Below, piece by piece: positions 1-64,000 of a stretch of 64,000 nt of DNA (positions are counted from its first letter, which is position 1; each line of letters begins with the position of its first letter). Source of the DNA: Macrostomum lignano (lineage: Eukaryota); the NCBI GenBank assembly GCA_002269645.1, contig NIVC01002219.1, forward strand, positions 62,001-126,000, given 5' to 3'. Below the pieces are notes generated by a model. That model worked only from the letters and a program-made list of their open reading frames with translations, was not told where the DNA came from and made no database searches. Made by a program: the position numbers and the translations under genes.

Positions 1-967
1 GTCCATATGACTAGGTACAATTCCACGCGCTTGTCTGCCTGCGCAGGGGAGTCGGCGGAATGGGAAAATGCAAGCACCCTGCTTCTAATAAAAAGCGGCC
101 GTCGATCAGGGAGATTTTTTCTTTGGCAAAGCGATTTACTTCATAGAGCACTTCATAGCTTGTTTGATTACTACCAAGAAGATATATAGTTCGTCTTTTC
201 TGCATTGGTAAACATTTCTGCAGAGCGTCGCTTTTGTGAAATGAAATCACACTACTGCCATAAGCATGCAGACTTTGCAGCGCTTATCTCGAACCTGACA
301 CGCAGCCGATTCAAGAAATTTTATTCTTTTCTTTGTTGCCTCCCAAGCAGATTGCTAGTTTAAAACTAAAAACTGAAAACTTTCTATCTTACTAATGCAA
401 GGTCGGCCAACTCCGGGCTGCAAAGCTTCTCTATATCCGGCCCTCGGCTCTTTGAAATTTCACAATAGCAATCCGGCCCGGTTCTCTGTCTTCTTTTCTT
501 TGTTTTCCTATTTCCTCTTCTGCTTCTTCTGTTTCTGTTGTCGGGGATCCACAGTGAGAAATATGAGCTAAATGCTATTCACCATGCTGTTTGAAGATGT
601 CCCAGGCTACATCGAGAGTTTTACTTGGATCTTAGTGACATAACGGGGCGATATTTGGTTGAAAGTACATGCACGGATCTAAGGACGCTCTAGCTGGGAC
701 CAATTTGACCCTATCTGATATCAGATGCATGTACTTTTGAAGCTGACTTGTGTATGCATTTCTGAAATGAAATCTACAGAGCACGACTCTCCGAAACTGA
801 AATCTCCGGAACTGGAAGCATAAAGCCAAAAATCATACATCCATGCTACCACGGAGGCACGGCTTTCAGAGCACGGAAGATAAACATGGCTTGTTCGAAT
901 TAAACTCACTTATTAGATGATGCTCGAGTAGTGGCTGTTTCAGACGTTTTTGTTATCCACAAAGTAC

Positions 968-1167
968 TCATACTGAGCGGCCGTGGCCAGATAGCAAGTG
1001 CCGTCTCGCTTGAACACGGCGGTGCAGTTGGGTCGCACTGCGCACTCCACCGAGCAGGCGCGAGGGTCTCGAACCCCGTTGACCTGCGACAGGCCGGTCA
1101 CGTTTCCGGGGCAACCGGAGCCGACGCAGAGTCGGTAGGAGACGCTGGCCTGCGACGATGGCTTCAT
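968..1167 (-). pseudogene. Truncated or diverged PAN/apple-domain gene copy (family of 20886-21550)
   Basis: Minus-strand GCPGNVTGLSQVNGVRDPRACSVECAVRPNCTAVFKRDGTCYLATAAQYE is nearly identical to the paralogs. The Leu-rich signal peptide is missing and homology stops after ...AQYE. Could be an isolated internal exon. Confidence 0.65.
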
Positions 1168-2143
1168 GCCAGTACAAGTAGTTAAGCAATTTTTTGATAC
1201 TTAACGTTATTGAACGGAAAAACGTATTATGAATTATTTTCTTCCGAAAGGTAATTCAGACTTTGCCTTTAAAACAAGCTTACTAAAGCGAGTTGTATCA
1301 AATATTCGACAGGTCGAAATGTCATGTTAGTTTTTTGAGCTCCCTAAATGTAGCCCAATCTTGGTAAAACAAAATCATGTCATCCACTTTTCCGTACAGC
1401 AACCTGACGACATTGACGTCGATGAAAAATATGTACTCTTACATTACATCGACGGATAGCAACATCACACGTCATACGATAGAAATTTTCTTCTAGCAGC
1501 TTTTTGTCAATGGTTTGGCAAAGCAAATGAGGAATCATCACAAAAAGAAAGTTTATGCAATTCTGAGATTTCGCCAAAAATAAAATTTCTACTAGCTTGT
1601 ATTTTTCTTTTAAAACAATCTATGTCAATTTCTGCTTCTGTTGCTGTTACTTGCTTACACATTGAAACCAAATCAGGGGCACGAAATTCTTGCAAAAAAG
1701 TTGTTTGTTAGTTTCAAGAGCAAGTCTCCAAATTTCCAAGTTTTTGTTGCTAGGGTATTGGCTTTGTTTTAATGCTTTTATCTGTAAGCAAGTGGAAACA
1801 ATGGAAACCCAATGTATGTTTGCAAATTGACATGCGCCACTGGTCACGCCTCTCTAAGCAAGCAGAAAATGATGCGCTCCAATCCTACAGTGTGACAGTT
1901 GTGACAATGCTGCACAGGCACATAGCAGCATCCGTGAACAAAAATACATTTCGAAGCTTAGAGAGGAATGCCTGACAACGCTGCAAACAAGTTTCGCTCA
2001 ACCTGAACGTTGCAGCAAGCTTTAAATTCTCGCTACTACCATCGGCCGAAAGTCGCTCATTCAATCTGTAAGGTTCGACATGCAGTTTATCCCGATTAAC
2101 TAATGCACTAGATCCAGTTAAAGAAAAATAATCTTACACATAC

Positions 2144-2419
2144 ATGAATCGTTACGGTATGCTTGGTCGGGCCTGCTGCCTGCTCAGCCTGCTGTCCGTC
2201 GTGTCCGGCGTCTGCGTCCGCTTTCGCGTCGTCTGCGGTTGCCCCGGAAACGTGACCGACCTGTTTCGGGTTAACGGAGTTCGAGACCCTCGCGTCTGCT
2301 CTGTGGAGTGCGCAGTGCGACCCAACTGCACCGCCGTGTTCAAGCGAGACGGCACTTGCTATCCGGCCACTGCCGCTCAGTATGAGGCGCTGTGGAGACC
2401 CCTGGACTGCATCAGCGAG
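2144..2419 (+). CDS. Exon 1 of a PAN-family gene (signal peptide + PAN domain); second exon not found, so possibly a pseudogene
   Basis: MNRYGMLGRACCLLSLLSVVSG signal, C-x3-C-x5-C-x9-C PAN core, phase-0 donor GAG|GTCAGT at 2419/2420 as in the paralogs. No Cys-rich exon 2 is visible before 5047. Confidence 0.7.
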
Positions 2420-2493
2420 GTCAGTCGGTATCTCTTGCCTTGTGATTCAATTGTTTTTGGATAATTTTTGCAGCAAAAAAGCTGCAAATATAC

Positions 2494-3090
<597 letters not shown>

Positions 3091-3649
3091 AGTATGCTTA
3101 GGTCCATATTAAATATATACTTAAAATGTTCGAATTTAAATTGACGCGAAAAAAATTTACGTTTTTGAATAAAAAATTAGACGAATTGAAAATTGGTAGA
3201 TTTTTCTTTTTTTCTTTTTTAAACCCCTTAAAGCCGATTTTTAATATCTTAATATCAATCGATATTATAAAACCAGGTAATTATGCAGCCAGGACGTTCC
3301 GTCTCAAGGCAGAATGTCAGAACAAATTTTCTGTTGCTACCGAAGTTGAATTTTATCATCTGAAGCGAAAATCTTAAATAATTCTGTTTGGATTCCCAAA
3401 AATTATAGTTATGGCTCTAGGGAAGAGCTTTAGTTAGGGTTAGGGAGATGCCAGGGCTCGTGGGGCAGTTGCTGAGATGCTAATGCCAATAAATAGATCG
3501 ATTCGATGAGAGCTAGCCTAGATGTGGCAAGGCTGAACTGCTAATGCAGCGACATAGGTTCAAATTTTGAGTGCAATGTTTCTATTTAAAGCTTTTATAA
3601 TGTGACGAAAACTCCAGGAAAGAAAAAGCATAAAAGAAGCGTAGAAACG

Positions 3650-4470
3650 TCACCTCGAACATAAAAGAAGCGTCATGTCCAGCATAAAAGAAACTTAGAA
3701 GCGTCACGTCGAACATAAAAGAAGCGTCACGTCGAACATAAAAGAAGCGTCACGTCGAACATAAAAGAAGCGTCATGTCCAACATAAAAGAAGCGTCATG
3801 TCCAACATAAAAGAAGCGTCATGTCCAACATAAAAGAAGCGTCATGTCCAACATAAAAGAAGCGTCACGTCGAACATAAAAGAAGCGCCACGTCGAACAT
3901 AAAAGAAGCGCCACGTCGAACATAAAAGAAGCGCCACGTCGAACATAAAAGAAGCGTCACGTCGAACATAAAAGAAGCGCCACGTCGAACATAAAAGAAG
4001 CGCCACGTCGAACATAAAAGAAGCGTCACGTCGAACATAAAAGAAGCGTCACGTCGAACATAAAAGAAGCGCCACGTCGAACATAAAAGAAGCGTCACGT
4101 CGAACATAAAAGAAGCGCCACGTCGAACATAAAAGAAGCGCCACGTCGAACATAAAAGAAGCGCCACGTCGAACATAAAAGAAGCGCCACGTCGAACATA
4201 AAAGAAGCGCCACGTCGAACATAAAAGAAGCGCCACGTCGAACATAAAAGAAGCGTCACGTCGAACACAAAAGAAGCGCCACGTCGAACATAAAAGAAGC
4301 GTCACGTCGAACATAAAAGAAGCGTCACGTCGAACATAAAAGAAGCGTCACGTCGAACATAAAAGACGCGCCACGTCGAACATAAAAGAAGCGTCACGTC
4401 GAACATAAAAGACGCGTCACGTCGAACATAAAAGAAGCGTCACGTCAAATCTAAAAGAAGCGTCACCTCA
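3650..4470. repeat. 23-bp minisatellite (AAAAGAAGCGCCACGTCGAACAT and variants), roughly 35 copies
   Basis: Period 23 (e.g. 3901 to 3924), with CCAC/TCAC and ATGTCC variants. Confidence 0.97.
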
Positions 4471-6451
4471 AACATCAAAGAAACGCCATACCAATGCTCA
4501 CTCGGGAGATGCTGAGATGCTAGTGAGTGACTTAACGATGCGAAGCTTTTAGCAGGTAAAACTTTTTCACCCAACACATTTCTTCCTTCTTTGCAGTTAA
4601 ATCCCAGAACGGAGACCAAGAAAGCTATGATAGTATACTAAATGGATGTGTGAACAATGTTTGAAGTTTTAAAGCATTTTTGTCAAAGATGAAGTAAAAA
4701 TCTTTTAAATATAAACTCTGAGTAAATAGAGGCAGCAATGTCTTTGATCTCAGGAGAAAGCTCCGAAACAAAGGAACTCAAGCAAAGAAGCCCGCCCCAG
4801 ACTTATCGACTACAATGAAGCGCATGAGAGCCAAGAAGACTTGCTATCTACGATTGGCTGCGATCCCGCCTTTCACAGACTTTCTCCCCCTGTCCCAATG
4901 GAATTGCCATCCGACAGCAGCTCATAAAAAACCCGGTTGCAACCCGGTTGCCAAATCACTGCAGAAGAATTTATAAAGTGTATCATCCTACAATTAGAAA
5001 CACAAGAAATTGAAAGTTAAAATAATCTTACTAGCTCTGCAGTGCCATGGCTGAGCAATGCTTGTCATTAAAACTTGCTTTTCTATTCGGTAAGTGACTA
5101 AAATGCAGCTCCCACATTACTCGTATTTAAGACTGCCTAAATTGAAGCTTTTTACTGCACTCTGTTCTATACTGACTTCATTGCCCAAACGCAGTTTGCT
5201 GCTCTCTCGTGCTTCGAGTACAAGGCGACAGTTCGCGGACCTATTCTGTGTGCTCAGAGCAGTTGCTTCACATGCTCAAAGCCGTTCTGAACGCCTACAA
5301 CAACTTCACGACAACAACCAAGGCCACTAATGCAATTGACTGTCTAGCAAAGTGCCAGAGGGTGAGCTGCAGCGCTGCCGTCTCGGTGGAGAGCAATGCC
5401 ACGTGCGAGATGGTCGCCATAACAACCGCCAAGCTGTCAATCTTAGCAAATCAGGTGCAGCAAGTCATCGGATCTCAGGTCGGTGCGAAGGTGTGGAAGG
5501 CGGACGACAGCGACTGGCCTCCGCCTGCAATGCAGCTTCGGAGTGAGTCATCAATGCATTGTCTCAGTGTTGAGTGGTAACCATTATTTGGCACAGACAG
5601 AAATTGCATTCACTGCAGTTTTGTAACACGCTGACGCTGCTCCATTGCAGACAGCAGCACAGGCAGAAACGGCTCAATCCAAAGCGTCCTCATCAACACG
5701 ACCGGCTGCTACCTGATCAAAGCTGCCGGCGCCAGAGGTGGCGGAAACTTACTGACGAACACATCCGGAGGCCAGGGAGCCCAGGTGAGCGCCAGAGTCA
5801 ACCTGACGGCCGGCACCCAGCTGAGCATCGTTGTGGGCCAGATGGGCGGCTCGACGTCGTTGGATATCGAAGGAGGCGGCGGAGGCGGCGGCAGCTTCGT
5901 GTACCGGACGGTCGACCGGCTGCTGCTGCTGGCTGCTGGCGGAGGCGGCGGAGCTTCCAGCATTAAAAATGGTGAGCTCAGTAGCTGCAGTTACTAGAAA
6001 TTGTAAACTATGATAAGCAAAAACCACTCGAATAAGCAGTTTGGCTGATTTCACTGCAGGACAACAGGGAGAGACTGGAATAAACGGTTCCAACAGCCTG
6101 GGTAGCCACGCCCACAACGGATTCGGCGGAACCAACGGTCAGCCGGGCTCCAACAGCCCCGCTGACACCCCAAGCAATAGCAACCATGGCGGCTGCGGCG
6201 CCGGCTGGCTCGGCAGGGCCGTCAGCCCAAGGCGGAGCTCCTCGGACGGAGAGAGAGGCGGCAGTCTGGCCGACGGCTGGGTCGGCGGCAGCGCCGGAAA
6301 CGGCAGCGTCTGCGACGGAGGCTTCGGGGGAGGCGGCGGAGGCGGCAGCAGGACCAGCTCAGTGAGAGGCGCCGCTGGAGCCGGCGGTGGCTTCAGCGGC
6401 GGCGGAGCCGGACTGGGCCACGGCCACTGCGGCGGCGGCGGTGGCTCCTTC

Positions 6452-7313
6452 TGTAGAGTGTTCTACCTCCCGTTAAAAAAGGAAAAAAGAAGATAATCGT
6501 ATAATACTACTATAAGTAAGTAAGTACACGCATGTGCGCCTAAGCTTTGAATGAATCACGCTACCAGAAAAAGATGTTACCAGAATAATACGCCATGAGC
6601 CATTTTCCCCTTTTAGCGCAACACGTGAATTGTCATGATACTATTTTGGATCAAAAACTTGTCTATAAATACAAGCGATCTGAAGCGGTACCGGAGCCAT
6701 TCTCCCCACGGAAGAGGAGCGCTCCGAAGAGGAAGCCTTAGGAGGACTTCCTGATCTACCAAGTCAATCGAGACTCGGTCGAGTTGTTGCGGTAAGCCTT
6801 CCTTATTTGCGCCCGTTGTGTTAGAGACGTCTCGCTCAAGTCTATTGAGACTTGAGTCTAATTGAGTCTGTTGAGACTCTTGAGTCTGTTTAGACTCCAT
6901 TGGTTGCAGTCTCCAGAAGGACTGCCCCTGATAGATCTTAGAGGACTATCAGTGGTTTCCGGAGCTATACCTAGAGTGCATAGAGGCACTGCTAGAAGAA
7001 GGAGGCTTAATTTAGACCGCAGTTTGGCGCAGGGTACCCATTGTTGCTACGAGGCCTCTGATTGGTCCTGACGGAAGATACCGGCCGGAAGAACTTATCG
7101 GAAGTACAAGAGGAACCAGGACCAGAGCAACTGAAGAATCAAGGCGCCTGATCTACGAGATCTACTGACAAGTTCCTAGCGAGAACTACTCAAGAAATTC
7201 AAATCCGGATTAAAGGTAATTGAATACCTTCGTTTGACTTACTGGGTTGCCTAGCTGTTGAGCTAGAAGTGATGTTCTTGATTATCGAAAGTCGGGTAAT
7301 AAGGAACACATCA
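6452..7313 (+). repeat. 5' LTR (862 bp)
   Basis: TGTAGAGTG...GGAACACATCA; direct repeat of 16191-17054; TATAAATA-like box near 6664. Confidence 0.98.
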
Positions 7314-7315
7314 AT

Positions 7316-7333
7316 TGGTGATCTCGCCCTCTC
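7316..7333 (+). promoter_or_regulatory. Putative primer-binding site (cognate tRNA not assigned)
   Basis: TGGTGATCTCGCCCTCTC starts 2 nt after the 5' LTR; TGG is complementary to the tRNA CCA end. Confidence 0.75.
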
Positions 7334-8029
7334 GGCACTACTCAAACCTTGAGCAATAGCCTGGCCAAGCTATTGTAAAGTGACGACAGAGCGACTTCAT
7401 TAATTTTGCGCGCACGTGTTAGAGTTAACACTTTTTAAGTCCGTTACGTTTTGAAACTCGAGTAAAATTTGGTGTACAGGTTTGAGCACCTGTCAAATTT
7501 GAGTACAGTTTGAGCACGCGTGTTAAAATTTTGTTTTGACGAGCTCGAGCAAGTGTGAGTTTAAAACAAAACCGAAATTAACTTCGTCGGTACACTGAAA
7601 ACAAACCAAAAATAAAAAGAATCGTCGACGCAAAACAAACAAAAAATAACTGAAACATTTTGCCGGCACAAAAACTAAAACAAAACCGAAATTAATTGAA
7701 ACTTCGTGGAGAGCAGAGTTAATTGACAAAAGAGAGAGAGTCAAAGAAGAGAAGAAAGACTTTGCAAAGCAAGAAGACAAGTCCACTTCAACTTGAAGAT
7801 ACACTTTGCGGGACGCCGCATAAGTGCGAAATCAGCAAGCGAACAGAACAAGTTCATTTGAGGACAACCAGTGGCAGCAAGCCACACCGCATCCGAGGCC
7901 AGCGAATAACAAATCGACACCACAAGGCAATTCGTTACAGTCGAGGTTTATTCCGAGGCAAACACCACACTGGACGATCCGTTACAAATCGATCCAGATC
8001 TTGAACTACCGTTCTACCCTATCAACAAC

Positions 8030-11029
8030 ATGGCGCGGCGCAATCCAACGGTACACAGAGACATCAAAGAAACGGTCGGTACTTTCTCGATGGAGAAAGA
8101 TTTTAACACATTTGTCGACCATTTTGACCTGGTATGTAGGGAATACAACCTACAAAATCCAGAGAAGGCACAGCTGCTGCCACCTCTTCTCCAAGGTACT
8201 GCGCGAGAAATTTACGGCAAGCTGGATGCGGCAACACAGCAAAATTATCCAGCACTAATCATTCAACTGCGCGCGCATTTCAACCGTTGCGGCACAAACA
8301 GATCAGTGCTGCTGCACAAGTTGCATAACAGAAGGATGCAAGCAACAGAATCCTTCCTCGCCTTTGTGGACGATATCCGCCAGATAATTAAGGCACTGCA
8401 TCAGCCACCGCTGCAAGCTGCGGACCAACCACCACTGGGAGCGGCAGAATTGGCCGCCAGAGAAAGACAACGATTGATGGATCGTGAACAAAACCTCATC
8501 CTGCACGTAATAAACAACGCACAGCCGTCACTTCGGGATAGACTTTTGCGTGAAAATATCGAAACCGAAGAAGACCTTTTGCGTTGCGGAATGCAATGGG
8601 AAGCCAGTGCCCCATTAATGACGACAGGCAACAATGAAGTGCAGAAACTGACGCAGCAACTAAACAAGTTAATGCAGCACCAGACAGCTGCTATCGCCGA
8701 ACAAAAAAGACGAAATGAACAAGCCTCAGCCAGATGTTACTACTGCGGACAAGAAGGACATTATCAGATTAATTGTCCTCATTGGTCAACAAGATACGAC
8801 AAGCCGCGACAGATATTCAACAATCAGAAGCCGCAGAAACCATGGCAGCAATATCAAAATCGCCAACAACAAGGCATAAGACGCTTCGGAAATGATAGAC
8901 GCTTCGGAAATAATGACCGCTCCGGAAATGATGGCCGCTTCGGAAACGAAGGCCGCTTCAGAAGTAATGGCTACAGGCCACGCAACGTCAGATACACACA
9001 AAGACAGCCGACGCAAGCAATGCCACGATACGCGAATGCCATCACGTACACACCGGAAAATGAACAGCAAGAACAGCAAGTGTTCACAATTGACGACTTG
9101 GAAATGGACTTCACAGTCCCGGAACTTGACATCAGCTTGATCGAAAAGAAGACGACGCACGAGGACAACACTGACAACACGAAAGAGACGAATGAAACCG
9201 AAATGATCAAATTAAAAGAGACCACCGGAGACAGCAGAGAAAACAGGAAGAAAGTAAATCACAAGACAAGGGAGGAGGCGGAGAGCGACATCGGCAACGA
9301 AGAAAAGATGAAAACCGGCGAAGAAAACAACTATGAATCGACAACAGTGGATGACGACAAAACGAGCATGAAAGACAAAGAAATGAAAGAAGAAGAAGAA
9401 TGTAGAAGTTACGGCAACGACCACGACTGCGAGGTGCGTGATGACACGAACGACTACCAAGCCGAAAGAGGAATGCAGGAAGAACCGAGAGCGGAGAATC
9501 TAAGTTCCGACAGCGATCAAGGCTACGAAATACAATGGAAAGATGAAGAAATGGAAAAAGAACAGGTGAAAGAAAAGCCGAGTTCCGACAGCGACGAATG
9601 CTACGAGATCCGATACAAACGAAATGGTGAAGCCTATATTCAAACGGTCGACTACAAGACAGAGAAAAGATACCAAACGCAATGGAGTGAAACAACGGAA
9701 ACATCGGAAGAAGCCGCAGACGAAGATAATGAAATAACCAAAAAGCAAAGCGAATCAGAAGCCTTCCGCCTGGATCAGCCAATGGAACAACCGAAAGAAT
9801 ATGATGCGGACATGGAAGATAACGAATGGCGATCGCAGCCAATGCCAGCAAGGACAACGGCAAAATCCAAGAAGTGGAAAAACTGGCTATTCTGGATCAT
9901 CGTGATACTACTGATAGCAGTAGTCGCCAAAGCAACGGCAACGGAAAAGCCAATGATTTGTCCAACGGATGCGCATATCCAACCGATGATCTACAAGATA
10001 CCAACCGACATCAAATGCAGTTACTTCAAGACAAACCAGACAAAACCAAAGAAGATTACACTCGATCTCTACAAGGCTAACATCAAGAAGCATCGACAAC
10101 ACGGGATAGTATGCTTCAGAGACAAGCACCTGGTGGAAAAAGTTTGGCGCGGACAATGGAACCGGATCCGATTTAAACAACATGAGCTACATGTGTCGCA
10201 CGCGGAATGCCTACAATGGAATCAAACACTATTTTCAAAGGATGGTGAACTGGAACCAGATGAGAAGGTCGGCAACGCACAGCTGTTCAGAACAAAGAAT
10301 TCAGCCAACGGTCGATATATTCACTTCTTCGGAAAATGGAAAGAATATATGGCACGCAACAGCTACTTGATCAGAAATATTCCATTCTACTACAATCCGT
10401 ACGAGAAAATGGAATCGTTACAGCTGCAACTAAGCGAATGTCGATACAGTGAAGGATGGTGTCCAACGCCGATTCTACGGAAGGAAGAACTACACAGTCT
10501 ACCACTGAGTCCAACATATCATCAAGACTATCGATGGCAGATTGAGCACAGAGCACAATCACACTATGAGGAACCGTACAAATCACGACAATATTTCTTC
10601 GCATGGAAAGTAGAGCCGGAAATTGACTGCAAGCTTCAAAAGTATCACAAAGTGGAAGGAGGACTACTGTCGAATACGTTTTTGGCAAAAGCAGGAGACT
10701 TGGCCTTGACGTTTCAAAAGAAGCCGGTTGAACAGGAACTCAAATGCAAGGATACGGACAAGACGCTATTCATCTCGGAGCAAGAAATACCAGTCTACGT
10801 GAAGGATGGTGACAAACAAACCTTCCTGGCAATCATAAACGGAACATATCAGCAACAAGAGAGACAACGACGCGACATAGAACGTCCACGATTGGTGTCA
10901 AACCGACTGCTGTCAGCAAAGATCACGGCGCTGGATCACAACCTGCATAACCAGCTTAACCACTTACATCGGTCACTGGTTCAGCTGACTTGCAAAATGC
11001 ACGCAATCAACTTGAACTACGCAAGTTAG
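8030..11029 (+). CDS. gag: Gag fused in frame to an internal signal peptide and the N-terminal part of an Env-like ectodomain
   Basis: Capsid-like N-terminus; CX2CX4HX4C knuckle CYYCGQEGHYQINC (8735-8776); acidic spacer; hydrophobic WLFWIIVILLIAVVAKA (about 9884-9933); Cys-containing ectodomain with N-x-T sequons and furin site RQRR (10862-10873). Confidence 0.9.
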   Translation: MARRNPTVHRDIKETVGTFSMEKDFNTFVDHFDLVCREYNLQNPEKAQLLPPLLQGTAREIYGKLDAATQQNYPALIIQLRAHFNRCGTNRSVLLHKLHNRRMQATESFLAFVDDIRQIIKALHQPPLQAADQPPLGAAELAARERQRLMDREQNLILHVINNAQPSLRDRLLRENIETEEDLLRCGMQWEASAPLMTTGNNEVQKLTQQLNKLMQHQTAAIAEQKRRNEQASARCYYCGQEGHYQINCPHWSTRYDKPRQIFNNQKPQKPWQQYQNRQQQGIRRFGNDRRFGNNDRSGNDGRFGNEGRFRSNGYRPRNVRYTQRQPTQAMPRYANAITYTPENEQQEQQVFTIDDLEMDFTVPELDISLIEKKTTHEDNTDNTKETNETEMIKLKETTGDSRENRKKVNHKTREEAESDIGNEEKMKTGEENNYESTTVDDDKTSMKDKEMKEEEECRSYGNDHDCEVRDDTNDYQAERGMQEEPRAENLSSDSDQGYEIQWKDEEMEKEQVKEKPSSDSDECYEIRYKRNGEAYIQTVDYKTEKRYQTQWSETTETSEEAADEDNEITKKQSESEAFRLDQPMEQPKEYDADMEDNEWRSQPMPARTTAKSKKWKNWLFWIIVILLIAVVAKATATEKPMICPTDAHIQPMIYKIPTDIKCSYFKTNQTKPKKITLDLYKANIKKHRQHGIVCFRDKHLVEKVWRGQWNRIRFKQHELHVSHAECLQWNQTLFSKDGELEPDEKVGNAQLFRTKNSANGRYIHFFGKWKEYMARNSYLIRNIPFYYNPYEKMESLQLQLSECRYSEGWCPTPILRKEELHSLPLSPTYHQDYRWQIEHRAQSHYEEPYKSRQYFFAWKVEPEIDCKLQKYHKVEGGLLSNTFLAKAGDLALTFQKKPVEQELKCKDTDKTLFISEQEIPVYVKDGDKQTFLAIINGTYQQQERQRRDIERPRLVSNRLLSAKITALDHNLHNQLNHLHRSLVQLTCKMHAINLNYAS

Positions 11030-11776
11030 AACTACTATGTCAACCCTACGATGACATTTCGCAAGAACACGGGAATGAGAGAAGTTCTAGCAATTCCGAT
11101 ATATGGACATCTCCTGATATACAAGTGCACGCCGATACAGCACTTCAACATCTTACCGTCGAACACTCCAACAACTTGCTACGACAAGCCGAGAATTGAA
11201 GCATTCTACGAAGGCAAAAGGATACAAGGATTCTTGGACACGGTACACAACATCATCGTTGGAACCGCAATACCAAGAACTTGCACCACTGCAGCAAACT
11301 ACTATCAACTGGACGATGCACTACATGTCATTAAAACGACAGGAACAACGGCAAACATCACAGAACCAGAGGTGATTGTCGATGAAACGTACGACATGGA
11401 GGATTTGAAGATACGATTCAACAGAACGAAGTACACACCATTCGCCGATATCCAACTCGATGAGATAACGCCAGGATGGACCATCAACGACTTCTTACAA
11501 GCGTTCATCACTCAACGAAAGATGATTCGTCAACTCTTCACACGAAAGAATAAAGGAACGGGAACACGCAATTTCCCAGTCCTTGTATCGATGGACAACG
11601 CCATCCAATCGTTTTGGACAAACAGCTTCTTGGAACTGCTTAACGGAAGAGGCAGCCTATATCAAGGCTTCATCTTCTACAGCGCCTGCGTTGTTTGGAT
11701 AGTCACGGCGATCTTTATCATCTCGTCGATAGTACGATGCTTCAGCAACACTTGTCCACAGCGAAACGAACAGTGA
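11030..11776 (+). CDS. env: C-terminal part of the Env-like glycoprotein (same frame as gag, after one TAG), with transmembrane helix
   Basis: In-frame continuation NYYVNPTMTFRKNTGMREVLAIPIYGHLLIYKCTPI; sequons NIT and NRT; TM GFIFYSACVVWIVTAIFIISSIV (about 11666-11734); short tail ending TGA at 11774-11776. Confidence 0.8.
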   Translation, partial: NYYVNPTMTFRKNTGMREVLAIPIYGHLLIYKCTPIQHFNILPSNTPTTCYDKPRIEAFYEGKRIQGFLDTVHNIIVGTAIPRTCTTAANYYQLDDALHVIKTTGTTANITEPEVIVDETYDMEDLKIRFNRTKYTPFADIQLDEITPGWTINDFLQAFITQRKMIRQLFTRKNKGTGTRNFPVLVSMDNAIQSFWTNSFLELLNGRGSLYQGFIFYSACVVWIVTAIFIISSIVRCFSNTCPQRNEQ

Positions 11777-14700
11777 ACGCCATCATGCAGAAGATACCAA
11801 GGAAGAAGACAACAACTTGGAATTGACAGAGGATGCACGTCAAGAAACTCAAGGACAGCCGACACCATCAACGCGAATGTATCCATCGATTCCGACAACA
11901 CCAACAGCACCGAGAATTCAGCCACCTACTTATCAGCCTGAACAACACGAGCCAAAATGGCCGGAAAACTACGTCTGTACGCTACACGCCGAGATTGGCA
12001 AAGCAATGGCTCAGGTCATTGTCAACAACTTGCCATGTCGAGCACTACTGGATTCAGGCAGCTCGATCACAGTCATCTCGCAACAATTATGCAACAAGCT
12101 ACGACTCGCGGTACGACCAGCAGCAATCGCAGTTGCAGGAGCAGGAGGACATTCACTCAACATCCTAGGAAAAGCAGATATCGACTTGAAAATTGCTAAT
12201 AAACAGCTGACGGTCCCGACGTACATCATCGACAGACTACCAAACCAAGACGTCATCGTTGGAATCGACACGTTCAAGCAGCTTCAACTACCATTGACCT
12301 TCGACTTCAACAAGCAAACGTTTAGGATCGACACGGTGGAGCAACCGCTGATCAACCAGATTCGAGTACTACCGAAAGTAACTCTGCAGCAAGATGTCAT
12401 TATCCAGCCTGAAAGCGCATGCTGGGTCAGAGCGAAAACGACCAGCGCGGCAGATGAAGCAATGATATTTGATCCACACAGGAGAGTCACGGCAAAACAT
12501 CAAATCATGATGCCTACGGCACTAGTGCTGGTTGCAAAGGATAAGCAACTGCCAGTACAAATCTTCAACCCGAACACAGAAACGGTTCATCTACGACAAG
12601 GAATGTGCATCGGTCATCTCAACACCCAAGCATCGGTTATGCTGATTGAACAAGCGACTCCACGACTAACAGAGGAAGAATTTCAAAAGAAGATCAATTT
12701 GGATGACAGCCCGATTACGGAACAGCAAAAGAGGAAAGTTCGACAGCTGTTGTGGAAGTACAACGAAGCCTTCTGCCATCATGATTACGACATCGGACGA
12801 GCCAAGGACATCAAACAGGAAATCAAACTTCTGCCGCACACGGAACCAATTCAGTGCAAGCCGTACCCGATCGCCAAGCATCTGCAACAACACTTTGACG
12901 AAATCATCGATAAAATGCTAAAGCACGGCATCATCAGCAAAGCTATTTCGGCTTACTCCTCACCGTGCCTACTGGTACAGAAGAAGGAGACAAACGAAAG
13001 ACGACTCGTATGCGACTTCAGACTGTTGAACAAGTACATACCGACGGATCAGCAAAGCCTACCGAAGATCTCCGAACTACTAGCAAAGCTCAACACGGCA
13101 AAATTGTTCACGGTGTTCGACCTACGTCATGGATTTTGGCAAATTGAAATCGAGAAAGAGTCACGACAGTACACGGCTTTCAAAACCTACAATGGACAAG
13201 TATACGAGTACAATCGATCGCCGATGGGACTTAGCAACAGCCCAGCAACGATGAGTCGACTAACAGCATACATGCTAGCAGGATGCACGAACCTGCTGCA
13301 CTATGTCGACGACATTTTAGCCTACGGAGAGGATTTCGAGCGACTCTACGAAGCTACGGAGAAGGCCCTAGCGCTCATTCAACGCCAAGGTCTGAAGCTA
13401 CAACCAACTAAATGCAAATTCTTCCGAGACAACGTGCGTTACCTGGGACATCAGGTGACAGCCAAAGGAATCTCACCGGACCCAGACAACGTGGAAAAGG
13501 TGAAGAAGTTTCCTACGCCAACCAGTATAACGAAGGTCCAATCATTCCTTGGACTTGCGCAATACTTCAGGAAGTTCTTACCTAACTTCGCAAAGACAGC
13601 AAAGCCACTGTACGACCTGCTCAAGTTCGACAAATGGAAGCAAGACAACTGGACACAGAGACAACAGGAAAGTTTCGACGAAATCAAACGACAGCTGACA
13701 TCAGACGCACTGCTACAGCATCCGGACTTCGACAAGCCCTTCATCATCGAGACAGACGCCTCAGGAACGGGACTCGGAGCAGTCCTACTACAGGAAACCG
13801 AGGACAAGAAGGAACGACCTATTGCTTACGTCAGTCGAGCACTCAAACCAAATGAGACAAAGTGGTCAGCTACGGAACGAGAGCTACTAGGAGTCTTGTT
13901 CGCCCTGCGACAGTTTCATTACTACATCTATGGTTCTCCAATACAGACGATAGTACGCACGGATCATGCACCATTGACCTACGTCGTAACTACAAAAGGA
14001 CAGACCAACAACCGACTCATCAGGATGACACTCAAGATCCAGGATTACAACTACAAACTCGTCTACAAACCAGGAATTACCAACAAAGCCGCGGACGCCC
14101 TGTCAAGAGCCTATGAAGTCAACGCCATTCATCCAATCCCTAACATCAAGGAGTTGGTGGATGAAACCGAGCGCGACAACTTCTACCAAGCGGTTAAAGA
14201 CGACGACAAGAACATCAAACTCAGTCCCATGGAACGAAAATTCCTACGCAAGCAACGACAACACCTAACAATCAATAAGTCACGGCTCTACTGGATGAGC
14301 GACAATAAACCCAAGATCTACGTACCATATTCGTTTCGGCAAGCAATTCTCAACGAGCTGCACGACAACCCACTCGCTGGACACCTGTCGGCCGCAAAGA
14401 CCATCGCGAGAGTGGAACAATACTACTTTTGGCCAACTATGTACGGCGACATCAAGCAGTATTGCAACAACTGCCATTCATGTGCTGCATCAAAGACAGG
14501 ACGACGACAGAAACCGCAGCTACAGTCCATTCCGAAGTCGACTACAATGGACTGTCTAAGCATCGACATCACCGGACCACTGCCACCGAGCTGTCTCCAG
14601 GGCATCGCCTACACCTACATTCTAACCGCCTTGGATATCTTCTCGAAGTTTGCTATCGCCATACCGATACCGGACATCACAGCTCAGACAGTGGCAATGA

Positions 14701-15515
14701 GTTTCTTCAACGAAATCATTTGCAAGTACGGCACGCCGAAGAACCTCACATCGGACAACGGATCGCAGTTTACATCGCAACTGTTTCAGCAAGTCGTAAG
14801 GATTCTCAACATTACGCAGATCTACACATCGACCTACAATCCGAAGGCAAACATGGTTGAACGGTTTCACCGCAACCTGCACGAGATGATTACACATTTC
14901 GCGCACCAACAGCCGGAAGACTGGATCATCTACCTGCAATCTGTAACAATGGCCTACAACAGCGCTATTCATCGATCAACGGACAATACGCCATTCTTCC
15001 TAATGTTTGGACGAGACTTCCAACCGCCGAATCTGCTCGCACAGCAATTGCTACCATCGCAGTACGTGGAAGTACCGACTTCCATTCAGAAATTCGTCAC
15101 GCAACTACACCTCGCATGGAAGATCGCCAAGCACAACATTGACAACCAGGTGGCTCTGACCACCGGCAACGACGCGAGATCGACAACCCTGACGGCCGGC
15201 GACATCGTCTACCTACACTACCCGCCACAGCAGACGCATAAACATGCACAGAAGTACAAAGGACCCTATCGAGTGGTCCAACTAACGTCACCAACAACGG
15301 CACGCCTGGCTAATGTACAAGATCCACATCAGCACCAGTTCTACGTACACATTCATCGACTAAAGAAGATCAACACTGACACAGCGACGTTTCTACCGAC
15401 ATTAGACAACGCTGATCGCACGCGTTCAACGAACCGCCACATCGCGACGAAGCACGAGGAGACTCAAACGACAGATGTGAGCCAGCCACATGGCTACAAC
15501 CTACGACCACGCTAG
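11733..15515 (+). CDS. pol: Pol polyprotein: late-domain leader, aspartic protease, RT, RNase H, integrase
   Basis: LLDSGS (PR), YVDD (RT), ETDAS and ADALSR (RH), HHCC zinc finger, D-D-E core and GPY motif (IN), C-terminal YNLR. The frame is open from 11733 (first ATG at 11877), is +1 relative to gag-env, and has no internal stop. Confidence 0.97.
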   Translation, partial: YDASATLVHSETNSERHHAEDTKEEDNNLELTEDARQETQGQPTPSTRMYPSIPTTPTAPRIQPPTYQPEQHEPKWPENYVCTLHAEIGKAMAQVIVNNLPCRALLDSGSSITVISQQLCNKLRLAVRPAAIAVAGAGGHSLNILGKADIDLKIANKQLTVPTYIIDRLPNQDVIVGIDTFKQLQLPLTFDFNKQTFRIDTVEQPLINQIRVLPKVTLQQDVIIQPESACWVRAKTTSAADEAMIFDPHRRVTAKHQIMMPTALVLVAKDKQLPVQIFNPNTETVHLRQGMCIGHLNTQASVMLIEQATPRLTEEEFQKKINLDDSPITEQQKRKVRQLLWKYNEAFCHHDYDIGRAKDIKQEIKLLPHTEPIQCKPYPIAKHLQQHFDEIIDKMLKHGIISKAISAYSSPCLLVQKKETNERRLVCDFRLLNKYIPTDQQSLPKISELLAKLNTAKLFTVFDLRHGFWQIEIEKESRQYTAFKTYNGQVYEYNRSPMGLSNSPATMSRLTAYMLAGCTNLLHYVDDILAYGEDFERLYEATEKALALIQRQGLKLQPTKCKFFRDNVRYLGHQVTAKGISPDPDNVEKVKKFPTPTSITKVQSFLGLAQYFRKFLPNFAKTAKPLYDLLKFDKWKQDNWTQRQQESFDEIKRQLTSDALLQHPDFDKPFIIETDASGTGLGAVLLQETEDKKERPIAYVSRALKPNETKWSATERELLGVLFALRQFHYYIYGSPIQTIVRTDHAPLTYVVTTKGQTNNRLIRMTLKIQDYNYKLVYKPGITNKAADALSRAYEVNAIHPIPNIKELVDETERDNFYQAVKDDDKNIKLSPMERKFLRKQRQHLTINKSRLYWMSDNKPKIYVPYSFRQAILNELHDNPLAGHLSAAKTIARVEQYYFWPTMYGDIKQYCNNCHSCAASKTGRRQKPQLQSIPKSTTMDCLSIDITGPLPPSCLQGIAYTYILTALDIFSKFAIAIPIPDITAQTVAMSFFNEIICKYGTPKNLTSDNGSQFTSQLFQQVVRILNITQIYTSTYNPKANMVERFHRNLHEMITHFAHQQPEDWIIYLQSVTMAYNSAIHRSTDNTPFFLMFGRDFQPPNLLAQQLLPSQYVEVPTSIQKFVTQLHLAWKIAKHNIDNQVALTTGNDARSTTLTAGDIVYLHYPPQQTHKHAQKYKGPYRVVQLTSPTTARLANVQDPHQHQFYVHIHRLKKINTDTATFLPTLDNADRTRSTNRHIATKHEETQTTDVSQPHGYNLRPR

Positions 15516-15635
15516 AGTTTAGAGAACAACCCCGTGTAGTGACCGGGATAAAGAATAGCACTACAGCTTCGCAAGCTTGTCGTAAAAGGCGACTAATCCG
15601 AGCGACACAAAGACAGCGACAAATTGACGACAATT

Positions 15636-15977
15636 ATGGGCAACGCACTGTCAAAACAGGCGCCCCAGCCTCAGCAGCTATATGACTGCCCGATATGTTT
15701 AACTGATGACTTGGCTGTCAAGCCACCGACTATTTGCATCAATGGACATAAAGTTTGCGGACAATGTTTAAGTGATTCACACTATATTCAGCCATGGCAG
15801 AATTGTCCCCTCTGTAGAGATAGTTTGCGACAATGTGCCTATTGTTATTCTTGGCGCACGTTTCAATATTGTAACCACCAACATTTTATTTGCATGCACT
15901 GTTTGAAGCAAACCGCTAGTAGGGGCGTTATAGGATGCCCCTTATGTAATAGTATGCCGCGAGACTGCACGTTTTGA
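15636..15977 (+). CDS. 113-aa accessory protein: N-myristoylation motif + two tandem C3HC4-type RING fingers
   Basis: ATG in strong context (ATTATGG); MGNALSK has G2/S6/K7. RING1 is C-x2-C-x12-C-x3-H-x2-C-x2-C-x12-C-x2-C and RING2 is C-x2-C-x8-C-x3-H-x2-C-x2-C-x11-C-x2-C. Lies between the pol stop and the PPT. Confidence 0.85.
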   Translation: MGNALSKQAPQPQQLYDCPICLTDDLAVKPPTICINGHKVCGQCLSDSHYIQPWQNCPLCRDSLRQCAYCYSWRTFQYCNHQHFICMHCLKQTASRGVIGCPLCNSMPRDCTF

Positions 15978-16175
15978 AAGTGGTGTCGGATCAAACCTGA
16001 TGCCACTTGATGTCTACGCGATATTCGAGTTTTGACCGCAATATGTACTGAAAAGTTTTTAGAGTTTTGACCAAACCCTCGCTTCACTAGACGCGCACAA
16101 AATCAATTGTTTATTTCCTATATTAACTGATCACCACAGAATTTTATTGTTAAAACTCGGGACGAGTTTTTTCGT

Positions 16176-16187
16176 AAAAAAGGGAGA
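16176..16187 (+). promoter_or_regulatory. Polypurine tract
   Basis: AAAAAAGGGAGA, 3 nt upstream of the 3' LTR. Confidence 0.85.
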
Positions 16188-16190
16188 TTT

Positions 16191-17054
16191 TGTAGAGTGT
16201 TCTACCTCCCGTTAAAAAAGGAAAAAAGAAGATAATCGTATAATACTACTATAAGTAAGTAAGTACACGCATGTGCGCCTAAGCTTTGAATGAATCACGC
16301 TACCAGAAAAAGATGTTACCAGAATAATACGCCATGAGCCATTTTCCCCTTTTAGCGCAACACGTGAATTGTCATGATACTATTTTGGATCAAAAACTTG
16401 TCTATAAATACAAGCGATCTGAAGCGGTACCGGAGCCATTCTCCCCACGGAAGAGGAGCGCTCCGAAGAGGAAGCCTTAGGAGGACTTCCTGATCTACCA
16501 AGTCAATCGAGACTCGGTCGAGTTGTTGCGGTAAGCCTTCCTTATTTGCGCCCGTTGTGTTAGAGACGTCTCGCTCAAGTCTATTGAGACTTGAGTCTAA
16601 TTGAGTCTGTTGAGACTCTTGAGTCTGTTTAGACTCCATTGGTTGCAGTCTCCAGAAGGACTGCCCCTGATAGATCTTAGAGGACTATCAGTGGTTTCCG
16701 GAGCTATACCTAGAGTGCATAGAGGCACTGCTAGAAGAAGGAGGCTTAATTTAGACCGCAGTTTGGCGCAGGGTACCCATTGTTGCTACGAGGCCTCTGA
16801 TTGGTCCTGACGGAAGATACCGGCCGGAAGAACTTATCGGAAGTACAAGAGGAACCAGGACCAGAGCAACTGAAGAATCAAGGCGCCTGATCTACGAGAT
16901 CTACTGACAAGTTCCTAGCGAGAACTACTCAAGAAATTCAAATCCGGATTAAAGGTAATTGAATACCTTCGTTTGACTTACTGGGTTGCCTAGCTGCTGA
17001 GCTAGAAGTGAGTGTTCTTTGATTACCAAAAGGCGGGTAATAAGGAACACATCA
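16191..17054 (+). repeat. 3' LTR (864 bp)
   Basis: Identical by eye to the 5' LTR except 4 substitutions and 2 single-base insertions in the last ~60 bp. Confidence 0.98.
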
Positions 17055-19339
17055 CTTCTGCAGGGGCGGCTGCGTGTTCGGCGGCACCTGGACCGGCGAC
17101 CAGGGCTTCGTGTCCGTGCTTCTAGAGTCGGCCGCCTGCGACTCGGGCACCTGATGGCACTGCAACCGCTTGTTGAAGTGGGGATTGGCCAGTAATATTT
17201 TAACTCTGACGGTCACTGTTTAGGATATTCACAATCCTTAATCTGATTAGAGCGCTCTTCTATATGTAATCAATTTATACATTATGCTGTTAAACCAATG
17301 AATCAGTTTCAATACTACTCACCAACTTCTCATCACTAGTAGATTATGCGCATTTTAAAGTGCATAGCTTGAAACCCAAGCGATTTCAAGGCGAATCGTT
17401 GTGACTTTCACTCAAGACTTGTTATATTTCTGATCAGCTTCGCTTTCATGCTTAAAAACCATTTTGCTGTTTTCTTCCTGAAATCACGTCAAACTAAACT
17501 GTTATTTAACTGATTATTGAATCTTTAACTGCTACTGATTTTGCACTCAGACAACTCAAAAGGTTTTTAATTCCGGCTAATTACGAACTAATAAATACTG
17601 AAAGCACTCGGATGTCCCATGCAAGCCGCTCGTCTTTTTTTCCTACCAGAGGATATCTGGAGGTTTTTTTGGACGAGCGGAATAAATCTGTGTGCTCAGC
17701 TGTCTTTCAGTGCCTGCTTCTGGCTTCTAAACGGAAAGCTTTATGAATATCAACCTTCTCTAACTATAAAAATAAAAACTGTGTGTGTGTGCAATTGAAG
17801 AGTTTAAGAGTGGTGATCAGTCACTCAAAAACCCCCACTTCTAGACACTGGGTACCCTAGGTACCCTAGTGCCTAGGTATAGGTAATGTCAAATAGCTCT
17901 TACTGCAGCGGAATCTTTAGTGGCTTGTAGACGTCTTGGTTTAGTTTAGGTGACTCGTTACCCCGGGAGTCCTCAACTTTTATCTGGGGGTTGACCAAAA
18001 ACGAGAGCGAATCAGAACTTCTTGACGGTCCTCGAGCTCGGAATTAACAATAGAATGTGCGCCTTAATTAACAATCGAACTCTCTAAGTTTCTGTGACAG
18101 GTCCTCCTGAAGGGCGTCTTCTTCGTTGCGTCCGAAACGTAATGGATAACTCAATTAAATCAATAAATCCTGTAGGAATGTATCCTAGGAAACAAGGAGG
18201 CCTTTCTCAAATGTGTCGACAATAAACGGCTCTCCAGAACGGTGCTGTGCACTTTTAAACTTTGTCTGCTTTTTGTCAGCGAGACAGCCACCCCAATCTC
18301 CGCCTCTCTCTCCCCTTATCTGGCATGGCCAGGTGTGGAATATTGGGCTTTCAAAATTGACTAAAAATTCGGCTTCTATAAGTTTGCTCTACGTTAAGTG
18401 ATTGACTTCAAACTTGACAAAATTCTTAATTGACTCATTCTGTGTCTAAATATAAAGTCTCGACTCTGTAACTTAATCAAAACAGAAACAGTAAAATGTG
18501 AAGTTTTTCTGCTTTTTCTGGTGTTAGGCCGCTCACCCATACATTCCCGCTCCCGCTCACCAAGGGTCAGGCGATAGGGCTGAATGTACATAGCAATGAA
18601 CAGTGTTTTGGATGACTTTATTTATAGCCTTCTCTGCACCTTCGTGGAGAGGCTACGTTTAGCCATGACAGTTTAGTGACAAATTCTAACCCAGGCAGCA
18701 AACTCTGCAGCAGTTCATCAGTGGATGGCAACTCAAGGCAATGCAGCATCATGGTTATTGTAAAACTAAAATCGAAACATTTATGAAAAAGCGATTACAA
18801 TACAAACCGACTAAGTTAGGTACATCATCGAAATTTTAACACCAAGTTTCACCTAAAGGTACTTTAAAATTAAATAGTCTATAAAGAAATGTGCATTTCC
18901 TTGATTGTCAGACTGCTGCAGACTGCAGTGGAGCTGGTAGTACACAAATTCCTATCGGGCTGCAAATTGGCCAGAAAGATGACGTGTCCAAAGCAGTCAG
19001 CAAGCGGCTAACGGAATGAAACAACCATGAGAGTACTACGTCCCAAAAACTGGCTATCGGAGCAGGGGTCGGCAGAATTTTACCTCAAAGGCCAGATGAA
19101 GAGTCCAGCTCATGGCTGCGGGCCAGATGAGAGTGGAAAGGAGAAATAATATAAGATTAGTAAAGAAAGGTGTTGGGCCTGGTGCGTGGGGGTTGGGCGT
19201 GGGCTTTTACTCCGTGTATCGTTTGTGATTTTAACCCTGTGCGTGCGCCCTTTGTTTGTGCTCACGTTCTTTGCACGTCTCTGCTCTATCGTGACTTTAA
19301 TCTACACTGTAGGTAATTTAGCCCTTGGGTTGGGGGGGC

Positions 19340-19730
19340 TGCTAATGGGTGAGAGAGAGAAGAGAGGAGAGAGAGGGGAGACAGAAGAGAAGAGAGAGAA
19401 TGGAAAAGAGATGAGAGATTTGAGAGAAGAGAGAAGAGGGAAGAGAGTAGAGAGAGTATAGGAGAAATGAGAAATGAGAGGAGAGAGGAGAGGGAAGAGA
19501 GGAGAGAGGAGTGGGAAGAGGGAAGTGAGAGAAGATAGAGTAGACAGCAGAGACAAGAGGGAAGAGAGGAGAGAGGTGAGATGAGATGAGAAATGAGAAG
19601 AGATAAGAGAGCAGAGATATAAGAGGAGAAAGGAGAGATGAGATGACAAGATAGAGAAGTTTCAAAGGACTCAAGGGACGTAGAGAGAGGCAGGGGCCAG
19701 AGACCGGAGTTTACCAATGCCTGCTTTAGA
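19340..19730. repeat. GA-rich low-complexity tract followed by a dispersed-repeat end
   Basis: Purine-rich tract. The flank CCGGAGTTTACCAATGCCTG is related to 54924 (CAGGGATGGGCAAACTCCGG), about 57645 and about 400-470. Confidence 0.7.
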
Positions 19731-20724
19731 CAGACATTGCCCGACATTCTGCGCGGCACCCCAGCCGACGAGATCAATGCTTCACTCAAACCTTAATTTA
19801 ACACGAATGTACTCCATTTTATGTTTCCTCTATCTTAAGTATTAGCAAGTTTTTGTTTGAGTATGACTTCAGATTTAAGAATGCATTTAAAATAGTTCCG
19901 GGTATTTGAATTCTGCGGGTTCAAAATCCATGTTTTAGAACATTGCGGATTCAAAATAGCTTATTTTATAGCTATTTATTAGTTTGTAAATTTATTACAG
20001 AACGTGCTCGCTTTTGTGAAATATGAAATCATACTACTGTCATAAGCATGAAAACTTCGCAGCGCTTATCTCGAATTCATACAAGCCATGTTTCTTCCAA
20101 TAGAATAAAGTAAATCCAATATAAATTTTTGTATTCATAAATTTTTGGTTGTTTGTCAATATCCTCATTTCAAATTTACTTTGGAGAACCTGGTCTGGAT
20201 ATGTCAGTTGACTGCACCGATGAAGCGCTATTTGAAAAAGTTGTGCAAATTTCGTTTAGAGCCATTTGATCCCAGTCCAAAACCTAGGATAGGCTCCATT
20301 ATTTGAGCGAATTTCAGATCCGGTTGTGAAACTCCAACAAAGAATCTACATTCAGCAGCTGCTCTGTTTGTAAAACCTGAGAGTTTGCACAGCGCGTTGA
20401 GCTTTTAGTGATCGCTGCAAAAAGGAGTATCATTCTTTATACTGGCATTGATTCATCTCAGCTTTCTGACATTTTGCATATTTCCTGTTTTTTGACTAAG
20501 TTGATGTCTTCATTAGCTACACTGCAGATTCGTTGCGCCCCTAGTTCAATTCCTGTTGCTAAATCGCAGTTGTCAGTTAGGTGCGGTTTGTCTACACGTA
20601 GGAGAATATGGCAGGCTAGGAACAACGGTTAAAGTTGCAGTTCACACACACAGGTAGACCAGCTGCAACCGTTTTGCACCGGCAGGCATTGGCTCCAATA
20701 ATTTTAAGGCAATGCAATCTTCTG

Positions 20725-20765
20725 ATTGGCATCTCAGAGGCTGAGAAGCTAATTGGCTCAGAAAC
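20725..20765 (+). promoter_or_regulatory. Paired inverted CCAAT-like boxes upstream of PAN-family genes
   Basis: CTGATTGGC...CTAATTGGCTCAG about 130-160 bp upstream of ATG 20886. A similar pair is near 39430-39460, and TGATTGGCT is near 41197 in the diverged copy. Conservation may just reflect duplication. Confidence 0.3.
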
Positions 20766-20885
20766 GTATTATGAGTATATACTTCGTGCAGCACAGAAAT
20801 GAAAATACACCAACACGTCCCAGCTCTAAAAAGCAAGTCTGAGTACTAAAAAATTATTTTCTTAGGAAAGCAAGCCATAATAGCC

Positions 20886-21550
20886 ATGTTTTCACTCCTA
20901 GAAGCTGCCTGCTGCCTGCTCAGCCTGCTGTCCGTTGCGTCCGGCGTCTGCGTCCGCTTCCGCGTCGTCTCCGGTTGCCCCGGAAACGTGACCGGCCTGT
21001 CGCAGGTCAGCGGAGTCCGAGACCCTCGCGCCTGCTCGGTGGAGTGCGCAGTGCGACCCAACTGCACCGCCGTGTTCAAGCGAGACCGCACTTGCTATCT
21101 GGCCACTGCCGCTCAGCATGAGGCGCTGTGGAGACCCCTGGACTGCAGCAGCGAGGTCAGTCGGCTCTCTGTCATTTCTTTTTGTCTTGTGTTAATATTT
21201 CTTATTATGAATTGTATTAGCCAAACATTGCAACAGAAATTGACGTATGCAATCGTTTCCTTTAGGTTGTAGATGAGAGGAGATTGGTCACTGATACAAC
21301 CGACAGTATTGAGTCTGTTGCAGCCTCCAACAGTGTCACAGCTCCAACTAGCCATGAAATTGCAGTTTCCACTACCAGCCAGCTTCCCTGCTCTCTAGCC
21401 AACCAGCCTTGCACATTCGATAACTCCTATCTGGCCGATTGCACCAGTGAAACAAAATTTCTGCAATGCGACGGTAGTAAATATGTGCAAAAGACTTGTG
21501 GGTCTGGAACAAAGTGGTCAGCGGCTCTGAAAACGTGCGTTAACATTTAA
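20886..21550 (+). CDS. Secreted PAN + Ser/Thr linker + chitin-binding type-2 (peritrophin-A)-like protein, 184 aa
   Basis: Exons 20886-21155 and 21266-21550, phase-0 GT-AG intron. Signal peptide, PAN core and C-terminal C..C..C..(FLQ)C..C.(GT.W)..C pattern. Confidence 0.85.
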
Positions 21551-22903
21551 ATCTGAATCTAACGGTCAGCTGTGAAGTCAACTATTGCTATCACTTTGTG
21601 GTCATCGTAGCACTCAGTAATACTCGTATTTGGTTTTCTTACTATGAGGTACTTCTGGCTAGCTTTTCTGAGAACTGCTAACACAAGCTGAAAAAATGTA
21701 AATGTGGGATTGACGTGGTTAGGTTGAAGATAATATCGGGATGAAGTATGCGAAAGTTAGAAAAGCTGCTGGCAACTGCAGATGGCTTTGAATTGTGAGC
21801 GGCACAAGGGGCTTTCTAAGGGCGGGCTTGAGTGCAGGAAAAGAAATACAAAAGGCGGGCACAGACAAGACGCGTGAGTGAGATCCCGAGTGAATTTCAT
21901 AGGCTTTCCTATTCTAAAAAAGTACTGGGGAAAGATGACACGCCTGTCACCAAATCCAAAGGCGGAACGATACAGCGAAAAGAATTCATGAGGATAAGAA
22001 AGAATTGATGTGCATCAGACACACAGGAGCTGGTAATTCATGCAGCTGCGTCGAAGAAAATGTGCATCGATGCGTTTCTTTTAGCTCTTAACTGTTTTCC
22101 CAAAATTTCATGTCTCAACTCTAGAATTCTATCTTTATCCAGAATTTTGTGAAAAACTCGTCCTTACTTTTAAATTCGCTTTGTTATAAAGTCAAAGACC
22201 TCTTATCTGCGTATGTTTTAAACGCATTGGTCTTAATTTACTAAGATATTTTATCTAAGATATTTTATCTTCAAATCATTTTACTTCTTTAATATCCTTG
22301 TTATAGTCAATAGTTTCTGTGCTTCTTTAGAGCACCCTATTCCTCCTTGTCTTGTCCTTGTACAATGGTCCTTGGGTAAAAGCGAAATGACACAGCGAAA
22401 CAAATTCGAGGAGACAAGAGGGCAATTCATGTGTAGCAGTTATTGAAAATAATATTTATTCAACGCTTTTTCACTAAATTTCCCCCCTCTTCTCAGTAGA
22501 ATTAGCAGGAGTCAAAAATGAAATGAGTAAAACTTGTTTTTCCCTTTTACGTTTGCAATTTGTTATAAAGTGAAGGACCTCTTTGTCTGCAGGTAGAAAA
22601 TTTATTTGAAGGTTAAATATCGTTTCAATTGTTTTGCAATAGAAATTTTTGCAGATAATTAATCTTTTTAGGAATTTAATTGTCACTTCTTGGCAAAAAA
22701 GGAAACTTGGGAAGATTATGAACTTTATTAATATGCTCCGTTTTGTTAAACTTGTTTTTAAGCTCTTCGATGTTAATTATAAAAACAAAATGCATATTTT
22801 AGTCGAATATTTTAACCTATAACGTCTTTATTATATTACTAATTAGTTTCTTTTTCCTTTTTGTCGTTTTGGGTCGTCGTGAGACAACAGTTGTACACCA
22901 TAG

Positions 22904-23400
22904 GACAACCGGGAGAGAGTGGGATAAACGGTTCCGACAGCCTGGGTGGCCACACCCTCTTCACGCGATTCGGCGGCACCAACGGTCAGCCGGGCTCTAA
23001 CAGCCCCGCTAGCACCCCAAGCCATAGCAACCACGGCGGCTGCGGCGCCGGCTGGCTCGGCAGGGCCGTCAGCCCCAGACGGAGCTCCTCGGACGGAGAG
23101 AGAGGCGGCAGTCTAGCCGACGGCTGGGTCGGCGGCAGCGCCGGAAATGGCAGCGTCTGCAACGGAGGCTTCGGGGGAGGCGGCGGAGGCGGCAGCAGGA
23201 CCAGCTCAGTGAGAGGCACCGCGGGAGGCGGCGGCGGCTTCAGCGGTGGCGGAGCCGGACTGGGCTTCGGTCACATCGGCGGCGGCGGCTCCTTCTGCAG
23301 GGACGGCTGCGTGTTCGGCGGCACCTGGACCGGCGACCAGGGCTTCGTGTCGGTCCTGCTGGAGTCGGCCTCAGCCGCGTGTGACTCATCAGACACCTGA
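22904..23400 (+). pseudogene. Orphan last exon of the PAN/Gly-rich family (copy B)
   Basis: Open Gly-rich exon with acceptor CATAG|GA and TGA at 23398-23400. Exons 1-3 are absent upstream. Confidence 0.8.
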
Positions 23401-24289
23401 TGGCAGTGCAACCGCTTTTTGAAGCTGTTTGAAGCTTGGCCAGTCATATTTTTACTTGGATTGTCACTGATTGATGCTGCTTATTTTGGAACCTTGACGT
23501 ATTCAGAGTCGGTAAAAATAGGTGTAACAACTCTGATTAGTTGGCTATTCTAAATGTAATCAATACCTGCATCATTTTTGTTTGGGCGATAAAATTGTGA
23601 ATTCAAAACATTCATCCTTATACGCGCTCGTACTCGTACTGCTAGGAATGAGAACAGTGTTGAATTTCAGAGTTGAGTAACTCCAAATCTAACTACTTAC
23701 TGACTTGTCATCACTAGTAGTGTGTGCGCATTTTAAAATTCCATGAGCCAGGCGATCATCGTTGTGTCACCTTTACTCAACATTTGTTATTCTCAACCCA
23801 AAGGAAATTTTCTTCAATACGCTTTTTGCCTTTTCTGAAAGCACGTCAAGCTAAATTGCCATTGAACTGATTGTTGAATCTTTCCCATCTTTAAGCACAG
23901 AAAGCTCAAAAAATTCTCAATTCTCAATAATTAATAAATACTCAATGCACTCGTCTGTCTGCAACCGCAGGTACTTTTTCCTGCCATGGGTTGCCATGCT
24001 GTATTTGCTGGCTCAGAAATTAGTGTTACAGCTTAAGCTGTGTTTAAGCCTTAACTTTTGCAGCTCAGTGCGTTGATGGGAATGTTTTTTTATTCTTGGG
24101 TAAAAGGTTAGGACCGACAGACTCTAATGCAATACAGCCAAACTGAATGCTCAAAGCAAACTGCTGGGATTTGTTTGCCCACAGCAACAACCACGACGTG
24201 TAAAATAAATTACTCAGGGTTCAATATAAACTTCTGAAAGATGCATTGGGTCGCAGAGAGATGCAGGGACGTGGTAGAAACGCAGGGAG

Positions 24290-24800
24290 GTGTTGGGAGA
24301 TGCCAGAGAGGTGGTAGAGATGCAGGGAGGTGAAAGAGATATGCAGGGAGATAGTAGAGATGCAGGGAGATAGTAGAGATGCAGGGAGATAGTAGAGATG
24401 CAGGGAGATAGTAGAGATGCAGGGAGGTGAAAGAGATATGCAGGGAGATAGTAGAGATGCAGGGAGGTGAAAGAGATATGCAGGGAGATAGTAGAGATGC
24501 AGGGAGGTGACAGAGATATGCAGGGAGATAGTAGAGACGCAGGGAGGTGAAAGAGATATGCAGGGAGATAGTAGAGATGCAGGGAGGTGAAAGAGATATG
24601 CAGGGAGATAGTAGAGATGCAGGGAGGTGACAGAGATATGCAGGGAGATAGTAGAGACGCAGGGAGGTGAAAGAGATATGCAGGGAGATAGTAGAGATGC
24701 AGGGAGGTGAAAGAGATATGCAGGGAGATAGTAGAGATGCAGGGAGGTGAAAGAGATATGTGGGGAGATAGTAGAGATGCAGGGAGGTGAAAGAGATATG
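24290..24800. repeat. Compound minisatellite (19-bp GAGATGCAGGGAGATAGTA and ~40-bp higher-order unit)
   Basis: Read directly; a degenerate unexpanded relative is at about 32870-33010. Confidence 0.93.
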
Positions 24801-25103
24801 CAGTGATAGAATTCATACTTTCCTGCTACGGCTCTTGTAAATCACCCACCCACATGACCCTACATTGTCAAAGTGATCATTCAACTACTTCCAAATACTC
24901 AAGTAAACACACTTTTGAAGGGATAGATTCTGAGAGTCGTCAGTCAACCTTTTGTTTCGGAGCACATGTTAAAGATTTTACTGAGCATATACTGGGTATG
25001 TACTCATATAACACGACAACAAAACTACACAACACGTCTCAAATGGAAGAAGCCAGTCTTAAAAGCAAACATTATTTTCATCTGAAAACAAACCCTAAAC
25101 TCA

Positions 25104-26720
25104 ATGTTTATAAAAGCTGCTTGCTGCTCAGCCTTCTCCGATTGCGACCGACCTGGTGCAGGTCAGCGGCCGGAGTTCGAGACCCTCGCGCCTGCTCGGT
25201 AGAGTGCGCAGTGCGATCCAACTGCACCGCCGTGTTCAAGCGAGACGGCACCTGCTATCTGGCCACTGCCGCTCAGGTTTGACGCCTTTGGAAGAAAATT
25301 GACCATGATTTCATCAATTTGACTATTCATATTGGTAGTTAATTTGCTCATATTTACAGAGCCACTTTGCCCCTAGCATTTTCAGGTAAGTCTAAGGCTA
25401 TTTGTTTATTTATTTCAAAGTCACCACTCTACGAAATGAAATCGCACAATTGCCATCGGCATGCAAACTTCGCAGAGCTCTCTCGAATTCAGACAAGTCA
25501 TTTTACTCCTAGAAAAAAGTAAATCCAATATCAATTTTTGTATTCACTGCCAGCCGGATGTGTGTCAATTTCCTCACTTCAAATTTACTTTGTACGAGCT
25601 AGAACCTGGGTGGATACTGCAGTTGAAACTCGTGGAGCATTATCCAGTAATTTAGAGAAGTTATGCGAATTTCGTTTAGAGTCATTTGATCCCAGTCCAA
25701 ACCTAGGCTGGGCTTCATATCTGAGCGAAATTCAGGTCCGGTTGTGAAACTCAAACATAGAGTCTACATACACCAGCTGCTCTCTTTGTACAACCTGGGA
25801 GTTTGCACAGCGCGTTCAGCCTTTTGGGATCATCGCTTCGAAATGGACTATCATTCTTTTTACTGGCATTGATCGATCTTAGCTTTCTGATATTTTGCAT
25901 ATTCCTGTTTTCTGACAAAGTTGACGCCTTCATTAGCTACACTGCAGATTCGTTGTGCCCCTAGTTCGATTCCTGTTGCTAATTAGGAGCTACTGAACAC
26001 GACAAACTTGGCCTGCACATGTAGGTTGTTTTAAGATACACAGCCATGAGGGCCGAACTCCCCAAATTAGGAGCTACTGAGCACGACAAACTTGGCCTGC
26101 ACATGTAGGTTGTTGTAAGATACACAGCCATGAGGGCCGACCTCCCCAAATTAGGAGCTACTGAGCACGACACACTTGGCCTGCACATGTAGGTTGTTGT
26201 AAGATTCACAGCCATGAGGGCCGACCTCCCCAAATTAGGAGCTACTGAGCACGACACACTTGGCCTGCACATGTAGGTTGTTGTAAGATTCACAGCCATG
26301 ACGGCCGACCTCCCCAAGGCACAGACAGTGTTCATGCCTGCCGATTAGAAAGTCAGGATTGCTGTACACTCTGTGTGAGTATGTTTATGAGTATTGGCGC
26401 GCTTATGTGCTCAGAAGTCAGAGGAATGGGTAACTTTAAGCGAAAATACAACAGAGAGATCTGGCGCGCATGAGCACTGTGCAGACAGCTACAATGGGCT
26501 AAAATGAACATTTTATTATGTTTTTTGCGGCACGAGTTTGCGTATAACTAAACATTCTCGAAACGTCTTGTTTCCCTGTTTCCTTCGTTGGGAAATGAGA
26601 TCGCAAAAACAAATTTACTGAATCATAATGCCTGATTTGCTCTAAAGCCAGACGGCACCTGCTATCTGGCCACTGCCGCTCAGTATTTGGCGCTGTGGAG
26701 ACCCCTGGACTGCGTCAGCA
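25104..26720 (+). pseudogene. Two broken PAN-family fragments (25104-25276 and 26650-26720)
   Basis: The first keeps ATGTTTATAAAAG.. as in 39597 but has an internal deletion and frameshift. The second is only the end of exon 1. Confidence 0.8.
25982..26318. repeat. 84-bp tandem repeat, about 4 copies
   Basis: AATTAGGAGCTACTGAGCACGAC... recurs; 28-aa period in ORF 25979-26335. Confidence 0.93.
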
Positions 26721-27452
26721 TGTTCTCTGCGATGCTTTCAAGAGAAAAATCTTTGATATAAGGTTCATCGTTTTGATGTTTAATTGAATATTGGTAGGTT
26801 ATCTGCTCATATTAACAGTGGCACATTTCTAGGTAATGCAGGAGAGGCGGGTATTCCTTACCTACAAAAAGTACTTTAAATGTCTGTCCTTTTGTTGAAA
26901 TCCATTTTTATTGTTCAATCATCGAACGGACCAGTTAGAAAAAGTAGCATAATGGCCAGCTTAAGTGCATAAATAATTCACTTCAAGTTCGACACATTCA
27001 ATTTAGTGGCGACCAACCAACTCAGAGTTACTAAAAGACCAAGTCAGGTGCATCAAATAGTCATTTCAAGTAGCAGAATCTGGGCTTCTGAGTATTTCTC
27101 TTCCGCCTAGGAATAACGAACACGGAGGTGCCAGTCTGTCATCGTTTAATTTGCACTTGACTCGGCTATTTAATTGCAGGTAAACTGAATTATATGCTTT
27201 CAGGGCTTTCTCCAATTTAGCTGCAGCCCGACGTTTGTCAATTCCCACACTCTAAATTTACTTTGTAGAACCTGACCTGTACACTGCAGTTGACCACGCA
27301 GTTTTATCCGCAAATGTAGGGAGAAAATGGTGCAAATTTTTCTGTCAGTTATTTGACTGAAAACCAAGGTTAGGGTTCATTATTTGACCAAAATTCAGAT
27401 CCGGTTCCGAAACTCAAATAACAAATCTCCGTTTAGCAGCAACTTTACTTTT

Positions 27453-28355
<903 letters not shown>

Positions 28356-29716
28356 GAGTGAAATTAGTCTGTAGTACAAAATTTGCAATAGCTCGTAATA
28401 AGCCCAGATGTTTGTAAGCCATACGTATAGGTTCATATAAAATCTACACTTAAAATATCCGAATTTAAATGGGCGCTCAAAAGTTTTCGTTTTTATGCTT
28501 TAAAAATATATGAATTGAACAATTGTAGACCAAAAATCCTCCAAAAGCAGATTATTTCTTATATTTGATATCAATCAATAAAAATCCAGGAATATCCGTC
28601 ACAAGGCAGAATGTCTGAAAAATTTGGCTGTTCCTACTGAAATTGAATTTCATCATTTGAAGTGAGCATCTCAGAAGATTCTAACTGGATTCCTAAAAAT
28701 CCAGGCTCATGTGCAGTTGCTGAGATGCCAATGCCAATCAATAGATCGATTCGATGAGAGCTCGCGTACATGTGGCCAGACTGAACTGCTAATGCAGCGA
28801 CATGGGTTCGAATTTTGAGTGCAAATGTTTTCATTTAAAGCTTTTATAATGTGACGAAATCTCAAGAAAAGAAGAAACATAATACAAGTGACATATAATG
28901 CATAAAAGAAACGTCTAACAACCATAAAAGAATATAGAATTGCCTCTTTTTTAGGGCCATCTAACTCTGCTGCCCACACTTGCATCATTTTAGCATCTAT
29001 ATTATTGCCTGAAGATGCCGATTGTTCGGCGAAACATGTCGCGCAAAGATGAATAAAATTGTAATTTAGTAATTTTGAAGGAGGAACAAAGCGAATGTTC
29101 GTTTTTGCTTTCGTTCTCCTGGCTTTTGTCAAACCATAAAAAAGTCACCTCAAACATCAAAGAAACGCCATACCAATGCTCACTGGGGAGATGCTGAGAT
29201 GCTAGTGATGATGATTTGACGATGCAAAGCTTTTAGCAGGTAAAACTAAGAAAGCTATAATACGAGCGTAGTATACTATACGTTGTGTGAACACTGTTTG
29301 AAGTTTTAAAGCATTTTTGTCAAAGATAAAGTAAAAATATTTTCAATATAAACTCTGAGTAGATAGAGGCAGCAATGTCTTTGATCTCAGGAGAAAACTC
29401 CGAAACAAAGGAACTCAAGCAAGGCAGCACGCCCCCAGACTTATCGACTAAAATGAAGCGCATGAGAGCCAAGAAGACTGCTCTCTACGATTGGCTGCGA
29501 TCCCGCCTTTCAAAGGCTTTCTCCCCTGTCCCAACGGAATTGCCATCCGACAGCAGCTCATAGAAACCCGGTCGCAAACGCATTACTGCAATATACATTT
29601 TTTGCAGTTGCCAAACCACTAAAGATTTGGCCAAAGAACTTTTGAAGTGTACCGTGGTTCAATTAGAATCACAAGAAATTGAAAGCTAAAATAACCTTAC
29701 TAAGCTCAGCAACGCC

Positions 29717-31219
29717 ATGTCTGAGCAATGCTTGTCATTAAAACTTGCTTTTCTATTCGGTAAGTGACTAGAATGCAGCTCCCACAATACTCGTATTTAA
29801 GACTGCCTAGATTAATCCTTTTGATTGCACTCTGTTTTATACTGACTTCATTGCCCAAACGCAGTTTGCTGCTCTCTCGTGCTTCGAGTACAAGGTGCCA
29901 GTTCGCGGACCTATTCTGTGTGCTCAGAGCAGCAGCTTCACATGCTGGAAGCCGTTCTGAACGCCTACAACAACGTCACGACAACAACTAAGGCCACTAC
30001 TGCAATCGACTGTCTAGCAAAGTGTCAGAGGGTGAGCTGCAGCGCTGCCGTCTCTGTGGAGAGCAATGCCATGTGCGAGATGGTCACCATAACAACCGCC
30101 AAGCGGTCAATCTCAGCAAATCAGGTGCAGCGAGTCATCGGATCTCAGGTCGGTGCGAAGGTGTGGAAGGCGGACGACAGCGACTGGCCTTCGCCTGCAG
30201 TGCAGCTTCGGAGTGAGTCATCAATGCATTGTTGTGGATTGGCTAGCAAAGACCGAAATTGCACTCACTCCAGTTTTGTAACTCGCTGACGCTGTTCCAT
30301 TGCAGACAGCAGCACAGGTAGAAACGGCTCAATCCAAAGCGTCCTCATCAACACGACCGGCTGCTACCTGATCAAAGCTGCCGGTGCCAGAGGTGGCGAC
30401 AACTTACTGAACAACACATCCGGAGGCCAGGGAGCCCAGGTGAGCGCCAGAGTCAACCTGACAGCCGGCACCCAGCTGAGCATCGTTGTGGGCCAGATGG
30501 GCGGCTCGACCTCCTTGGAATTTGAAGGACGCGGCGGAGGCGGCGGCAGCTTCGTGTACCGGACGGGCGACCGGCTGCTGCTGCTGGCTGCCGGTGGAGG
30601 CGGTGGAGCTTCCTGGAATAGAAATGGTGAGCTGAGTGGCTGCAGTTGCTTATATTGTAAATTATGAGAATGCACGACCATTTGGATCAGCAGCTTGATT
30701 GATTTCCCCGCAGGAAAACCGGGAGAGACTGGGATAAGCGGTTCCGACAGCCGTGGGAACTTATTTCAAAATACGGGATTCGGCGGCACCAACGGTCAGC
30801 CGGGCTACAACAACCCCGCTAGCACCCCAAGCGATAACAACCACGGCGGCTGTGGCGCCGGCTGGCTCGGCAGGGCCGTCAGCCCCAGACGGAGCTCCTC
30901 GGACGGAGAGAGAGGCGGCAGTCTGGCCGACGGCTGGGTCGGCGGCAGCGCCGGAAACGGCAGCGTCGGCGATGGAGGCTTCGGCGGAGGTGGCGGAGGC
31001 GGCGGAGGCGGCAGCAGGACCAGCTCACTGAGAGGCACCTCTGGAGCTGGCGGAGGCTTCAGCGGTGGCGGAGCCGGACTGAGCTTCGGCCATATCGGCG
31101 GTGGCGGCGGCTCCTTCTGCAGGGGCGGCTGCGTGTTCGGCGGCACCTGGACCGGCGACCAGGGCTTCGTGTCCGTCTTGCTGGAGTCAGCCTCAGCCGC
31201 CTGCGACTCAGCCACCTGA
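29717..31219 (+). CDS. Secreted PAN + ALK/LTK-like glycine-rich protein, copy C, intact, 405 aa
   Basis: Exons 29717-29759, 29865-30212, 30306-30626, 30714-31219 join to an open 1218-nt frame. Signal MSEQCLSLKLAFLFVCCSLVLRVQG, PAN-like DCLAKCQRVSC..C, then GCYLIKAAGARGG / VVGQMG / LLAAGGGGG / GGFGGGG / GGGFSGG motifs. No TM segment. Confidence 0.9.
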
Positions 31220-31382
31220 TGGCACTGCAACCACCGGATTAAGCTTGGCCACTAGTGTTTTAACCTGGACGGTCACTGATTAATAGCTGCTTAGTCTTGT
31301 GAACATTGACGTTTGTTTTCTGGGACAAAAAGCTCAGTTCTATGAAAGAAATAGCAGGGAAACAACAGGTAAGAGGACTTTT

Positions 31383-31750
31383 AGTCGGTAGAAATTCATT
31401 TGAAGTCGGTAGAAATTCACTTGAAGTCGGTAGAAATTCATTTGAAGTCGGTAGAAATTCACTTGAAGTCGGTAGAAATTCACTTGAAGTCGGTAGAAAT
31501 TCAGTTGAAGTCGGTAGAAATTCACTTGAAGTCGGTAGAAATTCATTTGAAGTCGGTAGAAATTCATTTGAAGTCGGTAGAAATTTACTTGAAGTCGGTA
31601 GAAATTCACTTGAAGTCGGTAGAAATTCATTTGAAGTCGGTAGAAATTCACTTGAAGTCGGTAGAAATTCACTTGAAGTCGGTAGAAATTCACTTGAAGT
31701 CGGTAGAAATTCACTTGAAGTCGGTAAAAATTCATTTGAAGTCGGTAAAA
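31383..31750. repeat. 21-bp minisatellite GAAGTCGGTAGAAATTCACTT, about 17 copies
   Basis: Read directly; absent from the paralogous downstream regions of copies A and D. Confidence 0.97.
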
Positions 31751-33926
31751 TAGGTCGGTCGTAAGCGAAATGATTCTGATTTTCTCGCTTCAATCTAATT
31801 TTGCGAAATTATGAATTTCAAAATATTCGCACTATACTGCTTTGAATGAGAACAATGTGAGTAGTGCTGGACTTCATAACTCTAAATCTAACTACTCACT
31901 AACTTCTCATCACGATGTAGTGCGTGCGCACTTTAAAGTCTGTAGCTTGAAACCCCGGGAATTAACTGTTGTGTTCTCAAACTACTTCTTCATACTTAAT
32001 CGAAATTTTTCTTTAATACACTTTTTGCTGTTCCTTTGTTGAATTAAACTGCTATTTAACTGATTCTGGAATCCTTCATTGCTATTGATTTTGCACTCGG
32101 ACAACTCAAGTAGTTCTTAGTTCTGGGTAATTAATAAATACTCAACGCAATCGTCTGTCCAAAGCCGCTCGTCTTTTTTTCCTGCCAGAGAATTTCTGGA
32201 GGTTTTTTTAGACGAGCGGAACAGATTTTTGTGCTCAGCTGTCTTTCAGTGTCTGCTTTCGGTGAATGAGTTGCAAGGCTTCAAACTTGTTCAGAAGGTC
32301 ACAAAACTTGTAAACGGTAGCAGCAATTTCCCTATGGAGACGAATCCTGGAGTTGCCATGCTGTACCTTCTGGCTCGGAAATTCGTGGTGCATACGCTTA
32401 GTTTCAACTGCTGTAGCTCAGTGCGTTGATGCGCTTTTTAATTACTTAGGGATAATGTTTGAGCCGACAGAGATTGCTTATGTAATCCACTTTGCTTGTG
32501 CGCCTCGTCTATTCCCCCAGTGTTGAATTCGCGGAGATAATCAGTAGCGTAACTCCGCTACCATAGACAAAGCAACGCTTTGCTTCGTGCCATACATGGC
32601 TAGCGGAGATAACTCATTATCTCCGGCGGAGATAAGGAGTTATATTCGGGTCGCACATGCCAGCCGTGGATTACATACAAAGAATCGCCTGATACTAGGA
32701 GATAAGCCATAGACAGAATCTCCTCGTATCAGGCGATTCTTGTTTATGCAATGCACCCGATTAAAATGCTCAAAGCAAACTGCTTGGGTTAGCTTTCCTG
32801 CAGCAACCGTCATGACAGGTAAAAGAAATTACTCAGGGTTTAGTATAAGCTTCTGGTAGATGCTGCAAGGTTGCAGAGATGCAGAGAGGTTGCAGTGATG
32901 CAGGGAGGTGGCAGAGATGCTGAAATGTCGTAAAGAAGCAGAGGGGTGTCGGAGATGCAGTGAGGTTCCGGAGATGCAGGGAGGTGTCGAAGATGCAGGG
33001 AGGTTCTGGAGATGTAAGAATCTGGTAGTCACCGATGAAGTCGGAGTAGAAGAAGGCGAGACAGAGATTGTGGAAGAAAGTTGATGCAATTGCAAACATT
33101 TGTCACTATTTATGAAGAATGAAAAATGTATTGTGCATCGTGCCCTGGCTGAAATCCGAGATCCGACTCAGTGCAGTTGAAACGGTATATGAATGCTCTG
33201 AGGTTTGACAAAACGAGCCTGTTCTAGTCAAGCATTTACTAACTGTTTGTATTATAAAGTACTTAATTGCATAAAGTTCCCCAGTTGGCTCTAACCGAGG
33301 TTCAGTCCCTGATGGAGTTTTCACAAGCAACAGAATTGGGACTGGGATTCTTGGGCTAAACAGGAATTGGGGCGCTCGCATCGTGGGAGCCGCTCGCTGC
33401 TTTCCTGCAGGCGCTTGTCTGAAACCGGCAAGATTGGAGCGACATCACGAGTGTTTGGGAAACTGCAGGTGGGCGACAGTCAACTCTGAGCACAGGGTCA
33501 GCAGCAGTCAGAATCTTCGAGTGGATAGGACCGATAACAGCTGGCAATTCACGATTTTGCATTCCTGCCACGGCTTCTGTAAGTCAGTCATCACTCACCC
33601 ACATAACCTTATATTGTCAAAGTCATCATTCCACAGTTTCCAAATACTCAAGTACACACTATTGAAGGGGTTGGTGCTGTGAGCTGCTGTGAGGTGCTCT
33701 GAGCAGTGCTTTCTACATTCCCAAAGCATATAAGTTGAGCAGGCCAACAACAGTCAATCATCCATTCATAAGAACGGCAGTAGGTGAGGCCAACAAAGGC
33801 CCAAGAGCTGTATAAAAATGTTGCGGATTAGCTTGAAACTCAGAAGACAAGATAACCCGATTCGAGCTAGCTCCAAAACTGAAGCAAACCACTTCATCCG
33901 TACTTAGGAAGCTGGAACCCCTTGCA

Positions 33927-35779
33927 ATGGTGAATCAAGTTTTTCTGTTGAAACTTCTTTTCGGTAAGTTACCCCGACTGCAACCGCGTCATCTTGATGT
34001 CTTCTAACTGATAGAATGAAGCTTAGGACCAGAGGCGTAACGCTTGCTTGTTTCTATTCAATCAACTCTAAATAAACCACGAATCTCTAATCTCTAGCAA
34101 GCGTCAATTCATAAGGAGCGGCCCATAAAAACAGTAGCTAGCAACAAGCACACTCTGCTTCCCGCCTTCGAGCAAGCATACAAATGATTTGAGGACAGGT
34201 AAAGTAGCTGTCTCTCAAGTTGTTTGTACAATAAACATCGCAGGAGATTCGATGCTGACAATTAAGCTAACGCTGCTAGCATGACAGATATTTTTGTCTT
34301 TGCAATTACGTTTCATAATTAGTAAAGGACTTTAATCCTGACTTAAATACGTACCGCTGCTCACATTTATTTAATGCATGATATTTATTACGGACTGCGC
34401 ACTGCCCAACGCAGTTTGCTGCTCTCTCGTGCTTCGAGTACAAGGCGACAGTTCGCGGACCTATTCTGTGTGCTCAGAGCAGCAGCTTCACATGCTGGAA
34501 GCCGTTCTGAACGCCTACAACAACGTCACGACTACAACCAAGGCTATTAATGTAATCGACTGTCTAGCAAAGTGCCAGAGGGTGAACTGCAGCGCTGCCG
34601 TCTCTGTGGAGAGCAATGCCACGTGCGAGATTGTCGTCGCCATAACAACCACCAAGCTGTCAATCTCAGCAGATCAGGTGCAGCAAGTCATCGGATCTCA
34701 GGTCGGTGCGAAGGTGTGGAAAGCGGACGACAGCGACTGGCCTTCGCCTGCAGTGCAGCTTCTGAGTGAGTCATCAATGCCTAGTCTTAGTTGTGGGTTG
34801 TGGACATGATTTTGGCCCACAAATTGCACTCACTCCAGTTTTGTAACTCGCTGACGCTGCTCCGTTGCAGACAGCAGCACAGGTAGAAACGGCTCAATCC
34901 AAAGCGTCCTCATCAACACGACCGGCTGCTACCTGATCAAAGCTGCCGGCGCCAGAGGTGGAGGAAACTTACTGACGAACAAAGCCGGAGGCCAGGGAGC
35001 CCAGGTGAGCACCAGAGTCAACCTGACAGCCGGCACCCAGCTGAGCATCGTTGTGGGTCAGATGGGCGGCTCGACGTCGTTGGATATCGAAGGAGGCGGC
35101 GGAGGCGGCGGCAGCTTCGTGTACCGGACGGTCGACCGGCTGCTGCTGCTGGCTGCCGGTGGAGGCGGCGGAGCTTCCAGCTTTAAAAATGGTGAGCTCA
35201 GTAGCTGCAGTTGCTAGAAATTGTAAAATATGATAAGCAAAAAGCACTCGGATAAGCAGTTTGGCTGATTTCACTGCAGGAAAACCAGGAGAGACTGGGA
35301 TAAACGGTTCCGACAGCCTGGGTGGCTACGCCCCCTTCACGGGATTCGGCGGCACCAACGGTCAGCCGGGCTACAACAATCCCGCTGACACCCCAAGCGA
35401 TAGCAACCACGGCGGCTGCGGCGCCGGCTGGCTCGGCAGGGCCGTCAGCCCCAGACGGAGCTCCTCGGACGGAGAGAGAGGCGGCAGTCTGGCCGACGGC
35501 TGGGTCGGCGGCAGCGCCGGAGACGGCAGCGTCTGCGACGGAGGCTTCGGAGGAGGCGGCGGAGGCGGCGGAGGCGGCAGCAGGACCAGCTCAGTAAGAG
35601 GCGCCCCTGGAGCTGGCGGAGGCTTCAGCGGTGGCGGAGCCGGACTGGGCTACGGCCACATCGGCGGCGGCGGTGGCTCCTTCTGCAGGGGCGGCTGTGT
35701 GTTCGGCGGCACCTGGACCGGCGACCAGGGCTTCGTGTCCGTGCTTCTGGAGTCGGCCGCCTGCGACTCGGGCACCTGA
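33927..35779 (+). CDS. Secreted PAN + ALK/LTK-like glycine-rich protein, copy D, intact, 402 aa
   Basis: Exons 33927-33963, 34415-34765, 34871-35191, 35280-35779 give a 1209-nt open frame. Exon 1 and intron 1 are diverged (MVNQVFLLKLLF). Confidence 0.87.
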
Positions 35780-36470
35780 TGCCACTGCAACCGCTTGTTG
35801 AAGTGGGGATTGGCCAGTAATACTTTAACTCTGACGGTCACTGTTTAGGATATTCACAACCCTTAATCTGACTTTTTCGCTCTTCTATATGTAATCAATA
35901 TATACATTATGCTGTTAAACCAATTAATCAGTTTCAATACCTTAATTCGCAGAACTTTGAATTAAAAAATGTTCGCACAATACTACTGCTTGGAATGAGA
36001 ACATTGTCACTAGTGCTGGACTTCAGAGTTGAGTTACATGTAAGTGTAACTACTCACCAACTTCTCATCACTAGTAGATTATGCGCATTTTAAAGTGCAT
36101 AGCTTGAAACCCAAGCGATTTCAAGGCGAATCGTTGTGACTTTCACTCAAGACTTGTTATATTTCTGATCAGCTTCGCTTACATGCTTAGAAACCATTTT
36201 GCTGTTTTCTTCCTGAAATCACGTCAAACTGAACTGTTATTTAACTGATTCTTGAATCTTTAACTGCTACTGACTTTGCACTCAGACAACTCAAAAGGTT
36301 TTCAATTCCGGCTAATTACGAACTAATAAATACTGAAAGCACTCGGATGTCCCATGCAAGCCGCTCGTCTTTTTTCCCTACCAGAGGATTGCTGGAGGTT
36401 TTTTGGACGAGCGGAATAAATCTGTGTGCTCAGCTGTCTTTCAGTGCCTGCTTTTGGCCTATTGCATTTC

Positions 36471-37146
36471 AACGGGGTTCGAGACCATCGCACCTGCTCT
36501 GTGGAGTGCGCAGTGCGACCCAACTGCACCGCCGTGTTCAAGCGAGACCGCACTTGCTATCTGGCCACTGCCGCTCAGCATGAGGCGCTGTGGAGACCCC
36601 TGGACTGCAGCAGCGAGGTCAGTCGGCTCTCTGTCATTTCTTTCCTTCTTGTTTATATATTGCTTACTATGAATTGTATTAACTAGGCACCGCAACAGAA
36701 ATTTACGTATGCAATCGCTTCTTTTAGGTTGTAGATGAGAGGTGGCCACTGATACAACCGACAGTATTGAGTCTGTTGCAGCCTCCAACAGTTTCACTGT
36801 TCCAACTACCAGTGCCACTGCTCCAACTGCCAGTGCCACTGCTCCAACTACCAGTGGCACTGCTCCAACTACCAGTGCCACTGCTCCAACTGCCAGTGCC
36901 ACAGCTCCAACTGCCAGTGCCACTGCTCCAACTGCCAGTGTCACTGCTCCAACTGCCAGTGCCACTGCTCCAAGCAGCACCATCGGCCCCATTTGCGCCC
37001 TAGCTGAACAGTCCTGCAGCACTGATTTCATGTACATGCAAGCCTGTGACAGTGACCTGCATTTTCTTCAGTGCACAAACGGAAAATACGTTCGCAGGCA
37101 ATGCGCTGATGGAACAAGTTGGTCGGCTGGAACGTGCACTGGATGA
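36471..37146 (+). pseudogene. 5'-truncated, frameshifted PAN/chitin-binding copy with an expanded 7-aa linker repeat
   Basis: Homology begins mid-PAN at about 36471. Donor 36617, acceptor 36728. A 4-bp deletion (AGAT) relative to the 21266 exon shifts the frame. 21-bp TAPTASA repeats at about 36795-36970. Confidence 0.8.
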
Positions 37147-39596
37147 TAACCCGCGGCTTAATTTGTTGGAATCGATATGGAGAAACAGCCATTCTGCGGT
37201 CGGTTTGCCAAGTGGCGCCAGTTAAGATTCAATTAAGACATTTGTCTACATTTAGAGGAAAATTTGATAGATATGGACAAACCAGTTTTAGTATATATGA
37301 TTTGTAGCTTTTAGGCTTTAGACAAAACGAGATTGGCCTCTCTTACAACTGACAGCCTTGAGACCATGTTTTTACAGCCTCAACCACTGCCACTGCTTAA
37401 GCTAACACCTAATTAAAGTTTAATTCTTTTACTTTGACTTTGTGGCAATCGTGGAGCTTAGTAATATGTACGTGTACTTTTTTATGGGGGCTGTAAGTTT
37501 TCTATTATATGAATAACTCCTAACAAGGGCAGCAAACTTGAATGCAGCATAGACAATGCCATGCATTGTTGAAGTTTAGGTTGTGACGAATAGCTATTGG
37601 TATGAAGTACATTTATGGGAAAGTTAGAAAGGCTGCTTGCAACTGCCAATGGATTAGAATTGTGATAGGCAGAACTAGTTCTTTATAAGGGCGGGCTTGA
37701 ATACAGGAAAGGAATTAGCAAAAGGCGGGCTCAAACAATAGGCGTGAGCGTGATCCCAAGGGAATCGCATAAATTTTCCTATCCTAAAAAAATACTGGGA
37801 AAGATGACAAGCCTGTCACCGAATCCAAAGACGGAACAACACAGCGAACAGAATTCATGATAATAGGAAAGCTTTGAGGTGCATCAGACTCACAGGAGTG
37901 GGAAATTCATGCAGCTGCATCGAAGAAAATGTGTATCGAAGCGTTTTTTTTGCTCTCAACTATTTTTCCCCAAATTTCACCTCTTAACTCTAGAATTCCC
38001 ATCGTATCCAGAATTTTGCGAAGAAAAACTCGTCTTTACCTTTAAATTCGCAGATCAATTTTTTCTTTAGAGATTTTTGTATTTTATTTTCTGAAATTAT
38101 GTCGATGTTACTAAGCTGTTATTTAACTGATTTTTGAATCTTTCACTGCTACTGACCTTGCACTTAGACAACTCAAACATTTTTCAATTCCCAATAATTA
38201 ATAAATCATGACGGCATTCGTCTGTCCGAAGCCGCTCGTCTTTTTTTCCTGCCAGAGGAGGGAGAAATCCACTTCTCACAAAACAGCTCCACATTGTGAG
38301 GCAGCTTCTCTTTGGCCTAAAAATATTTCTAAAGGAACTGCTGTGGTCAGAGCAGCTCACCGGTAAATGCGTGTAGCTCTCACGCCACGAAGCCGCCATG
38401 AAATCTGGTTGCTTTACGTCCCAGGCGAGTCTACAACATTGTTCGATGCAGTCGAGGACTGTACATGGACGCGAGAAGCTGGCGGTGCGCTTAAGGGTGG
38501 GAAAGTCGCTTGACTGTCTGAGTGATCTCCTTCCCCAGACTTCTCGACTGTACAGCTCCATGGCACATGAGCTGATGGCAAGAAATTCGTTATGGAAGAC
38601 GGTGTAGAGAATTGGTTCCGGCGTGTTGGGAAGATTTGGAACTCGTCAGTGCAGAAGCAGAGGATTTCACGGGGTTTTCAGTTGTCCCTTGCTTTGTGAC
38701 GCTCAGACGATAAGCCGCGAGAAGTCCAAGTCCGATTCCGACAGTTTGTATTTAATTCAGTGAGGCGAAATTCTCACTTTAGGCAACAGACAGTACGAGT
38801 TAAAGCTCGGATATAGGAAGAAACCAGCCTGTCCGAATCATAGATCTATGGTCTGAATTGAATAAATACTCTCGGAATCGATTTGACTTCTCACATTCTG
38901 AGCCACAGTTGTCCTTGATCCTAATCCAGTTGTTTCATCTAAGTTATCAAGTTGTCCTTGATTAGGATATAATACTCGTAGCCCACTGTCGGAATTGAGT
39001 ATTAATTAAAAAAACAGTTTGAATTGAATTGAAAGCAAAGGGCCGTTTTAGAACGCACGCAGTTGTCGGAACTGAATGCACATTGCACCTTGTGTTACCA
39101 TAAAGAATTACATGTATATGAAAATACTTAAACTTTGACTGCACAGTTAACAAAATAGAATGGAAACTAAGGTGTAGTATGCTATACTATACATACTATG
39201 TAAATCTGCAATGTAAACCTGCCATTAATTTGGGGCTTAGTCCGCCACAATGCAGTTACCAAGCAAGCTAAGATGTTCGTAGATGTAAGTTTCTGCTGGC
39301 GCTGTTGCTGAGTCTCCGCTTTCGACTTACATGTATTCACGAATTAATGGGTTATAGTGTGTCTACATGTGTAGGAGAATAGGACAGGCTAGAGCCTGTT
39401 GCCTTAAAGTTTCAAGGCAATGCAATGTTTTGATTGGCATTGAGAAGCTGATTGGCTCAGAACTTGCTGTTAAGCACTTGTTTTGAGCAGATAACTCGTG
39501 TAGCACGGTAACGAAACTCCAACAAACCTCATCTGTCAAAAGGAAGCCAGAGTAACAAAACAAATTATTTTCTTCTGAAAACCAACCCTAAAAGCA

Positions 39597-40179
39597 ATGT
39601 TTATAAAAACTGCCTGCTGCCTGTTCAGCCTGCTGTCCGTCGTGTCCGGCGTCTGCGTCCGCTTCCGCGTCGTCCCCGGTTGCCCTGGAAACGTGACCGA
39701 CCTGTCGCAGGTCAACGGAGTCCGAGACCCTCGCACCTGCTCGGTGGAGTGCGCAGTGCGACCCAACTGCACCGCCGTGTTCAAGCGAGACGGCACTTGC
39801 TATCTGGCCACTGCCGCTCAGTATGAGGCGCTGTGGAGACTCCTGGACTGCCGCAGCGAGGTCAGTCGGTGCTCAATACACCAGTAAAATTAAACTTATC
39901 CATAAGTGCCTTTCATTGTTGTTAAGAACCTTTTCGTTGATTGTTGCACCCACTCAGGTGGTGGAAGGAAGACTGGTCAACACGACTTCACCTCCGAACT
40001 CTGGTGCTGACATGAGCACCACCACCAGCTCCGTCTGCTTCACAGATGGCCAGGCGTGCACCATCGACTTCATGAGAGACTGCAGCAGCGATGTGCACTA
40101 CCTGCGCTGCAATCATGGAGCCTACGTTCAGATGCCGTGCTCAGCTGGCACATCCTATTCCGCTGGCACCTGTCCATGA
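39597..40179 (+). CDS. Secreted PAN + short Ser/Thr linker + chitin-binding type-2-like protein, 161 aa
   Basis: Exons 39597-39860 and 39958-40179, phase-0 GT-AG intron, open frame. Confidence 0.85.
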
Positions 40180-41329
40180 GGATGCCCACCACTGAAGACA
40201 ATCTAACCAAACCAAACCGATTTGAAGCTATCAGATATTCAGAGCTTTTGAAGATAAGATATGCCTGCTTGAAGGAACTCGCACTTTAATAAAGGACACG
40301 TCCAAAATTAACTATACTTATAATTAGTAATGTTTGGTACAGCATGCTAATGCGCTTGCTTTGTTATTTCAAATAGATTTTGTTTGTTATGCTAAGTTTG
40401 AAAGCGAACAATCAAATTTTATAAAGCCTGCACAGAATACTCGGACTTGACCCTTAACATGTATTCATGTGGCCTAATGATTTGTTGTTTGGATTGTGGA
40501 TATTTATCGGGATAAATTATTGGTTAGAAAGGTGCTTGCAAATCCGAATTGGTAGGAACTGTGACTGGGGAAACTGGCGTTTTTTATGAGGGGGCTTGAG
40601 TACAGAAAATGATCGCTAAGGCAGGCTGAAGTGGCGTGAATTGTGATACCTTGGATTGTGATACAGCAAAACGAATTCATGATGATAAGAGAGCCCTGAG
40701 CTGTATCAAAGAGGGTAGTTTATGCAGCAGCATTGAACAAAATTTTTATCGAGACGTTTTTCACCTCTCAAGGCTTTTTTCACGAAATTTCACAGCAATT
40801 TCCGGTAGTAGAATTTTTATTGTGAAAAACTCAAATAAAACACGTTTTCCCTATAAATTTGCATTGTTAAAGTCAGGGGCACCTCTTGTTTGCAGATGTG
40901 GCCAGGAAATTTATTTTTAAAGGATCCATTCTTGAGATGAAAATTTATTCACTTTAAAATATTTTTGCAGAATAGGCGGGTTCATTTCCTTATAGCAGGT
41001 GTTGGTTTGCCTCAATAGAGTTTTTGTACCTCCAGCGATGTTAAGTAGTATACACGGATAACAATAAAGTGTAAATTTAGCAAACAATAAAATTCAGTAT
41101 GCAAACTATTTAGCTTACTTAACTACTAATAGTAAATTATACGAGCGAAGCTGCCTATTTCAAATGCCGCTCAACTGAATGCTCTACATGTGATTTGATT
41201 GGCTGGATTAATCCTGCCGATACTACACTGCAGATAGAAAATGTAAAACTATAAAAGCTTAGAAAATTCCCTTTAACTTTTTTACTCATATGCTCAGTTT
41301 GAAGAGCTCTCTGAACTTTCTCTCCGATA

Positions 41330-41710
41330 ATGCTCATTTATAAAGCCGCTCTGGCCTTGCTGGTTGCTGGGTCAGCCTGCTGCCTACTGAGCCTCCTGTC
41401 CGAAGCAGCCGGTCTCACCGTCCAGCTGACCATCGTAGCCGGCTGTCCGGACAACCTGACCCTGTTTAGCCGGGTGTCCGGGGTTCGAGACCCGCGCGCC
41501 TGCTCAGTGGAGTGCGCGATACGGCCGAACTGTAGCGCCGTTTACAAACAGAACAGCGTCTGCTACTTCGCAGTTGGGGAGCAGTACCCCCTGTTGTGGA
41601 CTGGCGGCGGCTGCAGCAGCGAAGTGAGCTAGTTGGTTAATCAGTCAGTTAGTTTGTTTGTTAGTTAGTTGGTTAGTTAGTTAGTTAGTTAGTCAGTTAA
41701 TCAGTTAGTC

Positions 41711-41741
<31 letters not shown>

Positions 41742-41798
41742 CAGTTAGTCAGTTAGTTAGTTAGTTAGTCAGTTAGTCAGTTAGTTAGTTAGTTAGTC

Positions 41799-41833
<35 letters not shown>

Positions 41834-41834
41834 C

Positions 41835-41888
<54 letters not shown>

Positions 41889-41910
41889 ATAGTTAGTTAG
41901 TTAGTTAGTC

Positions 41911-41954
<44 letters not shown>

Positions 41955-41955
41955 G

Positions 41956-41997
<42 letters not shown>

Positions 41998-42007
41998 CAG
42001 TTAGTTG

Positions 42008-42041
<34 letters not shown>

Positions 42042-42042
42042 C

Positions 42043-42091
<49 letters not shown>

Positions 42092-42118
42092 TTCGGTGAG
42101 TTAGATAGTTAGTTAGTC

Positions 42119-42155
<37 letters not shown>

Positions 42156-42214
42156 TTTGGTTAGTTAGTTAGTTAGTTAGTTAGTTAGTCAGTTAGTTAG
42201 TTAGTTAGTTAGTC

Positions 42215-42249
<35 letters not shown>

Positions 42250-42250
42250 C

Positions 42251-42307
<57 letters not shown>

Positions 42308-42607
42308 TTCGGTGAGTTAGATAGTTAGTTAGTGACTAACTGTGACCAATGTATATCAGTACATTTTGAGACTGTAACTCAGGAACTGCCCAAGTACAGT
42401 CACGTGCATGCCCACTGCATCCCGCAGGCTGTGCGAGGAAGGCTGACCTGCTCGTTTCCCAACGACAACTGCACCGGCATGCCAGCAGTCCGCAAGCACT
42501 GCACAAAGAATCTTCACTACCTGACCTGTCTGGGAACAAACGTCTATGCCGAGATGCCCTGCGCTAACGGCACATCGCGCAACGCCAACACCTGCCCGCC
42601 TCCGTGA
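41330..42607 (+). CDS. Diverged secreted PAN + chitin-binding type-2-like protein without linker, 157 aa
   Basis: Exons 41330-41623 and 42428-42607. The acceptor CCCGCAG|GCTGTGCGAGGAAGG was chosen by homology to VVEGRL; phase 0. Confidence 0.8.
41630..42332. repeat. (TTAG)n microsatellite with TCAG/TTGG interruptions, filling most of the intron
   Basis: Read directly. Confidence 0.98.
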
Positions 42608-42721
42608 ACTGATATATATGACAAGCACCAACGCATGCTTTTACTAATCAAACTGAAAAACAATAATGACTTCTGGCCTTGCAATGTGCCTTGATACAGA
42701 TGTGATCGAATTTAATATATG

Positions 42722-42866
42722 ATAAACGCCGTTTAATTCATCATAGTCTATGGTTAGAATATCCTCGGCTGCAATCAATGATCCTCGGCTCGCTACGCTC
42801 GCCTCGAGACCATTAAACGCAGCCTCGGACATTCTAACTACAGAATGTGAATTAAACGGCGTTTAT
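42722..42866. mobile_element. 145-bp palindromic mini-element
   Basis: 19-bp perfect terminal inverted repeat ATAAACGCCGTTTAATTCA, further imperfect symmetry, and a central CTCGGCTCGCTACGCTCGCCTCG. Confidence 0.6.
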
Positions 42867-43120
42867 TACGAGCTATCTTATTAGGAAACGAAATTTCCCG
42901 TCGTGATTTCTGTCATATGCAAAAATCTGGTTCACAATATAGTTGACTTGAAAAGAGTTTCAATGCGCTACATACCATAGACACTGGACTGAGCCACACT
43001 GGGGTTTAAATGCAATTAGGTTCTTTTATTCCTGTGGAAGTCCCAGTATATGGGACTCGACTTGATTCTCAGGCCTGAGAAAAAATGTGTATTTACTGTT
43101 GTAGTCTGGCAAATATTCTA

Positions 43121-43724
43121 TACTGTCCGTCAAAAGTTCCGGAACCCTTGCTACGATGTCTTCTAGCGGACATAATTTCAGTCCGTTTCAATTGTAACTT
43201 GATTCAAATGAAAGCTGCGGATCTCAGCTCCATGATGTGGTCAAGAAAAAGTTTATTCGAAGGAGCGCGTGTGAACAGGCCAGTGTTATGTACATAAAGG
43301 TTAGAGAAAAAAGTGAGGAAAAGACAAACAAGCAATTGTCTATGGTTGCTGAGTCTATGGAGCAAACACACATGGGAAGGAATCGGTTTGCGCGCAGTGT
43401 TCAGCCTGGCTAACATTAGTCTATGGCCAAAACTTGTGTTGAAATCAACAGGCTCTTATGGATTCTTGTGCAGTCAGCTTTCATGGGAGAGTAAAAAGAG
43501 TAAAAACAATTGCTTGTTTGTCTTTTCCTCACTTTTTTCTCTAACCTTTATGTACATAACACTGGCCTGTTCACACGCGCTCCTTCGAATAAACTTTTTC
43601 TTGACCACATCATGGAGCTGAGATCCGCAGCTTTCATTTGAATCAAGTTACAATTGAAACGCACTGAAATTATGTCCGCTAGAAGACATCGTAGCAAGGG
43701 TTCCGGGACTTTTGACGGACAGTA
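43121..43724. mobile_element. 604-bp MITE, Tc1/mariner type, with 219-bp TIRs
   Basis: 43121-43339 is the reverse complement of 43506-43724 with 2 mismatches; flanked by TA on both sides; 166-bp spacer. Confidence 0.93.
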
Positions 43725-44489
43725 TAGGTCTCAAATTCATGGCAGCATTCATACAAGGTCTGTCTTCACATAGAAACTTTCTGCTCCTATATACATAGCG
43801 AAAAATCTTTGTTCAACTGATGCGTTCAGAGTATAGAAGCACTGTACGCTCGTACTCGTACTTGCAATAATATTTTTACGAACTTAAAGTACAATTCAAT
43901 TCAATTGCTCTGGGCTTTAACACCATTAGGTATTGCAGTTTGATGAAAACTAGCATCGATCCACTCATAGTCTAATAAACTAAACTATAACCAAACCCAT
44001 GCAAGCACCAAAGCGCCTGTGAAATCACGCTAAACAAATGCTTTGTAGTCAATAGCAACCAGTTAATTAAATTACTGCATAATAGTAAACTGATGTTAGC
44101 TCTGGTCTGTCTCTGAAGTGCGCACTGGAAGTAATGCACGCCTAATTAAATAACAATATGCACGATAGCTGATTGCAGGAATATTATTCACCAACTAAAA
44201 ATGAAAAACACAAACACAGCACAGATCAGCTCTCAAGCATGATTTCCTCTTCAGAGATTATATTATTTTCGCAATTCATACAAACCAATGTTCGTGGGTC
44301 TGTGGCAGCCATGGACTGCTAAATTAGAATGACGCTCAGACAGGGTGTACAGCTGCCCATTCGGCTTATGCGAATTGATTTTAATCCAAGATAGGTTTGT
44401 CAATTTGGTCCATAGCTTCATTTGCAACTGTTGCGGAGGAGCAAGATCAGTCCCAGAATTGTGGGCCATATGCTAGGCTGTTGAACGAA

Positions 44490-44780
44490 TGCCATTGGCT
44501 TGTGATCGAAGCACCCGGCAGAGGTGAACACACAAAGGACATTGCAAGGTTGCTGAATGTAAAAGAAAAGATGGTTTATAGCATCCATCAGTGCGTTGAC
44601 ACCACTGCCGGCAGAGATCGCCTGCGAAAGAGGTGGCGTGGCAATCGACAAGGCAAGTTGCTGGAGCCTCAGGTCCAACTGCTACTCGATGCAGTTGAGA
44701 CGAACCCTTTGTTGACGTTGCAGAAATGCAGCAAAAGTTGAAGAAACAGTTTCAGCTGTGTCCAACACTGTGTCCGAAAG
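44490..44780 (+). pseudogene. IS630/Tc1-family transposase N-terminal HTH remnant
   Basis: KDIARLLNVKEKMVYSI...GNRQGKLLEPQVQLLLDAVETNPLLTL pattern; frameshifted and no DDE domain follows. Confidence 0.6.
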
Positions 44781-45989
44781 TTCTAGCGATGTCCAACACT
44801 TTGGTTTTCGGAGTTATGATATTTCGGGTTTGTGTTAAGCTGAGAAATGGCGGCGGAGCCAAGCCGGGCCGGGTGCAGAGGCTTTAAGCTGGCCGGCGCG
44901 GCCAACACCCCCACACCTCAACCCCCCGCCAAAGTACAGCGATATGTACAGCGGCACCCCCGGCGTGTCTAACACACCTTACTCAGAGAGTAACGATTGC
45001 AATATTTCGGGTTTATGATGGGCGTTGCTATTAATTTCGGAGTTGTGAATTTTCGGGTTTGTGATATTTCAGGTCTATGATGGCGGCCCCTATCTTGAAT
45101 TAAAATCAATGCGCGCAGACCTAAACGGGCTTCAAAGAGCTATAGTAATATACTCGTAGTCGTAGCTACATTACAGACAACACTACACGTAAACAGTGTA
45201 AACTCCATCCTTTGTTACCGGCGCTTTACAATGCAAAAAAACGGATAAAATGATGCCCAGCAATAAACAGTTTAGCGGCAGACAGACTCAAACATGAACA
45301 AACATAAATGAATATATAATTAGGAAATTAGATTTAAAAAAATATTTCGCTAAATAGTACCTCCGCTATTGGTAATGAAAGCAAGACAAACCGATTACAT
45401 AAATACACTAATAATATATATATATATCAAATGAGAAAGCTATGTAATTATTACTGGTAATGGCAAAGTCTTTCTGAGCGAAATTGAACCGAATAGCAAG
45501 TAAAAAAAAAACAAATTTAACTGAATCAGCAAAAAAACACTTGGCAACCTCAGTACAGTTGTTGTGCAATAATTTTATAAAAAATACTCAAAAAATTCAC
45601 TTAATCTTTAGGTCGCTGTATTTGCTAGGAACAAAAAGTAACACTGCTTTTTCACGATTAACTTCTAACTGTTTTTCCCACAATCAGGGAAAATTTGTTG
45701 AGATACAATTAATCGTGAGCATACTTTGGTCTACATAATTAATCGAATAAACAAACATTTGTGTTGAAAACTACGCAGCATTATACAGTCATGGGCAAGG
45801 ATTCTAAACAGGTATCTTAGCCAGAAAACAGCATTTTTAGCACGGGACAGCTAACTCTGCATTGCTTCAGTTCAGTGTGGCGACCCCACAGTCCTTGGAC
45901 TGAACAGCCGTACGCAGCCTTCAGATGCGCCGCGCAATGGCTGCGGCTGAGCTGTCGGTTGCACACCTGGCCCAATTGGGGCAGGTGGA

Positions 45990-46290
45990 ATCAATTGTGA
46001 ATTCATACATGCGCAACAGTCGGCCGGCCGATCCGGTTGACCGATTTGGCGGCCAACCAAGGAAGTCGCAAAAATGCCCACCCGAAAAAATACCCCTAGT
46101 AGTACTAAGTAGCTGACGAGGCATTTTGGCTTGATAATACAGTCATAGTTACTCCTGCCGTTTACCCACAGTTGCGTTAATTTTGCTTTAGGGTTTTTTT
46201 TACATTTTTGGCCAAAAACTACGTCGCATTTTTGTTAAAACTAAGTCGTACGGCTGACCGAATTTTGGAGGTTGCGCATGTATGATTGTG
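45990..46290 (-). repeat. Dispersed repeat; other copies at about 57285-57480 (+) and 60240-60510 (+)
   Basis: Shared GGCAGGAGTAACTATGACT, GCCAAAATGCCTCGTCAGCTAC and GGGTGGGCATTTTTG segments. Confidence 0.85.
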
Positions 46291-46504
46291 ATTCTGATTA
46301 TTATGCTTGTCTACAAAGTTCTCCTAACAATATCTATTATTTGTTATCTCTTGGGTTAAATTTAAAACAAAACAATGAACACCTTCAATAAACCTTTAAT
46401 TAATGCAAAAGCTAAATAAAGCGAATCAAAGTGGAGCTGTTCCGAATGCCACAAAATCATCGGAAGTTATAATACACTTATCTAGTGCCACTGTGCTCAT
46501 TCAT

Positions 46505-49500
46505 TCACAGAGGTGAGCTCCTGTGCTGCGGATGCTTGGCACTGCCAGATCCGCCGTCCTGCAGGTCAAGGAACTCGGACATCAGCGGCGGCACAAACCT
46601 CGGATTGGACATTGTGGCCAAGTCGGAAAAGTCTTTCTCGAGGCCGCGCAGCTCCGCTAGCTGGGTGAGCAGCTGGGGATAGACTTTGCGAGCGTGGGAC
46701 ACGGTGAACCGCGTGCGCAACAGGCGTTCGAGCAGCATGCAGTACTTCACCTGCGACTCTTCCACCTGGAGGGCAACATGGGCGATTGGAGGTTGGTGAG
46801 TTCGGTGAGATCAAAAGAGATTCAGGGGGTATTGATGTGTCAGTGAGATCAAAAGAGATTCAGGGGGTATTGATGTGTCAGTGAGATCAAAGAGATTCAG
46901 GGGGTATTGATGTGTCAGTGAGATCAAAGAGATTCAGGGGGTATTGATGTGTCAGTGAGATCAAAGAGATTCAGGGGGTATTGATGTGTCGGTGATATCA
47001 AAGAGATTCAATGGTATTGATGTGTCAGTGAGATCAAAGAGATTCAATGGGTATTGATGTGTCAGTGAGATCAAAGAGATTCAGGGGGTATTGGTGTGTC
47101 GGTGAGATCAAAGAGATTGAGGGGGTATTGATGTGTCGGTGAGATCAAAGAGATTCAGGGGTAACTATGTGACGGTAAGATCAAAGAGATTCAGATGATA
47201 ATGTGTCGGTGAGATCAAAGAGATTTAGGGGGTATTGATGTGTCGGTGAGATCAAAGAGATTCAGATGATAATGTGTCGGTGATTTCAAAGAGATTCAGA
47301 CGATAATGTGTCGGTGATATCAAAGGATCTGATTTAAATTGTAAAATTGTTCAGAAGCCGTACAATTGAAAAATATTCAAGCAGAAGCTGCACGTATGCA
47401 AGAAGTGCAATCGTATAATTATTCAACATCAAATTTCCTGAGACAGGCTGCAGCAAGTTCATGCACAAAGCCAGCTGCTCTTGAAAAAACAGCTATACCC
47501 AGCTCTCAGCTTACAGGGGAGTTTGCGATTCCACCAGAAAAAAGAACCGAACAAAGGAAAAGCAGAAATCCCCGTGAGAAAAGCTAGACAACCCTGCAGC
47601 TGTTTCCTGCATCCCGACTGCAAAACAGAGTTGAAGCAAACTCAACTGCCTGCCTGCATTGTGAATTGCTCTTCAAAAATGTTGACATCACATTTCCTAC
47701 TGTATTTTAGCCCGTTATATGGTAGATCGCTTGAAATTGGAATTCCTAGAATGCCGCTTCAGAGAAAATTCCGGGAACGATATCAGAAGAAACCAATTAG
47801 AAAGACGCCAAATAGACATTTTTTAGAACGGCGCCAAATCGAATTTTTTAAGAATATCACCAAATGGATATTTCTTAGAATGGCACCAAAAGCAAATTTT
47901 TTAGAACGGCGCCAAATCGAAATTTTTAAGAATATCACTAAATGGATATTTCTTAGAATGGCGCTAAAAGGATATTTCTAAGAATGGCGCCCAATAAACA
48001 TTTTTTTAAATATCACCTACTAATGTCTATTAGATAAATAGAAATATCTAAGAATGGCGCCAAATAGACATTTCTTAGAATGGCACTTAAGGACATTTCT
48101 TAGAACGGCGCCAAATCGAAATTTTTAAGAATATCACCAAATGGAAATTTCTTAGAATGGCGCAAAACAGACATTTCTAAAAACAGGCATATGGCGCAAA
48201 ACAGACATATCTAAGAATGGCGCCAAATAGACATTTCTTAGAATGACACCTGAGGACATTTCTTAGAACGGCGCCAAATGGAAATTTCTTAAATGGCGCC
48301 AAATAGACATTTCTTAGAATGGCGCCAAAAGCACATTTCTCAAAATGGTACCTAAAGGACATTTCTGAGAATAGCGCCAAATTGACATTTGTAAGAATGA
48401 CTCCAAATAGACATTTCGTAGAATGGCGCCAAATAGACATTTCAAAAAGAAGTGGCACAAAACATTCATTTCTTAGAATCGCCCTGATTAGCAAGTTCTC
48501 GGAAGTGGAGGAAAAAAAGATTCAGAATGGCACTAGGCAAGCATTTTTTTAAAAAAGGACCGACAATAAAAAAATTATCCCTCAGCCGGAACAGGCACTC
48601 ACCAGATCCCTTCCCTCAGGCGACAACCCGGCCCGGTCTGGGCTGAACAGGCAGCAGGCAAGCAGCAGTACCAGAGTGTGATGATCGCACTGCAGGTTGC
48701 TGCGCAGAGTCCTGGCTAACTGAAAAAACGCATGCCCAGCATTGGGCCCGGCCGCTCTCAGGAAATCCTGGCCCTGCATAGAGTCCGACTCGGCACTGGC
48801 CGTGTCCGTCTCGTCAAGGAATCTGGCATGGTCCGGATCGAAGCTGATGACGCCGCGCAGTAGGATGAGCTCGAGGGCGCCGCCCTTCAACAGGCAGACT
48901 TTGTCCGGCTGGCTGAGCTGCCGGAACTCGTCCAGCTTCTTGCTCAGATCGATCACCCGCATCACGGACAGCTCGGCAAAGTTGATCAGGTCGTCCACGT
49001 TGGCCGCACGCTGGCCGTGGCGTTCGGCGACTCGAACCTCGGCCGACTGGCGATAGTACTCGGCCAACTGGGTCAGCTCTTGGACGTCCGATTCGGACAT
49101 GATCTCGCGGTCGGCCAGCTCTGATGGCGTGAGCTCCTTCGGCAGCAGGCCCAGAGTCTCCAGAGTGCGCAGCAGCCTGCGGTTTAGGGGGAGTGACTGA
49201 TTGAGACCAGAGTTACTGGGTGAGTGACCGGAGTGACTAAATTGAGACCAGAGTGACTGGGTGAGTGAGCGGAGTGACCAAATTGAGACCAGAGTGACTT
49301 GGTGAGTGAGTGGAGTGACCGATTGAGACCAGAGTGACTGGATGAGTGAGCGGAGTGACCAGTTCAGACAAGAGTGACTGGGTGAGTGAATGGAGTGACC
49401 AGTTAAGACCAGTGACTGGGTGAGTGAGCGGAGTGACTAAATTGAGACCAGAGTGACTGGGCGAGTGACCGATTGAGACCAGAATGACTATGTGAGTGAC

Positions 49501-52500
49501 CGGAGAGACCAGTTGAGACCAGAATGACTATGTGAGTGACCGGAGAGACCAGTTGAGACCAGAATGACTATGTGAGTGACCGGAGAGACCAGTTGAGACC
49601 AGAGTGACTGGGGTGAGTGAGCGGAGTGACCAGTTGAGACCAGAGTGACTTGGTGAGTGAGTGGAGTGACCGATTGAGACCAGAGTGACTTGGTGAGTGA
49701 GTGGAGTGACCGATTGAGACCAAAGTGACTATGTGAGTGATCGGAGTGACCAGTTGAGACCAGAATGACGGGGAGAGTGACCGGAGTGGCAATTTACTTA
49801 CCATAGTTGAGTTGTAATATGATCAACCTACTCTCACCACTAAAATATACGAAACCGAACTCCTTCACTGCCTAGTCTCATTTATTAGGATTAGGATATT
49901 AAATCTGGTTCAAACATCTGATCTCATTCTTAGAATATACTAATCTAATTGTCTGAATATCTAATCTTATTCTTAGATTGTCTCTTTTAACACAGAATCT
50001 TATTCTTTATTCTTCATTAGATAGAAACTGCAAAATTAGACAAAATCTCTGCTCACTTATTCTGATCAATTTTCTTTCTCTTCTCAGTCTTCTCCTCCTC
50101 GGTGAGAATGTACTCCTTCTTCATGCCGACGTCGAAACATTTTCTCAGCCTGCATCGCTTGCAGAATCGCCTGTTGGAGATGTCAATCCGGCAGTTGCCT
50201 TCGTACGGACATTTTAGCGCCTCCTGTAGTTATAAAGCAATACATATGTAGGATGGAATTGTATTACTACTAACAATAACATTCATGAGTAGCATTAATA
50301 ACTTGCAAGCAGATAAATATAAATTATTACGTTAAAATCCTGAACAAGCTGATTAGCAGATAGAATGGTAGATAGAGATTAGCAGATAGAATGGTAGATA
50401 GAGATTGGCAGATAGAATGGTTGATAAAGATTAGCAGATAGAATGGTAGATAGAGATTGGCAGATAGAATGGTAGATAGAGATTAGCAGATAGAATGGTA
50501 GATAGAGATTGGCAGATAGAATGGTAGATAGAGATTAGCAGATAGAATGGTAGATAGAGATTGGCAGATAGAATGGTAGATAGAGATTGGCAGATAGAAT
50601 GGTAGATAGAGATTAGCAGATAGAATGGTAGATAGAGATTGGCAGATAGAATGGTAGATAGAGATTGGCAGATAGAATGGTAGATAGAGATTGGCAGATA
50701 GAATGGTAGATAAAGATTAGCAGATAGAATGGTAGATAGAGATTGGCAGATAGAATGGTAGATAAAGATTAGCAGATAGAATGGTAGATAGAGATTGGCA
50801 GATAGAATGGTTGATAAAGATTAGCAGATAGAATGGTAGATAGAGATTGGCAGATAGAATGGTTGATAAAGATTAGCAGATAGAATGGTAGATAGAGATT
50901 GGCAGATAGAATGGTAGATAGAGATTAGCAGATAGAATGGTAGATAGAGATTGGCAGATAGAATGGTAGATAAAGATTAGCAGATAGAATGGTAGATAGA
51001 GATTGGCAGATAGAATGGTTGATAAAGATTAGCAGATAGAATGGTTGATAAAGATTAGCAGATAGAATGGTTGATAAAGATTAGCAGATAGAATGGTATA
51101 TCTAGAGATTGGCAGATGGAATGGTATATAGAATTTGGCAGATGGAATGGTAGATAGAGATTGGTAGATAGAATGGAAGATAGAGATTGGCAGATAGTAG
51201 AAATGTAGATCTATAGGCAGACAGATCAGCAGGTAAACAACTCACCACTCCTTTAGCGGCATTCCGCCTGAAGAAGGCTTTGCAGGACTCGCAGCTGACT
51301 GCGTCAAAATTGAAGCCCAGAGCTTTGTCGCCGCACACGCCGCAGAACTTGTCCTCGCGCTGCTTGGCGCGCCTGGCGCCGCCTGAGACAGACGCGGCGC
51401 TAGAGGCGCTAGCGGAGGCGCCGGCGCCACCCCCGGTGGCGTCGCTTGAGACGGCGGATGCGACAGACGGAGGCGGAGGAGAGTAGCAACTGGAAGCTGC
51501 TTGATGAGGCATGGGCTGGCCTGGGAGATCCACAGGCATGTACAGCGGCGGCTGATTTCCGAACGACATGGCCTGATAAATCATTTAAAGTCGTGTACAG
51601 TGAATTATCACACACAGAATGACCGGAAGTACAGTGAATTATCACACACTGAATGACCGGAAGTACAGTGAATTATCAGCACACAGAATGACCGGAAGTA
51701 CAGTGAATTATCAGCACACTGAATGACCGGAAGTACAGTGAATTATCAGCACACTGAATGACCGGAAGTACAGTGAATTATCACACACTGAATGACCGGA
51801 AGTACAGTGAATTATCAGCACACTGAATGACCGGAAGTACAGTGAATTATCACACACTGAATGACCGGAAGTACAGTGAATTATCACACACTGAATGACC
51901 GGAAGTACAGTGAATTATCACACACTGAATGACCGGAAGTACAGTGAATTATCAGCACACTGAATGACCGGAAGTACAGTGAATTATCACACACTGAATG
52001 ACCGGAAGTACAGTGAATTATCAGCACACAGAATGACCGGAAGTACAGTGAATTATCAGCACACAGAATGACCGGAAGTACAGTGAATTATCACACACTG
52101 AATGACCGGAAGTACAGTGAATTATCACACACTGAATGACCGGAAGTACAGTGAATTATCAGCACACAGAATGACCGGAAGTACAGTGAATTATCACACA
52201 CAGAATGACCGGAAGTACAGTGAATTATCACACACTGAATGACCGGAAGTATTCACCTGAAAAGCCTCAACATCGGAAGTTGGCAAGGCAAACGAAGCAC
52301 CAGATGATTGGTCCTGTGCCACCGGATGCTGCTGATGCATCGGCTGCTGGGGCATCATGCTACTAGAGGGGCCGCCATAATTCTGGCTGGGCATGGGGCT
52401 GTAGGAGCTGGCAGACAGGGGACTCAGGGTGACGCCACACAGGCTAAATGATGCGTCGCTAGCCGAGTCATCCAGAGGAACAAATTGTTCCACTTTTGGT

Positions 52501-52662
52501 GCCTGCTGCCTCTGCTGTTGCTGCTGATTGTAGAGATCCATGTCTTCTAGGGGAACTATCTTTTTTTCTATGTTGTTTGATTGTTGCAAGTCCAAACCCG
52601 TGGCATTGGCTGATGGTTGAAAATCAGGCACTGATTGCGGGTGACCGCTTTTGCTGTCCGGT
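46505..52662 (-). CDS. HR96: Nuclear receptor of the HR96/NR1J (DAF-12/VDR-related) group; true start may lie upstream
   Basis: Exons (minus) 52662-52257, 51572-51246, 50223-50057, 49176-48603, 46765-46505, with consistent phases 0/0/2/0. DBD CGVCGDKALGFNFDAVSCESCKAFFRRNA|..CPYEGNCRIDISNRRFCKRCRLRKCFDVGM has the ESCKA P-box. LBD FRQLSQPDKVCLLKGG; AF-2 PLMSEFLDL. 537 aa from ATG 52541. Confidence 0.9.
46800..47330. repeat. Intronic ~37-38-bp minisatellite (GTGAGATCAAAGAGATTCAGGGGGTATTGATGTGTC)
   Basis: Read directly. Confidence 0.95.
47740..48530. repeat. Intronic degenerate ~26-bp repeat (ATTTCTTAGAATGGCGCCAAATAGAC)
   Basis: Read directly. Confidence 0.9.
49190..49790. repeat. Intronic ~36-40-bp minisatellite (GGAGTGACCAGTTGAGACCAGAGTGACT...)
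   Basis: Read directly. Confidence 0.95.
50350..51200. repeat. Intronic 26-bp minisatellite (CAGATAGAATGGTAGATAGAGATTGG)
   Basis: Read directly. Confidence 0.97.
51592..52256. repeat. Intronic 34/35-bp minisatellite (TGAATTATCACACACTGAATGACCGGAAGTACAG) occupying almost the whole intron
   Basis: Read directly; it abuts the minus-strand donor at 52256. Confidence 0.97.
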
Positions 52663-52699
52663 CTGAAAGCAAGTCAGGATTTTTCATGGGACAGTCACA

Positions 52700-53590
52700 G
52701 TATCCAACGCCTCACTGACCCACCGCGACCGCCTCACCGACCCACCGTGACCGCTTCACTGACCCACCGTGACCGCCTCACTGATCCACAGTGATCACTT
52801 CACTGACCCACCGCGACCGCCTCACCGACCCACCGTGACCGCTTCACTGACCCACCGTGACCGCCTCACTGATCCACAGTGATCACTTCACTGACCCCCC
52901 GTGACCGCCTCACTGACCCACCGCGACCGCCTCACCGACCCACCGTGACCGCTTCACTGACCCACCGTGAACGCCTCACTAACCCACCGTAACCGCCTCA
53001 CTGACCCACCGTAACCGCCTCACTGACCCACCGTGACCGCCTCACTGACCCACCGTGACCGCCTCACTGACCCACAGTGACCGCCTCACTGACCCACGCC
53101 AAATTCCTGCTCTGACACACACTAAACTACTCATCTGACACACATTAAACTACTCATCTGACACACACTAAACTACTCATCTGACACACACTAAACTACC
53201 CATCTGACACACACTAAACTACCCATCTGACACACACTAAACTACCCATCTGACACACACTAAACTACCCATCTGACACACACTAAACTACCCATCTGAC
53301 ACACACTAAACTACCCATCTGACACACACTAAACTACCCATCTGACACACATTAAACTACCCATCTGACACACACTAAACTACCCATCTGACACACACTA
53401 AACTACCCATCTGACACACACTAAACTACCCATCTGACTCACACTAAACTACCCATCTGACACACACTAAACTACCCATCTGACACACACTAAACTACCC
53501 ATCTGACACACACTAAACTACCCATCTGACACACACTAAACTACCCATCTGACACACACTAAACTACCCATCTGACACACACTAAACTAC
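52700..53590. repeat. Two adjacent minisatellites: 22-bp CTCACTGACCCACCGTGACCGC (52700-53098) and 23-bp ACCCATCTGACACACACTAAACT (53115-53590)
   Basis: Read directly. Confidence 0.96.
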
Positions 53591-55019
53591 TGCACTAATA
53601 CACACTAAACTCTTACTCTGATCCAGTATGCGCGACTTACGATTACCCACAACATTCGTGAAACTTATTAAAAATAAAGTGCATAACTATATCGCTTTTT
53701 ATCCAATTACTATCACAATAACAACGCGTAAAAATTAGGCAAAAAATAATCTATCTCGAGATATTGACATAACTTTAAACTTTCCTAGAAATAAACTGAA
53801 ATCATTTTGCGCCCAGGAAAGTCTAGGAAAGCCAAAGTAAAAATACTGCAATGACAGCCTGTCAGTGACTCATTTGAAATTTCCAACTTTGAGTAGCTTA
53901 GTCCGACAAGCTAAGGCCAGAAGCACACAATACATAAGACAAGGCAATAAGTTGAGTCGATTTCTTGAAGCAGTCTGTTGACACTAGAGACACTATTAGT
54001 ATTGATGTCCATTGTGCGTGTGACTTAATACACTAATATTAATATATATCTAGTTGGCTAAAATATCGATCCCTACAGAGACCACAAAAAAATTGTTTAA
54101 AATATGTAATTGGTATTCTTGAGAATACTTGTGATTGCAGAAAAATATTGTGGGGAGAGGGGTTAGTCGGTGCAATGCTATTGTAGCTCTTATCTAGTCA
54201 TTTTCTTGATTAAAAATATTGAATATTTCTGTTCTAGCTAGCAGAAATATAATCAATACTTACACAAACAGACGATGCTATGCTCACTGTGCGATTAATT
54301 CATAATTTTTTTGCAACTCAGTAAAACCAGTTAGCTAGAAAAGGGTGTAGTTGGTGGCGCAATTGAAATTAAAAAATCATACTATCCAGAACTTACGCGT
54401 TAAGTATCTATCTAGCGGGAAATTCCTGTCCCTCGGCCTCAACCAATAGAATTCCCTGTTCAAATATGGGAGGGCTGGCATCTGTAGCAAATGTTCGCCA
54501 GTTCATGGACCTCTTAAACATAGAATCTAGACAGGATGGAATTTATTTTAAAGCTTTATTTCAACACATAACGTTTGTGACACAGTCAGTTATTGACAGT
54601 TTTTGCAAACAGAAATAAATGACTGAGCTCATTACCAAATGCATCAGTGAGACAGTAGTCCTCATGGTAGGAGAGGTTTGGGATGAGGGTTGTGAAGCCA
54701 TTGACAATATAAATTATTAATCCATATACTAAAAATGAATTTCTTGTTTGTACCCAATCGATTATCTCCCAAAATGCAGGGCCCCCAACAATAGGGGGTT
54801 AGTAAACCGGACTGACTGGGTTGATGACTATGACAATGGTGGGAGAGCTACACTAGACAGGTAGCTGGGCAGGTGGGCTGGGTGCAATGGCATGACTTTA
54901 TAACAGTATAAGTTGGTTTAGCTCAGGGATGGGCAAACTCCGGCTGGAAAAGCCTCTCTATTTGGCTATCGGGTCTTTTGAAACTTCACAATAGCAATCC
55001 GGCCCGCTCAAGGTTTTTG

Positions 55020-57640
55020 TCTCCTCTCAGCACCCTTCTCTCTGAACTCCTCTCGTTTTGTCTCCTCTCTATCCCCTCGCCTCTCCTTTCTCCCAACTCT
55101 CCTCTCTATCCCCTCGCCTCTCCTTTCTCCCAACTCTCCTCTCTATTCCCTCGCCTCTCTTTTCTCCCATCTCCCTTCTCTATTCCCTTGCCTCTATCCC
55201 CGGCTCTGGACCGCAGTCATGCGCTAGGTTACGTTGTCCTAACCCCTGGCTTAACTAGTTGTTTAGCCGGAGACAGTAAAACGCATAAAATGACTAGGGG
55301 GGGTTCAGTTTCAATATAAGGGGAAACGTGGCTATTTTAATGTACTCTCTGACGATTTGTTCTCAAAAAACGAATTTTACTGCTTAAAACCTTAGATTTA
55401 TCCAAATCAATTTATTTCCTAATTCTTCCCTATCTCAATCAAGCTCATTCTTAATCTCATTCCCCATCCCAATCAATTTCATTTCCCATCCCAATCAATC
55501 CCATTCCCCATCTCAATCAATCTTATTTCCCGTCCCAATCAATCTCATTCACAATCTCAATCAATTTCATTCCTCATCTCATTTCCCATCCCAATAAATC
55601 TCATCCCCCATCCCAATCAATCTCATTTCCCCATCTCAATCAATCTCATTCCCCATCTCAATAAATCTCATTCCCTATCTCAATCAATGTCATCCCCCAT
55701 CTCAATCAATCTCATTCCCCATCTCAATCAATCTCATTCCCCATCTCAGTCAATCTCATTCCCCATCTCAATCAATGTCATCCCCGATCTCAATCAATTT
55801 AATTTTCCATCTCAATCAGTTTCATTCCCCACTGCAATCAATCTTATTCCCCATATTAATCAATCTCATTCCCCATCTGTGAACCCCTATACAATTAAGT
55901 GGACATAGGATAGATCAGTTTACACTGGGATGGAATATAAGTAAAATGGCCCATTTCGCATCAAAATTTGTGGGAATTCTCCTTCCGTTTCCACTCTTAT
56001 CTCTTCATATAGATAGGACTCTATGAATATATAGACTAAGACTAGTATAATAACAGCATACGACACAAAATTTATTGTACCCTCTTTAGAGTGCCAGCGT
56101 ACTTAAACTCCCTATTTCTACGTCATGCAAGTTCTATATATTATCTAGGGATCCGAGGGGAAGAGGACCAAGGTTTAGATGCGCTGATAAAAATAGAAAA
56201 AAAGGACGCTTGAAACTCTTCAAGCCCGGCCAGAGTTTTAGAATTCGCGTATGGGTAAGAAAACAACAAATTGCTCTTTATACTAAAAGAAACTGAAAGA
56301 AGTAAAAAAGACTAAATTTCACTTTACTACTACATCTGGTTTGTTGTTATTAGACTAGACTCGACTAGACTCTAATGGCTGCGGGAACAGAAGATAAAAG
56401 AGAACTAGACACTAAGTATATACTTTAGTATGAATATACAGGACTAGTCTAGACACATGCAGATAAATACACAGCCCTCAACTGCCACTCCTACCAACCC
56501 ACCCACCCCCTCTTGTGGTTCCCACATAGTTGAAGCAATGGCGCCCGAGCTTCTAAGCTTTGGCCACAGCAGCAGACGACCTCAAATGTCGCTCACTCAC
56601 GCAGCAGTCAATTAGTATTGCAGCAAGTAGCAAGCAACCATTCTTATTGGCTAGACAAGTAATAAGCATCTCAATGACTCTCAATCTCACTCAATACCTC
56701 AATCAGCTTTTCTTTACTACTAATAGGGATCTCTTTCTTACCAGATCCTCAATATTCTTTTAGATCCTTAATCGCATATTTTAAGCTCCCAAAACTCCCA
56801 AATCCCTTATCCAAATATCCTTGAAGATCTTGAATCTTCATTACAGTTACTAACCTCACTCTTGGATCCTTAATTGCATTCTTAGTTTGTTGTTCCCACT
56901 TTTAGATCAATAATTGCACTCTTAGGTCCTTTATCTTACTCTCAACTTCACAGGGGAGTGAGGAGAGAGAAGATAGAGAGAAGAGGGTAGGGAGGTGCGA
57001 GGAGAGGAGAGAGAAGAGGGGAAGGGGGGAGAGAAGAGAAGAGAGAAGAGGGGGGCGTAAGGAGAGAGAGGAGAAAGAAGGAAAGAGAGGAGAGGAGAGA
57101 GGGAGAAGAGGGAAGAGCGAAGCGAGAGGAGAGAGCAGAAGAGGGGAGAGAAAAGCGAGTGGAGCGGGGAGAAAGATAAGAGGGGAGAAAGAAGCGAGAG
57201 GAGAGGAGAGAGGAGGGGAGACAGGAGAGGGAAAGAGGAAAGAAGAGGGGAGGGAGAGAGATAAGAGGCGAGAGGGAACATACATGCGCAAACCCCCTAG
57301 TTTACAAATGCCGTGCGACTTTTTTGATAAAAATGCGACTTACCTGTGGAAAAAACCTAAGCAAAAATTAACGTAATTTTTAGGTAAACGGCAGGAGTAA
57401 CTATGACTATTATTAGAGCTAAATGCCCCATCATCTAATTAGTGTACGTTTGTATTTTTCAGATGGGCATTTTTGCGATGTATGAGAAATGAGAGATGAC
57501 AGAGCAGAGATGAGAGTAGAGAGAAGAGAGGAAGGATGAGAGAGCAGACGAGAGAGAAGAGAGTAGACAGAAGAGAGGAGAGAAGAGGAAGAGAGAAGAA
57601 GAAGGAAAGAGATGATAGATGAGAGATAAGGGAGGAGAGA
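55020..57640. repeat. Low-complexity patches: CT-rich 55020-55200, degenerate CCCATCTCAATCAATCTCATTCC 55420-55880, GA-rich 56950-57280 and 57480-57640
   Basis: Read directly. Confidence 0.85.
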
Positions 57641-60622
57641 AGAGGCCAGATTTTGCCAATGCATGCTTTAGAGATGTTGCCTGTGATTCTATGCGACCCT
57701 AACGAACAAGATCAATGCTTGCCTTAGAGGTTGGATGATATCACATTTTCGAGATTAAGCCTAATTTGCATCTAGTAGGCCTATTTACACTATTCTATCC
57801 ATCCATGTTGATATTGTTACTTGTTAAAAATATACACAATCATGATAATAGAAAGAAAAGCAATGATTATTTAATATTGAACCTGTTAATAACTTGATAT
57901 ATATCAAATATAAGTATGATATTGAATAACATAAACAAGCTTTTATTTTTTTGCAATATTATTTTCAAGTTTGAATTGGTGCAACAACATATTGCCTCTG
58001 AACACTAGATACAGCAGTTTATAGATAAGTAAATGGAGCAATAGCTAAAGTGGTAGATAGAGCAATAGATAGGGCTAGAGAGCTAGAGACTGGAGCATTT
58101 TCTGATACTATTTTCTATGCCTTTTGGTTATAGACATCATTTTCTACCATGGCACTATATTGCAGCACCAATTCAAACTTGAAAATAATATTAGGAAACA
58201 AACTGGAAGATCACCATAACTAGATATGCTTGTATTATTATAGTCACAAATATTTATGTAGGCCTTTACAAATCTTAACTTTTTGAGATTTTGAAACTAA
58301 GTTTGAGATTGAAAAAAGTGGCAAGATCTTGATGATTATGATTGAGATCTTGTCTGACCCCTAGCTTGCCTTGAATTTTAATTTGATTTCATTATAACTA
58401 TTAACAAGTTTGACTTCAGATTTAAAAATGTATGTGAAAAATAGTTCAAGGGATTAAAATATAGCAGGTTTAAAATCTGGCATTCTTTTGTCTTATAATA
58501 CCCTTAACCCAATTGATTATTTGTGTCAATTTTGTTACACAATACCCAATAGAGAATAGTAAGAATTGAAACAGATGTAGCCAATTGCAAAAGCCTACTT
58601 GTAGCTTACTAGAGCACAATCCTTATATTCACTTTATATTTACAATACCCTAAATAGACAATTTGTTAATAATATATTTTAAAATGAAAGTGAAAGGGGT
58701 TTCAACTTGGGATTTCATATGCTAATGAATAGGCCCTAGTTCATTTACTATTTATTTTTGCAGGTCTCTTATGACAATGTATTAGATCTAGTCTGAGGCT
58801 AAGATCTTTGCTGCTTTCTTTTAGGACCTGTAACTATTCATTCTAATGACCATTTCTTTAATATTGATTGGGACTAGGGGTCCCTGGGATCCCAAGATCC
58901 CAGGATCCTGGCGCTTTGTTAGTGTTCAGGATCCCAGGATTAGGGGTCCAGGATCCCAGTAAACATGGGATTGGAATTCACACTACAGAAGTAAATATTT
59001 TTTTGTTTTGGAGTTAGCAATTAACAGTTTTGAGAGAATTATTGCATCCTAAGAATGAAGTTATTGAAGTTATAGAATGAAGGACAGTAAGAGTATCAAT
59101 TAACTGTATCAAGCACTATGTACTAGCTAGTCACTAGACTAAGGGTCTAGTCTAGACTAGTCTAACTGTCTAAGTGGCGATGGCCTAGACACTGGGCCTA
59201 CTGGCCCAGGCCCCACCGCAGGATGCAGGTGCTGACTGCCATAGTGCCAATGCCATGTAATATAAGCAACAATACTGACAATTTGCAATTCATTCATGGC
59301 TATTTGTGCTGTTGCAACAACCCCAATTTGTGTATGCTCACAATTTTTACAATTGAGCTGTCACCTCTCACTATCACTTGCCAGAGTTGCTAGTTTTTTA
59401 TGTCACAGAAACAGTGCAGTTGCAAATTTCTATTTACTGCTGCTGGTACTTGTTCTATAGACAATGGAAAACTTCCCATAAATTTTTCGTTTAATCCTAG
59501 GATTGTAACAAAAAAAATCCCGGGATCCAAGGGGATTTAGGACCCCTAATTAGGATTATGCCTAGATAGGAAACTGAAAGTTTGGCTCAACTTTTTGGAC
59601 TTAACATTTCTGTCCTCACTTTTGTAATACAATACCCTCAATGTCTATCTCTAATTATAGGCATTGTAAAACAAAAGTAAATTCTATAAACCTTAGTCTT
59701 CACTACCATGATATAACCTCTGGTTTTTTTAATTTTAAGACTTCTGTTTCTTTACATTCCTTACTATTTTCCATTGGGTGTCATATAACAAATTTGATGC
59801 AAAATGTAGGTTGTAAGATAAAAAAATGCCCAAAATCTATGGGTTTCAATAGCTTGTTTCCTGGAATTAAATTGGTATAATTAGGCATAAGATTAATAAA
59901 ATTTGTCAAAATGGCATAAACTAGTGCAAAGAATTAGTAAATTAATGAACCCTATTGGAATAAGTTGCAAAATGGTGGATGGCCCTCTGGCACATTTTTA
60001 CAAAATGACCCTGCGGCACGGCGCATTTTCAGTAAGGCAATACTTAATGCAATTTGGTGCAACACGGCTTGGCACAGTGCAGCGCAGCTCAGTATGGTGC
60101 AATGTGGCTTGGCATGGTGCAGCGCAGCATGGTACAGCATGACATAGTAACAAAGTTGTGACTTGTGTTTTTTTGAAAAAAAAATGGTAAACAGTAAACA
60201 ATGATCACTTGTGTTGCAACTTTTAAAGTGACCCCTTGATCATACATGCGCTACCTCCAAAATTTGGTTGGCTGTGTGACTTAGTTTTAACAAAAATGCG
60301 ACTTGCATGTAAAAAAACTGTAAAGCAAAATTAATGCAACTTTGGGTAAATGGCAGAAGTAACTATGACTCTCTTATTAAGCCAAAATGCCTCGTCAGCT
60401 ACTTAGTACTACTACTTGGGTGTTTTTTGGGTGGGCATTTTTGTGACTTTCTTGGTTGGTCGCCAAATCAGTCAGCCAGATCGGCCAACTTGGCCGACTG
60501 TTGCGCATGTATGCCCTTGATGCAGCCCATGTACTTTAGACAGTGACCCCTTGATACAACCTTTTTACCTCAGAGAGTGACCCAAGGAGATGTACATTTG
60601 TAGTTATTATAGGGCCTAGGCC

Positions 60623-63600
60623 TAGAAGCATAATGAGGAGGGTATCAGTGTATTGGCCAATACCCCCAAATTTCCAAAGCAATTTTTTATTTCGTTTTTT
60701 TCAGTTGCAAGTTATCATTTAAAAAGAGAAAGCTATCTGAATTGATAGAATAACAATTAACAAACAAATATAGTGATGATATGTAATAATATCACTAATA
60801 TGCACTAGAAATATATAAAGTGGATCTCAAGTCTTTGATTTTTTTGTATTCATATAACTTGGTCTTTGGATAACTATCAACTCACTCACCCAACTGACCA
60901 ACTATTTAGGGGTGAAGGGGGTAAGTGGATAACTGAAATGTGGTACTAGGGCATGGGTAGTCAGCTAGTGGAATTAGTGATGGACAATGGAGGTGGGTGC
61001 CTAGCCAGTTTTTGCTGCAAAATTCATTAGCTTCTGATTTGTTTGAAAGAAGTCTGTCATTGAAGAAGAATTAACTAGAAAATAAAATTCAGGGGGTTAG
61101 TACATTACATACAGAGAACTAGTAGGAAGGAATGAGCTAAATGAGCAATCTACGAGTTATACATTAAGGAAGACTAAGAATATCTGTCTGCTGTCCTCAC
61201 CACCCTAGGAAGGGAAATGAATAAGGAAATAATTAACTATAACCTCTTCCAAGTCATTTATAATTAATTCTAAGGCAGATTTTTTATTTCTAGATTGCTA
61301 CTAAAATCTGCAAAGAGTTCATGTGAAATTCAAAATGAGCAAACAAAAATCTCATGGTCATGATATCTGCTCATTATTTGAGAACTTAAAGCAGTCCTGC
61401 CCAAACCCTGATCTTGCGCAACTGTCTAAACCTAGTTCCAGCACTACATAGCCAGTCATCTATTGTGTCTTGTGACATTGCTACTGACAGTTTGCCAGAC
61501 TTGGCTACTCCAAATTTAGTTCCAACAGCTCCCAAGCAACAATTGTCTACAATTACTTCTTCAAGTCAGTTTGACAAGTCTGAACTCTAATATCAAGCAG
61601 ATGAAACAGCTGCTAAGATCAATGTCAATGACATTGGCTATGTTGTTGAGCTTTGTCGCAATGGAAAGCTGGATACAACTACTTGATTATAATTGCTTAA
61701 GGACTATTGGGTGCCCCCGTCTAAGGTACTCATTCCCATTCTTGCTTAAATCTAATAAGGGCAATGTCCACAAGCACTACTTGTCTTACCAATATCTAAC
61801 TGGTTATAACACATGCTTTGAGTATTCTGCTAAGCTCAGCAGTGCATTTTGCAAGTGATTTTGAAGTTAATGAGGTTATTGACATATATTGCTAAATCCT
61901 ACTCTTGCTATCTAGATCTGGTCTTGACATATGGACTTAATACTTACTCTTTCCATTTCAACCATTTCTTTCTCCTTTAGGTATTGCATTCTTTTTCTTT
62001 TGACCAACTTTGCCATCCATGGACAAAAAGTTGATGAATTTGTGAGAACTCCATGCACTAAGTTCAATGTGATCACAACAAAGCTAAAGAAGCATTTGCA
62101 ATGTGACTATCACAGAAGTGACTGTGATCAAAGTTGATGCCCTGTTATCTGGAATGAATGTTGGTCACATGCTGGATATCAGTTGCACAAAGCTAGTGAA
62201 AGAAAATAGGGAAAGACTAAAACATGTAATTGAACCAACCAATTGAATTTCTTGCTTATTGTAGTCTGTTTTTCAAGGACATTGTGACTATGGACTTATA
62301 AAAGTTCATTTAGATGGAACTATTGACTATGACAAAGGGAACTTTGTTGCATTTCTAGAGCTTCTTGCAAAACATGATCCTGTTCTATGTAAACACCTTT
62401 GTACTGGACCATCAAATGCCAAATACACTTCCAGTGAATCACAGAATGAAATAATTCAGGCTCTGTCTAATGTTATTACCCAAAATTTAGCAAAAAATCA
62501 ACAAAGCAGGCTACTTTGTGCTGCTTACAGATGGGACTATAGATTCTTTATACAAAGAACAAATATCCATCTATGTTAGGTATCTCAACATCAATGGTCA
62601 AAGTGTAGTTATTCACAAACAGTTCATATGCTTTGTTCATATTGAAGATCTGACTGGTATTGGGCTTGCAACAAAGCTTCTTGAGACACTTGATTCTCTC
62701 CATATTATAGCATAATTTGTTACTCAAGGCTATGATCATTAGACCTTTAACCATGCCTGGCAAGTTCAATGATATTCAGGCAGTGATTTGCAAGTACTGG
62801 GAAAAAACTAGCAATCTATATGCACTGTGCTGCACATGATCTAAACATATCTCTCCAGGATGCTTATAAGCTAGATTTAGTTTAAGCTACCATTACTGCT
62901 ATTAATATAGACTATAGTCACAGTTTTCATTTGCTGATTGCCACAAAAATAGCTCTGCTTGAAAGAAATCTAAGAGTTGGTTCCAGAGTTATCTATGCAT
63001 CAACTTTTATAGAACTGCAAGACCAGATGGGTTGAAAAGTAAGAGGCTTTCATCCAATTCAACCTACTCTTACCAACAAACATTGAAGCTCTATAGGAGA
63101 TCAGCACATGGGTAGGAAAGGCAGGCAACAATGCTCAAAACAACCTTAAACTTTTACTAGGCCCTACTAGACAACAAATATTTTAATTATTTCAGGCCAC
63201 ATTATCAATGCTATTCTTAATATCACAAAGCCATTATCAAAAAAATTTTAATATGTAGATCTCAATCTTGTTGATTGTGTCAATAAAATTAAGGCTGTCA
63301 TTGCTATCATTGATGTTCTTCAAGATCTCTTCTCTGATAATAGCCAAGTCTATTTCAATAAGATATTCAATTCTGCTAAGAAAGCATTCGGTGAGCCACT
63401 ATAAAAGCCTCAAACCAATGCCAGGTCAGGTGTCAACGGAAGCATTGTACTAACCCTGGTGTCTCCATGGGACATGATTATCTGTAAGTAACTAAATTAA
63501 AATTTTAGTTGTCAAGTCTTAATATAATAAGCCTAGAATTAGCATGAGTAATATATATTTAGCAACATTAAAGTCACCACCTTTGAGAGTGAGGAGTAAA

Positions 63601-63958
63601 TTCTAGCTCAGTATTGCCTTTTGAGTGATGCAACTTGCAATATGAGAGTTGCAGAGTTGGGCTAGCTGAGGAGAGATTGGGAAGAGCAAAAAGCAAAGAT
63701 TAGATACATTGAAAACCCAGTTTTCATAGTTTTTTTTTCAAGCATTTTTAATATCAAGATGGTTGACACAAGGTAATGGGTGCTGGTCGAAAGACACTGC
63801 TCACTGGGGCAAAGGATGGCTGGATGGCAAATTCATTTAATATTACTGATTACTGAGTACTATATAGGCCTAACTAATCAAATTAGCCTAGTAGAGTAGA
63901 TTCATTAATCATTAATTCATTAATCATCACCCCCAAAAAATTCCTGGCTACGCCCCTG
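60623..63958 (+). mobile_element. Decayed hAT DNA transposon (ZMYM1/P52rIPK-like transposase remnants)
   Basis: 8-bp direct repeat CCTAGGCC at 60615-60622 and 63959-63966. The right end is the reverse complement of CAGGGGCGTAGCCAGGA. Broken frames read KGNFVAFLELLAKHD, YTSSESQNEII, LLTDGTID..KEQISIYVRY, QGYD, HCAAHDLN, TRWVE. Confidence 0.85.
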
Positions 63959-64000
63959 CCTAGGCCCTCGTTCAATTACTTCGGCAATTTAGGCACTGCA

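Follow-up and report, generated by a model that had tools for sequence, protein, structure and literature searches.

A private frame break in one copy of a Gag-Env-Pol retroelement of Macrostomum lignano, and likely late-domain motifs behind its envelope anchor

The offset between the env and pol reading frames of the full LTR retrotransposon found at 6452-17054 (+) of the window, by which we mean the whole 64,000-nucleotide stretch of Macrostomum lignano DNA analysed here, is a break private to this copy, due to mutation or assembly error, and not a mechanism of expression. The reading to which we give a reasonably good probability as a whole joins this private break in one Gag-Env-Pol copy with a role for the PTAP and YPxI motifs behind the Env anchor, which are likely late domains recruiting TSG101 and ALIX for budding. 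A broader proposal, which we rate as plausible and somewhat short of probable, is that Gag-Env-Pol errantiviruses would bud by means of late domains placed on the cytosolic tail of Env and not in Gag, with a protease-excised, p6-like peptide that would link scission to the release of Pol and the activation of Env. The motifs bear on whether and how Ty3/gypsy elements with an env leave the cell outside insects, and the proposal, if true, would amount to a route of exit driven by the Env tail in an invertebrate retroelement.

The element is an apparently young Gag-Env-Pol member of the Ty3/gypsy group with a gB-like envelope, and LTRs, primer site, target-site duplication and many similar copies are all present. 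The 5' LTR (6452..7313 (+), 862 nt, TG...CA) is directly preceded and the 3' LTR (16191..17054 (+), 864 nt) directly followed by the 4-nt target-site duplication CTTC. Both LTRs are identical over 806 nt (6452-7257 in the 5' LTR) and diverge in their last ~55 nt; the identity means either that the insertion is young or that the LTRs were collapsed in the assembly, and the differing ends (7258-7313 and 16997-17054) suggest subfamily recombination or a mosaic assembly. The primer-binding site lies at 7316..7327 (+), and no tRNA gene was found in the window. Gag (8030..9886 (+)) comprises a region that is capsid-like by its position, a CCHC knuckle (8735-8776, Pfam), the protease-site-like sequence ANAI (9032-9043) and a long acidic spacer. 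Pol (11973..15515 (+), its start being set at the putative VCTL cleavage site) encodes aspartic protease (LLDSG, 12045-12059), RT (YVDD, 13302-13313), RNase H and integrase, which Pfam places after the CCHC knuckle in the Ty3/gypsy order PR-RT-RNase H-IN, and env is inserted between gag and pol. The Env ectodomain (9947..11668 (+)) carries a furin-type RQRR site (10862-10873) and is enclosed by two strongly hydrophobic segments, the only ones in the chain (peaks above 1.6, on hydropathy only), an arrangement also found in relatives: a signal-peptide-like segment at 9887..9943 (+), with basic residues on the Gag side and a hydropathy of 2.4 when measured in an in-frame copy, and a predicted transmembrane anchor at 11669..11722 (+).

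By its predicted fold the Env ectodomain is a class III fusogen of the HSV gB type. A profile built from 52 relatives matches herpesvirus gB (E 1.5e-20), and the alignment-based model (pLDDT 79.5, pTM 0.57), used because folding from the single sequence was useless (pLDDT 30), finds gB structures in Foldseek with E 1.9e-22 and a TM-score of about 0.4. The Pfam family Monjiviricetes_fusion also matches, at E 8e-6, which is below the cut-off of that family. The ectodomain reaches 805-869 aa in families C and D (L055, L057, L060, L061) against about 575 in the window element, and the Env of family D has a second furin-type site.

Comparison of copies settled the reading frame. The earlier note had located YPSI (11880..11891 (+)), PTAP (11901..11912 (+)) and PPTY (11922..11933 (+)) within 18 residues, in a pol frame that is open from 11733, stands in +1 to the env frame and overlaps it by 44 nt, and all of this is borne out for the window copy, where the env frame runs to 11776 and the pol frame to 15515. 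Its further claim, that the +1 offset is a property of the element, is contradicted by the other copies. A DNA search returned 76 candidates and 40 scored matches, and 30 sequences were compared, namely the window copy and 29 other copies. The window copy lacks a single base at each of two places, near 11755 and near 11800 (in the break region 11750..11805 (+)), relative to all 29, and its junction occurs in none of them. Anchor, linker and protease lie in one frame in 23 of the 29, and because env and pol thus share a frame in the sister copies, pol needs no non-standard decoding, contrary to the supposed requirement for a frameshift or a splice. Examining the env-pol frame in other copies was a test named in the earlier note, and its result is that the offset is a lesion and that relatives encode a single polyprotein. 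Another single-base gap, near 11806, is common to the remaining six copies and places pol out of frame with env; the carriers (L011-L016) are spread over five contigs, and the gap may be an inherited lesion or a repeated assembly error. Nor do gag and env form one open frame in the window copy, as had been stated, since an in-frame stop at 11027-11029, overlooked earlier, interrupts the ectodomain; this stop is unique to the window copy (1/30).

The unbroken state is found elsewhere in the genome. Four of 20 longer copies keep a Gag-Env-Pol frame of 2,461-2,538 aa and in the other 16 it is interrupted, for the most part at scattered positions; frames of at least 2,450 aa hold 16 of 137 env matches, across several divergent families. 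A deposited protein (P0001, labelled Macrostomum lignano), 99% identical over the compared part, reads through the junction and carries env, transmembrane segment, linker and pol in one chain. Read contigs from four public runs (three studies, one from a second organism) contained neither the window junction nor the window stop, and the low contig depth at the junction is explained by the most diverged subfamily not being represented there. Given these results, a +1 frameshift programmed to occur behind the Env anchor, which would open the motifs and pol to translation, is scarcely credible and was rejected. The window copy does have the +1 pol frame and the overlap that such a mechanism would use, and it alone has them; the six other offset copies differ from it in carrying a different gap and being shifted in the opposite direction. 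The window junction is missing from all other copies and read contigs, and the window env is stopped upstream in any case. The sequence TVNAIMQ, which is invariant in 12 haplotypes and includes the conserved, protease-site-like VNAI (11773-11784 (+), within the break region), lies in the third frame of the window, neither that of env nor that of pol, and a single +1 shift could therefore not read it. None of five known +1 shift signals occurs in the overlap of the window copy. There is no -1 slippery heptamer either, which also speaks against a -1 shift in the six offset copies, a possibility that was likewise rejected. Single-base breaks in this assembly can thus mimic recoding sites.

The position past the Env anchor that had been assigned to the motifs stands in part: they do lie behind the anchor, in frame with it in most sister copies, and the cytosolic side is predicted, on hydropathy only, from the two hydrophobic segments and from basic residues that flank them on the sides expected. 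A polyprotein chain of this kind would cross the membrane twice, and the two crossings would leave Gag as well as the tail with Pol in the cytosol and the ectodomain in the lumen.

The conservation of the motifs was examined in related elements, for which 40 loci were hand-picked across the divergent env matches; 33 yielded a pre-protease peptide (one of them out of frame) and seven yielded none. The peptides were grouped by hand into 10 linker types, the family of the window element included, with type B1 represented by a copy bearing PTAP (present in two of the three B1 copies, the other having PNAP). P[ST]AP was found in 8 of the 10 families against 0.29 expected from shuffles, and YPx[IL] in 7 of 10 against 0.41, whereas PPxY was found in 1 of 10 against 0.54, that is, at chance level. 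At least one motif is present in 9 of the 10 linker families of this genome; lineage E has none, two linker types are missing YPx[IL] alone and one is missing P[ST]AP alone. The late-domain reading of the earlier note is strengthened in the case of P[ST]AP and YPx[IL], both retained in deeply separated lineages, and in the case of PPxY only inside the family of the window element, to which this motif is limited; it was rejected as a conserved feature beyond that family. A YPAL sequence in Gag, also considered as a candidate, was rejected as not common to other families.

These families are related by descent, so the family counts are not independent trials and were collapsed into four lineages, with env halves that share 21-31% identity, on a tree of nine rows (type H, being too short, was left out). 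At this level P[ST]AP and YPx[IL] are each present in three of four lineages (P = 8e-4 and 2e-3, respectively). Linker identity is 20-55% among related families and only 20-33% between lineages, and the order of the motifs flips between families A and B. Composition-keeping shuffles of the linker of the window element's family never produced all three motifs together (0/300,000), and an unbiased search for four-letter patterns, with S/T and I/L merged, ranked PSAP (8) and IYP.I (7) at the top, the maximum in 300 shuffles being 5. As an env-less control, 50 other protease loci were grouped into 15 families, 12 of which had enough upstream frame; none of these 12 carried any motif (Fisher P = 1e-4 and 7e-4), nor did any of them have a membrane segment above 1.6. 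The link of the motifs to families with an env, and their absence where env is lacking, is indirect evidence that these elements make enveloped particles.

A library search for more distant relatives gave 56 matches, in 13 of which a motif scan placed anchor and protease in one chain, and Pfam found env together with RT in several further ones. Three library relatives are labelled as nematode proteins and most bear no label for the host, and env and protease in one chain extend to library relatives of which some are so labelled. For the analysis of distant tails, matches most likely to come from the same genus were left out; of the 34 tails taken up, 32 had sufficient length, and the anchor call was weak in six. 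A motif occurs in 8 of the 32 against 2.0 expected (P about 5e-4) and in none of the other 24, compared with 9 of 10 families in M. lignano. Word-based protein searches returned only 1, 0 and 2 matches and are weak evidence. Within the family of the window element, the ten fixed motif positions show six silent changes and one replacement across 12 haplotypes, as against 34 silent changes and 38 replacements in the rest of the linker, and the difference is not significant (Fisher P = 0.11). The variable position of PPxY is G, I, N or T, with P, P and Y invariant, and the only loss of PTAP in the family is in a copy with many breaks.

Late-domain peptides of retroviruses, such as HIV-1 p6, the p12 and MA motifs of MLV and EIAV p9, offer the obvious comparison. 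As in them, P[ST]AP, YPx[IL] and PPxY are clustered in a disordered peptide ahead of the protease that is apparently flanked by protease sites; unlike them, the motif module of the window element is not in Gag and follows the Env anchor within a Gag-Env-Pol chain. Three stretches of the 2,538-aa chain match [VIA]N[AST][IVL] and look like protease sites: one follows the knuckle, one stands about 20 residues behind the anchor and one separates RNase H from integrase. A looser pattern for such sites, picked after seeing the data, is matched by 5 of 10 tails, where 1.2 would be expected. In the mechanism that we propose, the tail motifs of a membrane-tethered Gag-Env-Pol precursor would bring ESCRT to the bud neck, and the protease of the element would then cut at VNAI, about 20 residues past the anchor, and near VCTL ahead of the protease. 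HIV p6 and the R peptide of MLV are the models for peptide excision and for trimming of the Env tail; by analogy, the two cuts would release a peptide of ~65 residues resembling p6 and would shorten the Env tail as removal of the R peptide does. Judged from its sequence, the motif peptide has likely, though putative, roles in binding TSG101 and ALIX, in cleavage and in budding. A search for expression found no RNA data set listed as containing the element.

The host encodes the partners that these motifs would need in the form of V domains of the ALIX type and a TSG101 UEV domain, which matches the human one with 141.5 bits and E 3.7e-44. In this UEV domain (L092:1366-2103), His and Val stand in place of human Y63 and F142, which we take to be residues of the PTAP pocket, and these two differences count against the proposed recruitment. 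A search for the PSAP of host HRS, meant to show whether the UEV pocket is in use, gave a sole match, in a 20-aa off-frame stretch.

Other explanations of the motifs were weighed against budding. They might bind ESCRT and ubiquitin factors for the sorting of Env to endosomes, multivesicular bodies or turnover, and not for virion scission, a role that would suit motifs standing in the cytosolic tail of a membrane protein instead of in Gag and missing from three quarters of the distant tails (24/32); to our knowledge, moreover, no particle of the window element has been reported. We nevertheless regard sorting as unlikely, given that Gag in these families is nearly free of the motifs (outside the linker, the 10 chains, about 18,000 residues, contain one P[ST]AP and three YPx[IL]), that the polyprotein ties the tail to Gag and Pol at assembly and that PTAP combined with YPx[IL] is what retroviral Gag usually employs in budding. 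Quite improbable in our view is a splice that removes env and fuses Gag with the motif peptide and Pol in the manner of retroviruses, which could coexist with the polyprotein and would ease its 1:1:1 ratio of Gag to Env to Pol. Pol can be reached without it, and the two joints detected in the range 10900-12300, which does not include gag, lack GT..AG ends and come from DNA-type runs only. That the motifs arose by chance, or persist as neutral remnants of a linker with many prolines, is more doubtful still. The linkers are indeed rich in proline, PPxY does not exceed chance and the within-family test of selection is not significant, but the composition-keeping shuffles, the ranking of all four-letter patterns and the control without env each contradict this explanation, and so do the change of motif order between families A and B and the low identity of linkers between lineages. 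Budding through PTAP and YPxI remains our preferred reading.

With respect to the literature, GAG-ENV-POL elements with a gB-type Env have been described in Nematoda, Bryozoa and Platyhelminthes in PMC13524379, which treats their ancestry and Env folds; these HSV/gB-type errantiviruses share gene order and the class III envelope with the window element. Its Supplementary file 1 lists Platyhelminthes_Rhabditophora_Mlig_errantivirus_2, whose published primer site (the same 12-mer), LTR length and spacing are those of the window element, the difference being that the window copy is broken. Four env peptides of the window element were absent from the portions of seven PMC13524379 supplement files that were available, the rows of which may hold gaps or omit Mlig_errantivirus_2. 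The window element most likely belongs to this published family, so that its gene order, and probably the family as well, has already been published. The main text of PMC13524379 makes no mention of late domain, ESCRT, single ORF, polyprotein or frameshift, and the available parts of PMC4604429 and bioRxiv 10.1101/2024.12.18.629116 hold nothing on the window element. The closest working analogue is NS3 of bluetongue virus, a membrane protein with PSAP and PPRY that recruits TSG101 and NEDD4 for egress (PMC7409164); it differs in being non-structural, a protein on its own in an RNA virus that has no envelope, and not the tail of a polyprotein fusogen. YPXL/I is named as an ALIX ligand in the title of a work cited in PMC3346829. 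Our search of the literature on late domains in gypsy elements and retrotransposons or in envelope tails found retrovirus and arenavirus work only. The conserved, env-linked pair of P[ST]AP and YPx[IL] in the tail of Env is real, and our searches, which covered papers other than Sacco et al. 2022 (PMID 35550022), met no published description of it; that work may already describe the single frame or the motifs.

Several further features of the element and of its surroundings were recorded. An accessory ORF of 113 aa between pol and the 3' LTR (15636..15977 (+)) encodes a RING finger and starts with MGxxxS, presumably a myristoylation-like signal, and may be a ubiquitin ligase or matrix-like helper. 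Family B has two longer RING ORFs without the MGxxxS start (L051, L052, L053, L088), and families D, F and G have unrelated ORFs of 250-340 aa at the same position. A conserved domain of ~90 aa without a Pfam name lies between protease and RT (about 12370-12620 of the window) and is present in all families examined (L055, L057, L060, L066, L068). Each LTR contains an antisense ORF of 95 aa (6613-6900 and 16352-16639 (-)). A glycine-rich host exon occurs in four copies (approximately 5598-6496, 22843-23400, 30253-31219 and 34818-35779), and the element is inserted in the first of them, the reading frame of which continues into the LTR. Farther along the window, at 48582-52673 (-), are exons with a zinc-finger CGVCGDKALGFNF stretch and a ligand-binding-like stretch, which we take to resemble a nuclear receptor.

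Follow-up and report, generated by a model that had tools for sequence, protein, structure and literature searches.

Complex retroviruses and large DNA viruses characteristically carry accessory genes that direct the ubiquitin system against the defences of their hosts, and the literature searched describes no such gene for Ty3/gypsy elements. RING proteins are encoded by arenaviruses (Z), herpesviruses (ICP0) and large DNA viruses; Z is a protein of about 100 amino acids with a Gly2 myristoylation signal, a single RING and C-terminal PTAP/PPxY motifs. In cellular SINA/SIAH proteins, a RING with C-x3-H spacing and a CPxCR end (PF21362, Sina_RING) is combined with zinc fingers and a TRAF domain (PF03145, Sina_TRAF). 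Among LTR retrotransposons, one close system is the ORF3 of bdelloid elements, a non-env gene captured 3' of pol and described as a separate spliced unit, examples of which encode a GDSL esterase or a DEDDy exonuclease (PMC5408684). ORF3 is single, with no paralogue array, and neither "ring" nor "ubiquitin" occurs in the main text of that paper. In another example, the CERV accessory protein of Cer1, a Ty3/gypsy element of C. elegans, is made from a spliced message; it overlaps gag, possesses a C4-type Cys loop and a G-like domain, has a role in RNA export and no described RING (PMC10309623). Finally, Ty3/gypsy "errantiviruses" with a GAG-ENV-POL gene order and an HSV/gB-type ENV have been catalogued in Platyhelminthes, Nematoda and Bryozoa, including the entry Platyhelminthes_Rhabditophora_Mlig_errantivirus_2, which is labelled ENV_HSV (PMC13524379).

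The locus described here lies in the flatworm Macrostomum lignano. The window, which is the whole stretch of DNA analysed, comprises 64,000 nucleotides of contig NIVC01002219.1 (positions 62,001 to 126,000 of the forward strand) and contains a young Ty3/gypsy LTR element with an env-like gene between gag and pol and, 3' of pol, a small ORF encoding two RINGs (ORF A). The features of the element, in window coordinates, are as follows.

6448-6451 and 17055-17058: 4-bp target duplication flanking the element
6452..7313, + strand: 5' LTR (TGT...CA), identical to the 3' LTR at 858 of 862 aligned bases
6792..7077, + strand: GT..AG intron inside the LTR, probably the leader of spliced messages
7316..7327, + strand: primer-binding site, a 12-mer identical to that of a catalogued flatworm element (PMC13524379, supplement)
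8030..11029, + strand: gag (CCHC knuckle), acidic linker, signal-peptide-like stretch and N-terminal part of the env-like ectodomain
about 9872-9952, + strand: hydrophobic, signal-peptide-like stretch inside the gag-env frame
11030..11776, + strand: C-terminal part of the env-like protein, with a transmembrane segment (about 11657-11755)
11877..15515, + strand: env tail, followed by PR-RT-RNase H-integrase
11901-11912 and 11922-11933, + strand: PTAP and PPxY, respectively, in the env tail
15531..15593, + strand: non-coding block conserved upstream of ORF A, possibly folding as a pseudoknot plus hairpin
15636..15977, + strand: ORF A in truncated form, with 113 of the 222 amino acids
15687..15818, + strand: RING1, C3HC4, with SINA-like spacing and an invariant P-x-C-R
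15834..15947, + strand: RING2, an internal duplicate with no Arg after its last Cys
15978..16108, + strand: decayed remnant of the C-terminal domain of ORF A
about 16108-16141: deletion junction, with about 1.06 kb lost, ORF B included
16176..16187, + strand: polypurine tract
16191..17054, + strand: 3' LTR

Paired LTRs, primer-binding site, polypurine tract and target duplication are all present, and the pol domains run in the order PR-RT-RNase H-integrase. In the window copy the gag-env frame is broken by a stop at 11027-11029, and a change of frame precedes pol; in three of the 26 copies examined, a single open frame of 2498 amino acids remains, in which one polypeptide chain contains Gag, the signal peptide and env. 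The ectodomain, which contains cysteines, five sequons and an RQRR (furin) site, is preceded by the signal-like stretch and followed by the transmembrane segment. No Pfam or PDB sequence matches the env-like protein, and the ENV_HSV (gB-type) label comes from the matching supplement row. The element family has already been catalogued (PMC13524379, supplement): Mlig_errantivirus_2 shares its gene order and 12-nt primer-binding site with the window element, both are multi-copy and young, and the LTR measures 863 nt in the former versus 862-864 nt in the latter, with spans of 10,591 and 10,603 nt, respectively. The main text of that source describes no 3' cassette, and "ring", "accessory" and "zinc finger" do not occur in it.

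Several side observations concern the element and its surroundings. The C-terminal part of env (about 11000-11650) is a recombinant segment; it is uncovered by contigs of four of four runs at 90% identity, and its protein is only 91% identical to siblings that are otherwise 99% identical. The PTAP of the env tail is kept in a distant lineage (C391). A dispersed repeat occupies 5598-6415, 22963-23262, 30253-31072 and 34818-35638, and the end of one of these copy regions is where the LTR element has inserted. On the reverse strand, a frame at 48582-49436 resembles, by eye, a nuclear-receptor ligand-binding domain and is probably a host exon. Elsewhere in the genome, the stretch C2121:1-70000 holds dense nests of young and decayed family copies, all on one strand, and, by analogy, this nest resembles a unistrand, piRNA-cluster-like trap; C1130 and C87 are likewise nested.

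The ORF flagged by the first-pass annotation stands as described in most of its visible features. It runs from an ATG at 15636 to a stop at 15977, begins MGNALSK with an A at -3 and a G at +4, and sits 3' of the pol stop (15515) and 5' of the polypurine tract. Its 15 cysteines are arranged as C-x2-C...C-x3-H-x2-C-x2-C...C-x2-C, twice. When the pol-to-LTR stretch was shuffled 2000 times, an ORF of such length arose in 8 shuffles. The same annotation had placed the ORF in the usual position of env and called it intact, and neither description holds. Between gag and pol the element already has an env-like gene of its own; the RING ORF is therefore additional and replaces no env. As for intactness, a genome search with the ORF scored 150 of 199 candidates, and the best 30 of these scored matches all sit in this element. 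The encoded lengths are 113 (one, the window), 124 (15), 144 (six), 222 (six), 141 (one) and 202 (one) amino acids, so that an end at 113 is unique to the window copy among them. This end is rare and not strictly unique because an older, diverged short copy (C3229), in which the last RING2 Cys is lost, stops at the same codon. The distance from ATG to LTR is about 1614 nt in long copies versus about 555 nt, and in the window a reading-frame remnant of the lost C-terminal domain runs on to about 16108. Taken as a whole, the window ORF is a real but truncated allele of a 222-amino-acid ORF A, and its sublineage has lost about 1.06 kb, leaving ORFs of 113-144 amino acids. Up to about 15935 the window allele is 96-100% identical to a long-cassette copy, and after about 15935 it is 90-97% identical to C3229; these identities mark it as a recombinant of the long-cassette lineage and a short, deleted one.

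In long sibling copies, the 222 amino acids of ORF A comprise the two RINGs and a helical domain of about 110 residues, and a second ORF (ORF B, 210 amino acids) of the same architecture follows. Cassettes carry one or two paralogues of ORF A, of 200-212 amino acids, and lineages whose pol is 66-72% identical possess two or three such ORFs at the same place after pol. Across 19 natural ORFs, 20-73% identical to ORF A, 18 alignment columns are invariant, including 14 metal ligands, P58, R61, W147 and P148. Seven of the eight metal ligands of each RING are invariant and the eighth is present in 18 of 19 proteins, while an Arg follows RING1 in 19/19 and RING2 in 0/19. The two RINGs are recognisably homologous to each other (hhalign 95.5%, E 1.4e-8).

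The likeness of RING1 to SINA/SIAH lies in its C-x3-H spacing and CPxCR end, and the host's own SINA RING, with the same spacing, scores 29.7 bits on the RING1 profile. The difference lies in what follows, which is zinc fingers and a TRAF domain in SINA/SIAH and a second RING plus an unrelated helical domain in the cassette; none of the 19 cassette proteins matches Sina_TRAF, and the seven Sina_TRAF matches in the genome lie elsewhere. Pfam Sina_RING is matched by 17 of the 19 family members at E<=0.05. The window ORF itself reaches the cut-off of no Pfam RING family (zf-RING_2, 23.5 versus 27.3 bits; Sina_RING, 20.4 versus 29.3), and one relative (P0155) exceeds that of zf-C3HC4_3 (34 versus 27). 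In a profile search, RING1B, SIAH1 and TRIM5/21 were matched at E of about 2e-5 to 7e-5. Among 1.84 billion representatives, 156 scored at E<=0.001, and whole-architecture matches among those 156 were limited to a same-species gene model and three Logan proteins; two others cover part of the architecture, and the remainder are essentially RING motifs. One further full-length relative came from a separate search. In a tree, ORF A is joined by one Logan protein and the paralogues by three, subject to a long-branch warning. A UniRef model labelled Macrostomum lignano is nearly identical to ORF B. A word-indexed protein search with the 222-amino-acid protein scored 0 of 93 candidates, and a search of the ESM Atlas returned only generic viral RING clusters, with recognition below the mark.

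A non-autonomous lineage (C301, C525) retains gag, partial env and both RING ORFs intact, with most of pol deleted, and has several near-identical matches among the matches listed. At C1063:110238-112245, fragments that we take to be a Polinton-like protein-primed DNA polymerase lie 7 kb from a cassette fragment; a Polinton was rejected as donor of that cassette, which keeps the LTR element's pol end, block and polypurine tract. C356/C1588, a frameshifted fragment, was likewise rejected as a host donor.

The structure models of the protein are confident (pLDDT 86 and 93) and give the fingers a predicted RING fold, at weak match scores. Model residues 10-70 align to RING E3 domains with Z of 3.3-4.4 and rmsd mostly of 2-3.5 A; the best RING1 alignment has Z 4.4 and rmsd 2.0 over 48 residues, and RING2 yields weak RING rows with rmsd 2.4-2.7 over about 50 columns. 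No fold match had a Foldseek E<=0.001, and all Z scores were below 5. Arenavirus Z, ICP0 and the ligases of large DNA viruses, which share with the cassette a virus-encoded RING, appear as weak structural rows only, and no viral RING protein in the libraries searched matches the RING-RING-helical architecture over its full length. The C-terminal domain of ORF A is predicted to be all-helical, with four to five helices; searches with it returned no Z of 5 or more and no Foldseek E<=0.001, an empty result that does not show a new fold. A complex prediction for ORF A and ORF B, made without alignments, scored 0.00 and speaks neither for nor against a complex.

Codon models yield omega values of 0.105 for RING1, 0.134 for RING2 and 0.149 for the C-terminal helical domain of ORF A, with 0.123 and 0.163 for paralogues and 0.050 for pol; pairwise omega is 0.06-0.43 where dS is unsaturated. 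These values indicate purifying selection on all parts of the cassette across lineages, and the domain lost from the window allele is therefore as constrained as the RINGs. Omega is uniformly low by region, with no sign of the rapid change expected from an arms race.

Despite this long-term constraint, the gene appears dispensable to individual copies. Short-cassette copies make up 22 of the 30 best matches, and LTR pairs are at least 99.1% identical in 15 of 17 short copies and at least 99.7% identical in five of five long ones. In another sublineage, codon 71 is a stop and a RING1 Cys is missing in all ten copies checked, and this lineage with a dead ORF A numbers 20 copies among the matches listed. 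Young short copies and an amplified dead-ORF sublineage together imply that the gene is not needed in cis. Shared variants in 21 short copies comprise four non-synonymous and seven synonymous changes, whereas the pol of 17 colinear copies has 2 and 35, respectively (p=0.019; L029, whose start was unmatched, was left out, and four of 21 pol stretches were non-colinear). Short copies thus show relaxed constraint, on a small count that partly reflects recombination, and ligand-breaking variants are present in single short copies. The gag-env-pol frame is fully open in 0 of 20 short and three of six long copies; these frame breaks, which differ by copy, were discounted as evidence because assembly errors would look alike, with small indels also found between otherwise identical LTR pairs. 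The first-pass annotation had named degradation in sibling elements as grounds for abandoning a functional reading; the ORF is indeed degraded in recently amplified sublineages, and that objection holds in part.

The annotation had also read the T-richness of the ORF as a sign of recent capture. The bias itself is confirmed, with T in 32 of 47 NNY codons versus 112 of 379 in pol (p=4e-7), but all seven ORF A lineages are T-rich (NNY T fraction 0.52-0.65) and the ten scored paralogues are not (0.15-0.47). A feature common to ORF A lineages and lacking in paralogues does not, therefore, date a capture.

The ORF is covered by contigs of all four runs, whose RNA status is presumed; among the listed datasets that contain the sequence, none is registered as RNA. 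The end of pol and the ORF are bridged by contigs in two runs, and in one run the sequence extends into the long cassette. In run X2 (one of four runs; RNA status again presumed), one contig skips from the GT donor at 6791 to sequence after the AG at 7077, and a UniRef gene model, automatic and no proof, joins the LTR donor directly to the start of ORF B. A second donor-like site lies within the LTR at 7216. YAG stands within 0-2 nt of the ATG at 10 of 12 paralogue starts versus 0 of 8 ORF A starts, and we infer that the paralogues are made from spliced messages that join the LTR donor to CAG-ATG acceptors. For ORF A, no joint was found among those listed for contigs of the four runs, although contigs cannot prove absence.

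Just upstream of ORF A, the 63-nt non-coding block is kept in all aligned cassette lineages, whose synonymous sites are saturated. In a pseudoknot-plus-hairpin model, 98% of cells are paired (after removal of the C356 row, which is non-homologous there, from the DNA alignment), and two of 17 pairs have changed on both sides, reflecting few independent events. Single-sequence folding is no better than that of shuffles (z -0.1 to -0.6), and Rfam contains no credible match to the block. HDV-, twister- and pistol-like readings, compared by eye with the consensus of each, do not fit. Possible roles of the block are translation entry, exonuclease blocking and packaging.

The reading that we favour, with a probability of roughly 0.55, treats the ORF as a shortened allele of the cassette's first gene and the full-length products as putative RING ligases by which the element removes or re-routes a restriction or silencing protein of its host. 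The earlier suggestion of a RING E3 ligase draws support from conservation, as the RING1 ligands and P-x-C-R are invariant and omega is about 0.1. A SINA-like RING would have been captured, duplicated and fused to the helical domain, with the gene then duplicated into a cassette. In RING E3 ligases, an Arg or Lys after the last Cys pair primes E2~ubiquitin. Because this Arg follows RING1 in every family member and RING2 in none, RING1 is likely to be catalytic and RING2 is likely not to be; RING1, with its conserved ligands, would bind and activate E2~ubiquitin, RING2 may be a structural or dimerisation module, and the helical domain with its invariant W-P would pick the substrate. The cassette ligases would thereby ubiquitinate host factors, with ORF A of some lineages perhaps targeted to membranes by myristoylation. 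The window allele, which lacks the presumed substrate domain, is probably crippled, and its element may rely on full-cassette relatives or do without. A more elaborate version, which we hold only tentatively, sees here a counterpart to the accessory region of complex retroviruses, evolved in an enveloped invertebrate retrotransposon lineage. Two or three paralogous RING ligases, produced by alternative splicing, would each have a separate substrate domain that resembles no recognised fold, one of them would be membrane-anchored, and they would degrade restriction or piRNA-pathway proteins of the host while short copies cheat by using these products in trans.

Other readings assign the ORF a different task. 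Myristoylated ORF A may instead act as a membrane-anchored ligase that ubiquitinates Gag or the env tail and helps to recruit ESCRT for release. The element does possess an env-like gene, PTAP occurs in the env tail of three of four lineages inspected, with PPxY in the window copy, and the MGNA-x-S-K/R start persists in two lineages whose synonymous sites are nearly saturated, with Ser6 and the basic residue 7 retained across synonymous changes. Membrane targeting of these lineages, the window's included, is plausible as a late addition or the survivor of frequent loss. Nevertheless, Gly2 is missing from five of the seven ORF A lineages and all 12 aligned paralogues, and is replaced in two young copies; the N-terminal extension is no better conserved (9/14 residues) than the protein overall (73%); and PPxY motifs, which recruit host HECT ligases, would do so without help. 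A budding role is thus unlikely. The first-pass annotation had also raised a matrix-like factor, citing arenavirus Z, and it was correct that Gag, which starts MARR, lacks a Gly2 signal of its own. In its full form this proposal has an arenavirus-Z-like matrix take over from a myristoylated Gag in lining the membrane. The small ORF with Gly2 and a RING fits this proposal, as does a weak row for Lassa Z against RING2 (rank 44, E 2.5). It founders on the natural protein of 222 residues and three domains, as opposed to the single RING and about 100 amino acids of Z, on an env-like gene elsewhere, and on Gag made in one chain with signal peptide and env. Moreover, PTAP and PPxY are absent from the window ORF, PTAP/PSAP and PPxY from all 19 cassette proteins (one has a YPxnL-like word), and the gene is dispensable in amplified sublineages, unlike a structural protein. 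With Gly2 in only two of seven ORF A lineages and late motifs in the env tail, a Z-like matrix is highly improbable.

The RING-only form could itself have been selected, as an E2 sponge or through dominant-negative pairing with ligases of the host or of sibling copies. In its favour, the window allele retains two complete RINGs, many short copies exist and are young, and a stop right after RING2 recurs in C3229. Yet the end points vary (113, 124, 144), the last RING2 Cys is gone in C3229, the intact RINGs of the window are explained by their recent re-acquisition from the long-cassette lineage, constraint is relaxed, some single short copies carry ligand-breaking variants, and amplification has also occurred in a sublineage whose ORF is dead; selection for such a decoy seems rather improbable. 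Equally improbable, in our estimate, is a non-catalytic regulator, Rev- or CERV-like, that exports or protects unspliced genomic RNA through the block before ORF A. The LTR holds splice sites, and unspliced RNA must therefore escape retention; a conserved, structured block adjoins the cassette; and Cer1 offers a precedent in CERV, an accessory protein that has a Cys-rich loop and comes from a spliced message (PMC10309623). Set against this are the invariant P-x-C-R, which argues for E2 use, the lack of any noticed likeness to the described domains of CERV, and the lineages without most of the cassette that keep the block and still amplify.

The putative ligase cassette was not found in print: the literature searched reports no LTR retrotransposon with an accessory gene for a RING protein (supplements outside that search may annotate these ORFs), and "ring" has no occurrences in the main text of PMC12801592. 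What was flagged is a truncated form of ORF A from an already catalogued element family, and the function proposed here is read from sequence only. Even so, the combination of a conserved ligase cassette, a recently active element and a tractable flatworm means that the substrates of these putative ligases may offer a route to the restriction factors of invertebrates.
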